Of a stretch of DNA of 64,000 nucleotides, positions 1 to 64,000 are shown piece by piece; the stretch's first letter is position 1; each line of letters starts with the position of its first letter. The position numbers were made by a program, and so were the translations under genes. The stretch covers positions 11,529-75,528 of the forward strand of contig JAFCEE010000003.1 in NCBI GenBank assembly GCA_017609285.1, read 5' to 3'. Under the pieces are notes generated by a model. The model saw only the letters and a list, made by a program, of their open reading frames with translations, ran no database searches and was not told where the DNA came from. This DNA is from Candidatus Pacearchaeota archaeon. Its GTDB lineage: Archaea > Nanobdellota > Nanobdellia > Pacearchaeales > GW2011-AR1.

Positions 1-415
1 GTCCAGAAGCAACCCCGCCTGTATCGGCAACAATAGAACCTTCTGGTCTTAATCGGGAGAATGAAAAGCCTGTACCGCCACCTGATTTTTGGATTAAGGC
101 CATATTTTTTACAGCTTGAAAAATCCCAGCAAGGTCATCAGGGATAGGCAAGACAAAACAAGCAGCTAGTTGTTGTAATGGCCTGCCTGCATTAGCTAAA
201 GTAGGAATATTAGGCAAAAACTCTAAATTTGACATAACATCAAAAAACTCTTTCTCACTTTTATTTGAGTTTTCCCCATATTTTTTGTCAATAAAAGCAA
301 TATTTTTAGCTACTCTCCTAAACATCTGTTCAGGAGTTTCAATAATTTTACCTTTTTTGTTTTTAGCTAGAAACCTTTTCAGAACTATTTTTGCGTTTTT
401 AGTTAACTTTAACAT
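1..415 (-). CDS. nrdJ: Class II (B12-dependent) ribonucleotide reductase, N-terminal fragment running off the window edge
   Basis: Own minus-strand translation from the ATG at 415: MLKLTKNAKIVLKRFLAKNKKGKIIETPEQMFRRVAKNIA...LAACFVLPIPDDLAGIFQAVKNMALIQKSGGGTGFSFSRLRPEGS. The ACFVLP...GGGTGFxFSxLRP block is typical of NrdJ. It is absent from the ORF track because it is truncated. Confidence 0.8.
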   Translation of the reverse strand, partial: MLKLTKNAKIVLKRFLAKNKKGKIIETPEQMFRRVAKNIAFIDKKYGENSNKSEKEFFDVMSNLEFLPNIPTLANAGRPLQQLAACFVLPIPDDLAGIFQAVKNMALIQKSGGGTGFSFSRLRPEGSIVADTGGVASG

Positions 416-476
416 TTTCCTCTTTTTTATTTAAAAAGAGAAAAGTTTTTATAAATCTTACTTCTTTAGAGGAAAA

Positions 477-683
477 ATGGCAGAATGTAAGCAAAAAGAA
501 AATTTGAAAAAGTGTAATTGTAGTTGGCCAGGTTGCGAAAGGAAAGGAGTTTGTTGTGAGTGTATAGCTTATCATTTATCGAGGAGAGAATTGCCAGCCT
601 GTTGTTTTCCAGATAGCGAGGAGAAAAGCTATGACAGGAGTTTTGAGAACTTCGCGAGATTGGTGAGGGAGGCGAAGATATAG
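477..683 (+). CDS. Small Cys-rich protein (9 Cys in 68 aa), function unknown
   Basis: ORF track. Pattern [21 protein letters not shown]...LPACCF. A TATA-like aaaagtttttataaatc lies about 30 nt upstream. Confidence 0.5.
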
Positions 684-885
684 CCCATAATATATATTCT
701 AAAATATATACTAAAAAACATATAACTGAAAATAGATATTACGCTATATAATTCCTAATAACATTAAAAGACCAACAATAAACAAGATAAACCAGCTACA
801 ATATTTTTGTAAAAATTATCCCTTATCTAAAACAATTTGCTCGATTTTCCTTTCACTAACCTAACAGTTAGTATAATTACATAAT

Positions 886-2409
886 CTATACCCAACCCAA
901 AACCATTGCTATACCTAAAAAAAACATTATAATTCCTGCGACTAAATGTAAGTATTTAATGTTTTTTTCTTTCCATCCAGAAACATCTTCAACTTTTGCA
1001 AAACCAGCATATACAATTAAAGTTATTCCCAACATTGGCAAAACAAAAATTATATTGTAGAGGAGTAGAGGAGGTATTGTTTTAATTAATTCTAAAGATG
1101 ATAATATTCCAGAAGCAATGACATAAGGTCCTATAGTACAAGGCAAAAGAAAGACAGTTACAAAAATACCGACAAAAAAAGCTCCTCTCGGACTAGTAAC
1201 TCCAGAAATTAATTTTTTAACTTTTGGCCTCATGCTTAAAGGCATTTCTGTTGCAAATCCACCAGGTTTATATCTTACAAAATCCCTAATATTGAGAGAA
1301 CCTAAAATAATGGCAGCAAAACCTAGAATTTTATAAAGCCACAATCTTATAGAAGTTAAAGCTTGAACAAGCTGAAAAAATCTGATAATTACTAAACCAT
1401 AAATTAAATACATAATAAATACTGATGTTGTAAAAGCAAGTCCTGCTAATAAAATGTTTCTTTTCTTTTTTGGATTATACGTTAAAATTGCAATTAACAT
1501 TAAGGTTAAAACAGCAAGTGCACAAGGATTTACAGCATCTACAGCAGCCAAAGAAACAATTTTCGCAAGTGTGAGTGATTCTTTCATCCCAACTTGACAT
1601 TCTGCAATTTCAGTATAAGCAATACACTGGTAATTTGTTTCCTTACCACACTTATAATTTGTTCTTGTTTTTGTACCATTTATACACTCACTCCATTCAC
1701 TAGGATTTGGACAAGAAGGACATTTGCTAGTTTCAATTGATTTTCCATTCCACTGAAATAGCCAGCCTTTTAGTTGGATAGCGTTCTCAAAATAAATATT
1801 TTTTCCAGATAATGCTACTGGCGCTGGCTCTACAACTTTATAAGGAATTTCATCAATAGTATAGGAAAGATTAGTGGAAGTTAATAAATTTTTTAACAAC
1901 TCATTATTATTTCCGCCATTTGTTTTAATTAAAATCCTTTCATTTGACCATATCTTTGGTTTTCCGGGTAAGGTTGTAAGGTCAAGATTTTCAAATTTTT
2001 CAGAGGAATCAATTAACGGACAGGGATTTTTGTTTAGTTTAGTTATCTTATCTAAATTATTTAAAATCGGACGGTCGCCAATAATATAATTTTCTTTTCC
2101 TAAAATTACTAAGGGAATTCCAAAACCTGAGCCATATTTTTTATCATATTCTAAAAGCAAAGGTGCATTTTCTTGCTGCTGATAAATTTCATATTCTATT
2201 ATGACTAATTTAGGATTTTCTTTTAACAAATTTATTAATACGGGGTCTGTTTTTGCGCAATGAGGACAGCCAACTCCTGTAAAATAAACAATACAGGTTT
2301 TTTCTTCTGTAGTCTGGGCTGTTGAAAAAGACATGGAGAAAAATAAAAAAGTTACAACTGCTACTAAAATTAACATTCCCCTCAATAACACTCTTTTTTT
2401 ATTTTCCAT
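886..2409 (-). CDS. Membrane thiol:disulfide oxidoreductase: secreted thioredoxin-like domain plus Cys-rich linker plus CcdA/DsbD-type transmembrane domain
   Basis: N-terminal signal/TM, then FTGVGCPHCAKTDP (CxxC thioredoxin fold). The middle is Cys-rich (CPSCPNPSEWSECINGT...). The C-terminal multi-TM region contains AAVDAVNPCALAVL, typical of the CcdA/DsbD family. Confidence 0.7.
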   Translation of the reverse strand: MENKKRVLLRGMLILVAVVTFLFFSMSFSTAQTTEEKTCIVYFTGVGCPHCAKTDPVLINLLKENPKLVIIEYEIYQQQENAPLLLEYDKKYGSGFGIPLVILGKENYIIGDRPILNNLDKITKLNKNPCPLIDSSEKFENLDLTTLPGKPKIWSNERILIKTNGGNNNELLKNLLTSTNLSYTIDEIPYKVVEPAPVALSGKNIYFENAIQLKGWLFQWNGKSIETSKCPSCPNPSEWSECINGTKTRTNYKCGKETNYQCIAYTEIAECQVGMKESLTLAKIVSLAAVDAVNPCALAVLTLMLIAILTYNPKKKRNILLAGLAFTTSVFIMYLIYGLVIIRFFQLVQALTSIRLWLYKILGFAAIILGSLNIRDFVRYKPGGFATEMPLSMRPKVKKLISGVTSPRGAFFVGIFVTVFLLPCTIGPYVIASGILSSLELIKTIPPLLLYNIIFVLPMLGITLIVYAGFAKVEDVSGWKEKNIKYLHLVAGIIMFFLGIAMVLGWV

Positions 2410-2465
2410 ATTTTTATAGTGATGAAACCCTTTATAAATCTTAGTTTCAAAAAATGAAACCTTTC

Positions 2466-2942
2466 TTATTTTACAAAAAGATCTTTAATTTCCTCATTGA
2501 GAATAAGTTTATTTGTCATTCCGCTTTTTTCTTTTTTAATCAGTCCTTTTTCTTCCATCCTAGCAACTATTCTCGATATCTTTACTTTATTAGAACCAAG
2601 AATTTTTGTAAGTTTGCTTTGACTTAATTCTCCTTTATTTTCAATTAAACAAATTAGTACTTTTTTATCATCTTCATCTAAAATATCTAAAAATTTAAGC
2701 AAATTAGCTTCTATTTCTTTTTTTTCTTTTATAAAACTATTGCTTAGAATATAGTAAGTTGCTGAACCTACAAATAAGCCCAAAGAGGATATGGAGACAA
2801 TTATAACCCATAAAGGTAATTTGCATCCGCAAGTTGAAGAAAAATTTTCTGTCGTATAAAAGACAGTAAAAGATATTACAAAAATAAAAAAAGTTATGAT
2901 TCCAAAAATTAAGATGGCTGGTCTAAATTTGCTTTTTTCCAT
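2466..2942 (-). CDS. Membrane-anchored winged-helix (MarR/ArsR-like) regulator
   Basis: Two N-terminal hydrophobic helices, then a wHTH-like segment LSQSKLTKILGSNKVKISRIVARMEEKGLIKKEK. Confidence 0.5.
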   Translation of the reverse strand: MEKSKFRPAILIFGIITFFIFVISFTVFYTTENFSSTCGCKLPLWVIIVSISSLGLFVGSATYYILSNSFIKEKKEIEANLLKFLDILDEDDKKVLICLIENKGELSQSKLTKILGSNKVKISRIVARMEEKGLIKKEKSGMTNKLILNEEIKDLFVK

Positions 2943-2996
2943 TTTTCCTCTCTTTATAAAAATAGAGATTTGTTTAAAAATCTTGCTGAGAATTCT

Positions 2997-3899
2997 TTAC
3001 TTCATATTTTTTAGTTTTTCCAAACTTTTCTCTAAAATTTTTTCAAATAGAGGTTCAAATTTTTTATTATATTCTACAACTGGTTTTAAATTAACTAAAG
3101 CATTTACAAATTCTTTATTATAAGGAATTTTTCCGAGTAAAGGAATTTTATATTTTTTGGCAAAGATTTCAATTTTTTTACTGAACTCTTTATTAATATC
3201 ATATTTGTTTATAACAACCCCATATGGTATGCGGAAGTGCTCAACTGTTCTCAAAGCTCTTTTTAAATCTGAAAGGCCAGAAGGTGTTGGTTCTGTTATG
3301 GCAAGAATAAAATCAGAACCTTGTATAGAAGCAATAACAGGACAGCCGACTCCTGCTGCTGAATCAACTAAAATAATTTCAGCTTTTTGTTTTTTTCCTT
3401 CTTTCATAACTTTTTCTTTTATTAATGAAACTACCTTCCCACTTCCTGTTGCCCCTATTTTTAATTGTCCAGAAATTAAATTAAAATTATATTTTGTTTT
3501 GGCTGAACCAATTTTTCCGTTTTTAACTTTTATTAAGTTAACAGCTTTGGCAGGACAAACTAATTGACAAGAGCCACAACCTTCACATAACATTGAATTA
3601 AAAATAGGTTTATTCTTCTTTTTATCCCAAGATATAGCTGAGAAATTACAAACATCTAAACATTTTTTACATCCAATACATTTTTTTTCGTCAAGAACAG
3701 CTTTCTCGTTTGTTTCAACTTCTTTCCATGAAGAGAAATCTTTTTCTTTTAATCCTAAAGCCAAACCTAAATTTGGAGCATCGGCATCACAATCCGCTAC
3801 AATAATTTTTCTTTTCCTTGCTAACAAAACAGCTAAACTTGCTGTTAATGTAGTTTTTCCTGTACCTCCTTTTCCACTTAATATTGTTAAAGTTTTCAT
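2997..3899 (-). CDS. MinD/ParA-family P-loop ATPase with inserted 2x[4Fe-4S] ferredoxin domain (COG1149-type)
   Basis: Deviant Walker A SGKGGTGKTT. Cluster motifs CIGCKKCLDVC and CEGCGSCQLVCP. It overlaps the upstream paralog by 4 nt. Confidence 0.85.
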   Translation of the reverse strand: MKTLTILSGKGGTGKTTLTASLAVLLARKRKIIVADCDADAPNLGLALGLKEKDFSSWKEVETNEKAVLDEKKCIGCKKCLDVCNFSAISWDKKKNKPIFNSMLCEGCGSCQLVCPAKAVNLIKVKNGKIGSAKTKYNFNLISGQLKIGATGSGKVVSLIKEKVMKEGKKQKAEIILVDSAAGVGCPVIASIQGSDFILAITEPTPSGLSDLKRALRTVEHFRIPYGVVINKYDINKEFSKKIEIFAKKYKIPLLGKIPYNKEFVNALVNLKPVVEYNKKFEPLFEKILEKSLEKLKNMK

Positions 3900-4735
3900 T
3901 TTTCCAAATTTTCAGCTATTTTTTCTATGCTTTCATGTTTAATAGGCAAGCCTTTAGAATATGCTTTTAAAATTTTTTTAGAATAAGGAATTTCAGCTAT
4001 AATCTCAGCTTTGAATTTTTTAGCTATTTCCTGAATTAATTTTTTATCTCCTATATCTGCTCTATTCAAAATAATCTTACTAGGAATTTTTAATTTTTCT
4101 AAGAGCTGCAAAATTAATTTTAAGTCATGTTGCCCAAGAGGTGTTGGCTCTGTAATACAAAAAGCTGAATCAACTCCAGATAAAGCTGAAATAACATTAC
4201 AATGAGTTCCTGGAGAAGTGTCAATTAAAACAAAGTCATAATTTCGCTCTTTTTCTTTATTTTTTGCAAAATCTTTCAAAGCATTGACAACAGGTGATTC
4301 TTCTTCAACTCCAATTTCAGTTTCAGCTGAAAGAAAATCTAAATTTTTAATTTTTCCAGAATAAATTGTTCCTATCTTTTTTCTTGACTTTGAAATTGCT
4401 CCATAAGGACAAGAAATCATGCAAGCAGAACAACCAATGCATTGTTCAGGAATTAATATAGGATAATTTCCTTTAACAAAAACTATAGCATTTTCTCTGC
4501 ATACTTCTGAACATCTGCCGCATTTTTTACATTTTTTGAAATTAAATTTTGGAGTTGGTTGGTAAACATCTTTGATTTTTTCCCTTTTTATATTTAAAAT
4601 AAGATGGTCATTAGGACAGTCTACATCTGCATCTATAAGTGAGGTTTTTCCTTTTTTTGACAACTCTAAAGCAAGAGAAGTTGCAACTGTTGATTTACCT
4701 GTTCCTCCTTTCCCTCCTGTAATTGCTATTTTCAT
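3896..4735 (-). CDS. MinD/ParA-family P-loop ATPase with inserted 2x[4Fe-4S] ferredoxin domain (paralog)
   Basis: Walker A GGKGGTGKST. Cluster motifs CKKCGRCSEVC and CIGCSACMISCP. It overlaps the gdh-like gene by 4 nt. Confidence 0.85.
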   Translation of the reverse strand: MKIAITGGKGGTGKSTVATSLALELSKKGKTSLIDADVDCPNDHLILNIKREKIKDVYQPTPKFNFKKCKKCGRCSEVCRENAIVFVKGNYPILIPEQCIGCSACMISCPYGAISKSRKKIGTIYSGKIKNLDFLSAETEIGVEEESPVVNALKDFAKNKEKERNYDFVLIDTSPGTHCNVISALSGVDSAFCITEPTPLGQHDLKLILQLLEKLKIPSKIILNRADIGDKKLIQEIAKKFKAEIIAEIPYSKKILKAYSKGLPIKHESIEKIAENLEK

Positions 4736-5814
4736 TCTAATCTTTCTTTAGCTATTTTTAAAGCAGCTTGTCTTGGCGTTATATTTTCTTTTCCACTTTT
4801 CTCTAAAACTAATTTTGTATTTTCACTTATTTTTTTTCTTATTAACTCAAACACTTCTTTTTCAGTTCCTCCGATATACTCGACATAAGAAGAAATTACA
4901 CCTCCTGCATTACATAAAAAATCAGGAATTACTAAAATCTCTTTTTTGTATAATTTTTCTTCTAGTTCAGGGGTTGTTGGTATATTGGCTGCTTCAGCAA
5001 TTAGTTTAGCTTTTATTTTATCAACATTTTCTTTTGTAATAACATTTGGTCTTGCCCCAGGAATTAAAATATCAATATCTAATTCAAATAATTTCTCATT
5101 TGCTAAAAATTTTCCTGGTCTGTAATTAATTACACTTCCTGTTTTTCTCTTTATCTCTTGTAATTTTTCATAATCTAAACCACTTTCATTATAAATACAA
5201 CCCTTAGAATCTGAAATTGCTATTATCTTAACCCCCAATTCTAATAAAAATTTACAAACAGCCTTGCCTACCTCACCAAATCCCTCTATTGCTACTGTTG
5301 CATTTTTTAAATCTAAATTAATATAATCAGCAGCAACTTTAATTGACTCAACAACCCCAAAACCAGTGCTTCCAAGTTCATGAGGAATTCCTCCTTTTTC
5401 TTTTGACTTGCCAGTACATGCTTTTTTATTGCCTATTTCGTCAGCAAAATTATCCATATCTTTACTGTCAGTATACATATCAGGAGCAGAAATATATTCA
5501 GTTGGGACAAGTGATTTCAAGGCTCGAGCATATGCCCTTACGATTTCTTCTTTTTTTTCAGGAGAAAGCAATTTTGCATCTGCTATTATTCCGCCTTTTG
5601 CTCCTCCAAAAGGCAAATCTATAAGAGCTGTTTTATAAGTCATTGCTCTTGCTAATCTTGAAACTTCTTCTATACTTACATCAGGAGTCATTCTTATGCC
5701 GCCTTTTCCAGGCCCTCTTTTAGTATTGTCAATAACTAAAATTCCTTTCATTCCTGTTTTAGGGTCATAAACTTGTATGATTTTTTCAGGACCTATCTCA
5801 TCATATTTTACCAT
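4732..5814 (-). CDS. gdh: Glu/Leu/Phe/Val dehydrogenase family enzyme (short glutamate dehydrogenase-like)
   Basis: GPGKGGIRMTPDVSIEEVSRLARAMTYKTALIDLPFGGAKGGIIAD, the catalytic K-region of the GDH family. C-terminal Rossmann segment VAIEGFGEVGK. Confidence 0.8.
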   Translation of the reverse strand: MVKYDEIGPEKIIQVYDPKTGMKGILVIDNTKRGPGKGGIRMTPDVSIEEVSRLARAMTYKTALIDLPFGGAKGGIIADAKLLSPEKKEEIVRAYARALKSLVPTEYISAPDMYTDSKDMDNFADEIGNKKACTGKSKEKGGIPHELGSTGFGVVESIKVAADYINLDLKNATVAIEGFGEVGKAVCKFLLELGVKIIAISDSKGCIYNESGLDYEKLQEIKRKTGSVINYRPGKFLANEKLFELDIDILIPGARPNVITKENVDKIKAKLIAEAANIPTTPELEEKLYKKEILVIPDFLCNAGGVISSYVEYIGGTEKEVFELIRKKISENTKLVLEKSGKENITPRQAALKIAKERLE

Positions 5815-6087
5815 TTTTTATTTTTACTTATTGATTTTATTGTGCTTCTAATAATTTTTCTAAATAATTTCTATGAAAATAAACTGTTTCCCAATGTCAA
5901 TCTTTTTCATAAGTTAATAATATTGGATTTACAGTAGGTTCGCCATAGTTTGGGTCTTCACCTAAACACTTTAAACAAGGCAAACCAATATCTTCTTTAT
6001 AGTGGGGTTCAATTTCTCCTGCCTTTATTTTTTCAATTAAACCAGCAATTTTCTAGCATTTTCCTTTAATTTATTATTTTCTGGTCT

Positions 6088-6465
6088 TTACTGCTTGCCC
6101 ATAAACATTGGGCCAGTTGCTTGCTCTATTTTTTTTAATTTTCCCTGCATAAATTTTTCTATCACACCCCTCACTTTACCTTGCCCTTGATAAATTTCTA
6201 TTCCAAGCTGATTTAAAACTTGAAAAGCTCTTGGTCCTAAATTGGTTGTTATAACTACATTAACTTTTTCATTTGCAACTAATTGCGAGGCTGTAATGCC
6301 AGCGCCCCCAAATTGCCCAGCTGCTGTATTCTCTATTGCTTTTACACTTTTTATCTTCTTCTCTTTTTCATCTATTTCTACAATTAAAAAATATCTGCAT
6401 CTTCCAAATCTCGCGTCTATCTCATCATTTATAGTTTTTCCTGTCGAGCTTATAGCTATTTTCAT
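6088..6465 (-). CDS. NifB/NifX-like 'dinitrogenase FeMo-cofactor biosynthesis' family protein (COG1433-type)
   Basis: MKIAISS...DARFGRCRYFLIVEID...AGQFGGAGITASQLVANEKVNVVITTNLGPRAFQVLNQLGIEIY matches the family pattern FGxaxxFxi...GxGxxaaxxL...vxxvixxxxGxxaxxxLxxxGI. Confidence 0.8.
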   Translation of the reverse strand: MKIAISSTGKTINDEIDARFGRCRYFLIVEIDEKEKKIKSVKAIENTAAGQFGGAGITASQLVANEKVNVVITTNLGPRAFQVLNQLGIEIYQGQGKVRGVIEKFMQGKLKKIEQATGPMFMGKQ

Positions 6466-6482
6466 TTTTCTTTTTTACCTCC

Positions 6483-6851
6483 TTACAATTTTTTACTTTT
6501 CCTATTTCTACTCCTATCTGGCCAAATCGAGCCATCTGAACCATAAAAATGTTCAATTAGCCATTGATCATAACTTTTTCCTAAAACCTCGACTGGCTGA
6601 CCTAAAAATTCTTCAACTAGTCTGTTATTTTCCAACAAATGGGTTTCATTTGCTTTCTTAAATTTTAAGTAATTATAAGCTTGCAAAATCAACTGGAATT
6701 TTTCGGGATTCTCTTTGCTCACATCAGGATGATATTTTTTAACCCTTTGTCTAAATACGTATTTTATTTTTTCTGGCTCTATTTCTGCTTTCTCAACTAA
6801 ACCTAAGATAAGTTTTGCTCTTTCTTCTAAGCCTTCCTCTTTAGTTTTCAT
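6483..6851 (-). CDS. J-domain (DnaJ-like) protein
   Basis: KKYHPDVSKENPEKFQLILQAYNYL contains the HPD motif. The probable start is the internal ATG at 6851, 2 nt after the upstream stop codon; the ORF track extends to 6884. Confidence 0.7.
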   Translation of the reverse strand: MKTKEEGLEERAKLILGLVEKAEIEPEKIKYVFRQRVKKYHPDVSKENPEKFQLILQAYNYLKFKKANETHLLENNRLVEEFLGQPVEVLGKSYDQWLIEHFYGSDGSIWPDRSRNRKSKKL

Positions 6852-6853
6852 CT

Positions 6854-7363
6854 TTATCTCTCTCTTATCATAGGAGAGCCACATTTAGGACATTTTTGTT
6901 GGTAGCAAGGTACACCCACTATGTGCTCTTCCCTATAACCGCATTTCGGGCATACACAATAACCGCCAGGTCCAGCAGCAAAACCACCCATTCTCCCTCT
7001 TCCGCCGCCTCTGCCCATTCCTCTACCAACTCCTCTCCCTTGACCTCTTCCAAAACCTCTTCCTACAGGTTGCGCCATTTGAAATACACCTCCTTGTATT
7101 CTTATTGCTTGACCATTAATTAAAGCTAAAGCAATTTTTTTTCTTGCTGAATTCAATAAACGAGATAATGTTGGCTGGCTTATCTTCATTTGTTTAGCTG
7201 CTTTTTTTTGTTCTATCTCTTCTAAATCAATTAATCTTATAGCTTCTAATTCTTCAAATGTTAATATTGTTTCATTTAAAGCTGTTGCTGATACTCCTCT
7301 TGGTTTGAAGAATGTAATTGAGGGTTGAAAAAATATTCTTCTTATTTTTCTATGTCGAGGCAT
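6854..7363 (-). CDS. DUF134-type DNA-binding protein fused to a Gly/Arg-rich linker and a C-terminal 4-Cys zinc ribbon
   Basis: N-terminus MPRHRKIRRIFFQPSITFFKPRGV...LTFEELEAIRLIDLEEIEQKKAAKQMKISQPTLSRLLNSARKKIA (DUF134/sigma-70-region-4-like HTH). Linker GRGFGRGQGRGVGRGMGRGGGRGR. Tail GPGGYCVCPKCGYREEHIVGVPCYQQKCPKCG. Confidence 0.8.
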   Translation of the reverse strand: MPRHRKIRRIFFQPSITFFKPRGVSATALNETILTFEELEAIRLIDLEEIEQKKAAKQMKISQPTLSRLLNSARKKIALALINGQAIRIQGGVFQMAQPVGRGFGRGQGRGVGRGMGRGGGRGRMGGFAAGPGGYCVCPKCGYREEHIVGVPCYQQKCPKCGSPMIRER

Positions 7364-7369
7364 TTTAAT

Positions 7370-8443
7370 TTAAAATTCTCTTTTCAAAAGCAAACCACAT
7401 TTAGGACATTTTAAAGTCGAGCAAGGAATGCCCCTTTTATGCATAATTTTGTAGCCGCACTTTGGACAGACACAATAACCACCAGGTCCTAATCCTCTTG
7501 CCCCCTTTACTTTATTCTTAAATCTGCCTTTTCTCTGCCATCCAAATCCTCTTCCTAACCTTAAACCAGTAGCAGATTCTAAAGGTTTAAAGTAGCCAGA
7601 AGTTAAGTCATGGCTTTCAATTTGTATTGCTACATATTCTAATCTTTCTATCTTCTCGATTAACTTTTCTTTTAATTTATTTGAGATCGATGTAGCTTTT
7701 TCCACACTCAAGTTGCTTGGCAATTTTATTTTCAGATTGGCTGTTATAGCAGAACCTTTTTTCTGTGTTTTTAATTCTTCTAATTCTATGTTCTGCTCTT
7801 TAACAAGTTGTTTAATCTTATTCTCAATTTCTTCCCCTGCTGAAACATCAAGTAAAGAGTCGGTTGCTTCTTTTCCAAGAGAAAAGCTCTCTTTAATTAT
7901 ATAAAGGCCAATTAATAAAGTCAATAAAGGATCAGTATAAATCCAGTATCGAGTTAAAATTAAACCAATAAATACTACGAGAGAAGCATAAACATCCACT
8001 CTGCTATGAACACCATCAGACAACAATGCAACAGAATTTTCTTTTTTTCCATAATATATTTTTAACCTTGCCATTACCTCATTAATTAAAGCTGAAAAAA
8101 GCATAATTCCTAAAGCAAAATAGCTTAATTTTAGGATTTTAGGACTTAAAAAGTTTTGATAAGCTTCGTAAATAATCCATAATCCAGTTGCAAATAAAAT
8201 TATAGTTATAATTAATCCCGCAAGAACTTCAAACTTGTAATGTCCGTAAGGATGTTTTTTGTCTACAGGTTTTTTTGAAATCTTTATGCCTATAAAACTT
8301 ATTGCTGAAGACAATATATCCACACTTGAATGAATACCCTCTGCTAAAACAACTAAGTAGCCAGACATAATTCCAATTACAACTTTACCTATTGCTAAAA
8401 TTAAATTAGCTATCACTCCAAAAAAAGCTATTTTTTCTTTCAT
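7370..8443 (-). CDS. Cation diffusion facilitator (CDF) metal efflux transporter with an appended C-terminal zinc ribbon
   Basis: Six-TM CDF core with HSSVDILSS and HPYGHYKFEVLAG, then a cytoplasmic domain. This is followed by GRGFGWQRKGR...GPGGYCVCPKCGYKIMHKRGIPCSTLKCPKCG, homologous to the tail of the neighbouring DUF134 protein. Confidence 0.85.
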   Translation of the reverse strand: MKEKIAFFGVIANLILAIGKVVIGIMSGYLVVLAEGIHSSVDILSSAISFIGIKISKKPVDKKHPYGHYKFEVLAGLIITIILFATGLWIIYEAYQNFLSPKILKLSYFALGIMLFSALINEVMARLKIYYGKKENSVALLSDGVHSRVDVYASLVVFIGLILTRYWIYTDPLLTLLIGLYIIKESFSLGKEATDSLLDVSAGEEIENKIKQLVKEQNIELEELKTQKKGSAITANLKIKLPSNLSVEKATSISNKLKEKLIEKIERLEYVAIQIESHDLTSGYFKPLESATGLRLGRGFGWQRKGRFKNKVKGARGLGPGGYCVCPKCGYKIMHKRGIPCSTLKCPKCGLLLKREF

Positions 8444-8511
8444 TTGTCCCTTTTCATATAATATTAATTTTCTACTTTTAATCTTTTTGGTTTAATTGCT
8501 ACTATTTTTTG

Positions 8512-8646
8512 TCATGCCTTACTGCTTTTTGATACTTTTGTCCATATTAATTTCACTTTTCCGTCTTTCATAGTTATAGCTCCAGCTTAACAATTCCTAA
8601 CACAAATTCCACAACCTATACATCTTTCTTTATCTATCCACGGCAT
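8512..8646 (-). pseudogene. Degraded small 4Fe-4S ferredoxin-type gene with an in-frame TAA
   Basis: Own translation: MPWIDKERCIGCGICVRNC*AGAITMKDGKVKLIWTKVSKSSKA*. The first CxxCxxCxxxC motif is intact up to the position where CP is expected. The stop lies at 8587-8589 and the second cluster motif is absent. The ATG at 8646 is 2 nt after the DUF5320 stop codon. Confidence 0.5.
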
Positions 8647-8648
8647 TT

Positions 8649-9050
8649 TTACTTTAACTCTTTCAATCTTTTTTCTATTTCTTCTAATTCCTGTTTCAAA
8701 ATTTCCATTTCTTGCTTTATTGCTTCTTTGTCTTGCTTGAGTAAAGTTTTTTCGTCTTTTGCTGTTAATTGTTGAACTGGTTGTATTTGTGCTGTTGGTT
8801 GCGCATATGGATTAATTACTGGAACTACTTGTTGGGGCATAACTGCTGATTGAGGCATTATAGGAATTCTAGCTCTCCATCTAAAACCTCTTCCAAAACC
8901 TCTTCCCATGCCTCTTCTCCAAGCCATTCCTAAGCCATAACCAAACCCAGGATTCATAAATCCAGGCACATTAAAACCTGCACAATACCCCATCGCTCTT
9001 CCAGTCATTGGTCCCTGTCCTGAAGGACCTGTTCCATCTCCTCTTGGCAT
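8649..9050 (-). CDS. DUF5320-family protein (Gly/Arg-rich N-terminus, C-terminal coiled coil)
   Basis: N-terminus MPRGDGTGPSGQGPMTGRAMGYCAG is the hallmark of DUF5320. GRGFGRGFRW repeat. C-terminal heptad-like KQEMEILKQELEEIEKRLKELK. Confidence 0.75.
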   Translation of the reverse strand: MPRGDGTGPSGQGPMTGRAMGYCAGFNVPGFMNPGFGYGLGMAWRRGMGRGFGRGFRWRARIPIMPQSAVMPQQVVPVINPYAQPTAQIQPVQQLTAKDEKTLLKQDKEAIKQEMEILKQELEEIEKRLKELK

Positions 9051-9092
9051 TTTAACCCCCCGCCTTAAAAGGCATTTTATTTTAATAATTTT

Positions 9093-9129
9093 GAATATGT
9101 ATTCTTTATAGAATTATGAATAGATATTC
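9093..9129. promoter_or_regulatory. Two copies of the palindrome GAATA-N2-TATTC (candidate operator pair) upstream of the DUF5320...CDF operon
   Basis: gaatatgtattc at 9093-9104 and gaatagatattc at 9118-9129, 25 bp centre to centre. They are flanked by the TATA-like elements tttatagaatta and atttataaatc. Confidence 0.35.
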
Positions 9130-9174
9130 ATTTATAAATCTTTTGGTTTTGATTTTTTAAAAAAGCAAGAAAAA

Positions 9175-9456
9175 TTAAAGAGTTTCTTGTTCCTTATCTG
9201 GTTCTCCTGCCGATTCTGATGTTCCTTCTATCTCGCTAACTAAATCTTCTTCATTTATAGAGTTGATAAGTTCTTTAAACTTTCCAAACTCAGAAGCTGG
9301 AATCCTTGTCCCTGATTTTGTAAATCCAGAATAGCCTCCATCTGCTCCTGTCACAAACTCTCTAATTGTCACTCCAACATTTCCACCAAAATCATCTACT
9401 CTAACTACAATATCAGTTTTTTCGTTTTTTGAAATTTTACCTATATCTTTTTCCAT
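9175..9456 (-). CDS. PC4/YdbC-like ssDNA-binding transcriptional coactivator homolog
   Basis: IVVRVDDFGGNVGVTIREFV...GFTKSGTRIPASEFGKFKELINSI aligns by eye with the PC4 C-terminal domain (VSVRDFKGKVLIDIREYW...[21 protein letters not shown]). The ORF track starts at 9474; the internal ATG at 9456 is more likely. Confidence 0.55.
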   Translation of the reverse strand: MEKDIGKISKNEKTDIVVRVDDFGGNVGVTIREFVTGADGGYSGFTKSGTRIPASEFGKFKELINSINEEDLVSEIEGTSESAGEPDKEQETL

Positions 9457-9500
9457 TTCAAGTATAAATAACAATCTCTTTTAAATCTTTTCTTTTTACA

Positions 9501-9581
9501 CGCCCGCGGCAGGAGTCGAACCTGCGCGCCCCGAAGGGCCCAGATCTCCAATCTGGTGCAATACCGTTATGCGACGCGGGC
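9501..9581 (-). tRNA. tRNA-Ser(GGA): tRNA-Ser (anticodon GGA), type II with long variable arm
   Basis: Reverse complement: GCCCGCG-TC-GCA..TGC-A-CCAGA-TTGGAGA-TCTGG-GCCCTTCGGGGCGC-GCAGG-TTCGACT-CCTGC-CGCGGGC. The 7-bp acceptor stem is perfect, the T-loop is TTCGACT, and the variable arm is a hairpin. Confidence 0.9.
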
Positions 9582-9614
9582 TTACAAAAAGATAAAGAAA
9601 GAGATTTTTAAACT

Positions 9615-10223
9615 TTATTTAAAATATTTGTCTAAAATTTTTCTTGCTTCTTCACTAACTTCCCCCACTGTTTTTGTCCCATCTATTACCACAATATTTT
9701 CTTCAGGAAAAATTTCTGGAAGTTTAAGATAACTCTCTCTTAATTTTTTTTGAAATTCTAAGCTAGATTCAAATTTATGCTCTTTTCTCTTATCTTTAGA
9801 CATTCTTTCTATAGCTACTTCAACAGGAACATCAAAAATTAAAACTAAATCTGGAGTAGGCATATCTTTATGCTTATCTATTAGTTCTTGTAGTGGCAAA
9901 CCTTGGGCAGATTGATAAACTGTTGTTGAATATTTGTATCTATCAGAAACAACATGTACTCCTTTATTTAATGCTGGCTCAATCAATTCAATGATATGCT
10001 CTTTTCTGTCACTAATAAACAATTCAGCTAAATTTTCAGCTTGAGTGTAAGGGTTATCATCAGTTCTCAGAATTTTTCTAATATCTCTCTCTTTATACGG
10101 TTCTCTTGTAACAAGAACATGATTATACTTGCTTTTTTTTAAAAAATATCTGATAATAGAAAGTACCTGAGTAGATTTTCCACAACCATCTATCCCCTCC
10201 AAAACTATAAATTTTCCTTTCAT
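9615..10223 (-). CDS. tmk: Thymidylate kinase
   Basis: P-loop FIVLEGIDGCGKSTQ. The DRY-like motif SDRYKYST and the overall length (202 aa) fit Tmk. Confidence 0.85.
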   Translation of the reverse strand: MKGKFIVLEGIDGCGKSTQVLSIIRYFLKKSKYNHVLVTREPYKERDIRKILRTDDNPYTQAENLAELFISDRKEHIIELIEPALNKGVHVVSDRYKYSTTVYQSAQGLPLQELIDKHKDMPTPDLVLIFDVPVEVAIERMSKDKRKEHKFESSLEFQKKLRESYLKLPEIFPEENIVVIDGTKTVGEVSEEARKILDKYFK

Positions 10224-10256
10224 TTCCTCTTTTTTGTATTTTTATTTTATAGAAAT

Positions 10257-11237
10257 TTAAGGTAAATATCCTGACCTAAATTTTTCAATTAACCACTCTA
10301 GTGTTTCTCTTCTTTTACCTTCTATTTTCCACATTTCACTTTCTTCCAATAATTTTTCTAATTCTGGAATAATTAGCATATCTCTTACTTCTTCACTCCT
10401 CATCGATTTTCTAACAAATTCTTCCTCATTATGTCTTTCAAAAAAACTTTTTATCCCCCTTTCTTCATCTCCTTTTATATCTGTGAAATCTTGACCATAA
10501 ATATGCAAAGACATAGAAAAATCAGCATAACTTCCTGCTCTAACTTCTCTTTCCATTTTCTCACTTAATTCCTCTGCCCATAATTTTTGCCAAAATGTTA
10601 CTCCAACAACATTATCTGCCCATGCCTTAAACAAATCTCTAGAACGCCAAGAGGTTGTTATATTCAAATAAAGTATTCCATCATTTCCTTCTATGCCCCT
10701 TAATTGAATTTCTCTTAGACAAGGTAAATCTGCTTTCATATGGGTGTCAATTTCTGGCAAAGATGTAGAAGCTACAGCTCTTCTTGTATAAGGAATTTTA
10801 GCTACCCTGTTCAAAGCAAGAGCTATTTGGTCTATTGTCTTGCTATCCCCTAAGGGATATTCTCTTAACCTTTGACTATAATGATAGGGCCATTCAGTAG
10901 CTTCAAATTCTTCTCCTTTTTCTATCTTCTTCCGCAATACATCTAAACTTAAGATTAAGTTATTTTTCACCCCCATCATTTCAGCTAAATATTTTCCTCT
11001 TTCTGAAAAACTTATAGCTGGAAATCTCGGTTCTTCTAAAGGATTTGTAACTTCAATTAAAACTCTCGCATCTCTACTTTCTGGGTCAATATAATTTCCT
11101 TTTGAATCTTTCCTGTCATATTCTGTCCTTATCCTTAACCCCTTTTCCCAAACAGCTTTCATTGCCCTATAAAAAGCTCTTGGAATAGAATCAGCTACCA
11201 CATGTAAGGTTGGAATTCTTTTTTCAGTTATTCCCAT
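10257..11237 (-). CDS. thyA: Thymidylate synthase, archaeal ThyA-like
   Basis: Catalytic-Cys context DLPCLREIQL (compare LPPCH) and TSWRSRDLFKAWADNV (compare QRSxDxxLGxPFN). It is adjacent to tmk. Confidence 0.7.
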   Translation of the reverse strand: MGITEKRIPTLHVVADSIPRAFYRAMKAVWEKGLRIRTEYDRKDSKGNYIDPESRDARVLIEVTNPLEEPRFPAISFSERGKYLAEMMGVKNNLILSLDVLRKKIEKGEEFEATEWPYHYSQRLREYPLGDSKTIDQIALALNRVAKIPYTRRAVASTSLPEIDTHMKADLPCLREIQLRGIEGNDGILYLNITTSWRSRDLFKAWADNVVGVTFWQKLWAEELSEKMEREVRAGSYADFSMSLHIYGQDFTDIKGDEERGIKSFFERHNEEEFVRKSMRSEEVRDMLIIPELEKLLEESEMWKIEGKRRETLEWLIEKFRSGYLP

Positions 11238-11291
11238 ATCTCTTTCAAAACTATCTTCTTTATAAATACTATTATAAAGAAAAATATATTT

Positions 11292-11600
11292 TTAACCTTT
11301 CATTTCTATTTTTATATTGACAGAACGAGGAATAGGAGTTCTCATTATAGCATGTAAAACTCTATCGTTGGCAGGCAAATCAATAACTCTTTTATGTATC
11401 CTCATCTCAAATCTATCAAAAGTAGCTGTGCCATCACCACAAGGACTTTTCCTTGTTGTAACTTTTAGTTTTTTTGTTGGCAAAGGTATTGGACCCGAGA
11501 TAACAATCCCTGCTTTGCTAGCTATGTCTTTAATTACATTACATATTTCATTCAAAGCGTTTATATCCACGCTACTCAACTTTATCCTTACTTTTGCCAT
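11292..11600 (-). CDS. rps10: 30S ribosomal protein S10 (uS10)
   Basis: MAKVRIKLSS...GPIPLPTKKLKVTTRKSPCGDGTATFDRFEMRIHKRVIDL is the canonical archaeal S10 sequence pattern. Confidence 0.95.
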   Translation of the reverse strand: MAKVRIKLSSVDINALNEICNVIKDIASKAGIVISGPIPLPTKKLKVTTRKSPCGDGTATFDRFEMRIHKRVIDLPANDRVLHAIMRTPIPRSVNIKIEMKG

Positions 11601-11656
11601 TTTACTTCTTCTGAAAAGAGAAAAATTTATTTAAAAACCTTGCTGTTCTTTAAAGT

Positions 11657-12385
11657 ATGAGAACTTTGAAGATATTGCTCTATTTTCTTTTAATAATCAA
11701 TTTTCTTTTAATTGGCTTTTTAATCTCAGAAACAGGGAAAGTTGTTTATGAAGTTGAGAGGGTTAATATAACAAGAGTAATAGACGGAGATACTTTTGAA
11801 ACTGATATTGGAAATGTCCGCCTTTTGGGAATAAATGCTCCAGAAAAACCAATGAAAGATTATGAAGAGGCAAAATCTTTTCTTTTACAGTTTGAAGGTA
11901 AAGAGGTTGAATTAGTAAAGTTAAGAGAAAATAAAGATAGATATGGTAGATTTTTGAGATATGTTTTTTATCAAGGCAAAAATATTAATGAAGAAATTTT
12001 AAAGCAAGGTTTAGCTCATCTTTATTATTATCAAGAGGATAGGTATGAAAGAAAATTAAGAAAAGCAGAAGAAAAAGCAAGGCAAGAGGAAAGAGGAATA
12101 TGGCAGGAAAGTGAGGATGAATGCGCTAGGTGTATAATTTTAGTTGAGTTAAATAGTATAGACCCTGGCGAGTATGTCTTATTTAAAAATATCTGTAGCT
12201 TTAATTGCAGTTTAGATGGATGGACAATTAAAGATTCAGCGACTCACATTAAAAAATTAAATTTTTCTTTGTCAAGAGGAGAAGAAAAGAAAATAGAGTA
12301 TAAAGGTAGGGTATGGAACGATGCTGGAGATACCCTATATTTAAGGGATGAAAAAGGTTTGCTGGTGTTGTGGTATAGATATTAA
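11657..12385 (+). CDS. Secreted/membrane-anchored staphylococcal-type thermonuclease fused to a lamin-tail domain (LTD)
   Basis: N-terminal TM. SNase motif VTRVIDGDTFETDIGNVRLLGINAPE. C-terminus EYVLFKNICSFNCSLDGWTIKDSA...WNDAGDTLYLRDEKGLLV matches the LTD pattern (EyVEl.N...l.GW.l.D...WNN.GDt..L.D..G). Confidence 0.8.
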   Translation: MRTLKILLYFLLIINFLLIGFLISETGKVVYEVERVNITRVIDGDTFETDIGNVRLLGINAPEKPMKDYEEAKSFLLQFEGKEVELVKLRENKDRYGRFLRYVFYQGKNINEEILKQGLAHLYYYQEDRYERKLRKAEEKARQEERGIWQESEDECARCIILVELNSIDPGEYVLFKNICSFNCSLDGWTIKDSATHIKKLNFSLSRGEEKKIEYKGRVWNDAGDTLYLRDEKGLLVLWYRY

Positions 12386-12456
12386 GTCCTAATACTTTGT
12401 TTTGGTCAACAAAGCCTTTCTTTATATCACTAACACTTTACCTTACGCCCTCTGAA

Positions 12457-12584
12457 CGCCCTGACCGGGAGTCGAACCCGGAGCTGGACCGTTCTGCGAT
12501 AAAACTCCTATGGTTGCGGGATAAAAACCCTCCGGAGGTTTTCATCGCGACAGGGTCCTATGTTAGCCGCTACACCACCAGGGC
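12457..12584 (-). tRNA. tRNA-Asp(GUC): tRNA-Asp (anticodon GTC) with an intron of about 56 nt in the anticodon loop
   Basis: Reverse complement: GCCCTGG-TG-GTGT-AGCGGCTA-ACAT-A-GGACC-CTGTCG[intron CGATGAAAACCTCCGGAGGGTTTTTATCCCGCAACCATAGGAGTTTTATCGCAGAA]C-GGTCC-AGCT-CCGGG-TTCGACT-CCCGG-TCAGGGC. The exact splice junction (36/37 versus 37/38) is not resolvable by eye. Confidence 0.85.
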
Positions 12585-12680
12585 ACAGATTTTTGAAAAT
12601 ATGTAGATTTTTAAATTTATTGATGATACTTTTAAAAAACCTTTTTACTTTTAGTAAACAGAAAAAAGAGAAAAGAGAAG

Positions 12681-13631
12681 ATGAGAATTAGTGTTATAAT
12701 AACTGTTATGTTAATTGCTCTTTTAGCTGGCTTGAGCTATTTTCTCTACTTTGCTATTTCAAATTTTGTGGCAGAACCAATACCCTTTATACAAAACTTT
12801 TCCCCAGAATTACAAGTAAAAAATCAGACAAGTTATAAAGGAGAACTACAATTTTATCCAAACATGAGATTTGCTAAAAAAACTCTTATATACAATATTG
12901 AGCCTTCTTGTAATGAGAAAAAGCAGACAAGGATGAGAAGAGCTTTTTTAAAACTAGAAAATGAAACAGGACTTTTGAAATTTTACAGAAACATATATAA
13001 AGAAAAAGCTGATATATTAGTGAGTTGCCAGGAATCAGAGTTAGCAGAGAAAATTCCTGGGGAGTATTATATAGCAGGGGAGGGAGGTCCGACAGCAATA
13101 ATAAATACTTCTCTTTTTTATGTAATTGAAAAAGGAAAAGTCCTTCTTTTGTATAAGGAATCTGCTTGTAATAATTACAATGTTGAGTTGCACGAACTTT
13201 TACATGTTTTTGGATTTAAGCATTCTGAAAATAAAAAAAGTGTTATGTATAATACTACTTTTTGCAATCAAGTATTGACTCAAGACATAATAGAAGAGTT
13301 GAAAAGATTGTATAGTATTGAGGAACTTCCAGATTTGTATATAGAAAATGTTTCCGCTATTAAAGAAGGAATCTACTTGAGCTTTGATGTTCAGGTTAGG
13401 AATCAAGGTTTAAGTGACGCTGAAAATGTAACTCTTGAATTATATTCTAACGGTAAGAAGATAGATGAATTTGATTTGGGAAAAATAAATTATGGTGAGG
13501 GAAAGATTTTGGAAGTAAAGGACAAGAGGTTACATTCAAGAAAAGATGATAGTATTAAGTTTGTTTTAGTTAGTGGTAAAGAGCTGGATAAAGAAAATAA
13601 TATTATTGAGCTTTTCTTAGCTTCTAGTTAA
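12681..13631 (+). CDS. Membrane-anchored metzincin-type zinc metalloprotease with a C-terminal beta-sandwich (CARDB-like) domain
   Basis: N-terminal TM. HELLHVFGFKHSENKKSVMY gives HExxHxxGxxH plus a Met-turn. The C-terminal ~90 aa (LYIENVSAIKEGIYLSFDVQVRNQGLSDAENVTLELY) resembles CARDB. Confidence 0.75.
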   Translation: MRISVIITVMLIALLAGLSYFLYFAISNFVAEPIPFIQNFSPELQVKNQTSYKGELQFYPNMRFAKKTLIYNIEPSCNEKKQTRMRRAFLKLENETGLLKFYRNIYKEKADILVSCQESELAEKIPGEYYIAGEGGPTAIINTSLFYVIEKGKVLLLYKESACNNYNVELHELLHVFGFKHSENKKSVMYNTTFCNQVLTQDIIEELKRLYSIEELPDLYIENVSAIKEGIYLSFDVQVRNQGLSDAENVTLELYSNGKKIDEFDLGKINYGEGKILEVKDKRLHSRKDDSIKFVLVSGKELDKENNIIELFLASS

Positions 13632-13671
13632 TATAGTCAAGATTTTTAAACTTTCTAGCCTTCTAAATTAT

Positions 13672-14685
13672 ATGGCAAAAAAGAGGGAAAGAGAGGGGAA
13701 AAGAAAAAGGAGTAAAGAAATTAATGAGGAAATAGCAGGAATTTTTTATGAGATTGCAGATATTTTAGAAATAAAAAAGGTGAGGTGGAAACCCCAGGCT
13801 TACAGGATGGCTGCCCAAACTCTAGAATCTTGTGGAAATGTAGGAGAAATTTATAAAAAAGAAGGAAGGCAAGGTTTAGACAAACTTCCTGGCATTGGTT
13901 CTGGATTAGCTAAAAAGATAGTTGAGTATATTGAGACAGGAAAAATTAAAGAATACGAGAGGCAAAAGAAGAGTATTCCTAAAGGTTTGTATGATATGAT
14001 GAATATCCCCGGTATTGGTCCGAAGAAAGCTGTAATGTTTTATGAAAAACTCAGAATTAAAAATATCAAGGAATTAGAAAGAGCAGCAAAAAAACATAAA
14101 ATAAGAGGTTTGCCTTTATTTAAAGAGAGAGCTGAAAAAAAAGTTTTAGAAGGTATAAACATATTTAAAAAACAAAGAGGAAGAATTCCTTTAAAAGATG
14201 CAGAAAAAATAGCAAATAATATAGTAGAGGAATTGAAAAAATTAAAAGAAGTGAAGAGGGCAGAGGTTGCTGGTTCTTTAAGAAGAAAAAAGCCGACAAT
14301 AGGAGATTTAGATATAGTCATAGAGACTAATAAACCTAAAAAAGTGGCTGATAAATTTGTAAAAATGTCTTTTGTTAAAGAGGTTTTAGGAAAAGGAAAA
14401 GAAAAAGCTATTATTATAATAAAAGAAGGCATACAAGTAGATATAAGATTTTTTACAAAAGAAAACTTTGGTTCTGGCTTACTTTATTTTACAGGTGATA
14501 AACAACATAACATCTGGTTAAGGAAAATAGCTATCAAGAAAGGTTACAAGTTAAATGAATACGGTTTATTTGACAAAAAGACAGGGAAAAAAGTAGCAGG
14601 AAGAACTGAGAAAGAAATTTACAAAAAATTAGGAGTAAAAATGATAAGGCCAGAAAAAAGAATAGGAGAGATCTTAGAGAAGTAA
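13672..14685 (+). CDS. polX: Family X DNA polymerase (Pol beta-like core, no PHP domain)
   Basis: HhH motifs LPGIGSGLAKKIVEYIETGKI and IPGIGPKKA. Nucleotidyltransferase motif AGSLRRKKPTIGDLDIVI. C-terminus YFTGDKQHNIWLRKIAIKKGYKLNEYGLF. Confidence 0.9.
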   Translation: MAKKREREGKRKRSKEINEEIAGIFYEIADILEIKKVRWKPQAYRMAAQTLESCGNVGEIYKKEGRQGLDKLPGIGSGLAKKIVEYIETGKIKEYERQKKSIPKGLYDMMNIPGIGPKKAVMFYEKLRIKNIKELERAAKKHKIRGLPLFKERAEKKVLEGINIFKKQRGRIPLKDAEKIANNIVEELKKLKEVKRAEVAGSLRRKKPTIGDLDIVIETNKPKKVADKFVKMSFVKEVLGKGKEKAIIIIKEGIQVDIRFFTKENFGSGLLYFTGDKQHNIWLRKIAIKKGYKLNEYGLFDKKTGKKVAGRTEKEIYKKLGVKMIRPEKRIGEILEK

Positions 14686-14736
14686 AAATGGCAAAGGCTC
14701 TTTACAAGTAAATTTTTTGTTCTAAAAAAAGAAAAA

Positions 14737-14878
14737 TCCCCGCGCCCAGACTCGAACTGGGGATCTTCCGGTTTCTTTCCAGCTGCTCAGATTTCATTTT
14801 TAGTCTTTTTATTTTGACCTTAAATCCATCCTAGTCAAAAGACTACAGCCGGACGCTCTACCACTGAGCTACGCGGGG
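14737..14878 (-). tRNA. tRNA-Tyr(GUA): tRNA-Tyr (anticodon GTA) with a 70-nt intron at the canonical 37/38 position
   Basis: Reverse complement: CCCCGCG-TA-GCTC-AGTGGTA-GAGC-G-TCCGG-CTGTAG[70-nt intron]A-CCGGA-AGATC-CCCAG-TTCGAGT-CTGGG-CGCGGGG. All stems are perfectly paired. Confidence 0.9.
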
Positions 14879-14910
14879 TTAAGTTAGAAATAAGAAAGCA
14901 TATTTAAAGA

Positions 14911-15111
14911 TTATGCCTCTACTTCTTCTAGCTCGCTTTTTTTCTCTATTCTGTCAAGTTTCTTAATTATATCCTTTAAGGAACAATTCTCTGTAAACTT
15001 CTCTCTATACTCATTTGACATTGTAGATGGCCAACACTTTTCAAAAACCGCAAATCTCCTGTTTAAATACAAACACATTCCTTCATGATAGTATTGGCAA
15101 TTAATAGACAT
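14911..15111 (-). CDS. Hypothetical small protein (4 Cys), first gene beside tRNA-Tyr
   Basis: ORF track only; no recognisable motif. Confidence 0.35.
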   Translation of the reverse strand: MSINCQYYHEGMCLYLNRRFAVFEKCWPSTMSNEYREKFTENCSLKDIIKKLDRIEKKSELEEVEA

Positions 15112-15294
15112 TTTGGCCCAGAAAATTTAGTAGAGATTTAGAGCCTCAACTAATAAAAAAAGTAAAAATAATTAAATAATAGTTGAGACATAATTAGTAT
15201 AGAAGTTTAAAGTATATAAATTTTTCTCTAATCTTTCTCTGGTGCATGAGCGGTTGGTAGAAAAGGTTAAAAGCATAAAAATCTTGTTATTTTT

Positions 15295-15921
15295 ATGGCT
15301 TTAATTAAGGACACACAGGGTAGAAAAGAAAATGAAACTCCTTCTGCCTATGAAAGATTATTTGGAAATAGACAATTAGGCATGCTTCTTAGTAAAGTTC
15401 ATGCTACAGCTATACGAGAGGGTAATGAATTAGAAAGAATTTTAGCAAGTAGATTAAAGAAAACTGAAGGAATATCAATAGACCAAATTAATAAAGAAAA
15501 AAGAATATTTAAGAATGTTAAAAGAGGGCATACTATAAAAATTGATTGTGTTGTGGAGAAAGATAATAAGATACATCTTATTGAAATAAAAGATGGCGAT
15601 ACTTTTGATACTAAAAAAGTAGCTGGAGAAGTAGAAAGTTTAATCATGGTGAAAGATTTTCTTAAAAAGAAAGAACCAAATAAAGAAATAATTTTACATT
15701 TCTGTTCTTTTAACGCGACCTCTCATGAACAAATAGAGAGAGGAGCTAAAGGATTATTAGGAGAGTGCAAAGCTATGACTGGGAAAGAATTATGCGAATT
15801 ATTAGATTTAAATTTTGATGAGATTGTTGAACAAAGAAAAGAACATCAAAAAGAAAATTTAGAGTATTTTGTTAATGAATTAAGAAAGATTGAAGATGTT
15901 AAAGAAAAATTAAAGAGATAA
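15295..15921 (+). CDS. PD-(D/E)XK nuclease-like protein (candidate restriction endonuclease)
   Basis: IKIDCVVEKDNKIHLIEIKDGDTFD fits the D...(D/E)xK core (D in IDCVV, then E-I-K). It lies in the same island as a CcrM-type methyltransferase. No closer family was recognised. Confidence 0.45.
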   Translation: MALIKDTQGRKENETPSAYERLFGNRQLGMLLSKVHATAIREGNELERILASRLKKTEGISIDQINKEKRIFKNVKRGHTIKIDCVVEKDNKIHLIEIKDGDTFDTKKVAGEVESLIMVKDFLKKKEPNKEIILHFCSFNATSHEQIERGAKGLLGECKAMTGKELCELLDLNFDEIVEQRKEHQKENLEYFVNELRKIEDVKEKLKR

Positions 15922-16077
15922 TTATTCTTTTGGTTTTTCTTTTTCTTTATCTCTCAAAGCAGATTTTATATTTTGAATTACTTCGTGGTAGAATTTATCC
16001 ATCTCTTCCTGATCTCTTTTAAAATCTTCAATTATTTTCCTTTTTTCAGAGTTTTTTAACATTATTAATTCATTCAT
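15922..16077 (-). CDS. Small helical protein (51 aa) translationally coupled to the protease gene
   Basis: An internal ATG at 16077 gives MNELIMLKNSEKRKIIEDFKRDQEEMDKFYHEVIQNIKSALRDKEKEKPKE. Its start overlaps the protease stop within ATGAATGA. The ORF-track version (to 16146) would overlap the protease by 77 nt. Confidence 0.45.
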   Translation of the reverse strand: MNELIMLKNSEKRKIIEDFKRDQEEMDKFYHEVIQNIKSALRDKEKEKPKE

Positions 16078-17005
16078 TTTCGTCTCCCTTTTTTTGTGGA
16101 AAAAAAATTTCAAAAAATGGTTTTCTAGATTTTCCTGAAAAAACATGTTGACAGATTATTCCCCTTCTCTTTAAATTGCCACATATAGTTAATAAATCTC
16201 TTGCTAGTTTATATATTTTTCTATCCATAGGTTTTACTTTTAAGCCTATTCCTCTGGCCATATGATAATCAATTTCAAAATCATGACTTGGTGTATCTTT
16301 TGTCAATTTGTTAGTTATATATTCCACAATTTCCCCCCTATTAGGTTCATTTTTAAACATATAATTAGCCAACAAAATTCTAGAATGATATTCTGATAAT
16401 CCCCTCATTCTAAATAATTCCCCAAGTTTTGTTGGATTTATCTCTTTAACCAGTTCCATCATCAGAGGAGTAATATAATCTGTTTTATTCCTCTCATCTA
16501 CAAATTGAAATTTTTTACATGTATCCATAACAAATTCTACATATTTTTCAATATTCATTAATGGAAAACTTGGAATCTCTTCATCCTCTCCATTTGTGAA
16601 ACCTAGTTGTAAATCAATAGGAGATAATCTTGCAGTTTTACCTAGATTAATTAAATTAGATGCTAAGCATATAAGAGTTCCACCACTATAGGAATAATTT
16701 GGTATTAAAGTTTCCATGTAATCACAATAATCCCTTATTAATTGAGCTAAAAGATAAGAACAATCAGCTTCTCCACCCAATGTTTGAAGAAGGACATCAA
16801 GTTCTTTAACTTTTTTTCCTAACTTCTCCTCCAATTTTTTTTCGAGAAAGTATAGGTCTTCTTCCTTTATTCCAGCTATTTGTTCACGACTATAAAACAT
16901 AACTAATAAAGGCCTATTTCTTATGCTTGCAATAGTTTGCCCGACTCTATATAAATTTATAATTAAGTCGTCTTCAGATATTTCTTTTTGTTCTTCCCCT
17001 ACCAT
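16070..17005 (-). CDS. ClpP/SppA-fold serine protease of the 'serine dehydrogenase proteinase' (SDH) type
   Basis: LDVLLQTLGGEADCSYLLAQLIRDY...NYSYSGGTLICLASNLINLGKTARLSPIDLQ matches the family pattern (T.GG...aa..ia..l...A.SAGTlIAL.a..i.m...a.LGPiDPQ). Confidence 0.6.
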   Translation of the reverse strand: MVGEEQKEISEDDLIINLYRVGQTIASIRNRPLLVMFYSREQIAGIKEEDLYFLEKKLEEKLGKKVKELDVLLQTLGGEADCSYLLAQLIRDYCDYMETLIPNYSYSGGTLICLASNLINLGKTARLSPIDLQLGFTNGEDEEIPSFPLMNIEKYVEFVMDTCKKFQFVDERNKTDYITPLMMELVKEINPTKLGELFRMRGLSEYHSRILLANYMFKNEPNRGEIVEYITNKLTKDTPSHDFEIDYHMARGIGLKVKPMDRKIYKLARDLLTICGNLKRRGIICQHVFSGKSRKPFFEIFFPQKKGDENE

Positions 17006-17115
17006 CTCATTAATTAATAGACATATTTTTTTAATTATTTTGTATAATTCAAAATAATTATTAAAAAATATATTTTAAATGATTATTAAAGAACCAAAAG
17101 ATTTAAATACTACCT

Positions 17116-17133
17116 ATACTTACTAATAAGTAT
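17116..17133. promoter_or_regulatory. Perfect palindrome ATACTTA-CTAA-TAAGTAT overlapping the RHH start codon (candidate auto-operator)
   Basis: Read directly: atacttactaataagtat. The ATG of the RHH ORF starts at 17132, inside the right arm. Confidence 0.4.
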
Positions 17134-17287
17134 GGATAGAAAATATGAAAGAATAAATATAACATTGCCAGCAGAATTATTAAAGAAATTTAAAAAATTT
17201 TGTGAAGATAATGGAATTAATTTAAGCAGTAGAATTGCTATTCTAATCAAAGAGGATTTAGAGAAGAAGAATCCTCTAAAGAAATAA
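17132..17287 (+). CDS. Ribbon-helix-helix (CopG/Arc-like) small DNA-binding protein, 51 aa
   Basis: Own translation: MDRKYERINITLPAELLKKFKKFCEDNGINLSSRIAILIKEDLEKKNPLKK. The pattern RINItLPxELLkkfkxxxxxxGxnxSxxIaxLI is classic RHH. It is below the ORF-track size cutoff. Confidence 0.65.
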   Translation: MDRKYERINITLPAELLKKFKKFCEDNGINLSSRIAILIKEDLEKKNPLKK

Positions 17288-17294
17288 ATAAAAA

Positions 17295-17312
17295 CGAACC
17301 CCGAAGGGTTCG
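17295..17312. other. GC-rich hairpin CGAACCC-CGAA-GGGTTCG between the RHH stop and the transposase start
   Basis: 7-bp perfect stem with a tetraloop, read directly. It stands out in AT-rich surroundings. Function unknown (RNA structure, recombination site or IS end). Confidence 0.5.
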
Positions 17313-17321
17313 GGAGCTAAA

Positions 17322-19284
<1,963 letters not shown>

Positions 19285-19366
19285 AGGATTAGTATAATTC
19301 TTGACTTTTTATATTTTATTGTGATTTACCAACCTCTAACGCACCAGAGAACTCTAATCTTAATGT

Positions 19367-20758
19367 TCAGCTTTTTTTTCTTGGTTCAGTTAAAAAGAAA
19401 ACTTTGTTACTTTTTGTTTCGTGAATCTTTCCTTCTCGCTCATATACTGCTGTTGCTGTAGGCAATTCAAATTTTCCTATAGGAGAAACTTTACTATAAA
19501 TTACATAGCTAAATACTCTTTCTTCATCTGGCTGTAAGCTTTCTACATGCCATTCTAATCTCCTGTTTTTCTCGTCAATCTTATCTGGCTCTACTATACC
19601 AAATCTTTCATGCACCTTAACCAGGCCAGGTATTTTATCAATAACATTTATTTTTTCTACAAATTTTTTAGCCTTAACCATAAGGGTTATTTTCAAAGCA
19701 AATTCTCCTCCTTTAGTCTTAACAAAAGTTGCTTTCTTTTTCAAGATTAGGAATGTAGAAGTGTAAGCTCTAACTAAGAATCCAATAATTATTATAGCTA
19801 CTAATAAAAAAAGAGGGTAAAGCCAGTTGGTTGTAACTTTAATTGTATAAGTTTCTGCAGGTCTTATTTCTTTTTGAAAGGTATATTCAACAACAAAACC
19901 CCTTCTTTGTACTGCTGCAGGGTCTTCATTGAAAATTGTAAATAGTCTAGAAATGATGTTTTTCTTTACCTTAGTCTGAACTAAGGTAGGGAGGTTTCCT
20001 TCATTAATCTTCTTAACTGTTAATTTAGAAATTAAAATACCTGTTTTAATTTTCTCAGTTGAAATATCTGCTTTTTCAGTGAATTTAAATGAGTTTTCTA
20101 TTGTCTCTTCTGTATTGTAAGTTTCAATTTCAGTTGTTATAGAATAAGTTCCTGCTGTTAATTTTTTAATACCCTCTTTATTTAATGTTATTTCAAATTC
20201 CTTTTTTTCATAAGGTTCTAAAGAAAAAGTTTCAGAAAAATCAAAAAAACTCGAATGAAAACGAGCTCTAACTTCTGGAAATGGCAAACTTACTTTATTC
20301 CTAACATACACAACTGCTTTATCTGATTCGAGGTTTATGTTGTAAGAGTTTATTTCTAAAGCATCTTTTAATGGGACTATTTTAATTAACATTACATCAT
20401 CCTGTATACTCTCACTAGATTTAATTTTATAAACAAAATTGAAAGTTCCAGGAGTTTTAAGAATAGCTTGCCCAGGCCATAACTCTATTTCTAATTCTTT
20501 GGTTTCACCCTGTCTAATGCTAAAAGCTTCAGATGGTTTTATTTCTACCCCAACTAAACTATAAACTTTAAAATTATCTGTGGGTCCGAGATTTTTTATT
20601 CTCAGTTTATAAATAGCAGGTTCATTAACTTCTGGAATAACAACATCTACAACAGGTTCTTTTTTGATTTCCAAACCTGCAAAAACTAGTGTTGTCGAAA
20701 TTATTGAAAATAACAAAAATGATGCTATCAATAAAATTAACACTTTCTTTTTCATCAT
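19367..20758 (-). CDS. Surface/membrane protein with repeated beta-sandwich domains, an internal TM helix and a DUF11-like C-terminal domain
   Basis: N-terminal signal MMKKKVLILLIASFLLFSIISTTLVFA. TM helix WLYPLFLLVAIIIIGFLV near aa 320. C-terminus VIDKIPGLVKV...RRLEWHVESLQPDEERVFSYVIY resembles the 'conserved repeat domain'. Confidence 0.45.
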   Translation of the reverse strand: MMKKKVLILLIASFLLFSIISTTLVFAGLEIKKEPVVDVVIPEVNEPAIYKLRIKNLGPTDNFKVYSLVGVEIKPSEAFSIRQGETKELEIELWPGQAILKTPGTFNFVYKIKSSESIQDDVMLIKIVPLKDALEINSYNINLESDKAVVYVRNKVSLPFPEVRARFHSSFFDFSETFSLEPYEKKEFEITLNKEGIKKLTAGTYSITTEIETYNTEETIENSFKFTEKADISTEKIKTGILISKLTVKKINEGNLPTLVQTKVKKNIISRLFTIFNEDPAAVQRRGFVVEYTFQKEIRPAETYTIKVTTNWLYPLFLLVAIIIIGFLVRAYTSTFLILKKKATFVKTKGGEFALKITLMVKAKKFVEKINVIDKIPGLVKVHERFGIVEPDKIDEKNRRLEWHVESLQPDEERVFSYVIYSKVSPIGKFELPTATAVYEREGKIHETKSNKVFFLTEPRKKS

Positions 20759-20807
20759 CTATTTTTAAAATTTAAAAGCTATATAAATATTTCTCTACTT
20801 TAGAACA

Positions 20808-21308
20808 TTAATGTTTTCCTTCTAAGGCAAGGAAAGCTTTAACTTGAGCTAAAAATTCATCTGCTTCAGAATAAATTTTTTCTTCATATTTTTCAATTCT
20901 GCCTCTTATTATGTATCTATCGTAAAGCCCTCTTAAAAATTTAAGAAAGGCACTGCCTTCCCACCTATGTTCATAATCTTTTTCCAATACTGCCGAAACA
21001 CTAATTTCTGGCTGTCCTTTATTTAAAGTTAGTTTTGTTCCATCTTTCTCTACTTCCACATCTTTCATTCCAAGAATTCTCCAATTAACTTTTAAATTAA
21101 ACCTAAAATAATCAGAAATCTTTCTTTTTGCATCCCATTCTATTTCTACTTCTTTTCCATTAGGATTTACTTTTTCACTATATGATTTTTCTACTACCCA
21201 ATACTCTTTATCAACAAGCCATGTAAAACAAAACCTGTATAACTCTTTAAAATCAAAGATTCCCTTGTGTTTTATTTTTCCTTTGAAAACAATATCCTTC
21301 TCTACCAT
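20808..21308 (-). CDS. Hypothetical protein, 166 aa, upstream of and co-directional with the surface protein gene
   Basis: ORF track; no recognisable motif. Confidence 0.4.
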   Translation of the reverse strand: MVEKDIVFKGKIKHKGIFDFKELYRFCFTWLVDKEYWVVEKSYSEKVNPNGKEVEIEWDAKRKISDYFRFNLKVNWRILGMKDVEVEKDGTKLTLNKGQPEISVSAVLEKDYEHRWEGSAFLKFLRGLYDRYIIRGRIEKYEEKIYSEADEFLAQVKAFLALEGKH

Positions 21309-21370
21309 CTTCTCTCTTTTACTTAAATATAAAGAAAAAGTGTATTTAAATATTTTTGTTATTAAAGATT

Positions 21371-21949
21371 TTATGATTCTATCATGTTATTTCTACAACC
21401 TTCGCATATTAACTTTCCATCTTGCTCATAGAGAAAATCAAAATTTCCACATTCTTCACAAACACCTTCTTTTAGAGTTTCTTTTCTTCTAAACTCTTTT
21501 CTTCTTAATTTTTCTTCCTCTTCTCTAATCTGAAAAACTCCTTGCGAATGTGCTATTTCAAATAGACTTGGCTCTATTCTTAATATATCCTTTAAAGTTA
21601 AAAAACCAACAACATTTTTCTTCACAATTACAGGAAGCCACCTATACTTACTTTTTTTCATTTTTGTTAAGGCTTCATACAAATCTGCAGATGGTTTTAT
21701 AGTAGTAATCTTTTTCTTTGCTAAGTCCTTAGCTTTTATATTTTTTAACTCATCTATTGATTTTTTAGTTATCGCCCAAATTATATCTCTTTCTGTTATT
21801 AACCCTTTTAACCTATTGTTTTCTTGTAAAACCAAACTGCCAACTCTTTTTTTAATCATCATTTTTGCACAATCCTTAATACTTGTATCTGGTTTCACAG
21901 AAATAAAGTCTCGAGTCATGATATCGCCCACTTTTATTCCAATTTTCAT
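21371..21949 (-). CDS. CBS-domain pair protein with a C-terminal zinc ribbon
   Basis: Two CBS-like repeats (VGDIMTRDFISVKPDTSI...; KKKITTIKPSADLYEALTKM...WLPVIVKKNVVGFLTLKDIL). Tail CEECGNFDFLYEQDGKLICEGC. Confidence 0.75.
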   Translation of the reverse strand: MKIGIKVGDIMTRDFISVKPDTSIKDCAKMMIKKRVGSLVLQENNRLKGLITERDIIWAITKKSIDELKNIKAKDLAKKKITTIKPSADLYEALTKMKKSKYRWLPVIVKKNVVGFLTLKDILRIEPSLFEIAHSQGVFQIREEEEKLRRKEFRRKETLKEGVCEECGNFDFLYEQDGKLICEGCRNNMIES

Positions 21950-22038
21950 ATTCTATTATCGAAAATAAATTATTTAAATAATTATGTTAAATTAATATAT
22001 ATTTTGTAGGATATATTTATCTTGTTGATTAAAAAAGG

Positions 22039-22449
22039 CTACATTTCCTTAATCATCTCTTTTTCTAATTTATCAAACAATAGCTGGTTCATCTCAGCTA
22101 CTTCTTTCTTTGTTATCAAACCAATAAAATTTTTATCCTTTACTATTACAAAATCGATTTTTTCATTAGTCATTAACTTAATTATTACAAAAATATCTGT
22201 GTCTGGTTTTACTACAGCAAAATTTTTATCTGATTTCGTATCTTTAAGTTTAAAATTCTTCCTTGTCTTTTTGAAAATAGCTTTCAATAAATCATTATAG
22301 CTTAATATCGAATAGAAAAATCCGTTATGCAAAACAACACAAGCTTCTTGCTTATTCATATCTCTAATACATGATTCTAAATCTAGAGAAGAATCAAAAA
22401 TAGGAAAGTTTTCATTCATAATCTCTCTTGCCTTGATTCCTAATTCCAT
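22039..22449 (-). CDS. CBS-domain pair protein
   Basis: AREIMNENFPIFDSSLDL... and KNFAVVKPDTDIFVIIKLM...IDFVIVKDKNFIGLITKKEV are CBS-like repeats. Confidence 0.6.
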   Translation of the reverse strand: MELGIKAREIMNENFPIFDSSLDLESCIRDMNKQEACVVLHNGFFYSILSYNDLLKAIFKKTRKNFKLKDTKSDKNFAVVKPDTDIFVIIKLMTNEKIDFVIVKDKNFIGLITKKEVAEMNQLLFDKLEKEMIKEM

Positions 22450-22533
22450 TTTTTTTACATTATTAATTTTAGCTACTTATCTCGTAAGATAAATCAATTC
22501 TAAATATCCCCTAATCTTACTGGATGAAAAAAG

Positions 22534-22567
22534 AAACAGCGAGGGATCCAGCCAAGCCTCGCTGTTT
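22534..22567. other. Isolated GC-rich hairpin (11-bp stem, 12-nt loop) in a 320-bp divergent intergenic region
   Basis: AAACAGCGAGG-gatccagccaag-CCTCGCTGTTT, read directly. On the minus strand it is followed by TTCTTTTTTC (terminator-like). Confidence 0.4.
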
Positions 22568-22772
22568 GGAATTAAGGATAAATAGATATATATCTTTGAT
22601 GCAAATACAGTATATAAGATATATACTCTTAAAATTTTTGAGATTTTAAAATATATACTAATATATATATTTAAACATATATTTTAAGCTATAATATATG
22701 TTTAAAAGCAAATCAACCTCTTTTTCCTGTGGAAAAAAGATTAAAGATAAGAAGGAAAAGACATGACTTAAA

Positions 22773-23750
22773 ATGGAACAAAGAAAACTAATTAAATTAG
22801 GAAACTCAAGTTTTGCTATAGCTCTTCCAAAAAACTGGATCATTAAATCTGGTTTAAAAAAGGGAGATAAGGTTTTCATTTTCCCAAATTCTAATGGCGA
22901 GATTATAATAAGTCCGGAGTTTAAGAAAAAGGGAAATAAAGAAATCATTCTTGACTTAAAAGATAAAGAGGAAATTCCATTGCAAATAGAAATTTTAGCG
23001 TCTTATCTAAATGATTACAATCTTTTTACAATAAAAAATAATCTTGAGAAGAAGAAAAAACAACATGTTAAAGAACTTATTAAAAATCTTATGAGTTTTG
23101 AAATTATAGAAGAAAATAAAGAAGAAATTAAGTTAAAAGATGTATTTAGTTTAGAAGAAAGTGATGTTGAAACATTTATAAGGAGGATGGATAATATTAT
23201 CAGAAGTTTTTTTGAGGATTTGGGATCTTCATTAAAATCGGGTAAAATAGGGAAAAGTATTCATGATGAAATGTACTTGTCTGACAAAGAAATTACAAAA
23301 CTTTATTTTTTACTTGGAAGAATATTTATGAAATCCTTAAATGACCCTTCTCTTCTTAATTTATTGAAAATTAATTCTTTAGATTTATTTAATATTTGGT
23401 GGTTTGCTTTTAATTTGGAAAAAATAGGTGATGGACTAAAAAACATAGCAACAATTATTGAAAAAAAACCGCTTAAATCATTAGATAAATCATTATCAGA
23501 TATTTTTGAAAAACTTATAGATAATTATGTAAAATGCATGAATGCTTTTTACAAAAGTGATGGGGAACTTGCTATGAGTATTATAGAAGATAATCAAAAA
23601 TTTAGTAAAATGTGTGAGAATGTAAATCAAAAAGAGATTTCTGTGGCAAGGATCGTTGAAAGGTTAAGGTTAGTACAAAACAATATATTCCAAAATGCCA
23701 AAATGATAATTTATACAAATAACCAAAATGAAATCGGAATTAATAAATAA
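22773..23750 (+). CDS. AbrB/SpoVT-domain plus PhoU-like regulator (archaeal phosphate-uptake-regulator type)
   Basis: N-terminus KLIKLGNSSFAIALPKNWIIKSGLKKGDKVFI (SpoVT/AbrB swapped-hairpin). The C-terminal helical region has PhoU-like repeats (FLLGRIFMKSLND...; NLEKIGDGLKNIA). Confidence 0.65.
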   Translation: MEQRKLIKLGNSSFAIALPKNWIIKSGLKKGDKVFIFPNSNGEIIISPEFKKKGNKEIILDLKDKEEIPLQIEILASYLNDYNLFTIKNNLEKKKKQHVKELIKNLMSFEIIEENKEEIKLKDVFSLEESDVETFIRRMDNIIRSFFEDLGSSLKSGKIGKSIHDEMYLSDKEITKLYFLLGRIFMKSLNDPSLLNLLKINSLDLFNIWWFAFNLEKIGDGLKNIATIIEKKPLKSLDKSLSDIFEKLIDNYVKCMNAFYKSDGELAMSIIEDNQKFSKMCENVNQKEISVARIVERLRLVQNNIFQNAKMIIYTNNQNEIGINK

Positions 23751-24918
23751 TTTAGATTTTCAAAAAGAAGATTTAGAATTGCCTGAAGGCCTAGGGGATT
23801 TTATAGGAGTTATATCAACTGGAGAAAATGGCTCCGGAAGAATACATGTAGATAGCGCTCCTTTTAAGTTTCCGAGTATAGGAACAATATTTTCAAGAGT
23901 AACCTATATTTCAGACAAGGAGGAAAAAACTTATTTTGTAAAAAGATTTAGTGAAGATTCTTTTTCTGAATCAGGAAAACCATTAGCTTATAAAAGAGAA
24001 AGACAGAAAAGCCCTCCTGCAAAAATAGAACATAAGTATCTCGAAGCTTTTAGAAAGTTGGGATGTAGTGTGCCTGCCTCTCGCTCTATTAATGGACACA
24101 CCCTTATTATGGAAGATTGCGGCTCATTAACATTAGAAGAAAAAATTAGGAATAAGTCTCCTGAAAGTCAGGAGGAATTATTAGAAATACTCCTACATCA
24201 TCAAGCAAGATTAAGTTTTGCTGGAAGAAAGTTGTATAATGAGAAAAGTATTCCAAGATGGGCATATAGTGGGATACCAAAAAGAAGTGATTTGGACAAT
24301 GCTCTTGCTTATATATTCAATTATTGGAGACCTGGAGCCTCTAAGGAGGAGAAATCAGAATTTATAGCTCAATTTTCATTTATAAGCGACATTTTGAAGC
24401 GTAACCGCAGGCAATTAATATGGGGGGATAGTACAACTTACCACGTTCTTTTCGTAGATGAAAGATCTCCAAGATTTATAGATTTTGAGAGAATAAAAGA
24501 GGGGCATAAAGCTCAGGATTTGGCAGGCATATACTTCTCCCCCGAAGTTAGGCTTGGTTTTGAGGCTGTGGAAAGACTGCTGTATAATTCTTACCAAAAA
24601 GAATATGAATTATGTAACATAGAACATACAAAATCAAACATGGAAAATTGGGAAGATCATTTAAGAATTTTTTATTGTGCCTCTCTTTTTGAGTGTTTAA
24701 GGAGAGGGACTAAAATAAGAGAATTGGCAGCATATTACCCTGATGTATATAGTAGATTTATTGATAGACATTCTGGTTTCAGAAAAGCATTTATGAAATA
24801 TAGAAGGAGAATAACAGAAATTAAAGACAGAGTTTCGGGATCTGACTTTTTTTCAAAAAAAGAGCAAGAAAAATTTGAGGTTGCTGCAGATGCTGCCCTA
24901 AATTTAGTTAGTAAATAA
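23728..24918 (+). CDS. Protein-kinase-like fold / aminoglycoside-phosphotransferase-like enzyme
   Basis: LIWGDSTTYHVLFVDERSPRFIDFERIKEGHKAQDLAGIY resembles the APH/choline-kinase catalytic loop plus the DFx motif (hGD...N......iDfe......DLa). It overlaps the PhoU-like gene by 23 nt. Confidence 0.5.
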   Translation: MKSELINNLDFQKEDLELPEGLGDFIGVISTGENGSGRIHVDSAPFKFPSIGTIFSRVTYISDKEEKTYFVKRFSEDSFSESGKPLAYKRERQKSPPAKIEHKYLEAFRKLGCSVPASRSINGHTLIMEDCGSLTLEEKIRNKSPESQEELLEILLHHQARLSFAGRKLYNEKSIPRWAYSGIPKRSDLDNALAYIFNYWRPGASKEEKSEFIAQFSFISDILKRNRRQLIWGDSTTYHVLFVDERSPRFIDFERIKEGHKAQDLAGIYFSPEVRLGFEAVERLLYNSYQKEYELCNIEHTKSNMENWEDHLRIFYCASLFECLRRGTKIRELAAYYPDVYSRFIDRHSGFRKAFMKYRRRITEIKDRVSGSDFFSKKEQEKFEVAADAALNLVSK

Positions 24919-24969
24919 CAATAAAATTTTTAAATCTTAAATAAAATAAAATTAAGGAGAATAAATTTA

Positions 24970-26479
24970 ATGAGAAAAATGACAGACAAACAACCAATAG
25001 TTATTTTGCCGGAAAATGCAAGTAGAATGATAGGCAAAGATGCACAAAGAAATAATATTATGGCAGCAAGGATCGTAGCTGATACTATAAAAACAACTTT
25101 AGGACCAAAAGGCATGGACAAAATGTTAGTTAATAGCATGGGCGATATTATAGTTACTAATGATGGTGTAACTATTCTTGATGAGATGGAAATTGAGCAC
25201 CCTGCTGCAAAAATGATGGTAGAAATAGCCAAGACACAAGAAGATGAAGTAGGAGACGGAACCACTACAGCAGTAATGTTGGCTGGTAAATTATTAGAAA
25301 ATGCTGAATCTCTTCTAGATAAAAAAATACATCCTACTATTATAACAAAAGGTTACAGGTTAGCTAGCGAGAAAGCTCAGGAATTGTTGAAGGAATTAAG
25401 TATAGATATAAATCCAGATAATGAACAACTTTTGAAACAAATTGTTATGACAGCAATGACTGGTAAAGGGGCTGAGACAGTTAAAGAAAAATTTGCCGAT
25501 TTAATTGTTAAAGCAGTTAAGCAAATTGCCGAGGGAGGAAATGTAGACCTAACAAATATTAAAATAGAAAAAGTTAAGGGGAATGGAATAGAACATACAG
25601 AATTAGTTTCCGGTATTGTTTTAGATAAAGAAAGAGTGAGTATAGATATGCCCCAAAAAATTGAACAGGCTAAAATCGCTTTGTTAGATGTTGCTTTAGA
25701 AATTAAGAGTCCTGAAACTGATACTAGGATTTCTGTTTCAAGTCCTGAGCAGTTACAGAATTTTGTAGAGCAGGAGGAGAAAATTTTGAAAGACATGGTT
25801 CTAAAAATAAAAGATTCTGGTGCTAATGTTATTTTTTGTCAAAAGGGAATTGATGATTTAGCCCAATATTATTTGGCAAAAGAAGGAATTTATGCTTGTA
25901 GAAGAGTAGCTAAGAAAAGGAGAAGATGCTTTTACGTATGTCAGAGGTTGTAAGAATCCTAAAGCTTTAACAATCTTATTGCATGGAGGAACAGAGCATG
26001 TTATTGACGAGATGGAAAGAGCAATAAAAGATGGTTTAGGAGATGTTGCTTCAGCTCTTGAAGACGGCAAAATAGTGGCTGGCGGTGGAGCTATAGAAAT
26101 AGAATTAGCTAAGGAATTAAGAAAATTCTCTCAAAGTTTAGGTGGAAGAGAACAGTTAGCTGTAGAACAATTTGCTTCTGCTTTAGAAAGTATTCCAATA
26201 ACTTTAGCAGAGAACGCAGGATTAGACCCTATTGATATTCTCACTGAATTAAAGTCAAGGCACGACAATGGTAATAAAAATGATGGTTTGAATCTATTTG
26301 TTGGGGGCATAGAGGATACTATCCAAAGCGGAATTGTTGAACCATTAAGAATAAAAGCACAAGCCATAAATTCAGCTTCTGAAGTGAGTATGATGATTTT
26401 AAGAATAGATGATGTTATTGCTTCTAAGTCAGATACAGGTTCTACTCCATCAGGATATCCTGCTTCTGGAATGGAGTAA
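24970..26479 (+). pseudogene. ths: Thermosome (group II chaperonin) subunit disrupted by an internal deletion of about 35 codons plus a +1 frameshift
   Basis: Frame 1 (24970-25953): ...[13 protein letters not shown]...GDGTTT...[15 protein letters not shown], then nonsense and a stop. Frame 2 is open from 25910: [43 protein letters not shown]...GGGAIE... to 26479. The expected block (SDMxKLAKATGA...VEERKV) between RRVKK and GED is missing. Confidence 0.8.
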
Positions 26480-26635
26480 ATTTAGACTTTTATCTAATTT
26501 TTTATTCTATAAAAATAACTTATATAAACTCTTTTATCTGTTTAGAGGACATCCTCTGCTGTTAAATTTGTCTCATAAATGCGCCCCCGACGTATTTGAT
26601 TTCTCTTTATGTTTAAAAAAGAAACTAAAATTAAA

Positions 26636-26706
26636 TGCGCCGGCCGGGATTCGAACCCGGGTTACAACCTTGGCAAGGTTGCGTCTTACCACTGGACCAC
26701 CAGCGC
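26636..26706 (-). tRNA. tRNA-Gly(GCC): tRNA-Gly (anticodon GCC)
   Basis: Reverse complement: GCGCTGG...CAACC-TTGCCAA-GGTTG-TAAC-CCGGG-TTCGAAT-CCCGG-CCGGCGC-A. The acceptor stem has one G-U pair and the T arm is perfect. Confidence 0.9.
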
Positions 26707-26743
26707 ATAAATCTGTTTTAATTATTTTAATTAATGAGGTAAA

Positions 26744-26817
26744 TGGGCCTGGGAGGAATCGAACCTCCGACCTCCGCCGTGTAAAGGCGACGTCATAAAC
26801 CACTAGACCACAGGCCC
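26744..26817 (-). tRNA. tRNA-Val(UAC): tRNA-Val (anticodon TAC)
   Basis: Reverse complement: GGGCCTG-TG-GTCTAGTGGTTTATGAC-G-TCGCC-TTTACAC-GGCGG-AGGTC-GGAGG-TTCGATT-CCTCC-CAGGCCC-A. Confidence 0.9.
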
Positions 26818-26892
26818 TTACAAAAATCAAGAGATGAAGTTTTTTAATCTTTTTGTTTTTATAACAAGATTTAAATATACTATAAATCTCGT

Positions 26893-28716
26893 TTGGACAT
26901 GACTGAAGAAACTAATAAAAAGAAAGAAAATTTGATTGGGGAAATTAAAGATATTAGTTTGGATTATCAACAAAAAAAGAAGTTTCCTACAGAAATTTCA
27001 GAGAAAGCAAAACAAGAGATGGAGAAGACAAGGAAAGAACTGGAGAGCTTTAAGAAAAAAATTCTGAAGAAGTATCCTTTTATTTTTTCTATAGGAATAT
27101 TGCCCCCACAAGCTTGTGAAAAAATAGAAGAGGAAGAAAATGTTCCTCCTGAAGAAGCGAAGAAAAAACCTATTCATCTAATTGTTTTAATACCTGAAGA
27201 ACAATTTAAGAATTTTAACAAGATTAAACTTGGTTTAATCAAGGAAACTGAAAATATAAAACCAAAAATTTGGATACATTTGAAAACTCCTGTGGATATA
27301 TGGAATTATTGTTTAGATGGGAAATATGGTATTATGTCTGCCATAGGAATGTCTTTTCCTTTATATGATAAAGGTTTTCTTGGAAGTTTGAGAGTTGCTG
27401 AAATTCATAAATCTTTAGTATTAAGAAAATTTGAGAGATATGTAGTTAGTTATGTTATAGCTGGTTCTTTGGTTAGAGGCGATGCTACAAAAACAAGTGA
27501 TGTAGATGTTTATTGTATTATAGATGATACTGATGTTAAAAGAATGCCACGTCTTGAGTTAAAAGAGAAGTTAAGAAGTATTATCTATAGTTATATTATT
27601 GAGGCGGGTGAGTTAGCAGGAGTAAAAAATAAGTTGAATGTTCAGGTATATATTTTGACAGAATTTTGGGAAAGTGTGAAAGATGCGCATCCTGTTATTT
27701 TCACTTTTATCAGAGATGGCGTTCCTTTATATGATAAGGGAACTTTTATGCCTTGGAAATTACTTCTAAAGATGGGTAAATTAAAGCCGAGTCCTGAAGC
27801 AATAGACATGTTTATGTCTATGGGAGATAAAGTAAGTAAAAGAGTTAAAAGGACTTTAACTGATTTAGTAATAGGAGATATTTATTGGGGTATTATTACA
27901 CCAAGCCAGGCTTTATTAATGTTGTATGGTCTGCCTCCCCCTACTGCAAAAGAAACACCAAAAATATTTAGAGAAACTTTTGTTGAAAAGGAAAAATTGT
28001 TAGAGAAAAAATATGCTGATATTTTAGAGAAAACAGTTAAAACTTACAAAGATTTTGAGCATGAGAAAATTAAAGATGGCGATATTAAAGGAGAAAATGT
28101 AGATAAGTTTTTGGAACAGGCAGAAGATTTTCTAAAGAGGCTAAAAGAGTTGAGAAAGCAAATTGAAAAACATAGTCAGGAAAAGACTATAGAAGATATT
28201 TACAAAAATGTTTTCGATTTACTAAAAGCTATTTTCGGAAAAAAATCTGAACAACAATTATTAGAAGAATTTGAAAAAAAATTTATTAAAAAAGGTTTTT
28301 TTCCTTTCCCTTTTTTAAGGATTTTGAAAAATATAGTTAAGACTAAAAAAGATTTTAAGAAGGGTAAGATAAAAAGAGAAGACATAGAAAATGTAAGGAA
28401 AAATGCAAATGCACTGATTAATCATTTAATAGAGTATAATCAGAGATGTGAATTAATCAGTTTACAAAAAGGCAAATTAAGATTGAAAACAAAAACTAAA
28501 ACTTATGAGTTAGTTTTAACTGATAATGTTGCTTTTTTAATTGATAAAGGTAAAGTTAGTAAGATTAATGTTAAAAGCAAGAAGTTAGAAGATAGTAGCG
28601 TTGAGGAATTAACAGAAGCTTTAGATAAGCAGAAAAAAAAGCAAGAAGTGAAAGTAGATGAGGATTTGTTTGTTATGCTAAAGAAAAAAATAGGAAAGTT
28701 TGATATTTTACTCTGA
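26893..28716 (+). CDS. Large Pol-beta-superfamily nucleotidyltransferase with HEPN-like helical domain and long Lys/Glu-rich C-terminal region
   Basis: NTase motif IAGSLVRGDATKTSDVDVYCIIDD. The following segment PWKLLLKMGKLKPSPEAI...ALLMLYGLPPPTAKE is homologous to the 285-aa protein at 34633-35490. Confidence 0.65.
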   Translation: MDMTEETNKKKENLIGEIKDISLDYQQKKKFPTEISEKAKQEMEKTRKELESFKKKILKKYPFIFSIGILPPQACEKIEEEENVPPEEAKKKPIHLIVLIPEEQFKNFNKIKLGLIKETENIKPKIWIHLKTPVDIWNYCLDGKYGIMSAIGMSFPLYDKGFLGSLRVAEIHKSLVLRKFERYVVSYVIAGSLVRGDATKTSDVDVYCIIDDTDVKRMPRLELKEKLRSIIYSYIIEAGELAGVKNKLNVQVYILTEFWESVKDAHPVIFTFIRDGVPLYDKGTFMPWKLLLKMGKLKPSPEAIDMFMSMGDKVSKRVKRTLTDLVIGDIYWGIITPSQALLMLYGLPPPTAKETPKIFRETFVEKEKLLEKKYADILEKTVKTYKDFEHEKIKDGDIKGENVDKFLEQAEDFLKRLKELRKQIEKHSQEKTIEDIYKNVFDLLKAIFGKKSEQQLLEEFEKKFIKKGFFPFPFLRILKNIVKTKKDFKKGKIKREDIENVRKNANALINHLIEYNQRCELISLQKGKLRLKTKTKTYELVLTDNVAFLIDKGKVSKINVKSKKLEDSSVEELTEALDKQKKKQEVKVDEDLFVMLKKKIGKFDILL

Positions 28717-28927
28717 TAATCTTCTATAAATAAATTCAATTAGTTTTCCTTTTCTGTCTCTAATTTCGCTTTCCTTTATCATCTCATAATATGCGCCATC
28801 TATATACATTCTTTTATCCTTGGCCAGAAATATCCTTTTTTATCTCAGTTGAGTCAAGTTTATATTTATTTAAATTTAAAAAACTTTAAAAACCATTCTT
28901 ACAACATTTTTAGAGAAAGGATAAAAA

Positions 28928-29194
28928 ATGAAAGGTAGAATAGTCCAATTTAGAAGGGGAAGACATAGAATTAAGGAAAGACATTATTTAATAGATGTTT
29001 CTATGAAAACGAAAGAAGAAGCTGAGAAGTTTGTAGGAAAAGAAGTTGTATGGAAATCCCCGGGAGGAAAAAAAATTAAAGGTAAAATTTCTTCTACTCA
29101 TGGAAATAAAGGTTTAGTTAGAGCAATATTTGAAAAAGGTTTGCCAGGGCAGGCTATAACTGATGAAATTGAGGTGATGGAGGGGGAGAAATAA
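28928..29194 (+). CDS. rpl35ae: 50S ribosomal protein L35Ae (eL33)
   Basis: MKGRIVQFRRGRHRIKERHYLIDV...FVGKEVVWKSPGGKKIKGKISSTHGNKGLVRAIFEKGLPGQA is the canonical L35Ae pattern. Confidence 0.9.
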   Translation: MKGRIVQFRRGRHRIKERHYLIDVSMKTKEEAEKFVGKEVVWKSPGGKKIKGKISSTHGNKGLVRAIFEKGLPGQAITDEIEVMEGEK

Positions 29195-29195
29195 A

Positions 29196-29732
29196 ATGGC
29201 ATTAAGAAAAGCTTTAGCTTATTCAAAGAAGAAAGTCAGGCCTTATACTCGGAAGAGCAATGTAAGGAAAAAAAGTTATATTAAGACAATACCACAGCAG
29301 AAAATTGTAAAATTTAGGATGGGTGATGTGAAAGGCTATGAAAAAGGCAAGCTGAAGAATATAGTTAAGTTAGTTTCTGGAGAAAAAGTTCTTATTAGAG
29401 ATAATGCTTTAGAAGCTTCAAGACAATATATAAATAAGATTCTAGAAAAAGAGTTGGCTGGACAATATTACTTTGAGGTTAAGATTTTTCCTCATCATAT
29501 TTTAAGAGAAAACAAAGTTTTGACAGGGGCTGGAGCTGACAGAATGCAGACAGGAATGCAAAAATCTTTTGGAAAAACAATAGGCAGGGCAGCTATAGTG
29601 TATCCAAATCAAACTCTTTTTTTGGTTGCCTTTTTTCATGAAAATCAGAGGAAAATAGTGAATAAAGTTTTAGGTAAGATAAAAGCAAAACTTCCTTGTC
29701 ATAGCAGATTAGTTTTTGAGAAAAGAGCATAG
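29196..29732 (+). CDS. rpl10e: 50S ribosomal protein L10e (uL16)
   Basis: RPYTRKSNVRKKSYIKTIPQQKIVKFRMGD...ALEASRQYINKIL...RENKVLTGAGADRMQTGM is the L10e pattern. Its start is 1 nt after the rpl35ae stop. Confidence 0.9.
   Translation: MALRKALAYSKKKVRPYTRKSNVRKKSYIKTIPQQKIVKFRMGDVKGYEKGKLKNIVKLVSGEKVLIRDNALEASRQYINKILEKELAGQYYFEVKIFPHHILRENKVLTGAGADRMQTGMQKSFGKTIGRAAIVYPNQTLFLVAFFHENQRKIVNKVLGKIKAKLPCHSRLVFEKRA
29692..29730. repeat. Direct repeat copy 1 (39 bp, exact), equal to the last 39 nt of rpl10e before its TAG stop
   Basis: ttccttgtcatagcagattagtttttgagaaaagagcat, compared base by base with 30760-30798. Confidence 0.95.
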
Positions 29733-29771
29733 AGATAAAAATTTAAAAATCTCTTTCTCCTCTTTTTCCTT

Positions 29772-30386
29772 ATGGGTAAAAGAATGTTTAGGATATTAGG
29801 AATTATTTCTTTAGTTATTGGCGCTCTCTTTTTACTTAATTCTTTTTCTGGCATTACCGGATTTGTTATCGTCGAAGAAGTTGGTAGAAATGTAAGTGGA
29901 GTTTTGGGTTTGATTTTTGTGTTAGTTGGCATGGTATTGATGTTAGCTGACAGGGAAGGGGAGAGTGAATTGGAGATAAGTATAAAAGAAGCTGTTAAAC
30001 AAGGAGTTCCAAGAGAAGAGGCTAAAAACTTATTTGATGATGCAAAAAGAAAAATTGAATCTGGAAAATGGGTTGAGTTAAAAGTATTTAGAGTTAGAGC
30101 TACTGCTAATCAAGAAACTTATCCTTATGGAACTTCTTTATGTAGATACTGGGGTCCAGAAGAATATAAAGGATTGTCACAAACTAAATTAGATAATTTA
30201 TACAAAGAAGGAAAGATAGGAAAAACTCATGAAATATTGATAGGAAGCAATAAGTATAAGATAGGCGGTCGTTTAAGTGAAGGTACAGTTAGCGTGCCTC
30301 CTAAAGCCTCACGAGTTCAACATAGGCACTGGGAGATAGCACAAATGTATAAATATAGGAAGAGAAAAGAACAAAAATCGGTTTAA
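29772..30386 (+). CDS. Hypothetical membrane protein (2 N-terminal TM helices plus a soluble domain), inside the repeat-flanked insert
   Basis: ORF track. Hydrophobic N-terminus FRILGIISLVIGALFLL...GVLGLIFVLVGMVLML. No motif recognised. Confidence 0.5.
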   Translation: MGKRMFRILGIISLVIGALFLLNSFSGITGFVIVEEVGRNVSGVLGLIFVLVGMVLMLADREGESELEISIKEAVKQGVPREEAKNLFDDAKRKIESGKWVELKVFRVRATANQETYPYGTSLCRYWGPEEYKGLSQTKLDNLYKEGKIGKTHEILIGSNKYKIGGRLSEGTVSVPPKASRVQHRHWEIAQMYKYRKRKEQKSV

Positions 30387-30388
30387 TC

Positions 30389-30703
30389 TTAATCTGAAAG
30401 CTGTCTCATATGATAATATATTTGTTCCCTATTCTTTGAGTGATAGTGTTTTGTGGTGGAATCGTGCAGTTCATCTATGAATTCGAAAGCATCCTTAAGT
30501 TCAGAAAAACCTTTATCATCCCAAAAGTTAGGATATATATGAGTTGTTTCTTCTTCTAACTCCATCCCTTTTTCATACAATTTTTGCATAGACAACCTTC
30601 CTTTATAAGCCATGCTAAAGAGAACTCGTGCTTTATGTTTTATTCTTCTCATAAATTCTTCAGTTTCTATCGCTACTTCTTCTAAAGTTTTCCCTTTAGC
30701 CAT
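30389..30703 (-). CDS. Hypothetical protein, 104 aa, inside the repeat-flanked insert
   Basis: ORF track. It is convergent with the previous gene with a 2-nt gap. No motif recognised. Confidence 0.45.
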   Translation of the reverse strand: MAKGKTLEEVAIETEEFMRRIKHKARVLFSMAYKGRLSMQKLYEKGMELEEETTHIYPNFWDDKGFSELKDAFEFIDELHDSTTKHYHSKNREQIYYHMRQLSD

Positions 30704-30759
30704 TTTGATTATAAGAAGGAAAAGATTATAAATCTTTGGTTTTTAAATTTTTCTAAAAA

Positions 30760-30798
30760 TTCCTTGTCATAGCAGATTAGTTTTTGAGAAAAGAGCAT
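30760..30798. repeat. Direct repeat copy 2 (39 bp, exact), followed by TGA
   Basis: Identical to 29692-29730. Confidence 0.95.
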
Positions 30799-30858
30799 GA
30801 GTTTAAGATTTCTGACAAGAGGCAATAAATTTATTAATTATCTTTTTCTAAATTAACT

Positions 30859-33800
30859 ATGCAAAAAAAAGAGGAAAGGATTAAAGAGGTAGAAATCAAG
30901 GTAGAGGATAAATATATTAGATGGTTTTCTGAGATTGGTAAAGAAAATGTTAAAGAAGTTGGGGGAAAGGCAGCTAATTTAGGAGAGATGTTAAAAATAG
31001 GAATGCCTGTACCGCAGGGATTTGTTATTAATGCTCCTGGCTACTTATATTTTCTTGAAAAAACAGGACTTAAAGAAAAAATTTATGAAAAACTTAAAGA
31101 TTTGAATGTTGAGGATACTGCATTATTAGAAAAAAAAGCAAAAGAAATTAGAGATATATTTGTTGAGGCTGAAATGCCCTCTGACTTAAAAGAAGAAATT
31201 TTAGAAGCTTATAATATTTTAAGTTCCCCAAAAGATCTGAAAAATATTTCTGAGTCTGCTCTTTCAATTTTAAAAATGTCTGAGCCTGCTTTTGTTGCAG
31301 TAAGGAGTTCAGCTACAGCTGAAGATTCTTCTATAGCTTCATTCGCCGGACAGCAAGAGACTTTTTTGAATATTAAGGGAAATGATGCAGTTATTGAATC
31401 AGTAAAAAAATGTTTCGCTTCTTTATTTACAGCAAGGAGCATATATTACAGAATTAAAAAAGGTTTTAAGCATGAAGATGTCTTAAATGCAGTTATTATC
31501 CAGATAATGATTAACTCAGACAAATCCGGAGTTATATTTTCTCGCGACCCAGTAACAAAAGACAAAAATGTTATAATTGAGGCTGTATTTGGTTTGGGTG
31601 AAGGTATTGTTAGTGGCAAGATAAAACCAGATTATTATGTTGTTTCTATAGATTTAGAAATTTTAAAGAAAAAAGTAGCTAATAAGAAAATAGCTATAGT
31701 AAGAACCTCTTCTGGAGAAGAAAAAGAAGTAAAGTTAACTGAAGAAAAAAGTAGGGAGCAAGTGTTAAGTAATTATGAAATTAAAAGATTAGCTGATTAT
31801 GCTTTAAGATTAGAGCAACATTATAAAGCTCCTCAGGATATTGAATTTGCCTTGGAATCTGGAGAAATTTATATCGTACAGACCAGGCCAATTACTACTT
31901 TAGAAAAAGAAGTTGGTGGGAAAGGAGTTGAAGGTAAAGAGATTTTATCTGGACAACCAGCTTCTTCAGGAATAGGAAGTGGGGAGGTAAAGATAGTTAG
32001 TACATTAGAAGATTTAAGCAAAATAAAGGAAGGTGATATTCTTGTAACAAAAATGACAAATCCTGATATGGTTGTTACCATGCAAAAAAGTTCTGCTATA
32101 ATTACAGATGAGGGAGGGATGACAGCCCATGCAGCTATTGTAAGCAGAGAAATGGGAATTCCTTGTGTTGTCGGAACTGAAAAAGCTACACAAATTTTGA
32201 AAGATGGCATGATTGTAACTGTAGATGGGTTTAGAGGTAAAGTTTATGAAGGTAAAACCGAAGGGTTGAAAGTAGAAAAAGTTGAGATTAAGCCAATAGT
32301 AGAGACAAAAACAAAAATCAAGGTTATGGTTGACTTACCTAATTTTGCAGAGAGAGCCTCAAAAACAGGATGTAAAGAGGTGGGTTTAACAAGAATAGAA
32401 GGTATAATAGCTGAATCAGGGAAGCATCCATTAGCGTTTTTAAATGAAGGAAAGATACATGAATATGAAGAAATTATTTTTTCTGGTTTAAGTAAGATAG
32501 CTAAGTATTTCGATAATTTATGGGTAAGGACAAGTGACATAAGAACCGATGAATTTAGAAATCTAGAAGGCTCTCCTAAAAAAATAGAGGCAAATCCAAT
32601 GTTAGGCATGCATGGTATTAGAGCTGGTTTAAAATATAAAGAAATATTAAAAGCTGAGTTAAAAGCTATATCAAGATTAAAGGAAGAAGGAAAAGAGGTT
32701 GGTATTTTATTACCGCAAGTAATTTCTGTTTCAGAAGTTAAGAAGGTTAAAGAAATTTTAAAAGAAATTAATGCTGAAAATTTAGAATTGGGAGTTATGA
32801 TTGAAACTCCCGCTTCAATACAGATTATAGAGGATTTATGTAAAGAAGGAATTAGCTTCATAAGTTTTGGAACTAATGATTTAACCCAGTATACATTGGC
32901 TATAGACCGGGGCAATGCAGACGTTCAAAATTTATATGATGAAATGCATTCTGCTGTTCTCTCCCAACTTGAATTTGTTATAAGAGAATGTAAAAAGTAT
33001 GGAGTAGAAACAAGTATTTGTGGACAAGCTGGAAGTAAAAAAGAAATGGCAGAGTTTTTAGTTAAATTAGGAATTGATAGCATAAGTGTTAATGCAGACA
33101 AAGCTTTTGAAATCTCCTCTTTTGTAAAAGAATTAGAAGATAGAGGTTTGAGAGGTGTAGAGTTAGATAGGATAAGTTTAGGTGAAGGGAAAGCTGTAGA
33201 GGGGAATGAGGAAAAATTAGAGGAAGAAATAGAAAAAGTTAATTCTCTTTCTTTAGAGGAGCAAGATAAGAAAGAGGGAGATAGAGATGAAGAGAATGGA
33301 GAAGAAAGAGAGGAAAAAGAGGAGAGAGATGAATTTGGGAGAAAATTATATGGTATTAGGTGTGATAAGTGTGGCAAAAATGCTAAGGTTCCTTTTGAGC
33401 CAGAAGAAGGAAGGGAGATCTATTGTAAAAGTTGCTATAATGAGATAAAAAAAGAAAGAAAGGAAATGAAAAAAGAAAAAGATTTTAAAGATGAAAATAT
33501 AAATACTGAAATGGAAGAAAATTCTGAGGATAGTAGAGAAGAAGGAAGAGAAGAAATTGAACAGAGAGGAGAAGAAGAGAAAAGATTGGAAGAATGGCAG
33601 GATGTGGAGTTTGGCATAGATGTTTTTTCAGACCAGCAGCAAAAAGGAAAAGAGAAGGAAAAATTAAAGGAAGAAAGTAAAGATAATAAAGAAACAGGAA
33701 AAAAAGAGGAAGGAAAGGAAGAGGGAGGGCAAGATAGAAAAGAGGAAAAAGCTAAAAAAGAAACAGAAAAACAAGATGAAAGAGAAGAATCTGAAGAAGA

Positions 33801-33927
33801 AAAGGAAGAACAAGTTAAAGATGATAAAGAAGAGAATCCAGGAAATGGAGAGACTGAGGCTAAAGAAGGAGCAGAAAAAGAAGAAGAAAAAGAAAATGGT
33901 GGAGAAGAAGTTTTAGATATTTTCTAA
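30859..33927 (+). CDS. ppsA: Phosphoenolpyruvate synthase with an atypical ~260-aa acidic C-terminal extension containing a 4-Cys zinc ribbon
   Basis: VGGKAANLGEM, GFVINAPGY, the phospho-His region GGMTAHAAIVSREMGIPCVVGT and the PEP-utilising TIM motif FGTNDLTQYTLAIDRGN. After about aa 760 come the E/K/D/G-rich tail and YGIRCDKCGKNAKVPFEPEEGREIYCKSC. Confidence 0.9.
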   Translation: MQKKEERIKEVEIKVEDKYIRWFSEIGKENVKEVGGKAANLGEMLKIGMPVPQGFVINAPGYLYFLEKTGLKEKIYEKLKDLNVEDTALLEKKAKEIRDIFVEAEMPSDLKEEILEAYNILSSPKDLKNISESALSILKMSEPAFVAVRSSATAEDSSIASFAGQQETFLNIKGNDAVIESVKKCFASLFTARSIYYRIKKGFKHEDVLNAVIIQIMINSDKSGVIFSRDPVTKDKNVIIEAVFGLGEGIVSGKIKPDYYVVSIDLEILKKKVANKKIAIVRTSSGEEKEVKLTEEKSREQVLSNYEIKRLADYALRLEQHYKAPQDIEFALESGEIYIVQTRPITTLEKEVGGKGVEGKEILSGQPASSGIGSGEVKIVSTLEDLSKIKEGDILVTKMTNPDMVVTMQKSSAIITDEGGMTAHAAIVSREMGIPCVVGTEKATQILKDGMIVTVDGFRGKVYEGKTEGLKVEKVEIKPIVETKTKIKVMVDLPNFAERASKTGCKEVGLTRIEGIIAESGKHPLAFLNEGKIHEYEEIIFSGLSKIAKYFDNLWVRTSDIRTDEFRNLEGSPKKIEANPMLGMHGIRAGLKYKEILKAELKAISRLKEEGKEVGILLPQVISVSEVKKVKEILKEINAENLELGVMIETPASIQIIEDLCKEGISFISFGTNDLTQYTLAIDRGNADVQNLYDEMHSAVLSQLEFVIRECKKYGVETSICGQAGSKKEMAEFLVKLGIDSISVNADKAFEISSFVKELEDRGLRGVELDRISLGEGKAVEGNEEKLEEEIEKVNSLSLEEQDKKEGDRDEENGEEREEKEERDEFGRKLYGIRCDKCGKNAKVPFEPEEGREIYCKSCYNEIKKERKEMKKEKDFKDENINTEMEENSEDSREEGREEIEQRGEEEKRLEEWQDVEFGIDVFSDQQQKGKEKEKLKEESKDNKETGKKEEGKEEGGQDRKEEKAKKETEKQDEREESEEEKEEQVKDDKEENPGNGETEAKEGAEKEEEKENGGEEVLDIF

Positions 33928-33998
33928 ATATATTCTTTAAAGTAACTAATTAAAAAGATATGTTAGAATATATATTTTGGAGTATATATTAACTTCTG

Positions 33999-34025
33999 TT
34001 TATAAAAACGAAAGCTTTATAAATA
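33999..34025 (+). promoter_or_regulatory. BRE/TATA-like promoter element, copy A of a 27-bp exact repeat
   Basis: tttataaaaacgaaagctttataaata. The TATA-like part lies about 40 nt upstream of the ATG at 34065. It is identical to 62642-62668, and similarity continues for about 25 nt (..tagtaac). Confidence 0.55.
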
Positions 34026-34064
34026 GTATTCACTTAGTGATAGTAACTAAATATATGAATAAAA

Positions 34065-34628
34065 ATGAGACAAGAAGAAAGACCACAATATGAAGAAATA
34101 GTAGAAAGAATGAGGGGTAATTTAGAAGATAATGAAGCTTTTTATTACTCTGCTTTGATAAAGGGTGGAGAATATGGTAAAGAAGGCCAAAGAGATGGTT
34201 TGTATGCATCATTATGGGGATTAAGAGAAAAAGTAGGTTTAGAAGGAATCTTATCAACTCTAGAAGCACAAGGAGAAGCAAGTATAAGCGGAGGTAATGG
34301 TTTAAATGCAGAATACAGTTTAGCTCGTGTGATTGAGAATAATGCTGCTAATTTTTTGGAAAGTTTAAATGAATTAAAACCAAGAGATATAATTCAATAT
34401 ATAAAGAATAGAATAAATGTCGAGATTGAAGAAAGATATATTGACAAACAATTAAAAGAGTTGACTGAAAGTAATGAAGAAGGAGAAAAAACTTATGGAA
34501 GATATTTGATTAGACAAGTAGCTAATGCTGTAATGGCAAAAGTGACACCCCTTGCATATGAAGAAAGAGCAAGGAGAGAAAATAGGGCATATAATATGTA
34601 TTTAGAGAGAAATACAGAAAAACCTTAA
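34065..34628 (+). CDS. Hypothetical cytoplasmic protein, 187 aa
   Basis: ORF track; no motif recognised. It shares its promoter element with the lytic transglycosylase gene at 62703. Confidence 0.5.
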   Translation: MRQEERPQYEEIVERMRGNLEDNEAFYYSALIKGGEYGKEGQRDGLYASLWGLREKVGLEGILSTLEAQGEASISGGNGLNAEYSLARVIENNAANFLESLNELKPRDIIQYIKNRINVEIEERYIDKQLKELTESNEEGEKTYGRYLIRQVANAVMAKVTPLAYEERARRENRAYNMYLERNTEKP

Positions 34629-34632
34629 TTTT

Positions 34633-35490
34633 TTATTTTTCTATTAAAATTTTAACTAATCTTGTCATTTCCTGAACAAATTTTTCTGTTTTAGCTTGCC
34701 AGTCATCTATTTCCACGCCCTTTAAATCTGTAATTTCTCCATGAACAATTTTTCTATGCAAAACATACAAGTCGCGATAAAAGATAACATATTTCATCTT
34801 TAAGTTGCGTGTATCTACAAAAATTTCTTTTAGCAAGACAGGGACATGTTCTGGACTTGGGGGGGATTGTTTAGCAGCCATTAAAGCTGCGTGGGCTGCA
34901 TCAACCATTGCCCAGTATAAACCTTCAATAGCATTCAATTCAGAAGCTTTACTTCTTGCTATATGGGTGGGTGTCCGTTGTAATGCCGCATATATTGCTT
35001 CTGGTGTACTTTTTATTCTACCCTGCTGTAATAAAATTTTTAATGGCGAGAAAAAACCGCCAAAATCAATTAAAGGCTCGCCAAATCTTACTATGTTTAT
35101 TACTACTGGGTCGCCCCGCAACAAATCTTGCCACCATGTAGTTAGTTTGACTGAATTGATGTGTAAGTCTTTTTTATAAGGATTTTTTCTTATTAATTTT
35201 CCTAATTCTTCCCTATACCATGCTATTAATTCTTGGTCCCATTGTATTGATGCGTCATCTATAATAATGATTATGTCTATATCTGATCCGGCAATAGCAG
35301 AACCCTTTGTTTGACTTCCAAATAGAACTATACTCTTTATCATTTTATCAAATTTTTGATAAACTTTTGTAGCAAAGTCTAAAGCAATATCTTTTTCATT
35401 TGCTAGTTTTAAGGTTGGTGTATCTTTAATAGAAACTTTTTTTCTTTTAGTTTTCTTTTTGATTTTCCTTTTCACACTTTTCTTTTTCAT
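34633..35490 (-). CDS. Pol-beta-superfamily nucleotidyltransferase fused to a HEPN-like helical domain
   Basis: FGSQTKGSAIAGSDIDIIIIIDD (G-S...DxD). C-terminus LKILLQQGRIKSTPEAI...AHAALMAAKQSPPSPEH is homologous to 26893-28716. Confidence 0.7.
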   Translation of the reverse strand: MKKKSVKRKIKKKTKRKKVSIKDTPTLKLANEKDIALDFATKVYQKFDKMIKSIVLFGSQTKGSAIAGSDIDIIIIIDDASIQWDQELIAWYREELGKLIRKNPYKKDLHINSVKLTTWWQDLLRGDPVVINIVRFGEPLIDFGGFFSPLKILLQQGRIKSTPEAIYAALQRTPTHIARSKASELNAIEGLYWAMVDAAHAALMAAKQSPPSPEHVPVLLKEIFVDTRNLKMKYVIFYRDLYVLHRKIVHGEITDLKGVEIDDWQAKTEKFVQEMTRLVKILIEK

Positions 35491-35538
35491 TTTACCTCTT
35501 TTTTTTCATAAGGAAATTTAGGTTTTTAAATATTAACT

Positions 35539-37368
35539 TTATGCTGTTGGTGTTCCTCCAAATCTTGTTTGTTTTCCTGGAACTTGACCGCCTAATTCAG
35601 CAGGTAAAGTAGAAAAGCCAGCCCCATACATTGAAAAGTGTTGTTCTGGCAACATTGTTCCATAACCAGCGAAGTAGGAGCCATAACTAGAAACTATCTG
35701 ATTCCAGTAGGGTTGCATCATAGCAGAATATAATGGGGATCCCATTGCTTCTAAAATATACTGTGTTGGAGAAACTTTAAAATGCTGCACAAAACCTCCA
35801 GCTTCAACAATTTTCTTTCCTTTAAAACCAGCTTTTTCTAATTCTTTTAAAATATCTTTAATAGGAACATTTCCCATTCCTGGTGGAAGATGTGTATCTG
35901 CATAACCAAAATTATCAGTCAAATGGACATGTTTTACAAGTTTAGCTATTTTCTCTGTTTCTTTTTTTATTTCTTCTGGTTTATAACCCGCTTTCCTTAA
36001 CATATTGATATGTCCTACATCCCATGTAACTCCTATTAATTTGTTAGCTGCATCTTTTGCCTCACTTCTAGACATACCTTCTTTGACAGCTTTTTCTTCA
36101 AATTTTTTTCTTGCTCTTTCAACAAGCTCTTTTAATTCATCACTTCTTGAAAAAGCCATACCAGGATATAAATTTTCTATGCTTATTATTGGTGCTTTAT
36201 CTTTATATTTCTTATAAGCATTAAATGCTGTGTTTGCAAGAGTTTTTGAAGCTTCTCTTACTGCGAAATCTTCTACTTTTACATATATATTTGGTTTCAC
36301 ACTTTGCATTTCTCTTATAAGGTCCTGCAATGCTTCTGAAGTTATAGCGAGGTTTTTTTTTCTAATTTTCTCTTCAAAACTTTTAGCTACTTCAGAAAGA
36401 TGTGCTCTTTCTTTTTCATTTCCATATTTGTATGCTTTATTGAATAGATTATTCAATACAAGACGAGAATTTTCTAAGTATTCATGAGCATTATATACTT
36501 GATTTAATGCTGCTTTCTCTGCATTTGTTAATTGGTTCATTTTTATCTTTCCTGTAACAACTTTGTCCCATATTTTTTTGACTGCAGGATAGTATTTTTC
36601 AAGTATCTCATCACCCCTATTCTTATAAAATAATACCTGCGTTAAATTATTATGCCATTCACTCTGATTCATAATTTTCAACTCTTCTTCAGGTGTCCTA
36701 AATTCTGGTATTATTTTTTTCCCTGCTTTTGTTTTCACGCCAACTTCTACTGGATAAAATCTCTCTTCTCTTTTTATAGGAATCAGCTGGCCTGTTTCTT
36801 GATTGATTGCTATTATTTTATTTTCTTCTAATTGTTTTAATTCTTCTTTAGTTGGTTCTCTTCCATATTCTTCTATGAATTGTTTTTTATATCTCTCAAC
36901 CAACTTTTTTGATGGCTTACTATACTCTGTTCCAGGAATGCTAGAAGCATGTATTGTTATAGGCATATTTCCCTTAGGGTTTAACTCATGACTCCTTTCT
37001 ACAATACTTTGTATTTGTTTCTCTGCCGCTTCTCTATTTGCTTCACTCCAACCTTCTCTTGTAAATCCTGCAGGATCTATTAGTGGGGCGTGTACAGTAG
37101 TTTCAGTGCCAGTTAATTTTGTTAACCTTTCAATTTCTTTAAAATGTTGTTTTGGTATGGTATCAAAAACTTCAGGGGATAAGGGCTGTAATTCAACGAC
37201 TTTTCCTCCTTGGCTCAATAAATTAGTGACTTCTTGAAGTTGATTTGCTGTTTGTATTGATGTTGGAGCACCTATCTCGCCAGCAGAAATTCTATAACCA
37301 GTAAAGAGTTCGCCATATTCTGGTTCTAATGGATAAGGAGTACCAGAATAAAAAAATTCATAAGCCAT
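35539..37368 (-). CDS. Xylose-isomerase-like (AP endonuclease 2 / sugar-phosphate isomerase) TIM-barrel protein with a ~250-aa helical insertion and an aromatic/Gly-rich tail
   Basis: Barrel landmarks TTVHAPLIDPAG, MPITIHASS, IISIENLYPG, VTWDVGHINM, VKHVHLTDNFGYADTHLPPGMGNVPIKDILKELEKAGFKGKKIVEAG. Insertion at about aa 150-400. Tail YGSYFAGYGTMLPEQHFSMYGAGFSTLP. Confidence 0.6.
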   Translation of the reverse strand: MAYEFFYSGTPYPLEPEYGELFTGYRISAGEIGAPTSIQTANQLQEVTNLLSQGGKVVELQPLSPEVFDTIPKQHFKEIERLTKLTGTETTVHAPLIDPAGFTREGWSEANREAAEKQIQSIVERSHELNPKGNMPITIHASSIPGTEYSKPSKKLVERYKKQFIEEYGREPTKEELKQLEENKIIAINQETGQLIPIKREERFYPVEVGVKTKAGKKIIPEFRTPEEELKIMNQSEWHNNLTQVLFYKNRGDEILEKYYPAVKKIWDKVVTGKIKMNQLTNAEKAALNQVYNAHEYLENSRLVLNNLFNKAYKYGNEKERAHLSEVAKSFEEKIRKKNLAITSEALQDLIREMQSVKPNIYVKVEDFAVREASKTLANTAFNAYKKYKDKAPIISIENLYPGMAFSRSDELKELVERARKKFEEKAVKEGMSRSEAKDAANKLIGVTWDVGHINMLRKAGYKPEEIKKETEKIAKLVKHVHLTDNFGYADTHLPPGMGNVPIKDILKELEKAGFKGKKIVEAGGFVQHFKVSPTQYILEAMGSPLYSAMMQPYWNQIVSSYGSYFAGYGTMLPEQHFSMYGAGFSTLPAELGGQVPGKQTRFGGTPTA

Positions 37369-37423
37369 TTTGTTTACCTCTTTTTATGTAAGAATATGGG
37401 GGTTTTTAAGTTTAAAATTCTTT

Positions 37424-38008
37424 CTACTTTACTCCTCTTCTTTTCTCTTTATATTCCCAAGGGAGTTTCAACTCTCTGTTAATCTCTTCTGTCCCAACGA
37501 CTGTATCAGATACTCTCCTTTCTTGTGTCTCTCTGGCTTGCCTTAATTCAGGCCATTCTTCTATTGCTGTTACAGGTCTTTTCATTTCATTTATATCTTC
37601 TCCCCTAACTATAATTTTTCTTTCTTCCATTTCCCTTCTTACTGGAAAGGCCTCTTTTTCATAACTGTATTCTGGCATATTGTAAACAGAAGATTCATAT
37701 AATTCTCTTGTTTCAGTTTCACCTAAGGGAGTTGTAGGTGTATTTTCTAATGTTTCTTCTATTGTTTCTTCTGTTCCTGTTTCCACAGTAGGTTGCAAAA
37801 CAGGAGCAGTTGATGTAGGACTTGAAACAGAAGCAGAAAAATTATTGAATCCTTCTCGAACTTCTTCCACAAATTCAACCTCTCCTTCTAAACTTTTTTC
37901 TTCGCTTTCAGTTTTTCCTCCTTCTTCTTTTTCTGTTTCTTCTTCATCCTCTTTAACTTCCTTAAAAGGAACATTTACTCTCTCACCAATAATTTTTTCT
38001 TCTGACAT
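37424..38008 (-). CDS. Acidic, probably disordered protein, 194 aa, function unknown
   Basis: ORF track. E/T/S-rich with no motif recognised. It sits between the 508-aa and 609-aa genes with short gaps (30 and 55 nt). Confidence 0.5.
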   Translation of the reverse strand: MSEEKIIGERVNVPFKEVKEDEEETEKEEGGKTESEEKSLEGEVEFVEEVREGFNNFSASVSSPTSTAPVLQPTVETGTEETIEETLENTPTTPLGETETRELYESSVYNMPEYSYEKEAFPVRREMEERKIIVRGEDINEMKRPVTAIEEWPELRQARETQERRVSDTVVGTEEINRELKLPWEYKEKRRGVK

Positions 38009-38038
38009 ACTCAGTTATAGGGAAAGAGATATTTAAAC

Positions 38039-39565
38039 TTATTCAATAGGCGGGTGAGAAGCCATGCCATGGGCTTTTTTGTATATATCAAACAAGGTAA
38101 AGCAAGTGCTTATTGCAGAATTTTCTGCTGCTTTTCTAACTAATTTTTCTACATAATTATCTGGCTTTATTTCAGTTATCTTTTCCTTATCTTCTCCCTC
38201 TTTCTTCTTTTCTTCGCTTTTTTCTTTTTTTTCTGTCAATCCAATTAAAGCAGCAAAAGGATTTACATCTTCCCCACTTTTTTTCTTTTCTTCAGCTTCT
38301 TCTTTTTCTCTTTCCTCCTCTTCTTTTAAAAAATAGTTTATATCTTCTTGCAACTCATCGAGTGATTCTTCTGTTGTGCCAGAAACAAGTTTTAAAGCGT
38401 CAGCTAAATCACTTTCATCCAGCTTTTGCTCTAACATTTTTAGTTCATCGTCATTTAAAGCATAAGCTTTAAATGTTACTTCAGCTCTACCACCAAAAAC
38501 ATAATGCTGCCCTACTTTTTGAGGTATTCCTCTAAAAAAGAAATCAACTAACACACAAGAATAATAATCTCTTTTTAATTTAACTTTTTTAAAAGATTCT
38601 GGTAATTCTTTATCTACAATTGCTTGTTCAAAATTCACCTGCTTTTTGCCCAGGAGAGTCAATTCAAGAAGAATAGTATTAAAAGCAGTAACCAAAGAAG
38701 GCTCTCTTCCTACTTCTTTTTGTTCTAATTGTGTGGCTGCTTTTAAATAAGGTTTTGCCCATCTGGAGTAAAGTTTTAAAGCATTTACCTGGCTTTTTAG
38801 ATAAGTTTTTTCAATTTCATATCTCTTTTTTAACTCTCTTTCACTTCTCTTTTTCCATTCAAAAAATTCAGCAAGTCTCGGCTTAAGAATTCTCTTTACT
38901 CTATCATTTAAATCCATCTTATCAACTTCTTCCACTGACTTAGCAACCATAAAAGCATCTCTTATGGTTACAAAATTTAAATCTTGAGCTAACATGTTAA
39001 TACTTCCCCTGCCTCTTTTTATATCAACATTATCCATCCAAATTTGTTTTAAAGCAAGCAAAGCAGATTCAGCTTTCTTTTTATCTTCAGAATGAGAATC
39101 TTTATAATGTTGCAACCTAATCTCGAATTCTTTTAAGTCATAAATTAGATTGATTATGCTTTTTATAACTGTATTTGCATTACCTAAAATTTTCATCGCT
39201 TCTTCTTGCATTCTTGTTGCTTTTCCCATTAGTTCTGAGAAATGTCCTGAGCCAGGAGAGGATGTAAAGTTATCAACTATTTTTTCTACTTTTCCACTAA
39301 ATAAGTCGTTCATTAAGTCAAGAATCCAAAAGTATACTGGCTCAAGAGTTTCAGAAGTTGATTGATAAATTAGTTTATGCTCTTGTGCTGAAGTGGGCTT
39401 TAAATTATACTTTTTCCCCATGTCTTTTAATGCCTGCCAGAAATCTTGTTTTAAAGCTTTTTTAAACCCTGATTTATCTGCAGGTTGATAGTCTTCCTTT
39501 TTTGTGGTATATTTACCTGGATTTATACCTGCAATTACCTTGCTTACATCATCTATAGTTGGCAT
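38039..39565 (-). CDS. Large alpha-helical protein, 508 aa, function unknown (first gene of a three-gene operon)
   Basis: ORF track. Long heptad-like helical stretches, an acidic EEEEREKEEAEEKKK linker, no signal peptide, no P-loop. I cannot place it in any family. Confidence 0.55.
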   Translation of the reverse strand: MPTIDDVSKVIAGINPGKYTTKKEDYQPADKSGFKKALKQDFWQALKDMGKKYNLKPTSAQEHKLIYQSTSETLEPVYFWILDLMNDLFSGKVEKIVDNFTSSPGSGHFSELMGKATRMQEEAMKILGNANTVIKSIINLIYDLKEFEIRLQHYKDSHSEDKKKAESALLALKQIWMDNVDIKRGRGSINMLAQDLNFVTIRDAFMVAKSVEEVDKMDLNDRVKRILKPRLAEFFEWKKRSERELKKRYEIEKTYLKSQVNALKLYSRWAKPYLKAATQLEQKEVGREPSLVTAFNTILLELTLLGKKQVNFEQAIVDKELPESFKKVKLKRDYYSCVLVDFFFRGIPQKVGQHYVFGGRAEVTFKAYALNDDELKMLEQKLDESDLADALKLVSGTTEESLDELQEDINYFLKEEEEREKEEAEEKKKSGEDVNPFAALIGLTEKKEKSEEKKKEGEDKEKITEIKPDNYVEKLVRKAAENSAISTCFTLFDIYKKAHGMASHPPIE

Positions 39566-39651
39566 TTTTCCTCTTTTGCTTTTATAATTATAATCAGTTT
39601 ATATTTAAAAATCTTCGCAAGATTTAAATATTCTTCCTTCTTGAGAGAAAT

Positions 39652-39993
39652 ATGTGGCCATTTAAGAAAAAGAAAGTTTTGGATTTAACTGCGAAGGAAG
39701 TAAAAGTGCCAAAACCTAGTTTAAGTAATGGAGGAGAATATAAAGATTTAACTTCTCCTGTTTCTTCTTCTGCTAATTCAGAATCGGCTTTAGGTTTTCT
39801 TGGTAATTTGGCAAATTCTGTTCAGCCACCAGAAACTTCAACATTGCCCACAGATGAGATGTCTTTAAAACACTTAAAAGTGAGGATAGAAGATATTGAG
39901 TACAAAATAGATAGTTTGAGAAGCAGAATTGATAAGATTTTAGATAGACTTGATCTTGCTGAGAAAAAAATTGATAGAGCAAATAGGATTTAA
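39652..39993 (+). CDS. Small protein with disordered N-terminal half and C-terminal coiled coil, divergent from the 508-aa gene
   Basis: LKHLKVRIEDIEYKIDSLRSRIDKILDRLDLAEKKIDRANRI. The divergent intergenic region contains the palindrome AATCTT-CGC-AAGATT. Confidence 0.45.
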   Translation: MWPFKKKKVLDLTAKEVKVPKPSLSNGGEYKDLTSPVSSSANSESALGFLGNLANSVQPPETSTLPTDEMSLKHLKVRIEDIEYKIDSLRSRIDKILDRLDLAEKKIDRANRI

Positions 39994-40294
39994 TAAAGGG
40001 CAATTAAAGAAAAGTATAACTAATAATAAAATTGTTTTTAAAGTAAGGATATAAATAAGAAAGGTGTAAAATAAAGGTTAAAATGAACGTCCTCCAAACC
40101 CTTTAGGGCTTGGTTTCCTGAGACAAAGGGGGAATTATAAAAAAATCACTCCTCAAGATTCTCGTTTTCTTCAAAGGAATCGTCTTCCTGCTGTATTTTT
40201 GAAGAGAGTTTGGGAAAAATTGTCTCTGGGCTAGACATAAACTATAAAAGTGCAGGAGATATATAAATCTTGTTATAAGTTAGAAAAATGAAAA

Positions 40295-42097
40295 ATGGCA
40301 ATAGTAAAGAAAAGAAAAAAGAAAGGGAAAAGCAAGATAGACTACAAGTATAATCTTAGCGTATACCTTAGCTTTTTGAAAAGGTACAAATGGCTTTTTA
40401 TTTTCCTTTTGTTAATTGGGCTTATAGTAGAAGTAAGTAATGCAGTAGATAAGTTCTTATTTAAGATTATAGTCGATAAAGGGACCGAGTTTGCAGCAGG
40501 AAGCTTACTGAAAGAAAGTTTTGTTAGTATTTTGATTATTGTGGGAATAATTTTTTTGTTACTAGTTTTTTTCAGATTCTTTATTCGTTGGGTTTACATA
40601 CATCTCGTAAACAAACTTGAAGCAGATATTGTTTTAGATATAAAAAGAAAATATTTTGACCATATTTTAACATTATCACATTCTTTTCATATTTCTCATA
40701 AAACAGGAAGCATAATATCTAGGTTGACGAGAAGTGGAGGAGCAGTAGAAAGAATGACTGATGTTTTGATTTTTAGTTTAAGTCCATTAATTTTTAATTT
40801 GATTATTGTCGGGGGGAGCATAATTTATTTTAGTTTAGCTCCAGCGATAGTGATTTTAATAACATCTGTAGTTTTTATTTCCTATAGCTTTTTTATACAG
40901 CAGAAACAAAAGAAGTATTCTGTAAGGGCGAACATAGCAGAAGACAGAGAAAAAGGAAATGTAGCTGATATTTTTACCAATATTGATAGTATAAAGTATT
41001 TTGGCAAGGAGAGATTTGTAAAGAAAAAGTTTAGAAGATTATCTGCAATAACGAGGATGGCTTTTTTAAGAAACTGGAACTTTTATAGGTGGCTTGATTC
41101 TGGTCATGCTCTAATTTTAGGAGTAGGAACTTTTTTCCTCATTTACTTTCCATTGATTCAGTTTTTAAATAAAGAAATTACATTGGGAACTTTGGTATTT
41201 ATTTATACTATTTATGGAAATATATTCTGGCCGTTGTTTAGTTTTGTTCATGGTATAAGAAATTATTATCGAGCAATGGCTGATTTTGATGCTTTATTCA
41301 AATATGGTAAGATAGAGAATGAGGTTAAAGAAAAGCCAAATGCAAAAAAATTGAAAATAAAAAGAGGAGAAATTGAATTTAAGAATATTAGTTTTTATTA
41401 TGGGAGAAGAAATGTTTTTCAGGGTTTTAATCTAAAGATTCCAGCTGGTAAAAAAGTTGCTTTAGTTGGTCATTCGGGGTGTGGTAAGACTACTTTAGTT
41501 AAACTACTTTATAGATTTTATGACCCTCAGTTGGGGGGAATTTTAATTGATGGAAAAAATATCAAAGAGTTTACAAGAGAATCTTTAAGAAGCGAGATGA
41601 GTATAGTTCCTCAAGAGCCTGTTTTGTTTGACGATACCATATATAACAATATTAAATTTTCCAAACCTGATGCTAACAGAAAAGAGGTAATGAGAGCTAT
41701 AAAATTTGCCCAACTTGACAAAATTATACAGAACTTTCCTAAAAAAGAGAGTACAATTGTAGGTGAGAGGGGAGTTAAGTTATCAGCCGGAGAAAAGCAG
41801 AGAGTTTCTATTGCTCGTGCCTTGCTTGCTAATAAGAAAATTTTAGTTTTAGATGAAGCTACTTCAGCTTTAGATTCAAAAACAGAATATGAGATACAGA
41901 AAGCTTTGGAAAAGCTTATGGAAGGAAGGACAAGTATTATAATAGCTCACCGTTTGTCAACTATAATGAAAGCTGACAAGATTGTTGTAATGAAAAAAGG
42001 TAGGATAGTACAACAAGGAAAACATTATCAACTTATTAGGCGGGAAGGAGAGTATAAGAAATTGTGGAATTTGCAAAAAGGAGGTTATATAAAGTAA
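40295..42097 (+). CDS. ABC transporter, fused permease/ATPase (MsbA/multidrug-exporter type)
   Basis: Six-TM N-terminal half. Walker A GHSGCGKTT, signature LSAGEKQRVSIAR, Walker B ILVLDEATSALD, H-loop IIAHRLST. Confidence 0.9.
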   Translation: MAIVKKRKKKGKSKIDYKYNLSVYLSFLKRYKWLFIFLLLIGLIVEVSNAVDKFLFKIIVDKGTEFAAGSLLKESFVSILIIVGIIFLLLVFFRFFIRWVYIHLVNKLEADIVLDIKRKYFDHILTLSHSFHISHKTGSIISRLTRSGGAVERMTDVLIFSLSPLIFNLIIVGGSIIYFSLAPAIVILITSVVFISYSFFIQQKQKKYSVRANIAEDREKGNVADIFTNIDSIKYFGKERFVKKKFRRLSAITRMAFLRNWNFYRWLDSGHALILGVGTFFLIYFPLIQFLNKEITLGTLVFIYTIYGNIFWPLFSFVHGIRNYYRAMADFDALFKYGKIENEVKEKPNAKKLKIKRGEIEFKNISFYYGRRNVFQGFNLKIPAGKKVALVGHSGCGKTTLVKLLYRFYDPQLGGILIDGKNIKEFTRESLRSEMSIVPQEPVLFDDTIYNNIKFSKPDANRKEVMRAIKFAQLDKIIQNFPKKESTIVGERGVKLSAGEKQRVSIARALLANKKILVLDEATSALDSKTEYEIQKALEKLMEGRTSIIIAHRLSTIMKADKIVVMKKGRIVQQGKHYQLIRREGEYKKLWNLQKGGYIK

Positions 42098-42104
42098 AAT
42101 TAAG

Positions 42105-42572
42105 ATGAAACTGAAAATAAGAAAAGCAACTTTAAAAGACGCAAGAAAAATTTCTTATCTTATCAGAGGAACGATTAATAAAATTAATGCTAAGGGTTAT
42201 CCTAAAAAACAATTAGAATATGAATTAAACTGTTATACTACTCTTAAGATAAAAGAATATATCAAAAATAATCTAGTTTTTTGTGCAGTTGATAAGGAAA
42301 AGATAATTGGAGCAATTGTATTCAATTGTAAGGAAAAAACATTAAATTCTTTATATCTTAAACCAACTTATATCGGAAAAGGTTTTGGAAAAGAATTGAT
42401 GAGATTTATAGAAGAGCAAGCAAAAAAGAAAAAAATTAAAGAAATTAAACTATATCCAACAAAATTTGCCCAAAAATTCTATAATAAGCTAGGATATAAA
42501 ATAACAAGAAGATTTATTGGAACCGAGAATGGCGGGTTTCCAGTGATTGAAATGAGGAAGAAGTTAAGATGA
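42105..42572 (+). CDS. GNAT-family N-acetyltransferase
   Basis: LYLKPTYIGKGFGKELMRFIEEQAKKKKIKEIKLY (acetyl-CoA-binding Q/RxxGxG/A-like motif). 155 aa. Confidence 0.75.
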   Translation: MKLKIRKATLKDARKISYLIRGTINKINAKGYPKKQLEYELNCYTTLKIKEYIKNNLVFCAVDKEKIIGAIVFNCKEKTLNSLYLKPTYIGKGFGKELMRFIEEQAKKKKIKEIKLYPTKFAQKFYNKLGYKITRRFIGTENGGFPVIEMRKKLR

Positions 42573-42679
42573 AAAAATGGTAAAATTAGAAAATAACTTC
42601 TTATCAAAATTTTTATTAACTCTATCTTCTATAACGTGCTGACCAAAAGGTTTATATATCAATTGATATATAAATAAAC

Positions 42680-42955
42680 ATGGAAACAAAATTAAAAGAC
42701 AAGAGCATATTTGCAAGATCCCCTACACTTGATACTGTTCTAATGGTAGAAAGGACCATAGAGAAATACTCTGGAGAGTTTAATAGAACAGAATTGTGGA
42801 AAAAACTTCCTAAAAAAGTAATGTGGCAAACATATCTAATAATTCTAGATTATCTTCAGAGTATAAATAAGATTGCTATAAGCAACAACGGTATCCTTGT
42901 ATATATCTGGAGTCCTGAAATAGCAAAAAAATTTGTAAGTAGAAAGAAATATTAG
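42680..42955 (+). CDS. Candidate antitoxin / small wHTH-like protein upstream of a RelE-like gene
   Basis: 91 aa. Its stop lies 1 nt before the downstream start. No strong motif; the assignment is by position only. Confidence 0.35.
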   Translation: METKLKDKSIFARSPTLDTVLMVERTIEKYSGEFNRTELWKKLPKKVMWQTYLIILDYLQSINKIAISNNGILVYIWSPEIAKKFVSRKKY

Positions 42956-42956
42956 A

Positions 42957-43289
42957 ATGAGAATAATAAGGCCCTCAAAAGTTGTATTTGCTGATGGTAA
43001 ACTAGAAGAAGAATTTAAAAATTTAGACGATGACGATGATATAAAAAAATTTATAAAAAGAGCTATTGATGATATTAAGAAAAATGCTTTCTGTGGTATT
43101 CCAATACCTAAAAAACTAATCCCAAAAGAGTATGTAAAGAAATATGGGATTCAAAATTTATGGAAATATGATTTACCAGATGGTTGGAGACTTATTTATA
43201 CAATAACAACACCAAATAAAATTGAGATTATTTCTGTTATACTTGAGTGGTTTAATCATAAATCTTATGAAAGAAGATTTAAATATTAA
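42957..43289 (+). CDS. RelE/ParE-superfamily toxin-like protein
   Basis: C-terminus NLWKYDLPDGWRLIYTITTPNKIEIISVILEWFNHKSYERRF matches the RelE/ParE pattern (lwk.rl..g.RliY.i....i.il.i..H..Y). Confidence 0.55.
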   Translation: MRIIRPSKVVFADGKLEEEFKNLDDDDDIKKFIKRAIDDIKKNAFCGIPIPKKLIPKEYVKKYGIQNLWKYDLPDGWRLIYTITTPNKIEIISVILEWFNHKSYERRFKY

Positions 43290-43299
43290 TTTAAATTAG

Positions 43300-44565
43300 T
43301 TGGATTTGATAGTTAAAATGAAGAAAAAGTGGTTAGCTAAAATAAGAGCTTATGCAATTAAAAATGCTATAGAGCATAATGGTAAGGCAAGAGTCGAGTC
43401 TGTTATATCAGCTTTGTTCCATGAAGGTTTAAAAAAAGAGGAGGTTGGAAAGATTATTAATGAGGTAAAAGAAGAAGTAGAAAAAGTTAATTCTCTCTCT
43501 TTAGAGGAGCAAGAAAAGGAGTTTAGTATAGCGAGGAAATTGATAAGTAAAAGAAAAGAAAGGAAGGGCTTGCCTCCTTTACCTAATGCGAGAAAAGAAA
43601 AAGTAATAATGCGTTTTAGCCCCTCGCCTTCAGGACCCTTGCATATAGGACACGCCGCCACAGCCTGTATTTCTTTTTTATATGTGAAAAAGTATGGTGG
43701 TAAATTTTATGTAAGAATAGAAGACACGAATCCTGAAAATATTTACAAACCAGCATACAAGATGATTGAACAGGATTCAGATTGGTTATTCAATGGAAAA
43801 GCAAAAATAGTGATTCAATCGAAAAGAATGAAACTTTATTACAAATATGCTGAAACACTCATAAAAAAAGGAAAAGCTTATGTTTGTGATTGTAGCGAAA
43901 AAGAAATAAAAGAAAATAGGAAATTAGGAAGAGAGTGTAGCTGCAGACAATTTCCCATAAGTGAACAGAAAAAAAGATGGAAAAAAATGTTGATGTCAGG
44001 CAAAGGAGCATATGGAGAAGGAAAAGCTGTTTTAAGATTCAAATCTGGGATGCAACTCAAAAATCCAGCATTTCGTGACTTTCTGCTTGCAAGAATAAAC
44101 TTAACAAAACATCCTTTACAAGGAAAAAAATTTAGAGTGTGGCCTTTAATGAATTTCGCTGTTGCAGTAGATGATATTGAGCAGAAAATGACTCATATCA
44201 TTAGAGCAAAAGAACATAGAGACAATGCTGAAAAGCAAAAAATGATTTTTAAAGCATTAGGAAAAGAATATCCTTGGACAGCTTTTCTCGGAAGATGGCA
44301 TTTTAAAGATCTTGAACTTTCAACAACAAAAATGAGGAAAGCAATTGAACAGGGAAAATACAAAGACTGGTCTGACCCGAAATTACCCACTCTCCTTTCA
44401 CTAAGAAAACAAGGTTTCAAACCAGAAGCTTTTTGGAAGTTGGCAGAGCAGGTTGGTTTAAGCGAGGCAGATAAAGTAATAAATAAGAAAGAATATTTTC
44501 AATTACTTAGACAATTTAATATCGAAGCAATAAATTTATATAGTAATCTTCTTATAGATGAATAA
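43300..44565 (+). CDS. gltX: Archaeal-type glutamyl-tRNA synthetase lacking the C-terminal anticodon-binding domain (421 aa)
   Basis: N-terminal archaeal GluRS leader (AIKNAIEHNGKARVESV...EKVNSLSLEEQEKEF). HIGH motif FSPSPSGPLHIGHA. IEDTNPE. KMSKS-like LSTTKMRK. WSDPKLPTLLSLRKQGF. It ends about 75 aa after KMSKS, whereas typical archaeal GluRS is about 550 aa. The probable ATG is at 43318. Confidence 0.8.
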   Translation: MDLIVKMKKKWLAKIRAYAIKNAIEHNGKARVESVISALFHEGLKKEEVGKIINEVKEEVEKVNSLSLEEQEKEFSIARKLISKRKERKGLPPLPNARKEKVIMRFSPSPSGPLHIGHAATACISFLYVKKYGGKFYVRIEDTNPENIYKPAYKMIEQDSDWLFNGKAKIVIQSKRMKLYYKYAETLIKKGKAYVCDCSEKEIKENRKLGRECSCRQFPISEQKKRWKKMLMSGKGAYGEGKAVLRFKSGMQLKNPAFRDFLLARINLTKHPLQGKKFRVWPLMNFAVAVDDIEQKMTHIIRAKEHRDNAEKQKMIFKALGKEYPWTAFLGRWHFKDLELSTTKMRKAIEQGKYKDWSDPKLPTLLSLRKQGFKPEAFWKLAEQVGLSEADKVINKKEYFQLLRQFNIEAINLYSNLLIDE

Positions 44566-44583
44566 AGAAAAAAAGGAGGTAAA

Positions 44584-45003
44584 ATGAATAAAAAAGGAAT
44601 ATCAGCTGTTGTCGCAACAATACTCATTGTTTTGCTTTCAGTTGTTGCTGTAACGATTGTGTGGGCTGTTTTAAAACCTGCTATAACAAAAACTGCGTCA
44701 AGGGTTTCTACTAGTTGTATTGAAGTAGATTTGAGCATTGATGAAGCAGATTGCAGTGCAGGAACTGTAAAGGTAACTTTGAATGCAGGGGAAATAAATA
44801 ACTTAAAATTTATTTTTATAAATGACACCGACTCAAATGTTATTACTAAAGAGCCTCTCGGAGAGTTAGAGACAAAAACATATAAATTTACAGCAAAAGA
44901 AGTTGGAAGCGCAGCTTTTGTAAATGTCGCAGCTGTGATTTTATCAGAAGCTAAAGAAGAGATTACCTGTTCGCCTGTTTTATCAGACCCTTTGCCTTGT
45001 TAA
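44584..45003 (+). CDS. Archaeal type IV pilin-like protein (class III signal peptide), ending in a C-terminal Cys
   Basis: MNKKGISAVVATILIVLLSVVAVTIVWAVL (KKG/ISAVVATIL pre-pilin-type N-terminus). Strong GGAGGT 6 nt upstream. It is paralogous to aa 1-140 of the 848-aa protein (shared ...ELETKTY/F...). It ends ...DPLPC. Confidence 0.7.
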   Translation: MNKKGISAVVATILIVLLSVVAVTIVWAVLKPAITKTASRVSTSCIEVDLSIDEADCSAGTVKVTLNAGEINNLKFIFINDTDSNVITKEPLGELETKTYKFTAKEVGSAAFVNVAAVILSEAKEEITCSPVLSDPLPC

Positions 45004-46418
45004 CTTTTTATTTTTTTTATCATATAATTTTTTCCTAGCCGGTAGTTTAACTTTCTATAATACTCTCTAACCCCTATACCAGAAATAACTGCTATCTTCT
45101 TTATATTGTATTTCTCTGCTTCTTTCTCAACAATTTTCTCTGCTTCTTTCATTAATCTTTTTCCTAAACCTTTATGTTGTATTCCTTTCCTTCCTTTTTT
45201 ACCTATTTTTTCTGCCTTACCATAAACATGCAACTCACGAATTAAAGCGGAATTTTTTAGTTCTGGCAAAAATTGTTCTTTTGTTAATCTTAATCTTAAC
45301 AAGCCAAACAGAATATTATTTTTATTCACTGCTTGTAAAAAAATTTCTTTGCCATTTGAAGCTTGATACTCTATTTTCTTTATTTTTATTTTTGTATCTA
45401 TTTCTTCTTTTTTTCTTTTATCTCTCAAAGCAAATCCAATTTCTCTGAATCTTATTTCTTTTAGCTTTATTTTCTTTTTTTTCAATTCTGCTTCAATATC
45501 AGCCCTTAAGTCAATTCTTTCTGTGCCCGCTGTTAAGTATGCTGGTGGAATTTCTCTCATTATACGCATAACTCTACAATATTCAGGAACTATTTTTAAC
45601 ATTTTTATGAGAAGAGATTCTATTTGTTTTTTTGTGTAGGGTTTGTACTTGCCTTTTTTATATTTTTGTTCTAATTGCGAACCTTTCAAAACTTGGCAGG
45701 GGTATATTTTTAGCTGATCTGGTTTATAATTTTGATTTTTGAATAATTCAGAAAACATCTCTAAATCTTTTTTTAAATTACTTCCTGGCAAGCCAGGCAT
45801 AATGTGATAGCCTACTTTGAATCCTGAATTTTTCAGTAGTTTAGTTGCTTTAATCACATCTTCCACAGTATGTCCTCTATTTACTTTCTTGTAAATTTTG
45901 TCGTCAATTGCCTGAACTCCTAGCTCAACTCTTGTTGCTCCAAATTTTAGCATCCTTGAAATTTCTTTTTTTCCGCAAACATCAGGTCTTGTTTCTATAG
46001 CTAAAGCCACACATCTATGTTCTGCTTTTTCATTTAATTTTTTTCCTTCCTGGAGATTCTTAGCTGTTTTATTATTGAGGGCGTCATAACATTTTTTAAT
46101 AAAATTATACTGATATTTTAAAGGATAAGATAAAAAAGTCCCTCCCATAATTATCAACTCGATTTTGTCAGTTGGATGATGCATTAACTTGAAAGCTTTT
46201 AGTCTTGCTTTTACTTGTTTCTCTGGATTATAATCTAACATTTTTGCTCTAATAACTGGAGGAGAAAGAGGAGTATAAGATTGAGGTACGTCAAGAGAAG
46301 GACAATATAAACAAGTTCCATGTTTACATTTTTTAGGCTTACACATTACAGCGATAGGGGTAACCCCTGCTAAAGTCTTGCTTGGTTTTCTCACTTCTCC
46401 TTTTTCTGGAAGTTTCAT
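45000..46418 (-). CDS. elp3: ELP3-like radical-SAM/GNAT tRNA uridine-34 modification enzyme
   Basis: Radical SAM cluster CKHGTCLYCPS. ELP3-type core (ELIIMGGTFLS, VALAIETRPD, TRVELGVQAIDD, GYHIMPGLPGS). C-terminal GNAT IQHKGLGKRLMKEAEKI. Confidence 0.9.
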   Translation of the reverse strand: MKLPEKGEVRKPSKTLAGVTPIAVMCKPKKCKHGTCLYCPSLDVPQSYTPLSPPVIRAKMLDYNPEKQVKARLKAFKLMHHPTDKIELIIMGGTFLSYPLKYQYNFIKKCYDALNNKTAKNLQEGKKLNEKAEHRCVALAIETRPDVCGKKEISRMLKFGATRVELGVQAIDDKIYKKVNRGHTVEDVIKATKLLKNSGFKVGYHIMPGLPGSNLKKDLEMFSELFKNQNYKPDQLKIYPCQVLKGSQLEQKYKKGKYKPYTKKQIESLLIKMLKIVPEYCRVMRIMREIPPAYLTAGTERIDLRADIEAELKKKKIKLKEIRFREIGFALRDKRKKEEIDTKIKIKKIEYQASNGKEIFLQAVNKNNILFGLLRLRLTKEQFLPELKNSALIRELHVYGKAEKIGKKGRKGIQHKGLGKRLMKEAEKIVEKEAEKYNIKKIAVISGIGVREYYRKLNYRLGKNYMIKKIKS

Positions 46419-46623
46419 TTATAAAAAATTCTTTTTTAATTTAAAAATCCTTTCTAATCAGAAAAATTTGTTTTATAAGTTTTCTTTACACAATTTTTCT
46501 AATCTCTTCTTACCTATCTTATTATATAAACAGTAATTAACTGTTCCTTTTTGTTTAGTGTTTCTGCGTCTATTCAAGATTGACAACATCTAAATTAGAT
46601 TTTCTTTAATTCTGATAAGAAAA

Positions 46624-47268
46624 TTAGCCTTTTCTCTTATTTTTCCCTTTTTTCTTCACTTTTCCTTCCGATTCTTTAGAATTTTCTTTTAAAGACTTTA
46701 TCATATTCTGTATCTTTTTTAAATCTTCAGCCCTAATTTTCTTTCTTTTTTCTTCAACAGGCTGTGTTGTTTCTAAACTCGGAACTGCTCTTATGAGTTC
46801 CATTAAAGAATGCTTTTCAAATTTCAAGATACTTTGGTCTGAATCATCTATATGTATTAATAAGATTTCTAAGCCACTTAAAATACATTGTAAGTTCCAT
46901 ATTAGCTTATTGTCCATTATATGCAAAATAGCAATTATCTTTCTTATTTTTTCTGTTACAGTCCTATTTTTCATCTCGTCCTCTACTATACCTTTTAGAG
47001 CTTCTAAATCAGTTTTTGTTTTCACTTTTATTTCAGGAAGTTTTTTCTTTATAGCTTGCCCTGAAATTTTCAGTTTTATTCCCCTATCAATAAAAAAAGT
47101 AGCGATTTTTTTGTTTGGTAAAGCATAATCTATTTGATGTAAATTTTTGTCAGTTTCTAAATCTATAATAAAAAAACCTGCTGCTAAGTATGCTTTGGGA
47201 TTTTTTTGTTTAAACTCCTTAAATTCATCACTTTCATGCAATTTTTCTAGATAGTGTTCGAATTTCAT
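46624..47268 (-). CDS. Hypothetical protein, 214 aa, with a Lys-rich tail
   Basis: ORF track; no motif recognised. Confidence 0.45.
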   Translation of the reverse strand: MKFEHYLEKLHESDEFKEFKQKNPKAYLAAGFFIIDLETDKNLHQIDYALPNKKIATFFIDRGIKLKISGQAIKKKLPEIKVKTKTDLEALKGIVEDEMKNRTVTEKIRKIIAILHIMDNKLIWNLQCILSGLEILLIHIDDSDQSILKFEKHSLMELIRAVPSLETTQPVEEKRKKIRAEDLKKIQNMIKSLKENSKESEGKVKKKGKNKRKG

Positions 47269-47339
47269 TTTTTTAGGCTGCTCCTCTTTTTTCTACTACT
47301 TCTCATTAAGTAAAATGTTTGGTTTTTAATTGTTTTGGT

Positions 47340-49040
47340 TTATTTTCTTTCCTTAATTTCCTTTTTAATTTCAGAGATAAAATCTTCTGGTTTAACACCT
47401 AATCTCAATTTCTCCCCCCTATGCCTTATTGCGATGGTTTTTTCTTTTATTTCCCTATCTCCTATCACAATAATATAAGGAATTTTCATTAATTCAGCTT
47501 CTCTAACCTTGTTGTTTATTGTTTTGTCTTCTATATCTAAGTCAGCTCTTATTCCTTCTGATTTTAATTTTTCATAAAATTCTTTTGCTGCTTTTATGTT
47601 TCTGTCTGTAAATGATAAAACTCTAACTTGTATAGGGGAGAGCCAAATTGGTAAGTTGCCTTTGGTATGCTCTAACAAAATTCCAATAAACCTTTCTAAA
47701 CTTCCATAAAGAGTTCTGTGTATCATTACAGGCCTTTTTTTCTTGTTGTTTTTATCAGTATAAGTTAAATCAAATCTTTCGGGCATTGCAAAATCCACCT
47801 GTATTGTGGCAAGTTGCCATGTCCTACCTAATGAATCTTTAATATGAAAATCTATTTTTGGGCCGTAAAAGGCTCCCTCACCCTTGTTGATTTTATATTT
47901 CATTTTCTTTTTTTTCAAAACGTTTTCAAGAATTTTTTCTGCCTTATTCCACTGCTCGTCTGTTCCTATTCTTTTTGCTGGTCTAGTAGAAAGTTCAACA
48001 TAGTAATCTAAATTAAATTTTTTGTAAATCTTATCTGCTAATTCCATAATATTGCTTATTTCTTGCTCTAGTTGTTTTTCTTCGCAATAAATGTGAGCAT
48101 CATCTTGTGTAAATTGAATAACTCTAAATAATCCTCCTAAAACTCCTGAAAGCTCCTGCCTATGAACAACTCCTAATTCTCCAACTCTCAACGGCAAATC
48201 TTTATAACTCTTGGGCTTGTTCTTAAAAACCAACATTCCTCCTGGACAATTCATAGGTTTAATTGCAAAAATTCTTTTTTCATACTCAGTTAAAAAAATA
48301 TTTTCTTTATATTTTTCCCAATGTCCTGAAATCTGCCACAATCTTTTATCTAAAATTTGAGGAGTTTTGATTTCCTTATAACCTGCCTTTGTATGAATTT
48401 CTCTCCAAAATTTAATCAACTCATTATAAATTATCAATCCGTTGTTGTGCCAAAAAACCATTCCGGGAGCAGTTTCATTAAAACTAAACAAGTCCATTTG
48501 CTGCCCTAAAATTCTGTGATCATTTTTTTTAAGTTTAGAAATATCTAATTTTGTTTTTGAAATTTCTTTTAAAAGTTTTTTATAATCATATACTTCTTTT
48601 TCTTCCTCACCTTCCTTTCCACTCATAATTTCTCTACTTAATTCAGCTAAAGGATGTCCCTTACATTTTAATTCAAACTTTTTATAGTAACCGAAAGGAG
48701 CCCTTATAACAGAAAATTTTTTATCTTTTTTAAGTTGAGATTCTGTTTCTTTAAGCAGTTTAATTGCTGTTTCTGGGTTAGCAAGATTAGAAGAAAGATG
48801 AGCATAAGGATAAAGAACTATTGTTTTTGCTTTTACTTGTTTTGCTATATCCTTAATTTCTTTTACTAACTTTTCAGCAGCCAAGTTTGAGTCGGATTTC
48901 TCTACAGCTACAAAAATAACTAAAGCTTCTCTAACCTCTTTTTCCTTTTTTTCTTCTTCAGTTAGCTTTTCAGGCTCTTTCAAAGCTTTTTTTAAAGCTC
49001 TGAACTTAATATAATCTACATGCAGGGATAAAATTTTCAT
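47340..49040 (-). CDS. thrS: Threonyl-tRNA synthetase, archaeal type with N-terminal archaea-specific editing domain
   Basis: N-terminus MKILSLHVDYIKFRALKKALKEPE...VLYPYAHLSSNLA...APFGYYKKFELKCKGHPLAELSREI (archaeal ThrRS editing domain). Class II core FRVIQFTQDDAHIY, GEGAFYGPKID and HRTLYGSLERF. Anticodon-binding C-terminus. Confidence 0.95.
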   Translation of the reverse strand: MKILSLHVDYIKFRALKKALKEPEKLTEEEKKEKEVREALVIFVAVEKSDSNLAAEKLVKEIKDIAKQVKAKTIVLYPYAHLSSNLANPETAIKLLKETESQLKKDKKFSVIRAPFGYYKKFELKCKGHPLAELSREIMSGKEGEEEKEVYDYKKLLKEISKTKLDISKLKKNDHRILGQQMDLFSFNETAPGMVFWHNNGLIIYNELIKFWREIHTKAGYKEIKTPQILDKRLWQISGHWEKYKENIFLTEYEKRIFAIKPMNCPGGMLVFKNKPKSYKDLPLRVGELGVVHRQELSGVLGGLFRVIQFTQDDAHIYCEEKQLEQEISNIMELADKIYKKFNLDYYVELSTRPAKRIGTDEQWNKAEKILENVLKKKKMKYKINKGEGAFYGPKIDFHIKDSLGRTWQLATIQVDFAMPERFDLTYTDKNNKKKRPVMIHRTLYGSLERFIGILLEHTKGNLPIWLSPIQVRVLSFTDRNIKAAKEFYEKLKSEGIRADLDIEDKTINNKVREAELMKIPYIIVIGDREIKEKTIAIRHRGEKLRLGVKPEDFISEIKKEIKERK

Positions 49041-49114
49041 GTCAAAAAAAGAGAAAAGAGATTTATAAAACTAACTAAAAATAAAATAAAAAAATATAAA
49101 TAAAAAATAAAAAT

Positions 49115-49540
49115 TTAAACAACTGTTCCTCTTATAGATCCTGTTGATGTTTGATTTAAAACACCGCCGGATTTCATGAAAGTTACTGTTACATCTCCTT
49201 TGAATCTGTCTCCAGAATTTAAAGTACAGGATACTGGAATTGTTGCTGTAGAACCATCAGAGATGTCTGTTGGTGTTGTGTAAGAGCCGCAATTTTCTAC
49301 CTCAACATTATTTATTGTTATATCATCTCCTAAACCGTTCCTTATAACCAGAGTTACTCCTGTAGTAGTTATGGTATACTCATCGCAGCCAAGTGGTGCA
49401 TTTAACATACAGGCGCTTGGAACATACCTACTAGGGCTAAAAACGCCGAAGTAAGCTAAAACACCTATAACTATAATTGCCGCTAAAATAGCCCATCCAT
49501 AAGTCATTAAGAACTCCATTGCTGCTTGTCCTTTTTTCAT
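49115..49540 (-). CDS. Archaeal type IV pilin (class III signal peptide, DUF361-like), candidate major pilin
   Basis: MKKGQAAMEFLMTYGWAILAAIIVIGVLAYF (KG/QAAMEFL...). Strong GGAGGT Shine-Dalgarno 7 nt upstream. 141 aa. Confidence 0.75.
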   Translation of the reverse strand: MKKGQAAMEFLMTYGWAILAAIIVIGVLAYFGVFSPSRYVPSACMLNAPLGCDEYTITTTGVTLVIRNGLGDDITINNVEVENCGSYTTPTDISDGSTATIPVSCTLNSGDRFKGDVTVTFMKSGGVLNQTSTGSIRGTVV

Positions 49541-49718
49541 TTTTACCTCCTTTTTTTACTTAAATTAGTATTATATTGTAAGGAGTATATTTAAATCTAT
49601 CGATAGAACATTTAAGATAAACGAGAAATAAAAAATCCATCAAACAGTTCATAAATCGGAAAGGTTTATATATCTTAAAGTTCTTCAAAATATATTATTC
49701 CGGCGGATAGCCATAAAA

Positions 49719-52265
49719 ATGAGAAAAAATAAAAAAGGGTTGAGCCAAATAATTGTAACAATTCTCTTGATTTTGCTTATAATTTTAGCAACAGGAATTT
49801 TTTGGACTACAACAAAAAAAGTTTTCTATAAAAAACCTTTAGAGATTGAGTCACTCATGACTAATTTAAGAATAACAGGTTATAATATTTCAGAAAATCT
49901 TGCTATAATAAGTTTAACCAGAGACCCTGGCGGAGGCGAACTTTTAGGTGTTGCTTTTGTTTTTTATAATGAAACTTCTAATTATATTCATAAAGATTAT
50001 AGACCCATAGCAGAATTAGAAACAAAAACATTTGTTATAGAATTCAAAGATAAAATTTCAGATATCATTAAAATAGAAATCCGTCCAATATTTAAAACAG
50101 AAGAAAAAAAGGAGGATATAGGAAAGCCACAATCTGCTTTAACAAAAACAGAATCTGGATGGATAGTTACTTCTGGGGGTGGAGGAGGTGGAGGCAGGAC
50201 CCCCACTCCACAACCAACACCCTCGCCACCAACACCAACAGTTTATTGGGCTAATTTAGAAGGTGAAGAAATAACTACTGCTACATTAGGAGATACTGTT
50301 TATTTATATTTTATAAATTCAGGATTGCCTCAGGATACAGAAATTTATTTTGAAATTTACGAAAAAGACAGTTTGTTAGTTGGAGACATAGCCCAATTTG
50401 ACGATTTTATTAGAGTAGGAGAAAATAACATTACAGGAACAGTTGATTCAAGTGGAAAGGCAATTGCCACATGGACTATAACACAAGAAGATTATAATTT
50501 AGCGAGTGGAAAATATGAAGAAGGGAATTTAGAATTTTACTTTACTGCTAAAGGAAAGAACTCTGATTATTTATATGTATCTGAACAAGAATGTATTCCA
50601 GATTGCATTGATAAAGAATGTGGTGATGACGGTTGTGGAGGTAGTTGTGGTTCTTGCCCTGCAGGAGAAGAATGTAGTTTTGGAATCTGCATTAATCCTC
50701 TCGAATTAAAACCAGATATGAAAATTAAATTATGGGCTATTCAAGGAAATACTTTTACTGAAACAAGAACAATTTATCTCCCACTCTATGAACAATATGG
50801 AATTGATGTAATTCAAAATGGTTGGGCTGGAATTTTTGCAGGAGATAATTTCCCTTCAAGAGTGGGCTATTGGGCTGGAAACGCCTCATTATATAATATG
50901 GAACTTCATACATATATTAAAACTTATGGGAGTGATATAACCCCTGTAGATTCTGTTTCAAGTTTAGAAATTTGGCCTGATAATTTTAAAGCAATTATGA
51001 TGGATAGTGAAAATAAAGACAGTATTGAAATTCAAGACGCGAGATTTAGTCCTTACAAGGATGTTATTCCTTCAGATGTAAAATTAATTGCTCCTGAAGG
51101 TCCTCACATAAGTTCAAGTATCGAAAGACAATATACTGAAATAGGACAAGTTTGGGGAAGAGTATTTGGATGGGACTGGAAAGTAGTTGATGAAGATGGA
51201 ACAACAAACACAATACAGGATTGTAGGAGGGTTACAGATCTACCAGCTATTATGTATATAGCAGAAAGACAGGGTTTTGGAAATTCTAAATATGGGAATA
51301 AAGAAATTTATATAGGGGCCCAATTACTTAATACATATAAAGAAAAGTTCAATAGTTCTGAAAAAACTAATCCAACTTCTAAAGACTGGTATGAATCTTC
51401 TAAAGAATTTCCAGAAAATGTTAGGTCCTCAATTTATCTTATTGCTCAAGCAAGTTTAAAATCAGCTCACGGTGTTCATTGGGGGCTTCACAAATATAGT
51501 CTTGAAGATTCAATAGATATTTTAGAAAACTTAAAATTAGCTTATGATACTGTAAATTCTCAAAAAATAACTTATGATGCTCATGCGATTAACCCTGTTG
51601 TTGGTGTTTTGATAGACGAAAAAACTAATGTTAACTCGGGGGGGATGAGAGTTATGTGGGAGATGGTCATAAGAGGAAACATCCCTTTTGAAGTTATTTA
51701 TGAAGAAGATTTAACATCAGAGAATCTTGCAAATTATGAGGTATTATTAATACCTCATTTAGATAATGAGAATATTCTAGAATTCGCATCTGATCAACAA
51801 CTAAATTTAAAAAATTTTGGAGAGAATAAATTAATTTTAACAGAGCATAGGGATGCGGCATATACTCCAAAACCTTCATGGGTTACTCCTTTATTATCTG
51901 GCTCACACCATATTTTAAGGTTAGATATAGTTCCTGAAAATTATAACAATTATTGTAATGGATATGAACCTTGTAGAGAGCCAAAACCAACTTTCAGTGG
52001 GTTCAGTGGTTTTATGTATGTAAATGCGAGTTGGAGAAATCCTGGAGAGAATTATTTTCATTATAATGAAACTCAATATCATTATGATGAGAGAATGGAG
52101 TGGTTAATTAGAGATTATCAAAGTAAAATTTATGAAAAAACAGGAGTAAGTCCTTGCAATGAAAATTACAATATCATATGTAAAGAATTTATAATGAATG
52201 GAAAAAGGTATGTCTGGAATGTTAATACAACAGATGGAACAATGGAAATAAAAGCTCTTGATTAA
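49719..52265 (+). CDS. 848-aa pilin-fusion protein: class-III-signal pilin module, poly-Gly/Pro-Thr linker, beta-sandwich, Cys-knot-like module and a ~520-aa unassigned domain
   Basis: MRKNKKGLSQIIVTILLILLIILATG. Linker SGGGGGGGRTPTPQPTPSPPTPT (nt 50171-50240). CIPDCIDKECGDDGCGGSCGSCPAGEECSFGICI. The C-terminal domain contains IPFEVIYEEDLTSENLANYEVLLIPHL, reminiscent of GH42-type trimerisation/GATase-like folds (weak). Confidence 0.65.
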   Translation: MRKNKKGLSQIIVTILLILLIILATGIFWTTTKKVFYKKPLEIESLMTNLRITGYNISENLAIISLTRDPGGGELLGVAFVFYNETSNYIHKDYRPIAELETKTFVIEFKDKISDIIKIEIRPIFKTEEKKEDIGKPQSALTKTESGWIVTSGGGGGGGRTPTPQPTPSPPTPTVYWANLEGEEITTATLGDTVYLYFINSGLPQDTEIYFEIYEKDSLLVGDIAQFDDFIRVGENNITGTVDSSGKAIATWTITQEDYNLASGKYEEGNLEFYFTAKGKNSDYLYVSEQECIPDCIDKECGDDGCGGSCGSCPAGEECSFGICINPLELKPDMKIKLWAIQGNTFTETRTIYLPLYEQYGIDVIQNGWAGIFAGDNFPSRVGYWAGNASLYNMELHTYIKTYGSDITPVDSVSSLEIWPDNFKAIMMDSENKDSIEIQDARFSPYKDVIPSDVKLIAPEGPHISSSIERQYTEIGQVWGRVFGWDWKVVDEDGTTNTIQDCRRVTDLPAIMYIAERQGFGNSKYGNKEIYIGAQLLNTYKEKFNSSEKTNPTSKDWYESSKEFPENVRSSIYLIAQASLKSAHGVHWGLHKYSLEDSIDILENLKLAYDTVNSQKITYDAHAINPVVGVLIDEKTNVNSGGMRVMWEMVIRGNIPFEVIYEEDLTSENLANYEVLLIPHLDNENILEFASDQQLNLKNFGENKLILTEHRDAAYTPKPSWVTPLLSGSHHILRLDIVPENYNNYCNGYEPCREPKPTFSGFSGFMYVNASWRNPGENYFHYNETQYHYDERMEWLIRDYQSKIYEKTGVSPCNENYNIICKEFIMNGKRYVWNVNTTDGTMEIKALD

Positions 52266-52280
52266 TAAAACCTTATTTAT

Positions 52281-53204
52281 CTAACAACTTAATTGATATT
52301 TTGAACAATGAGAAGAATCAATTTTAAACCAAGAGGGCATTCCTTCTATAGAATAACTTTCAGGATTATTTGAGGAAAAATAAATATAATCAACAACACT
52401 TTTGCTTTGGACAAACAAGCCTTGAGCTGAAAGTTCAGGCAAATAAACAAAGCTTTCGATACCATATTCACTTGCTTCCTTTTTTCCTTCTAATCTATTA
52501 ATAAAACTAGGAGCTAATGGATTAGAAGCATAATACTTATTCTCTAAATGTAAAGAAAGGTTCGTTGTGTCTGAGCCGGAAACATAATTTCCTTCATAAA
52601 GAGTTTTATTAATTTTTCTTGAAACTTTTCCTAAGGTTTCCACAATATATATAGGATCTTCAAATCCTTCTACACCTATATATGCTTTTATGTTTTCTTT
52701 TTTATACCATCTTGCTAATCCAGACTTATCTTTAAGTTCTAAAGTTGCGTTAAAATAAACCACGACATTCCAAGGATCTTCTTGACTAACACCGACTTTA
52801 ATGTCAGAAAGATTAATTATTAGATTCATTTTGTCTGCTTTTTCTTGTATCTTTTCTTGTATTTCTGTTATTGTAGTGTCTTGTAAAATTTCTGAAGCAT
52901 CTCCATATATTGTTCCATTTAAAATTGCTTCATTAAATAATTCTGAGAAATTTGATATATAATTACCTGTTTTAGTTATGTAGTCTTCAGCTGAAAAGAT
53001 AATTCTGAAACCAGAAGTGTAAAGTTGTCTTTCAAGGTCTTTTTCTGTAGATAAAAGAAAGGATTCCATTGTTTTTATTCTTGTTTTTATTGTTTGCCTT
53101 TCATACAATACACTATAGATTTCAGAAGATACAAAGAACAATAAAAGCAAAGAAATAGCTATTAAAGTGAATATCTGGCCTTTTTTGTTTCTCACTAAAT
53201 CCAT
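52281..53204 (-). CDS. Pilin-like protein, 307 aa (class III signal peptide), ending in a C-terminal Cys
   Basis: MDLVRNKKGQIFTLIAISLLLLFFV (KKG/QIFTL). The C-terminus is ...SHCSKYQLSC. It overlaps the ICMT-like gene by 10 nt. Confidence 0.6.
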   Translation of the reverse strand: MDLVRNKKGQIFTLIAISLLLLFFVSSEIYSVLYERQTIKTRIKTMESFLLSTEKDLERQLYTSGFRIIFSAEDYITKTGNYISNFSELFNEAILNGTIYGDASEILQDTTITEIQEKIQEKADKMNLIINLSDIKVGVSQEDPWNVVVYFNATLELKDKSGLARWYKKENIKAYIGVEGFEDPIYIVETLGKVSRKINKTLYEGNYVSGSDTTNLSLHLENKYYASNPLAPSFINRLEGKKEASEYGIESFVYLPELSAQGLFVQSKSVVDYIYFSSNNPESYSIEGMPSWFKIDSSHCSKYQLSC

Positions 53205-53659
53205 TTTCTTACCTTTCTTTTATAATCTAAATATTTTCTCCCAAATTTTTTCTCTAAATTTTTCTCCTCAAGAGGAATAGTCCAAATGTTTGTCATAATA
53301 ATAAACAGCAGAGGAAATAAAAAAGTTATTATTGAGCCAAGTAAAATTGCTTCCCCAAACAAAATCAAAGCCATGCCGAGATATATAGGATTTCTGCTTA
53401 TTTTAAAAACTCCTGATGTGATGAGCACTTGCGGAACTTCATTTGGTTTCATTGTGTTTTTTTCCTTTTTATAAACAAAATATACATGTAAATTAAAATA
53501 TATTCCTAAGACAATTAATAATATTCCTAGGTAGTTATATGGGAGGCTTACTACTTTTTTAATTGGAAAAACATAATGCAAAATTATATTTAATACAACC
53601 ATTATCATAAAATAATTGGGCGGCATTATTTTCAATTTCTTTCCCATTTTTATCTCCAT
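53195..53659 (-). CDS. Isoprenylcysteine carboxyl methyltransferase (ICMT)/PEMT-family membrane methyltransferase
   Basis: LITSGVFKISRNPIYLGMALILFGEAILLGS...IPLEEKNLEKKFGRKYLDYKRKVRKWI matches the ICMT-family pattern (G.y...RhPmY.g..l...g......EE..L...FG..Y..Y...v....P). Four to five TM helices. Confidence 0.75.
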   Translation of the reverse strand: MEIKMGKKLKIMPPNYFMIMVVLNIILHYVFPIKKVVSLPYNYLGILLIVLGIYFNLHVYFVYKKEKNTMKPNEVPQVLITSGVFKISRNPIYLGMALILFGEAILLGSIITFLFPLLFIIMTNIWTIPLEEKNLEKKFGRKYLDYKRKVRKWI

Positions 53660-56283
53660 ACTCTAACCTGGACTTCATTACTATAAGTATAAGGGATTCC
53701 TGTAATTTCACTTGAACTTATTTGTAAATCTTGTTCTGAAAATTTGCTATCGACTCTACCATCGGAATTCAAATCTAAATTTGTTAATAAATCATAAACG
53801 GCATTCGAGATTGCATCATTTTCATTGTAAACTATTTTTTCACTAGTAAAATAACAAGCGTTATCTCCAGAGTAATTTTGGGGTACATTTATTGTAATAT
53901 TTGTAAAGTCATAAAACTCTATGTTCCAGGTACAGCCTTGAGAGGAAGCCACAATAGGTGAGTAACCTAAAGCCTGCTTTATTATTGTGTATATTATTTT
54001 GTTGGAATGGGAGCCTCCAGATGAGTTTGCTGGTGAAACTCCAGTAGTTATCTTTACTTCATTTTCACCTTTTTTTATTTTTTCTTTTGGTATATAAATA
54101 AAATAAGGGTCTCCTAACTCTAAATAATCCCCGCCATAAGAAGAAAGATCAAATATTTCTTGCCATGTTTCATTTAGTATACTAACCCTGTCTGTCCATC
54201 TCGGTCCTGAATATGAGACAGCTATAGCCTCTATAACTTCAGAATCTTGAGGGACAGAAAAGTTTCCTATTGAGATATCATTCCCAAACTCTTCTGATTC
54301 TGTAGTTATAATTAAACCATAAGGAGTTTCAGTTTCATAATCGAAATGCATATAAGAATCAGGATACAAAATAGTTTCATTAAATATGCCGCTTATGTTT
54401 GCTACCTGTTCTATAAATCCTAATTCAAGAATTTCTTGGGCTATGTTTGTATAAATATCTTGTAAAATATTTGGATTCTGGCTTGCATAATATTTGCCTT
54501 TACCACAATTAGCTATATTCTGTAAAGTTTTATTTGCCATATCACAATCAGAAACAGGGCCGAAACCTATTGCATAAACTTTAGCATTCATTTCATTCCT
54601 CAATCTACAGGAAGACCAATTTGCATTTTGGCTCGCACACCAACAATCGTTTACATCACAATCATCCACCCCACCATAACATCCAACCCCCCATCCCAAC
54701 CATAAACCCTCATTTCCCGGTGTGCCATCTCTTGTTCCTTCGCAACCAGAAGCTGCCTGGCATGTATGTGTAGGGATGCCGTCAGACATAACTATCACGA
54801 ATTTTTGCCTACTATCATTACTTTGCTCATTTAGAATATTGTAAGCATTGTTTTCAGAACAGCAAATACAAGTTCCTCCTCTTGGTGTATATTCATCTAT
54901 TTTTTGTTTTAGATAAGCTGAATTATTTGTTAAACCTTCTTGATAAACTCTTCCTTTGTAAGGGTTTGTTGTGTCTCCATAAAAAGCAGATAAAGCTACT
55001 CTATTCCCCGAGATATTTAGAATCATATCTACCACCATCTTATCTAAACATTTAGCTAAAGAAATTCTTTTTGTATCTGAGTTATATAACCTAGGATCAT
55101 CACATTCCCTACTTACACCTGAACGATCAGAATCCATTCTTGAATCCATGCTTCCACTTAAATCAGTAATTAAAACAACATCTGCATTTCCTTGTTTTAT
55201 TTTCTCCTGAATTTCATATAGGCCTAACCTTATTGGTATTGTCTTTTTACTTATCTCTTGATAATTAAGTAAAGATGAAAGTTGTGTGTTTGTTATTGTC
55301 TCTTGTTTGTCTCCAGAGCCCTCATAAACTGTTGTGTTTCCTATAGTTAGAAAAAGTTTATATGGACTGTAATAGTGTAAAAAGATTTCCATTCCTGTTA
55401 TATCAAAAGGAGAATAAAAAGAATCATAGATGTTTATTATTCCTTCTATACCTGGAAAAAATTTTTTCTTTTCTTGGGCAGGCGTAGTATCATCAAAATT
55501 TATTTTTATATAGCCTCCAGCTATGTATAAGTTTTCTCCTCTTAACTCGAGGATATTCTCACCGGAATGAAAGTTAGTTATAGGTATGGTGCACTTTTGA
55601 GGCGAGTAAAGGGGGGTTATCTTTTCATAATGTGCTTCAAAATTTTCATTCACATATAAATCAAAATCTTTATTGATTGCTATTTCCATTAAAGCAGATT
55701 TTATGTTGCCCTCATAATCTATTCTAACAGAAAGATTTCCATCACCAACATAACCGCCAAAATAAAAGTATTTAACATTACTTGCCCTTTCCAAGAAAGC
55801 GCGGGCTGAAAACCCCCTCACATTTTCGCCTTTTTCTATCCCACTTATGATTTGTCTTGAGATCCATATTTGTTCTGCTTGTTCTATTGGCGTTGTATTA
55901 TAAGAAGCTATTAGTTCATCATCAAACCATATTCCTATGTTATTTTCTGGTGAAAGTTCTGAAAGTATATTTTCAGTTAATGTTTCAGCTTCAGGCATAC
56001 CTTTTGCATAAAACTCTATTATCTGCTCCAAAATTGTTAAATTTCCAGACGCCTTATTTTCTGCGAGAAGTTGGGAAACATAAGAATTATTAATCTCATT
56101 TGTTTTTAATGTTGACAGAATAGACAACAAATCATTTTGTATTTCTACTTGTATAGTTTCTTGTTTAGTTACTGGCTTGATAACTAAAATAACTGCAAGA
56201 ATCACAACTAAAGCTATAAATGCATCTAAGGTATAATAATAAGCCTTTTTTCCTTTTATTTTTAACATTTTAATTCCACACAT
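53650..56283 (-). CDS. 877-aa pilin-like-anchored von Willebrand factor A (vWA) domain protein, Cys-rich
   Basis: N-terminus KGKKAYYYTLDAFIALVVILAVILVI. MIDAS ADVVLITDLSGSMDS (nt ~55150-55185) with downstream FVIVMSDGIPT. A Cys-rich insert CQAASGCEG...GCYGGVDDCDVNDCWC. The alternative ATG at 56268 gives a 1-nt gap after the upstream stop. Confidence 0.8.
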   Translation of the reverse strand: MCGIKMLKIKGKKAYYYTLDAFIALVVILAVILVIKPVTKQETIQVEIQNDLLSILSTLKTNEINNSYVSQLLAENKASGNLTILEQIIEFYAKGMPEAETLTENILSELSPENNIGIWFDDELIASYNTTPIEQAEQIWISRQIISGIEKGENVRGFSARAFLERASNVKYFYFGGYVGDGNLSVRIDYEGNIKSALMEIAINKDFDLYVNENFEAHYEKITPLYSPQKCTIPITNFHSGENILELRGENLYIAGGYIKINFDDTTPAQEKKKFFPGIEGIINIYDSFYSPFDITGMEIFLHYYSPYKLFLTIGNTTVYEGSGDKQETITNTQLSSLLNYQEISKKTIPIRLGLYEIQEKIKQGNADVVLITDLSGSMDSRMDSDRSGVSRECDDPRLYNSDTKRISLAKCLDKMVVDMILNISGNRVALSAFYGDTTNPYKGRVYQEGLTNNSAYLKQKIDEYTPRGGTCICCSENNAYNILNEQSNDSRQKFVIVMSDGIPTHTCQAASGCEGTRDGTPGNEGLWLGWGVGCYGGVDDCDVNDCWCASQNANWSSCRLRNEMNAKVYAIGFGPVSDCDMANKTLQNIANCGKGKYYASQNPNILQDIYTNIAQEILELGFIEQVANISGIFNETILYPDSYMHFDYETETPYGLIITTESEEFGNDISIGNFSVPQDSEVIEAIAVSYSGPRWTDRVSILNETWQEIFDLSSYGGDYLELGDPYFIYIPKEKIKKGENEVKITTGVSPANSSGGSHSNKIIYTIIKQALGYSPIVASSQGCTWNIEFYDFTNITINVPQNYSGDNACYFTSEKIVYNENDAISNAVYDLLTNLDLNSDGRVDSKFSEQDLQISSSEITGIPYTYSNEVQVRVWR

Positions 56284-56785
56284 ATAGTGTTAGTTTGACA
56301 GGTTTATTTTCATAAATCATAAACCTTTCAATCCTGACAAGATTTTTTTGTTCTGCCGGGATTTTTCCTATACCATCTATATCCTCACCCATAACCCTAA
56401 TTCCTGGAAAATAAAAATAAAAATCGTATCTTATGCCTAATAATTTTTTTAATTTTTTATAATCTTCCTCACTATCTGTTAGGTTATAGAAAAAATCCAG
56501 TTTAGTTTGATTTATTTTTTTCTGACTTAAAATTCCTGGAATTTCTACGTTGTCATAAGAAGTCCAGTTTTTTGGGCTTCCTTCTGATAAAATTAAATTT
56601 GAGAGAAGATATCCATCATAAAACATAGATTCTAAAATATCTCCTGAAGTTGAAACAAAATTTATTACATACACGTAAATAGCCACTATCCCAATTAAGA
56701 ATATAATTACAGCTATTATAAGATCAAATCCCCAAATCTGTCCTTGTTTTTCTGTATGATTAGGAGTTAAGATAAACCTTGCCAT
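56270..56785 (-). CDS. Pilin-like protein, 171 aa (class III signal peptide)
   Basis: TEKQGQIWGFDLIIAVIIFLIGIVAIYVY. It overlaps both neighbours. Confidence 0.55.
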   Translation of the reverse strand: MARFILTPNHTEKQGQIWGFDLIIAVIIFLIGIVAIYVYVINFVSTSGDILESMFYDGYLLSNLILSEGSPKNWTSYDNVEIPGILSQKKINQTKLDFFYNLTDSEEDYKKLKKLLGIRYDFYFYFPGIRVMGEDIDGIGKIPAEQKNLVRIERFMIYENKPVKLTLYVWN

Positions 56786-57149
56786 CTTGTTTTTTTATAA
56801 TATTCCTTCCTTTTTGTATTTGTCCATCTACCTCTTTTATTTTTAAAGAGAGCGCGTTCCTTGTTGTCTTGATATAAATGCTACCATCTACAATTTCTAT
56901 ACTATAATCTCTTCCTAAAATCAGTTCTGGAACTGAAAATTCTCTGATATAGCCATCAGAAGCTTCTGTAGCAATATTAATTTCATCTTGTATGCCTAAT
57001 GCTAAATTTTTAATAAGCAAATTTTCTTTTTCCTTACCTTTTTCCTCTGTTTGAGTCCCAATTGCAATAAAGAATACTGTGAAGGAGAATAATACTAATC
57101 CTAAAATAATTAAAAATTCTATGCCAGATTGACTTCTTCTCTTTTTCAT
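56760..57149 (-). CDS. Pilin-like protein, 129 aa (class III signal peptide, DUF361-like)
   Basis: MKKRRSQSGIEFLIILGLVLFSFTVFFIAI (QSGIEFLI motif). Confidence 0.65.
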   Translation of the reverse strand: MKKRRSQSGIEFLIILGLVLFSFTVFFIAIGTQTEEKGKEKENLLIKNLALGIQDEINIATEASDGYIREFSVPELILGRDYSIEIVDGSIYIKTTRNALSLKIKEVDGQIQKGRNIIKKQDGKVYLNS

Positions 57150-57159
57150 TTTTATTTTC

Positions 57160-57588
57160 TTAGCTTATAATAACTTTATCAGGCTGAGCTTTAATTAGTA
57201 ATTTTCTTGAACCTTCTCCAACCTGAATACTGCCTTCTAATGTAACTCTTGAAGAGAAAGCTCTTTTCATTGTTCCTGTAGATGTAGAAAAAGTTATTAT
57301 CAAATTTTTTTCATTAAATTCTATATTTTTAATTCCTTGAGGCATATATATTGTTATTGTAGTTTGAGAAGGTTCTCCTGCAAAAAAAACAGACTCTGCT
57401 GAACTAATAATTTTTGTGGCGATGGTTTCTATTTGATTTATTCTTATTCTGTCTCTTGAAATACCAATGTAAAAATATGCTGCTATTAAAATCGTGGTAA
57501 CAGCAAGAGTAACAAATCCTGTTATGATTAAATACTCAATTCCAGACTGCCCTTTATATTTAGATCGTAAATGTGTTTTGAGTTTCAC
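57160..57588 (-). CDS. Pilin-like protein, 142 aa (class III signal peptide, DUF361-like)
   Basis: RSKYKGQSGIEYLIITGFVTLAVTTILIAAYF (QSGIEYLI motif). Confidence 0.65.
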   Translation of the reverse strand: MKLKTHLRSKYKGQSGIEYLIITGFVTLAVTTILIAAYFYIGISRDRIRINQIETIATKIISSAESVFFAGEPSQTTITIYMPQGIKNIEFNEKNLIITFSTSTGTMKRAFSSRVTLEGSIQVGEGSRKLLIKAQPDKVIIS

Positions 57589-57706
57589 TTTTCTTTACCT
57601 CTTTTCTTTATTGTATTTTTAGTAAGATTTATAATACCAAAATTCTTTAATTTATAATTAAAGTGAATGATAATTTATAAAGATTTGGAAAACATCGCAA
57701 AGAAAA

Positions 57707-58183
57707 ATGGGAAAAAAGAGGGATTTTTTTATCGTATTATTAATACTAATGTTTTTAGCAGCCTCAAATACTCTTGTTTATTCTGATAAAACCAATATAA
57801 AGGTTTCTGGTTTTTCTATAAAAAATGTTTACGATAAGTTGATGAAGTTAGATATGTCTACAATAATTTTCGTGATTCAATGGTTTTTGGTTTTAGTTGT
57901 TGTTATTATTTTTTATATTAATTTTTTGAAAAAGAGGAGAAAAGAAAAAGCTAAACCTGTTAATATGAATGTAAAGAAGAAAACTGGGACGGATGTGGAC
58001 ACAGATTTAGATATTCTTTACAACTTATTGAAACAAAAAAAGCGTTTAAAAATTTCTGTGATTGCTAAAACTTTTAAGGTGAATAATGAAAAAGCATTGG
58101 AGTGGTCTAGGATTTTAGAAAATAATGATTTAGTAAAAATAGAACATTTCGCATTTTCTGAACCAGAAGTTGAAATAAAATGA
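57707..58183 (+). CDS. Membrane protein with a C-terminal winged-helix-like domain, first gene of the ATPase operon
   Basis: Signal/TM at the N-terminus, a second TM (IIFVIQWFLVLVVVIIFYINFL), then LDILYNLLKQKKRLKISVIAKTFKVNNEKALEWSRILENNDLVKIE. Its stop overlaps the ATPase start (ATGA). Confidence 0.45.
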   Translation: MGKKRDFFIVLLILMFLAASNTLVYSDKTNIKVSGFSIKNVYDKLMKLDMSTIIFVIQWFLVLVVVIIFYINFLKKRRKEKAKPVNMNVKKKTGTDVDTDLDILYNLLKQKKRLKISVIAKTFKVNNEKALEWSRILENNDLVKIEHFAFSEPEVEIK

Positions 58184-59928
58184 GGAAAAAGAAAAGGGGA
58201 TTGGAAAGGGAGAAGAAAAAAGTTGGGAAAATTAGAAGAAAACATAGAGAAAAGAAAGCTATACAAACAAAAATTGGAAAATCTCTTAAATTTAAGTATA
58301 AGGAGGGGGAGCAAAAACAAGGGAAGACAGCTAACAATACCGATAGAAAAATAAGATTAGTAGAATTGAAGAGTGAAAAAAGAGAAATTGAAAAAAAACA
58401 AAAAAGAAAACTGAAAAAGAAAAAGAAGAAAGAGAAAGATGTTAAAAGTAAGGTTATAGAGCGATACGAGTTAAATGTTGACAATGCTATAGTAAATATT
58501 AAGATAGAACAGGGGGGAGAAGGCTTAGCATATAATTTATACATGCCAAAGATTGGCATAGGAACTCTTGCTTTACTTGAAGAGGTAAGAAAAGAGCTGA
58601 TTTCTGTTACAACGATTGGTGTTGGTGAAATGACAGATATAAAATCAATAGCGAGAATAAAGAGGCAGTTTATGAAGCAGATTTCAAAATTATTGAGGGA
58701 GAAAGTTCCTAACATTAGCTTAAAGGCAGAGAGATTTTTGGTAGGAATTTTAATGCAAGAAATGCTAGGTTTGGGTAAGCTGGAGTTTTTAATAAACGAT
58801 CCACACTTAGAAGAAATAGTTGTCATTAGCAGTAAAGAACCTGTAAGGGTATATCATAAAAAATATGGATGGCTTCCTACTAATATAAGAATAGATAAAG
58901 AAGAGGACATAAATAATTATGCAAATATAATTGCAAGAAGAGTAGGAAGGCAAATAAATATTTTAACTCCTTTATTAGATGCTCATGTAGTTACTGGAGA
59001 TAGAGCAAATGCTGTTTTATATCCTATTGCCACTAAAGGTAGCACTATAACTATAAGAAAATTTGCTAGGGACCCTTGGACTATAATCGATTTAATTAAT
59101 AATAAAACAGTTAATTTAGAAATAGCTGCTTTATTATGGCTTGCTATAGAATATGAGATGAATATTCTAATTTCTGGAGGTACAGCCTCAGGAAAAACAG
59201 TTTTTTTAAATGCATGTATGCCCTTTATCCCTCCAAATCAGAGAGTTATTAGTATAGAAGACACAAGAGAATTAATGTTGCCTAAATTTTTGTATTGGTG
59301 CCCTCTTGTTACAAGAATACCAAATCCAGAAGGGAAGGGCGAGGTTTCTATGTTGGACTTATTAGTAAATAGCTTAAGAATGAGGCCTGATAGAATTGTC
59401 TTAGGAGAAATGAGAAGACAGAGAGAGGCTGAAGTATTGTTTGAGGCAATGCATACTGGCCATTCTGTTTATGCTACTGTTCATGCAGATACTGCATCTG
59501 AAACAATATCAAGATTAACAAATCCCCCACTAAATGTTCCTCCTAACCTTTTGAAAGCAGTGAACTTGAATGTGGTAATGTTCAGAGATAGGAGAAGAGG
59601 AATAAGAAGAGTTTATCAGGTTGCTGAATATATAGCTAGTAGAGATGGAGTTACTCCGAATATTCTTTATAGGTGGGCTCCTGATAGAGACGAAATAGTA
59701 AAACATAATAATAGTATAATTTTTATGGAAGAGCTGGGTAGAAATACAGCAATGTCACAAAAAGAGATAAATGAAAGTCTTGAAGAGAAAAAAAAGATTC
59801 TTTCATGGATGTTAAGGCATAATCTCAGAAGCTTTGAGCAGATAGGAAAAGTGATGAGTCTTTACTATACAAATCCAAAACTACTTTCTGAAATTATAAA
59901 AAAAGATGATTTGAGCAAAATAAAATAA
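58180..59928 (+). CDS. Type II/IV secretion-family ATPase (FlaI/PilB/TadA-like) with a ~100-aa polybasic N-terminal extension
   Basis: Walker A ISGGTASGKTVFLNA, Asp box VISIEDTRELMLP, Walker B RMRPDRIVLGEMR, His box HTGHSVYATVHA. The N-terminus MRKKKRGLEREKKKVGKIRRKHREKK...KKKKKKEKD is unusual. Confidence 0.9.
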   Translation: MRKKKRGLEREKKKVGKIRRKHREKKAIQTKIGKSLKFKYKEGEQKQGKTANNTDRKIRLVELKSEKREIEKKQKRKLKKKKKKEKDVKSKVIERYELNVDNAIVNIKIEQGGEGLAYNLYMPKIGIGTLALLEEVRKELISVTTIGVGEMTDIKSIARIKRQFMKQISKLLREKVPNISLKAERFLVGILMQEMLGLGKLEFLINDPHLEEIVVISSKEPVRVYHKKYGWLPTNIRIDKEEDINNYANIIARRVGRQINILTPLLDAHVVTGDRANAVLYPIATKGSTITIRKFARDPWTIIDLINNKTVNLEIAALLWLAIEYEMNILISGGTASGKTVFLNACMPFIPPNQRVISIEDTRELMLPKFLYWCPLVTRIPNPEGKGEVSMLDLLVNSLRMRPDRIVLGEMRRQREAEVLFEAMHTGHSVYATVHADTASETISRLTNPPLNVPPNLLKAVNLNVVMFRDRRRGIRRVYQVAEYIASRDGVTPNILYRWAPDRDEIVKHNNSIIFMEELGRNTAMSQKEINESLEEKKKILSWMLRHNLRSFEQIGKVMSLYYTNPKLLSEIIKKDDLSKIK

Positions 59929-59938
59929 GTTTCATAAA

Positions 59939-60820
59939 ATGAAATTCAAGATACCTTTTACATTTTCAAGTATAGATATTTTAAAGAAAAGAGGCAAGAG
60001 ATTTTCCCGCATTTTTCGAGTTAAAAAAAAATCAAAGCTTTCTACATATTTGAAAGATTCAGACGTAAACCTGTCTAAAGAAGAGTATCTTGGTATATGT
60101 TTGAGAACATTTTTCTTTGTTTTTATTCTTTTACTAGTCATTTTTACTTCTCTCCTCGGAATTCTAAAAGTCAGTTATTTTTACTTTTATGGTTTATTTG
60201 CCTCACTTATTTTTTCTTTTTTTATTTTTTTTATGCAAATAAATTATCCGAGGGTTTACAGTTTCAGAAAGACGAGAGATATTGAGAAAAATTTGATTCC
60301 GTCTTTACAGGATATGTTAGTCCAATTGGAATCCGGTGTTCCAATATTTCAGATTTTAGCAAATATATCTTCCTCTGGTTATGGATTTGTTAGTTATGAA
60401 TTTAGGAGGGCAGTAAAAGAAATAAATTCAGGAGTTCCTCAGATAGAAGCCTTAGAAGACTTAATCAAAAGAACATCATCTACATATTTTAAGAGAGTCT
60501 TATGGCAGATAAGCAATGGTTTGAGGAGCGGGAGTGATATGTCTGTTGTCATAAAAGATAGTATTGATAGTTTAAATAAAGAACAAGCTATTCAAATTCA
60601 GACTTATGGGAGCAAATTAAATCCCTTAGTTATGTTTTATATGCTGATAACTGTAATTATACCCTCTCTTGGAATAACTTTTCTAACTATTTTGTCATCT
60701 ATGTTGGGTTTGTCTGGCAGTTTAGTAAAGTTAATGTTTATTGCTACATTTATTTTTGTTTTATTAATACAAATAATGTTTTTAGGTTTAATTAAAACAA
60801 GGAGGCCTAGTTTATTATGA
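59939..60820 (+). CDS. Type IV filament platform protein with a single T2SSF domain (TadB/FlaJ-half-like)
   Basis: LIPSLQDMLVQLESGVPIFQILANIS...FRRAVKEINSGVPQIEALEDLIKR...VLWQISNGLRSGSDMSVVIKD, with TM helices at both ends. Confidence 0.75.
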   Translation: MKFKIPFTFSSIDILKKRGKRFSRIFRVKKKSKLSTYLKDSDVNLSKEEYLGICLRTFFFVFILLLVIFTSLLGILKVSYFYFYGLFASLIFSFFIFFMQINYPRVYSFRKTRDIEKNLIPSLQDMLVQLESGVPIFQILANISSSGYGFVSYEFRRAVKEINSGVPQIEALEDLIKRTSSTYFKRVLWQISNGLRSGSDMSVVIKDSIDSLNKEQAIQIQTYGSKLNPLVMFYMLITVIIPSLGITFLTILSSMLGLSGSLVKLMFIATFIFVLLIQIMFLGLIKTRRPSLL

Positions 60821-61785
60821 ATACCCTAAAACTTATTCCAAAAAAATTAAGAAAAAGTTATGAAAAGAATATTTCAAATGCTGGCATAAAGATAAGTCCT
60901 GAAAAATATGTTTCCAGGTTGTTTTTTACAGGGATTATATCTGCAACATTATTAAGTCTAATATTATTTTTTTTTAAAGTTAATCCTATTCTTACTTTTG
61001 TCTTAACTTTTTTTATCTTGCAAATAATATTTTACTTTAGATTATCTCTACTTGCTACTGCAAGAATCAAGAAGATGGAATCTGTGTTTCCTGATTTTAT
61101 ACAATTAATGTCAAGTAATCTAAGAGCAGGGCTTACTGTTGATAAAGCTTTTTTATCCTCGGCAAGACCGGAACTAGCCCCTCTTGACGAAGAAATTTTG
61201 AAAACAGGAAGAGAGATAGCTACTGGACAAGATATTATTTTAGCTTTTAGGAATATGGGAAAAAGGGTAGATTCAGAAAAAATAGAGAAAATTATTTCCC
61301 TTATTATCTCTGGTTTGAAAGCAGGAGGCAATATTTCTACTTTGCTTGAAACAACCGCCTCAAACATGAGAGAAAAAGAGTTTTTAGAAAAAAGGGCAGC
61401 CTCTAATGTTTTAATGTATGTTATTTTTATTTTTGTTGCTGTTGGATTTGGTGCTCCACTGTTGTTTGGACTTTCCTCTATTCTTGTTGAGATCATAATC
61501 AATTTGACAGCGCAACTTCCTAGTGCTCAGGCTACTCAAATAAATCTCCCTTTTACTCTTTCATATTTAGGCTTATCACCAAAATTCATACTTTATTTTT
61601 CTTTACTTTTCTTAATTGCAATTGATATTGTTTCGAGTTTAGTCATTGGTTTGGTTAATAAAGGAGATGAGAAATATGGGTTAAAATATATTTTTCCTTT
61701 AATTGCATTATCTATAGGAATTTTTTTTGGCGTTAGGTTTTTTCTTTACCGAGTTTTAGTCGAGAGCTTTTCTATTGTTTCTTAA
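60817..61785 (+). CDS. Type IV filament platform protein with a single T2SSF domain (TadC/FlaJ-half-like)
   Basis: VFPDFIQLMSSNLRAGLTVDKAFLSSA...LDEEILKTGREIATGQDIILAFRNMGKRV...IISLIISGLKAGGNISTLLE. It overlaps the upstream gene by 4 nt. Confidence 0.75.
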   Translation: MNTLKLIPKKLRKSYEKNISNAGIKISPEKYVSRLFFTGIISATLLSLILFFFKVNPILTFVLTFFILQIIFYFRLSLLATARIKKMESVFPDFIQLMSSNLRAGLTVDKAFLSSARPELAPLDEEILKTGREIATGQDIILAFRNMGKRVDSEKIEKIISLIISGLKAGGNISTLLETTASNMREKEFLEKRAASNVLMYVIFIFVAVGFGAPLLFGLSSILVEIIINLTAQLPSAQATQINLPFTLSYLGLSPKFILYFSLLFLIAIDIVSSLVIGLVNKGDEKYGLKYIFPLIALSIGIFFGVRFFLYRVLVESFSIVS

Positions 61786-61840
61786 AGTTTTTATAAACTT
61801 AAAGAAAAAGCTTTATAAGTTTAAATTCTCTAAAGAAAAT

Positions 61841-62566
61841 ATGAAAAAGAGAAAAATTAAAAGGAAAAAAGAGGTTAGGATTAATAGTGGAATAAAAGGT
61901 TTTGATGATTTAGTAGAAGGTGGTTTTGATGAAGGTTCTGTAAATATGATTGTTGGTAGCTCTGGTTCAGGAAAAACGATATTTGCCTTACAGTTCTTAA
62001 TGGCTGGTTTGAAAAAAGGGGAGTCTTGCTTGTATGTTACATTTGAGGAGAAGAAAGAAGAGTTTTATGATAATATGAAAAATTTTGGATGGGATCTTAG
62101 TAAATATGAAAAAAAAGGAAAATTTTTCTTTCTTGAGTACAGCCCTGAAAAAGTTAAAGTTATGATTGAAGAAGGGGGAGGGGAAATGGAGAGTATAGTT
62201 ACTAGACATAAGATAACTAGATTAGTTATAGATTCTGTAACTTCTTTTGCTTTATTATTTGAAGATGAACTTGAAAAGAGAGAGGCAGCTTTAGCTTTAT
62301 TTGATATTATAAGGAAATGGAAATGTACTAGTTTATTAACTTTAGAAGAAGATCCAAAAGAAAGGAAGGGTGGATCTTCTTCTTTGGAATTTGAGGTTGA
62401 TAGTATTATACTTCTTTATTTTATAAGACAGAAAAGGAAAAGAAAGAGGTTTGTTGAGGTACTCAAAATGAGAGGAACCAAACATTCTAATGAAATTCAT
62501 GCTCTTGAGATAGGAGAATCTGGGATAGAAGTTTCTAAGGAAATTTATGTTAATGGTATAGATTAA
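61841..62566 (+). CDS. KaiC/RecA-superfamily ATPase (FlaH-like)
   Basis: INSGIKGFDDLVEGGFDEGSVNMIVGSSGSGKTIFALQFL...CLYVTFEE...LVIDSVTS...EVLKMRGTKHS (COG0467 pattern). The ORF track starts at 61775, but the ATG at 61841 follows aaagctttataag, a TATA-like box. Confidence 0.8.
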   Translation: MKKRKIKRKKEVRINSGIKGFDDLVEGGFDEGSVNMIVGSSGSGKTIFALQFLMAGLKKGESCLYVTFEEKKEEFYDNMKNFGWDLSKYEKKGKFFFLEYSPEKVKVMIEEGGGEMESIVTRHKITRLVIDSVTSFALLFEDELEKREAALALFDIIRKWKCTSLLTLEEDPKERKGGSSSLEFEVDSIILLYFIRQKRKRKRFVEVLKMRGTKHSNEIHALEIGESGIEVSKEIYVNGID

Positions 62567-62641
62567 TTAAAGGAAGTTAAATATGCACACCTCATTTTGA
62601 ACTACTTGTTCTAAAGTTTCTGGTTTTCTTAATAAACATCA

Positions 62642-62668
62642 TTTATAAAAACGAAAGCTTTATAAATA
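62642..62668 (+). promoter_or_regulatory. BRE/TATA-like promoter element, copy B of the 27-bp exact repeat
   Basis: tttataaaaacgaaagctttataaata, about 35 nt upstream of the ATG at 62703. Identical to 33999-34025. Confidence 0.55.
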
Positions 62669-62702
62669 ATACTTACTGCTTAATAGTAACAAATAAGGGA
62701 AA

Positions 62703-63812
62703 ATGAAATGGGAAAAAGGAGCTAAAGAAACTTTAATAGGTTATGGTTTGGCAGCCGGAGTTTTATTAATTGGAAGTCTATATATTATGAATAAAAGTGA
62801 GGTAAGAGAAGGTGAAAGAAGTTTAAGACAGGAGTCCGGTTTGGTTAAAGTTGTGAAAGAAGAAAGTTCAACAATCAGCAACGGAGGAATTGAGAGAAAT
62901 TCAATTCGTAAAAAGCCAGAGATAAGAAAGGGGTTACAAAAAACAGCAACATATGATTTTGATAATTATATTTCAGCTATTTTTGATATTGAAAGTTCTG
63001 ATAATCCAAATGCTCAAAGATATGAACCGGGGATAAATGACACAAGTTATGGGTTAGGCCAAATTTTAACAAATGTTGCTTTAACATTAGAAAGAAGAAA
63101 TCCAAATTTACCGAGAATTTCAGATTATTCTGGATTAGATGAAAAATTAGAAAGTGATGAAAGAAAATTAGCAGAAGAAAGTTTAGTTAGATTATATGGA
63201 AAGAGAGCAAGAGTAAAAACAAAAAGAGGAGGGTGGGAAATTCAAGAAATAAAAATTGATGGTAACTTCGAGGGGGATTTAGTTGCTCAGGAATTTTTAA
63301 GGAGAATACAAAGAAAACATAATCTAAGAGTAAAAGGAGAATTAGATGACGCAACATATCAAGCAATACAAAAAGAAAGGCATTTGCAAGATATGTTAAC
63401 TAATCCTAAAATAAATGAGGCTTACACAAGGGCATTGTTTAGAGAGGAATTAGAGTATTTTAATGATGCAGAATTAGCTGTTGCTGCATATAATGCAGGA
63501 AGGCCTGCTGTTATTAATGCTGCTTATCAAACAATGTTAAATGAATTTTTAGGAACATCATTAAAACCAGATGGAGTTATTGGTAATAAAAGTAGGGAAG
63601 TTATAAGAAAATTTCAAGAAAGGTATGGATTAAGAGTTGATGGAATTCTTGGACCAAATACAAAAGCAAGGATACGGGAGGTTTATGAAACACTAATAGG
63701 AAAATCCCCTTTAAAAGGAGCTATGCCCCAAAATAGATATACTCCAAATCATGTTAGAAAATTTAATGCTGCTCTAGAAACAATTGAAAAACATAAGAAA
63801 ACAAGAAATTAA
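62703..63812 (+). CDS. Membrane-anchored lytic transglycosylase (SLT family 1 motifs) with peptidoglycan-binding (PG_binding_1) repeats
   Basis: TM LIGYGLAAGVLLIGSLYIM. SLT motifs FDIES (catalytic E-S), YGLGQI, LTNPKINEAYTRALF and AVAAYNAG. PGB repeat PDGVIGNKSREVIRKFQERYGLRVDGILGPNTKARI, plus a degenerate one (LRRIQRKHNLRVKGELDDATYQAIQ) inserted within the SLT domain. Confidence 0.8.
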   Translation: MKWEKGAKETLIGYGLAAGVLLIGSLYIMNKSEVREGERSLRQESGLVKVVKEESSTISNGGIERNSIRKKPEIRKGLQKTATYDFDNYISAIFDIESSDNPNAQRYEPGINDTSYGLGQILTNVALTLERRNPNLPRISDYSGLDEKLESDERKLAEESLVRLYGKRARVKTKRGGWEIQEIKIDGNFEGDLVAQEFLRRIQRKHNLRVKGELDDATYQAIQKERHLQDMLTNPKINEAYTRALFREELEYFNDAELAVAAYNAGRPAVINAAYQTMLNEFLGTSLKPDGVIGNKSREVIRKFQERYGLRVDGILGPNTKARIREVYETLIGKSPLKGAMPQNRYTPNHVRKFNAALETIEKHKKTRN

Positions 63813-63823
63813 AAAAGCATATT

Positions 63824-64000
63824 CTAATCCTTGAAAATGAACTTATCAATTTTGTTTTTTGCTTTTTCTCTTTCCTGCTGATGTTTTTTCAAGAAAGTAT
63901 TGATTTTTTCAATTAATATCTCTTTTAATTCTGAAGTTAAAAGCTCTCCTGAACGATATTTTCTTTCAATTTTCTCAAGTTTTTTATTATCTGGCTCAAA
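63824..64000 (-). CDS. trpS: Tryptophanyl-tRNA synthetase (archaeal/eukaryotic type), C-terminal fragment running off the window
   Basis: Own translation: FEPDNKKLEKIERKYRSGELLTSELKEILIEKINTFLKKHQQEREKAKNKIDKFIFKD*. It aligns with human TrpRS [51 protein letters not shown]. Confidence 0.85.
   Translation of the reverse strand, partial: FEPDNKKLEKIERKYRSGELLTSELKEILIEKINTFLKKHQQEREKAKNKIDKFIFKD

What the first reader, a model, noticed from the sequence alone, without database searches (positions are those of the whole stretch)
62703..63812. Peptidoglycan lytic transglycosylase with PG-binding repeats in an archaeon, directly downstream of the filament locus
All three SLT family-1 motifs are present (E-S at FDIES, GLGQ, AYNAG), together with a clean PG_binding_1 repeat and an N-terminal membrane anchor. 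Archaea of this type have no murein. A murein-cleaving, murein-binding ectoenzyme next to an adhesion filament therefore suggests an attack or penetration function against a bacterial cell wall, or horizontal acquisition from bacteria or phage. The SLT domain is also unusual because about 100 aa, including a degenerate PG-binding repeat, are inserted between the GLGQ and AYNAG motifs.
Basis: partly seen in the sequence, partly recalled or inferred. Interest (0 to 1): 0.65.

Follow-up and report, generated by a model that had tools for sequence, protein, structure and literature searches.

The report
Archaeal membrane-anchored murein lytic transglycosylase
A tiny symbiotic-type (DPANN/Nanoarchaeota) archaeon, which has no bacterial-type cell wall, encodes a surface-tethered enzyme built to bind and cut bacterial cell wall; the gene is real and native, but this kind of gene has already been reported in these archaea and its role is still untested.

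Summary
ORF 62703-63812 (+) encodes a 369-aa protein with five parts. They are an N-terminal hydrophobic anchor, a ~50-aa disordered linker, an SLT/GH23 lytic transglycosylase domain (Glu97-Ser98, GLGQ, AYNAG), a PG_binding_1 domain (E=1e-17) and a family-specific C-terminal helix. The SLT domain is split by a net ~82-aa insertion (not ~100). The insertion is itself a degenerate PG_binding_1 module (hhalign 98%).

The contig is archaeal with no compositional break. The gene sits in conserved synteny on both sides, so it is neither chimeric nor a recent bacterial or phage import. It belongs to a family of ~45-50 clusters of exported SLT+PG-binding proteins. Every named or context-checked member is from a Nanoarchaeota/Woesearchaeota MAG. 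Only five of 50 aligned members carry the insertion.

Adjacency to the type IV pilus locus is real but seen in only 4 of 9 loci. The steadier neighbour is a tRNA synthetase gene.

Lytic transglycosylases in Woese-/Pacearchaeota, and the idea that they attack bacterial walls, are already published (Castelle 2021, Vigneron 2022, and earlier work cited there). I therefore file this as a new member of a known kind with a modest architectural twist. Activity and target remain untested.

The parts
62703..63812 (+). Complete ORF, 369 aa: membrane-anchored SLT/GH23 lytic transglycosylase with two PG_binding_1-type modules
62567..62702 (+). 136-bp intergenic region after the KaiC-like gene. It holds two TATA-like boxes (TTTATAAAAA at 62642-62651, TTTATAAATAA at 62659-62669). 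It probably carries the gene's own archaeal promoter, but this is inference only, because such strings are common in 30% GC DNA.
   Evidence: sequence read directly
62730..62792 (+). aa 10-30, the single N-terminal hydrophobic segment (signal anchor or uncleaved signal peptide). All 50 relatives have an N-terminal hydrophobic segment, and about 14 of them have a Tat-like S/T-R-R-x-F-L motif that this protein lacks.
62793..62942 (+). aa 31-80, low-confidence charged linker, presumably a flexible tether. Model pLDDT is below 50 here.
62949..63116 (+). aa 83-138, N-terminal half of the SLT domain: the catalytic helix ending in Glu97-Ser98 (62991-62996), a beta-hairpin, and GLGQ (63051-63062)
63117..63386 (+). 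aa 139-228, the module inserted in an SLT loop: a three-helix, degenerate PG_binding_1-like domain with an extra beta-hairpin. The second DG motif has become KG.
63387..63524 (+). aa 229-274, C-terminal half of the SLT domain, including AYNAG (63486-63500)
63525..63698 (+). aa 275-332, canonical PG_binding_1 domain
63699..63806 (+). aa 333-368, family-specific conserved C-terminal extension (G-x-x-P-x-N-x-Y-T-P-N-H-V-R-K-F followed by a helix). Its role is unknown.
58180..62566 (+). Context: type IV filament assembly genes. FlaI/PilB-like ATPase 58180-59928, two T2SSF/ArlJ-like membrane proteins 59939-60820 and 60817-61785, KaiC/ArlH-like ATPase 61775-62566.
49115..57588 (.). Context: pilin-like genes with class III signal peptides (KGQ/SGIE-type N-termini). 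They include an 877-aa VWA-domain protein (53650-56283, -) and an 848-aa protein (49719-52265, +).
63860..64000 (-). C-terminal end of a convergent class Ib aminoacyl-tRNA synthetase gene (tRNA-synt_1b) that runs off the window. It is the most conserved neighbour of this gene family.
   Evidence: 58-79% aa identity to the tRNA-synt_1b genes next to the homologues in L001, L008, L010, L011

Best explanation
The gene encodes an exported, membrane-tethered lytic transglycosylase of the SLT/GH23 type.

Proposed mechanism:
- The N-terminal hydrophobic segment holds the protein in the archaeal membrane.
- A ~50-residue flexible linker lets the ectodomain reach outward.
- Two PG_binding_1-type three-helix modules dock the enzyme on murein. 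One is nested in a loop of the catalytic domain and one follows it.
- Glu97 acts as the single catalytic acid/base. It cleaves the MurNAc-beta-1,4-GlcNAc bond and forms 1,6-anhydro-MurNAc ends.

The archaeon makes no murein, so the substrate must be bacterial wall. The most likely role is local thinning or opening of the wall of a bacterium the archaeon is attached to, whether partner, host or prey. The adjacent adhesive type IV pilus possibly brings the two cells together.

Shown here: the domain content, conservation of the catalytic motifs, the export signal, the archaeal and vertically inherited context, and a confident fold model.

Inferred: enzymatic activity, murein as the substrate, and the biological role.

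My sub-estimates are ~0.8 that it is an active exported murein-type glycan lyase and ~0.45 that its role is contact-dependent action on living bacteria.
For: Domains:
- SLT and PG_binding_1 both score above Pfam gathering cut-offs.
- The SLT match becomes contiguous (profile 15-106/117, E=2.6e-10) when the insertion is removed.

Catalytic residues:
- The family profile aligns Glu97 with Glu478 of E. coli Slt70 (the catalytic residue, from established knowledge of Slt70).
- GLGQ and AAYNAG align with GLMQ and AAYNAG of the Pseudomonas and E. coli Slt enzymes.
- Glu97 is invariant in 50/50 relatives. Ser98, Gln120 and Tyr263 are conserved in at least 90%, and Asn264 and Gly266 are invariant. This indicates selection for catalysis.

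Structure:
- The AF2 model has pLDDT >90 from residue 81 to the end, with a helix ending at Glu97, a beta-hairpin, and three-helix bundles for both binding modules.
- The insertion-less relative P0010 has lytic transglycosylases as its best PDB matches: Cj0843, MltE (TM 0.51 on MltE length), Slt70 and MltF, all with probability 1.0.
- The PG-binding module superposes on SleB and C. difficile PG-binding domains at 1.3-2.2 A.

Export: all 50 relatives have an N-terminal hydrophobic or Tat-type export signal.

Archaeal, native context:
- establish this.
- There is synteny with Nanoarchaeota MAG loci on both flanks.
- No murein-synthesis gene was found among the window ORFs scanned.

Literature: the same inference has been drawn for LT-domain proteins of Woese-/Pacearchaeota (PMC8204110, PMC9723730, PMC10936187). 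Archaeal peptidoglycan hydrolases have been shown to kill bacteria in other lineages (PMC12352652).
Against: - No activity, localisation or expression data exist for any member of this family.
- Foldseek E-values are weak (0.01-0.4, none <=0.001), so the fold evidence supports the sequence evidence rather than standing alone.
- I could not inspect model coordinates, so the geometry of Glu97 in the groove is unverified.
- GH23 also contains chitinases, and PG_binding_1 occurs in proteins that do not bind murein, so the substrate is not proven.
- To my knowledge, cultivated DPANN archaea have archaeal, not bacterial, hosts.
- Only 64 kb of the genome was available, so the absence of murein synthesis in this organism rests on general knowledge of archaea.
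- Linkage to the pilus locus is not conserved across the family.
Confidence: 0.6

Rival explanations
1. Nutrient scavenging. The enzyme digests free murein fragments or the walls of dead bacteria in the environment. This would supply amino sugars and amino acids to an archaeon with minimal biosynthesis, and would need no specific host contact.
For: The same window encodes other apparently extracellular hydrolases: a staphylococcal-type nuclease with a lamin-tail domain (11657-12385) and a matrixin-like protease with a CARDB domain (12681-13631). The gene is a stable chromosomal gene next to a housekeeping tRNA synthetase gene in most relatives, not part of an attachment operon. Scavenging lifestyles are widely proposed for DPANN archaea (PMC8204110, PMC10936187).
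Against: A membrane-tethered enzyme reaches only material touching the cell. No muropeptide uptake or recycling genes (AmpG, NagZ, AnmK-type) were seen in the window. Two binding modules plus a tether look more like a device for holding on to an intact sacculus.
Confidence: 0.22
2. Dedicated accessory of the neighbouring type IV pilus. The enzyme would be functionally coupled to the filament machinery, as specialised lytic transglycosylases are in bacterial secretion and pilus systems. Here it would open the partner's wall at the point where the pilus attaches or retracts.
For: The gene lies 136 bp downstream of the ATPase/T2SSF/KaiC-like genes on the same strand. The identical arrangement is found in two other contigs (L008, L009). 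A fourth relative has it ~6.5 kb from the pilus locus (L003). The locus carries a VWA-domain pilin-like protein that suggests adhesion.
Against: Five other loci (L001, L010, L011, L014, L015) show no pilus genes within the available flanks. These include one insertion-bearing member, L014, though only 2.7 kb of upstream sequence was available there. The four linked loci are mutually syntenic relatives, so the linkage may simply be inherited gene order. The gene appears to have its own promoter region.
Confidence: 0.12
3. Not a murein lyase in practice. The protein could be a non-catalytic adhesin, or an enzyme acting on another beta-1,4-linked GlcNAc polymer such as chitin or a glycan of an archaeal host or of its own envelope.
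For: GH23 includes chitin-active members (established knowledge). The inserted binding module is degenerate, with DG changed to KG and a score below the Pfam cut-off. No biochemical data exist.
Against: Strict conservation of the catalytic Glu-Ser and of the GLxQ and AYNxG motifs across 50 diverged relatives argues for catalysis. The canonical PG_binding_1 domain scores strongly. Pseudomurein has beta-1,3 linkages that this enzyme class does not cut (established knowledge).
Confidence: 0.08
4. Artefact or recent import. This end of the contig would be a mis-assembled bacterial or phage fragment, or the gene a recent horizontal acquisition.
For: The domain types are typically bacterial or phage. 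PHROG endolysin families match the PG-binding part.
Against: GC content and tetranucleotide usage are indistinguishable from the rest of the window (gene r=0.937 against a window mean of 0.934). The upstream pilus genes and the downstream tRNA synthetase gene flank the homologue in independent assemblies. There is no phage relative beyond the binding module. Every named or context-checked relative is from a Nanoarchaeota/Woesearchaeota MAG.
Confidence: 0.02

Closest known systems
Family-1 soluble and membrane-bound lytic transglycosylases of Gram-negative bacteria (E. coli Slt70 and MltE, P. aeruginosa Slt, C. jejuni Cj0843)
   Same: Same catalytic domain (Pfam SLT, GH23). The catalytic Glu-Ser lies at the end of a helix and aligns with Slt70 Glu478. 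The GLxQ and AYNxG motifs are shared. These enzymes are the best sequence and fold matches among solved structures.
   Different: Those enzymes remodel the producer's own wall, and this producer has none. Here the domain is split by a nested PG-binding module, followed by a second one and a family-specific C-terminal helix, and is anchored by an archaeal N-terminal segment. Sequence similarity is remote (E ~1e-5 by profile).
[quoted passage not shown] 2021, PMC8204110; also Vigneron et al. 2022, PMC9723730; earlier reports cited there: Rinke 2013, Castelle 2015)
   Same: Same idea and same lineages: a murein-cleaving domain in DPANN archaea, predicted to be extracellular and proposed to bind and degrade bacterial walls.
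   Different: Those are described as large proteins (up to ~3,000 aa). This is a compact 230-370-aa, single-anchor SLT + PG_binding_1 family. I did not have fam00969 sequences, so direct homology of the catalytic domains was not tested.
Phage phiKZ gp144-type endolysins (PG_binding_1 + SLT)
   Same: Same two domain types in one polypeptide. gp144 appears among the sequence and fold matches.
   Different: The domain order is opposite (binding module first). gp144 has no membrane anchor, no nested module and a phage genomic context. Similarity is confined to the binding module.
Archaeal peptidoglycan hydrolases shown to kill bacteria (Halobacteria M23/PG_binding_1 proteins, A. boonei GH25; PMC12352652)
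   Same: An archaeon-encoded, secreted, modular murein-degrading protein with a PG_binding_1 module. That paper notes such homologues are especially prominent in Nanoarchaeota.
   Different: The catalytic class differs (peptidase or muramidase there, lytic transglycosylase here). Those have experimental support and this one has none.

Membership tests
SLT / GH23 family-1 lytic transglycosylase (Pfam PF01464) | Profile match above the curated threshold over the whole domain | tested here: met
   31.6 bits against a cut-off of 21.3 on the native protein, C-terminal half only. With aa 139-228 removed: 40.3 bits, profile 15-106 of 117.
SLT / GH23 family-1 lytic transglycosylase (Pfam PF01464) | Catalytic Glu (followed by Ser) equivalent to Slt70 Glu478 | tested here: met
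   Glu97-Ser98. The family profile aligns it with Q-E478-S of 1qsa. Glu97 is invariant in 50/50 relatives.
SLT / GH23 family-1 lytic transglycosylase (Pfam PF01464) | Motifs G-L-x-Q and A-Y-N-x-G | tested here: met
   GLGQ at 117-120 and AYNAG at 262-266. Both are aligned to the same motifs of Slt and Slt70.
SLT / GH23 family-1 lytic transglycosylase (Pfam PF01464) | Lysozyme-like fold with the Glu positioned in the substrate groove | tested here: inconclusive
   The models are confident (pLDDT >90 in the domain). The best PDB matches of the insertion-less relative are all lytic transglycosylases with probability 1.0.
SLT / GH23 family-1 lytic transglycosylase (Pfam PF01464) | Non-hydrolytic cleavage of murein giving 1,6-anhydro-MurNAc | not testable with these tools
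   Requires an enzyme assay on sacculi with LC-MS of the products.
PG_binding_1 (Pfam PF01471), C-terminal copy | Profile match above threshold and a three-helix bundle | tested here: met
   64.5 bits against a cut-off of 23. It superposes on SleB and C. difficile PG-binding domains at rmsd 1.3-2.2 A over 57-61 columns, probability 1.0.
PG_binding_1 (Pfam PF01471), inserted copy (aa 139-228) | Profile match above threshold | tested here: inconclusive
   Alone it scores 19.6 bits, below the cut-off of 23. BLASTP against the C-terminal copy finds nothing. Profile-profile comparison with the family's own PG-binding module gives probability 98%, E=2.8e-13 over 53 columns, and the model shows three helices plus an extra hairpin. 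I read it as a degenerate homologue.
Machinery-associated 'specialised' lytic transglycosylases (VirB1- or EtgA-type logic, applied to the adjacent type IV pilus) | Encoded within the machinery's gene cluster consistently across relatives | tested here: not met
   Adjacent or near in 4 loci (window, L008, L009, L003). Absent from the available flanks in 5 (L001, L010, L011, L014, L015).
Large DPANN LT-domain surface proteins (fam00969, PMC8204110) | Very large multidomain extracellular protein carrying an LT domain, in Woese-/Pacearchaeota | tested here: not met
   The lineage and the LT domain agree. The size does not: 369 aa here and 229-334 aa in the relatives. Sequence homology to fam00969 was not tested.
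Phage endolysin | Phage genomic context, or close phage homologues over the catalytic domain | tested here: not met
   Only the PG-binding module matches phage records and PHROG families. No viral fold match has E<=0.001. The flanks are cellular housekeeping and pilus genes.

The most novel reading that the evidence does not exclude
This compact, tethered SLT enzyme with its nested murein-binding module may work together with the adjacent adhesive type IV pilus. Together they would form the contact apparatus by which a Nanoarchaeota/Woesearchaeales archaeon latches onto a bacterium and breaches its wall. If so, this would be a concrete and experimentally tractable molecular handle on a cross-domain archaeon-on-bacterium episymbiosis or predation. 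No such interaction has yet been demonstrated for DPANN archaea.
Probability: 0.15. Interest if true: 0.7.

Novelty: new member of a known kind. Interest (0 to 1): 0.3.

Why it matters
Who the Woese-/Pacearchaeota-type DPANN archaea live on is an open question. Murein-cleaving genes are one of the few genomic hints that some of them target bacteria rather than archaea.

This family is small, soluble after removal of the anchor, strongly conserved and confidently modelled. That makes it a far easier protein to express and assay than the giant LT-domain proteins discussed in the literature. A positive murein-lyase assay, plus localisation at archaeon-bacterium contacts, would turn a long-standing genomic speculation into evidence.

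The PG-binding module nested inside an SLT loop is also a neat natural example of domain insertion tolerated by the lysozyme-like fold. As a discovery, though, the presence of such a gene in this lineage is not new.

Tried and rejected
1. Exact look-up of the window protein's own contig, to see further downstream, found no record. I identified the downstream neighbour from the last 141 bases by tblastx instead.
2. The genome-contig scan was saturated by short-motif hits and returned only 3 loci, all Nanoarchaeota or Woesearchaeota. It therefore gives no real distribution.
3. The all-representative profile search was flooded by long proteins made only of PG_binding_1 repeats with no SLT domain. 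Only the ~45-50 single-stretch, full-length hits are true family members.
4. BLASTP of the insertion against the C-terminal PG-binding domain found nothing. Profile-profile comparison was needed.
5. Foldseek with the full multidomain model gave only piecemeal, weak matches. The insertion-less relative gave cleaner but still statistically weak LT matches. The viral library added nothing.
6. A neighbour-joining tree on 188 core columns did not recover the five insertion-bearing proteins as one clade (0/100 bootstraps). The inserts are clearly homologous and sit at the same site. Single gain with losses, recombination or poor resolution therefore cannot be told apart, and I draw no conclusion.
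7. The donor lineage is unresolved. The nearest outgroup is a set of 150-210-aa SLT-only proteins at 35-40% identity. One context looks phage-like (L012) and one bacterial (L013), and most are unnamed.
8. The sigma-70 promoter scanner was not used because it does not apply to archaea. The TATA-like boxes were read by eye and are weak evidence in AT-rich DNA.
Full report
**What is there**

The ORF at 62703-63812 (+) exists exactly as described and encodes 369 aa. Pfam finds PG_binding_1 (E=1e-17, aa 275-323, 64.5 bits against a cut-off of 23). It also finds SLT/PF01464 (E=1.3e-7, 31.6 bits against a cut-off of 21.3), but only over aa 226-276, which is profile positions 56-107.

- Glu97-Ser98 within FDIES
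- GLGQ at aa 117-120
- AYNAG at aa 262-266

A single hydrophobic segment spans aa ~10-30.

To test whether the SLT domain is really complete but split, I removed aa 139-228 in silico. The remainder then matches SLT contiguously over profile positions 15-106 of 117 (E=2.6e-10, 40.3 bits). A profile of the family's catalytic core aligns Glu97 with Glu478 of E. coli Slt70. Glu478 is the catalytic residue from established knowledge of that enzyme. The same profile aligns GLGQ and AAYNAG with GLMQ and AAYNAG of the E. coli and P. aeruginosa Slt enzymes.

**The insertion**

In an alignment of 50 family members the architecture is strikingly uniform: 56 aa, an 8-aa loop, 46 aa, a 56-aa PG-binding module and a ~32-aa C-terminal extension.

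The loop is expanded to 76-93 aa in five proteins only: the window protein, P0002, P0003, P0004 and P0050. The net insertion here is ~82 aa, not ~100.

Evidence on what the insertion is:
- Alone it scores 19.6 bits on PG_binding_1, below Pfam's cut-off.
- BLASTP against the C-terminal copy finds nothing.
- A profile of the five inserts matches a profile of the family's own PG-binding module with 98% probability (E=2.8e-13, 53 columns). An extra hairpin sits between helix 1 and the first DG motif.

It is a whole nested domain.

A neighbour-joining tree did not recover the five insertion-bearers as a clade. I leave the history of the insertion open.

**Structure**

AlphaFold2 with the 50-sequence alignment gives pLDDT >90 from residue 81 to the C-terminus. 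Confidence is low for the anchor and linker. The secondary structure elements are:
- a helix ending at Glu97
- a beta-hairpin
- the helix after GLGQ
- a three-helix-plus-hairpin insert
- the remaining SLT helices
- a three-helix PG-binding bundle
- a final long helix

Foldseek with this multidomain model gives only piecemeal matches: PG-binding domains of SleB and a C. difficile protein at 1.3-2.2 A, P. aeruginosa Slt, and lysozyme. None has E<=0.001.

The insertion-less relative P0010 (model pLDDT 88) has lytic transglycosylases as all its top PDB hits. These are Cj0843, MltE, Slt70 and MltF, each with probability 1.0. E-values are only ~1e-2 and TM-scores 0.3-0.5.

The fold evidence therefore agrees with the sequence evidence but is not independently decisive. 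I could not inspect coordinates.

**Is it really archaeal and native?**

Archaeal markers in the window:
- a ThrRS with the archaea-specific editing domain
- a group II chaperonin
- a tRNA with a long intron
- a FlaI-like ATPase with ArlJ/ArlH-like partners
- many pilin-like genes with class III signal peptides

GC is ~30% throughout. The gene's tetranucleotide profile correlates with the window as well as an average 1.1-kb stretch does (0.937 against a mean of 0.934).

Independent assemblies carry the homologue in the same setting:
- L008 and L009 have pilins, ATPase, two T2SSF genes, a KaiC-like gene, then the SLT gene.
- L003 has it between ThrRS and the pilus locus.
- The last 141 bases of the window encode, on the minus strand, the C-terminus of a tRNA-synt_1b synthetase. 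This is the same convergent neighbour found next to the homologue in L001, L008, L010, L011 and L015.

Every relative that carries a source name, or whose genomic context was checked, is from a Nanoarchaeota or Woesearchaeota MAG; most relatives are unnamed.

Phage databases match only the PG-binding module.

The contig is therefore not chimeric, and the gene is an old, vertically inherited resident of this archaeal lineage. Its ultimate bacterial or phage donor is unresolved. The nearest outgroup is a set of small SLT-only proteins at 35-40% identity, seen in one phage-like and one bacterial-like context.

**Family**

The first search found 23 clusters. The exhaustive profile search found roughly 45-50 full-length representatives at 50% identity among 1.84 billion proteins. 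The many higher-scoring long hits are PG_binding_1 repeat proteins without an SLT domain.

Conservation across the 50 aligned members:
- Glu97, Gly117, Asn264 and Gly266 are invariant.
- Ser98, Gln120, Tyr263 and others are at least 90% conserved.

All members begin with a hydrophobic export segment. About 14 have a Tat-like S/T-R-R-x-F-L motif, and the window protein does not.

A conserved C-terminal motif (P-x-N-x-Y-T-P-N-H-V-R-K-F) followed by a helix is a family hallmark of unknown role.

**Link to the filament**

The adjacency is real. A 136-bp spacer containing TATA-like boxes separates the gene from the KaiC-like gene.

Across nine loci the pilus genes are adjacent or near in four. Those four are mutually syntenic. 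The pilus genes are absent from the available flanks in five, including one insertion-bearing member.

The comparative evidence thus does not establish functional coupling. Inherited gene order explains it equally well.

**How it most likely works**

Shown:
- an exported, anchored protein
- a complete and conserved SLT catalytic apparatus
- two murein-binding-type modules
- an organism of a domain that lacks murein

Inferred: it cleaves bacterial murein outside the archaeal cell, most plausibly on a bacterium in contact with it.

Rivals:
- scavenging of wall debris (the window also encodes a secreted-type nuclease and a matrixin-like protease)
- a pilus-coupled wall-breaching role
- a non-murein substrate or a purely adhesive role
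- artefact or recent import (effectively excluded)

**What is known already**

- PMC8204110, which cites Rinke 2013 and Castelle 2015 for the first three genomes
- PMC9723730
- PMC10936187

A 2025 study notes that peptidoglycan-hydrolase homologues are especially prominent in Nanoarchaeota. It demonstrates bacterial killing for other archaeal enzymes (PMC12352652).

Those reports stress very large proteins. The compact anchored SLT+PG_binding_1 family seen here, and its nested-domain variant, are not singled out in the papers I read. NCBI does already label members as 'lytic transglycosylase domain-containing protein' or 'peptidoglycan-binding protein'.

**Verdict**

I classify it as a new member of a known kind with a modest architectural variation. 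Interest 0.3.

Noticed in passing
window 24970-26479 (+): The thermosome (group II chaperonin) gene is in two ORFs. 24970-25953 matches Cpn60_TCP1 profile positions 1-284, and 25979-26479 matches positions 341-489. About 56 profile positions are missing across a 25-nt gap. This could be a split gene, a pseudogene or a sequencing or assembly error.
   Followed up: partly
window 14737-14878 (-): A tRNA match of 142 nt covers the full 71-position Rfam model. This implies a ~70-nt intron, which is typical of archaea. ARAGORN did not call it.
   Followed up: no
window 49115-57588: At least seven genes have class III (type IV pilin-like) signal peptides, with N-termini such as MKKGQ/AAMEFL and KGQ/SGIEYL. 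Two are very large: an 877-aa VWA-domain protein (53650-56283, -) and an 848-aa protein with no Pfam match (49719-52265, +). The latter is absent from the syntenic locus L003.
   Followed up: partly
window 11657-13631 (+): Two apparently extracellular hydrolases lie side by side: a staphylococcal-nuclease homologue with a lamin-tail domain (11657-12385) and a matrixin-like metalloprotease with a CARDB domain (12681-13631). Both fit a scavenging lifestyle.
   Followed up: no
window 43300-45003 (+): The GluRS-like gene (421 aa) contains only the catalytic domain and is followed by a 139-aa ORF without a Pfam match. The relative L011 has a 551-aa protein with the C-terminal anticodon-binding domains, and L003 also has a short version. 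This may be a split or reduced synthetase in this lineage.
   Followed up: no
window 30859-33927 (+): A PEP synthase/PPDK-type enzyme of 1022 aa carries an extra treble-clef zinc-finger domain (aa 828-862) and a long C-terminal extension.
   Followed up: no
window 17322-19117 (+): An IS240-type DDE transposase-like ORF (weak match) is followed directly by an N4/N6 DNA methyltransferase. This may be a mobile or restriction-modification island.
   Followed up: no
L001, L008, L010, L011, L015 (downstream of the SLT homologue): Beyond the convergent tRNA-synt_1b gene, four of these loci (L008, L010, L011, L015) carry a conserved 640-671-aa protein. In L008, L010 and L015 it has a faint alpha-2-macroglobulin MG2-domain hit, and it may be another surface protein. 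L001 instead has an unannotated 582-aa ORF directly after the SLT gene. The corresponding region lies beyond the end of the window.
   Followed up: no
Family members P0004, P0006, P0008, P0011-P0014, P0018, P0019, P0030, P0033 (N-termini): About 14 of the 50 aligned relatives (these 11 match the full S/T-R-R-x-F-L pattern) carry twin-arginine (Tat)-like signal motifs. One has a lipobox-like Cys. This implies Tat export and possibly lipid anchoring in some Nanoarchaeota. The window protein lacks the motif.
   Followed up: partly
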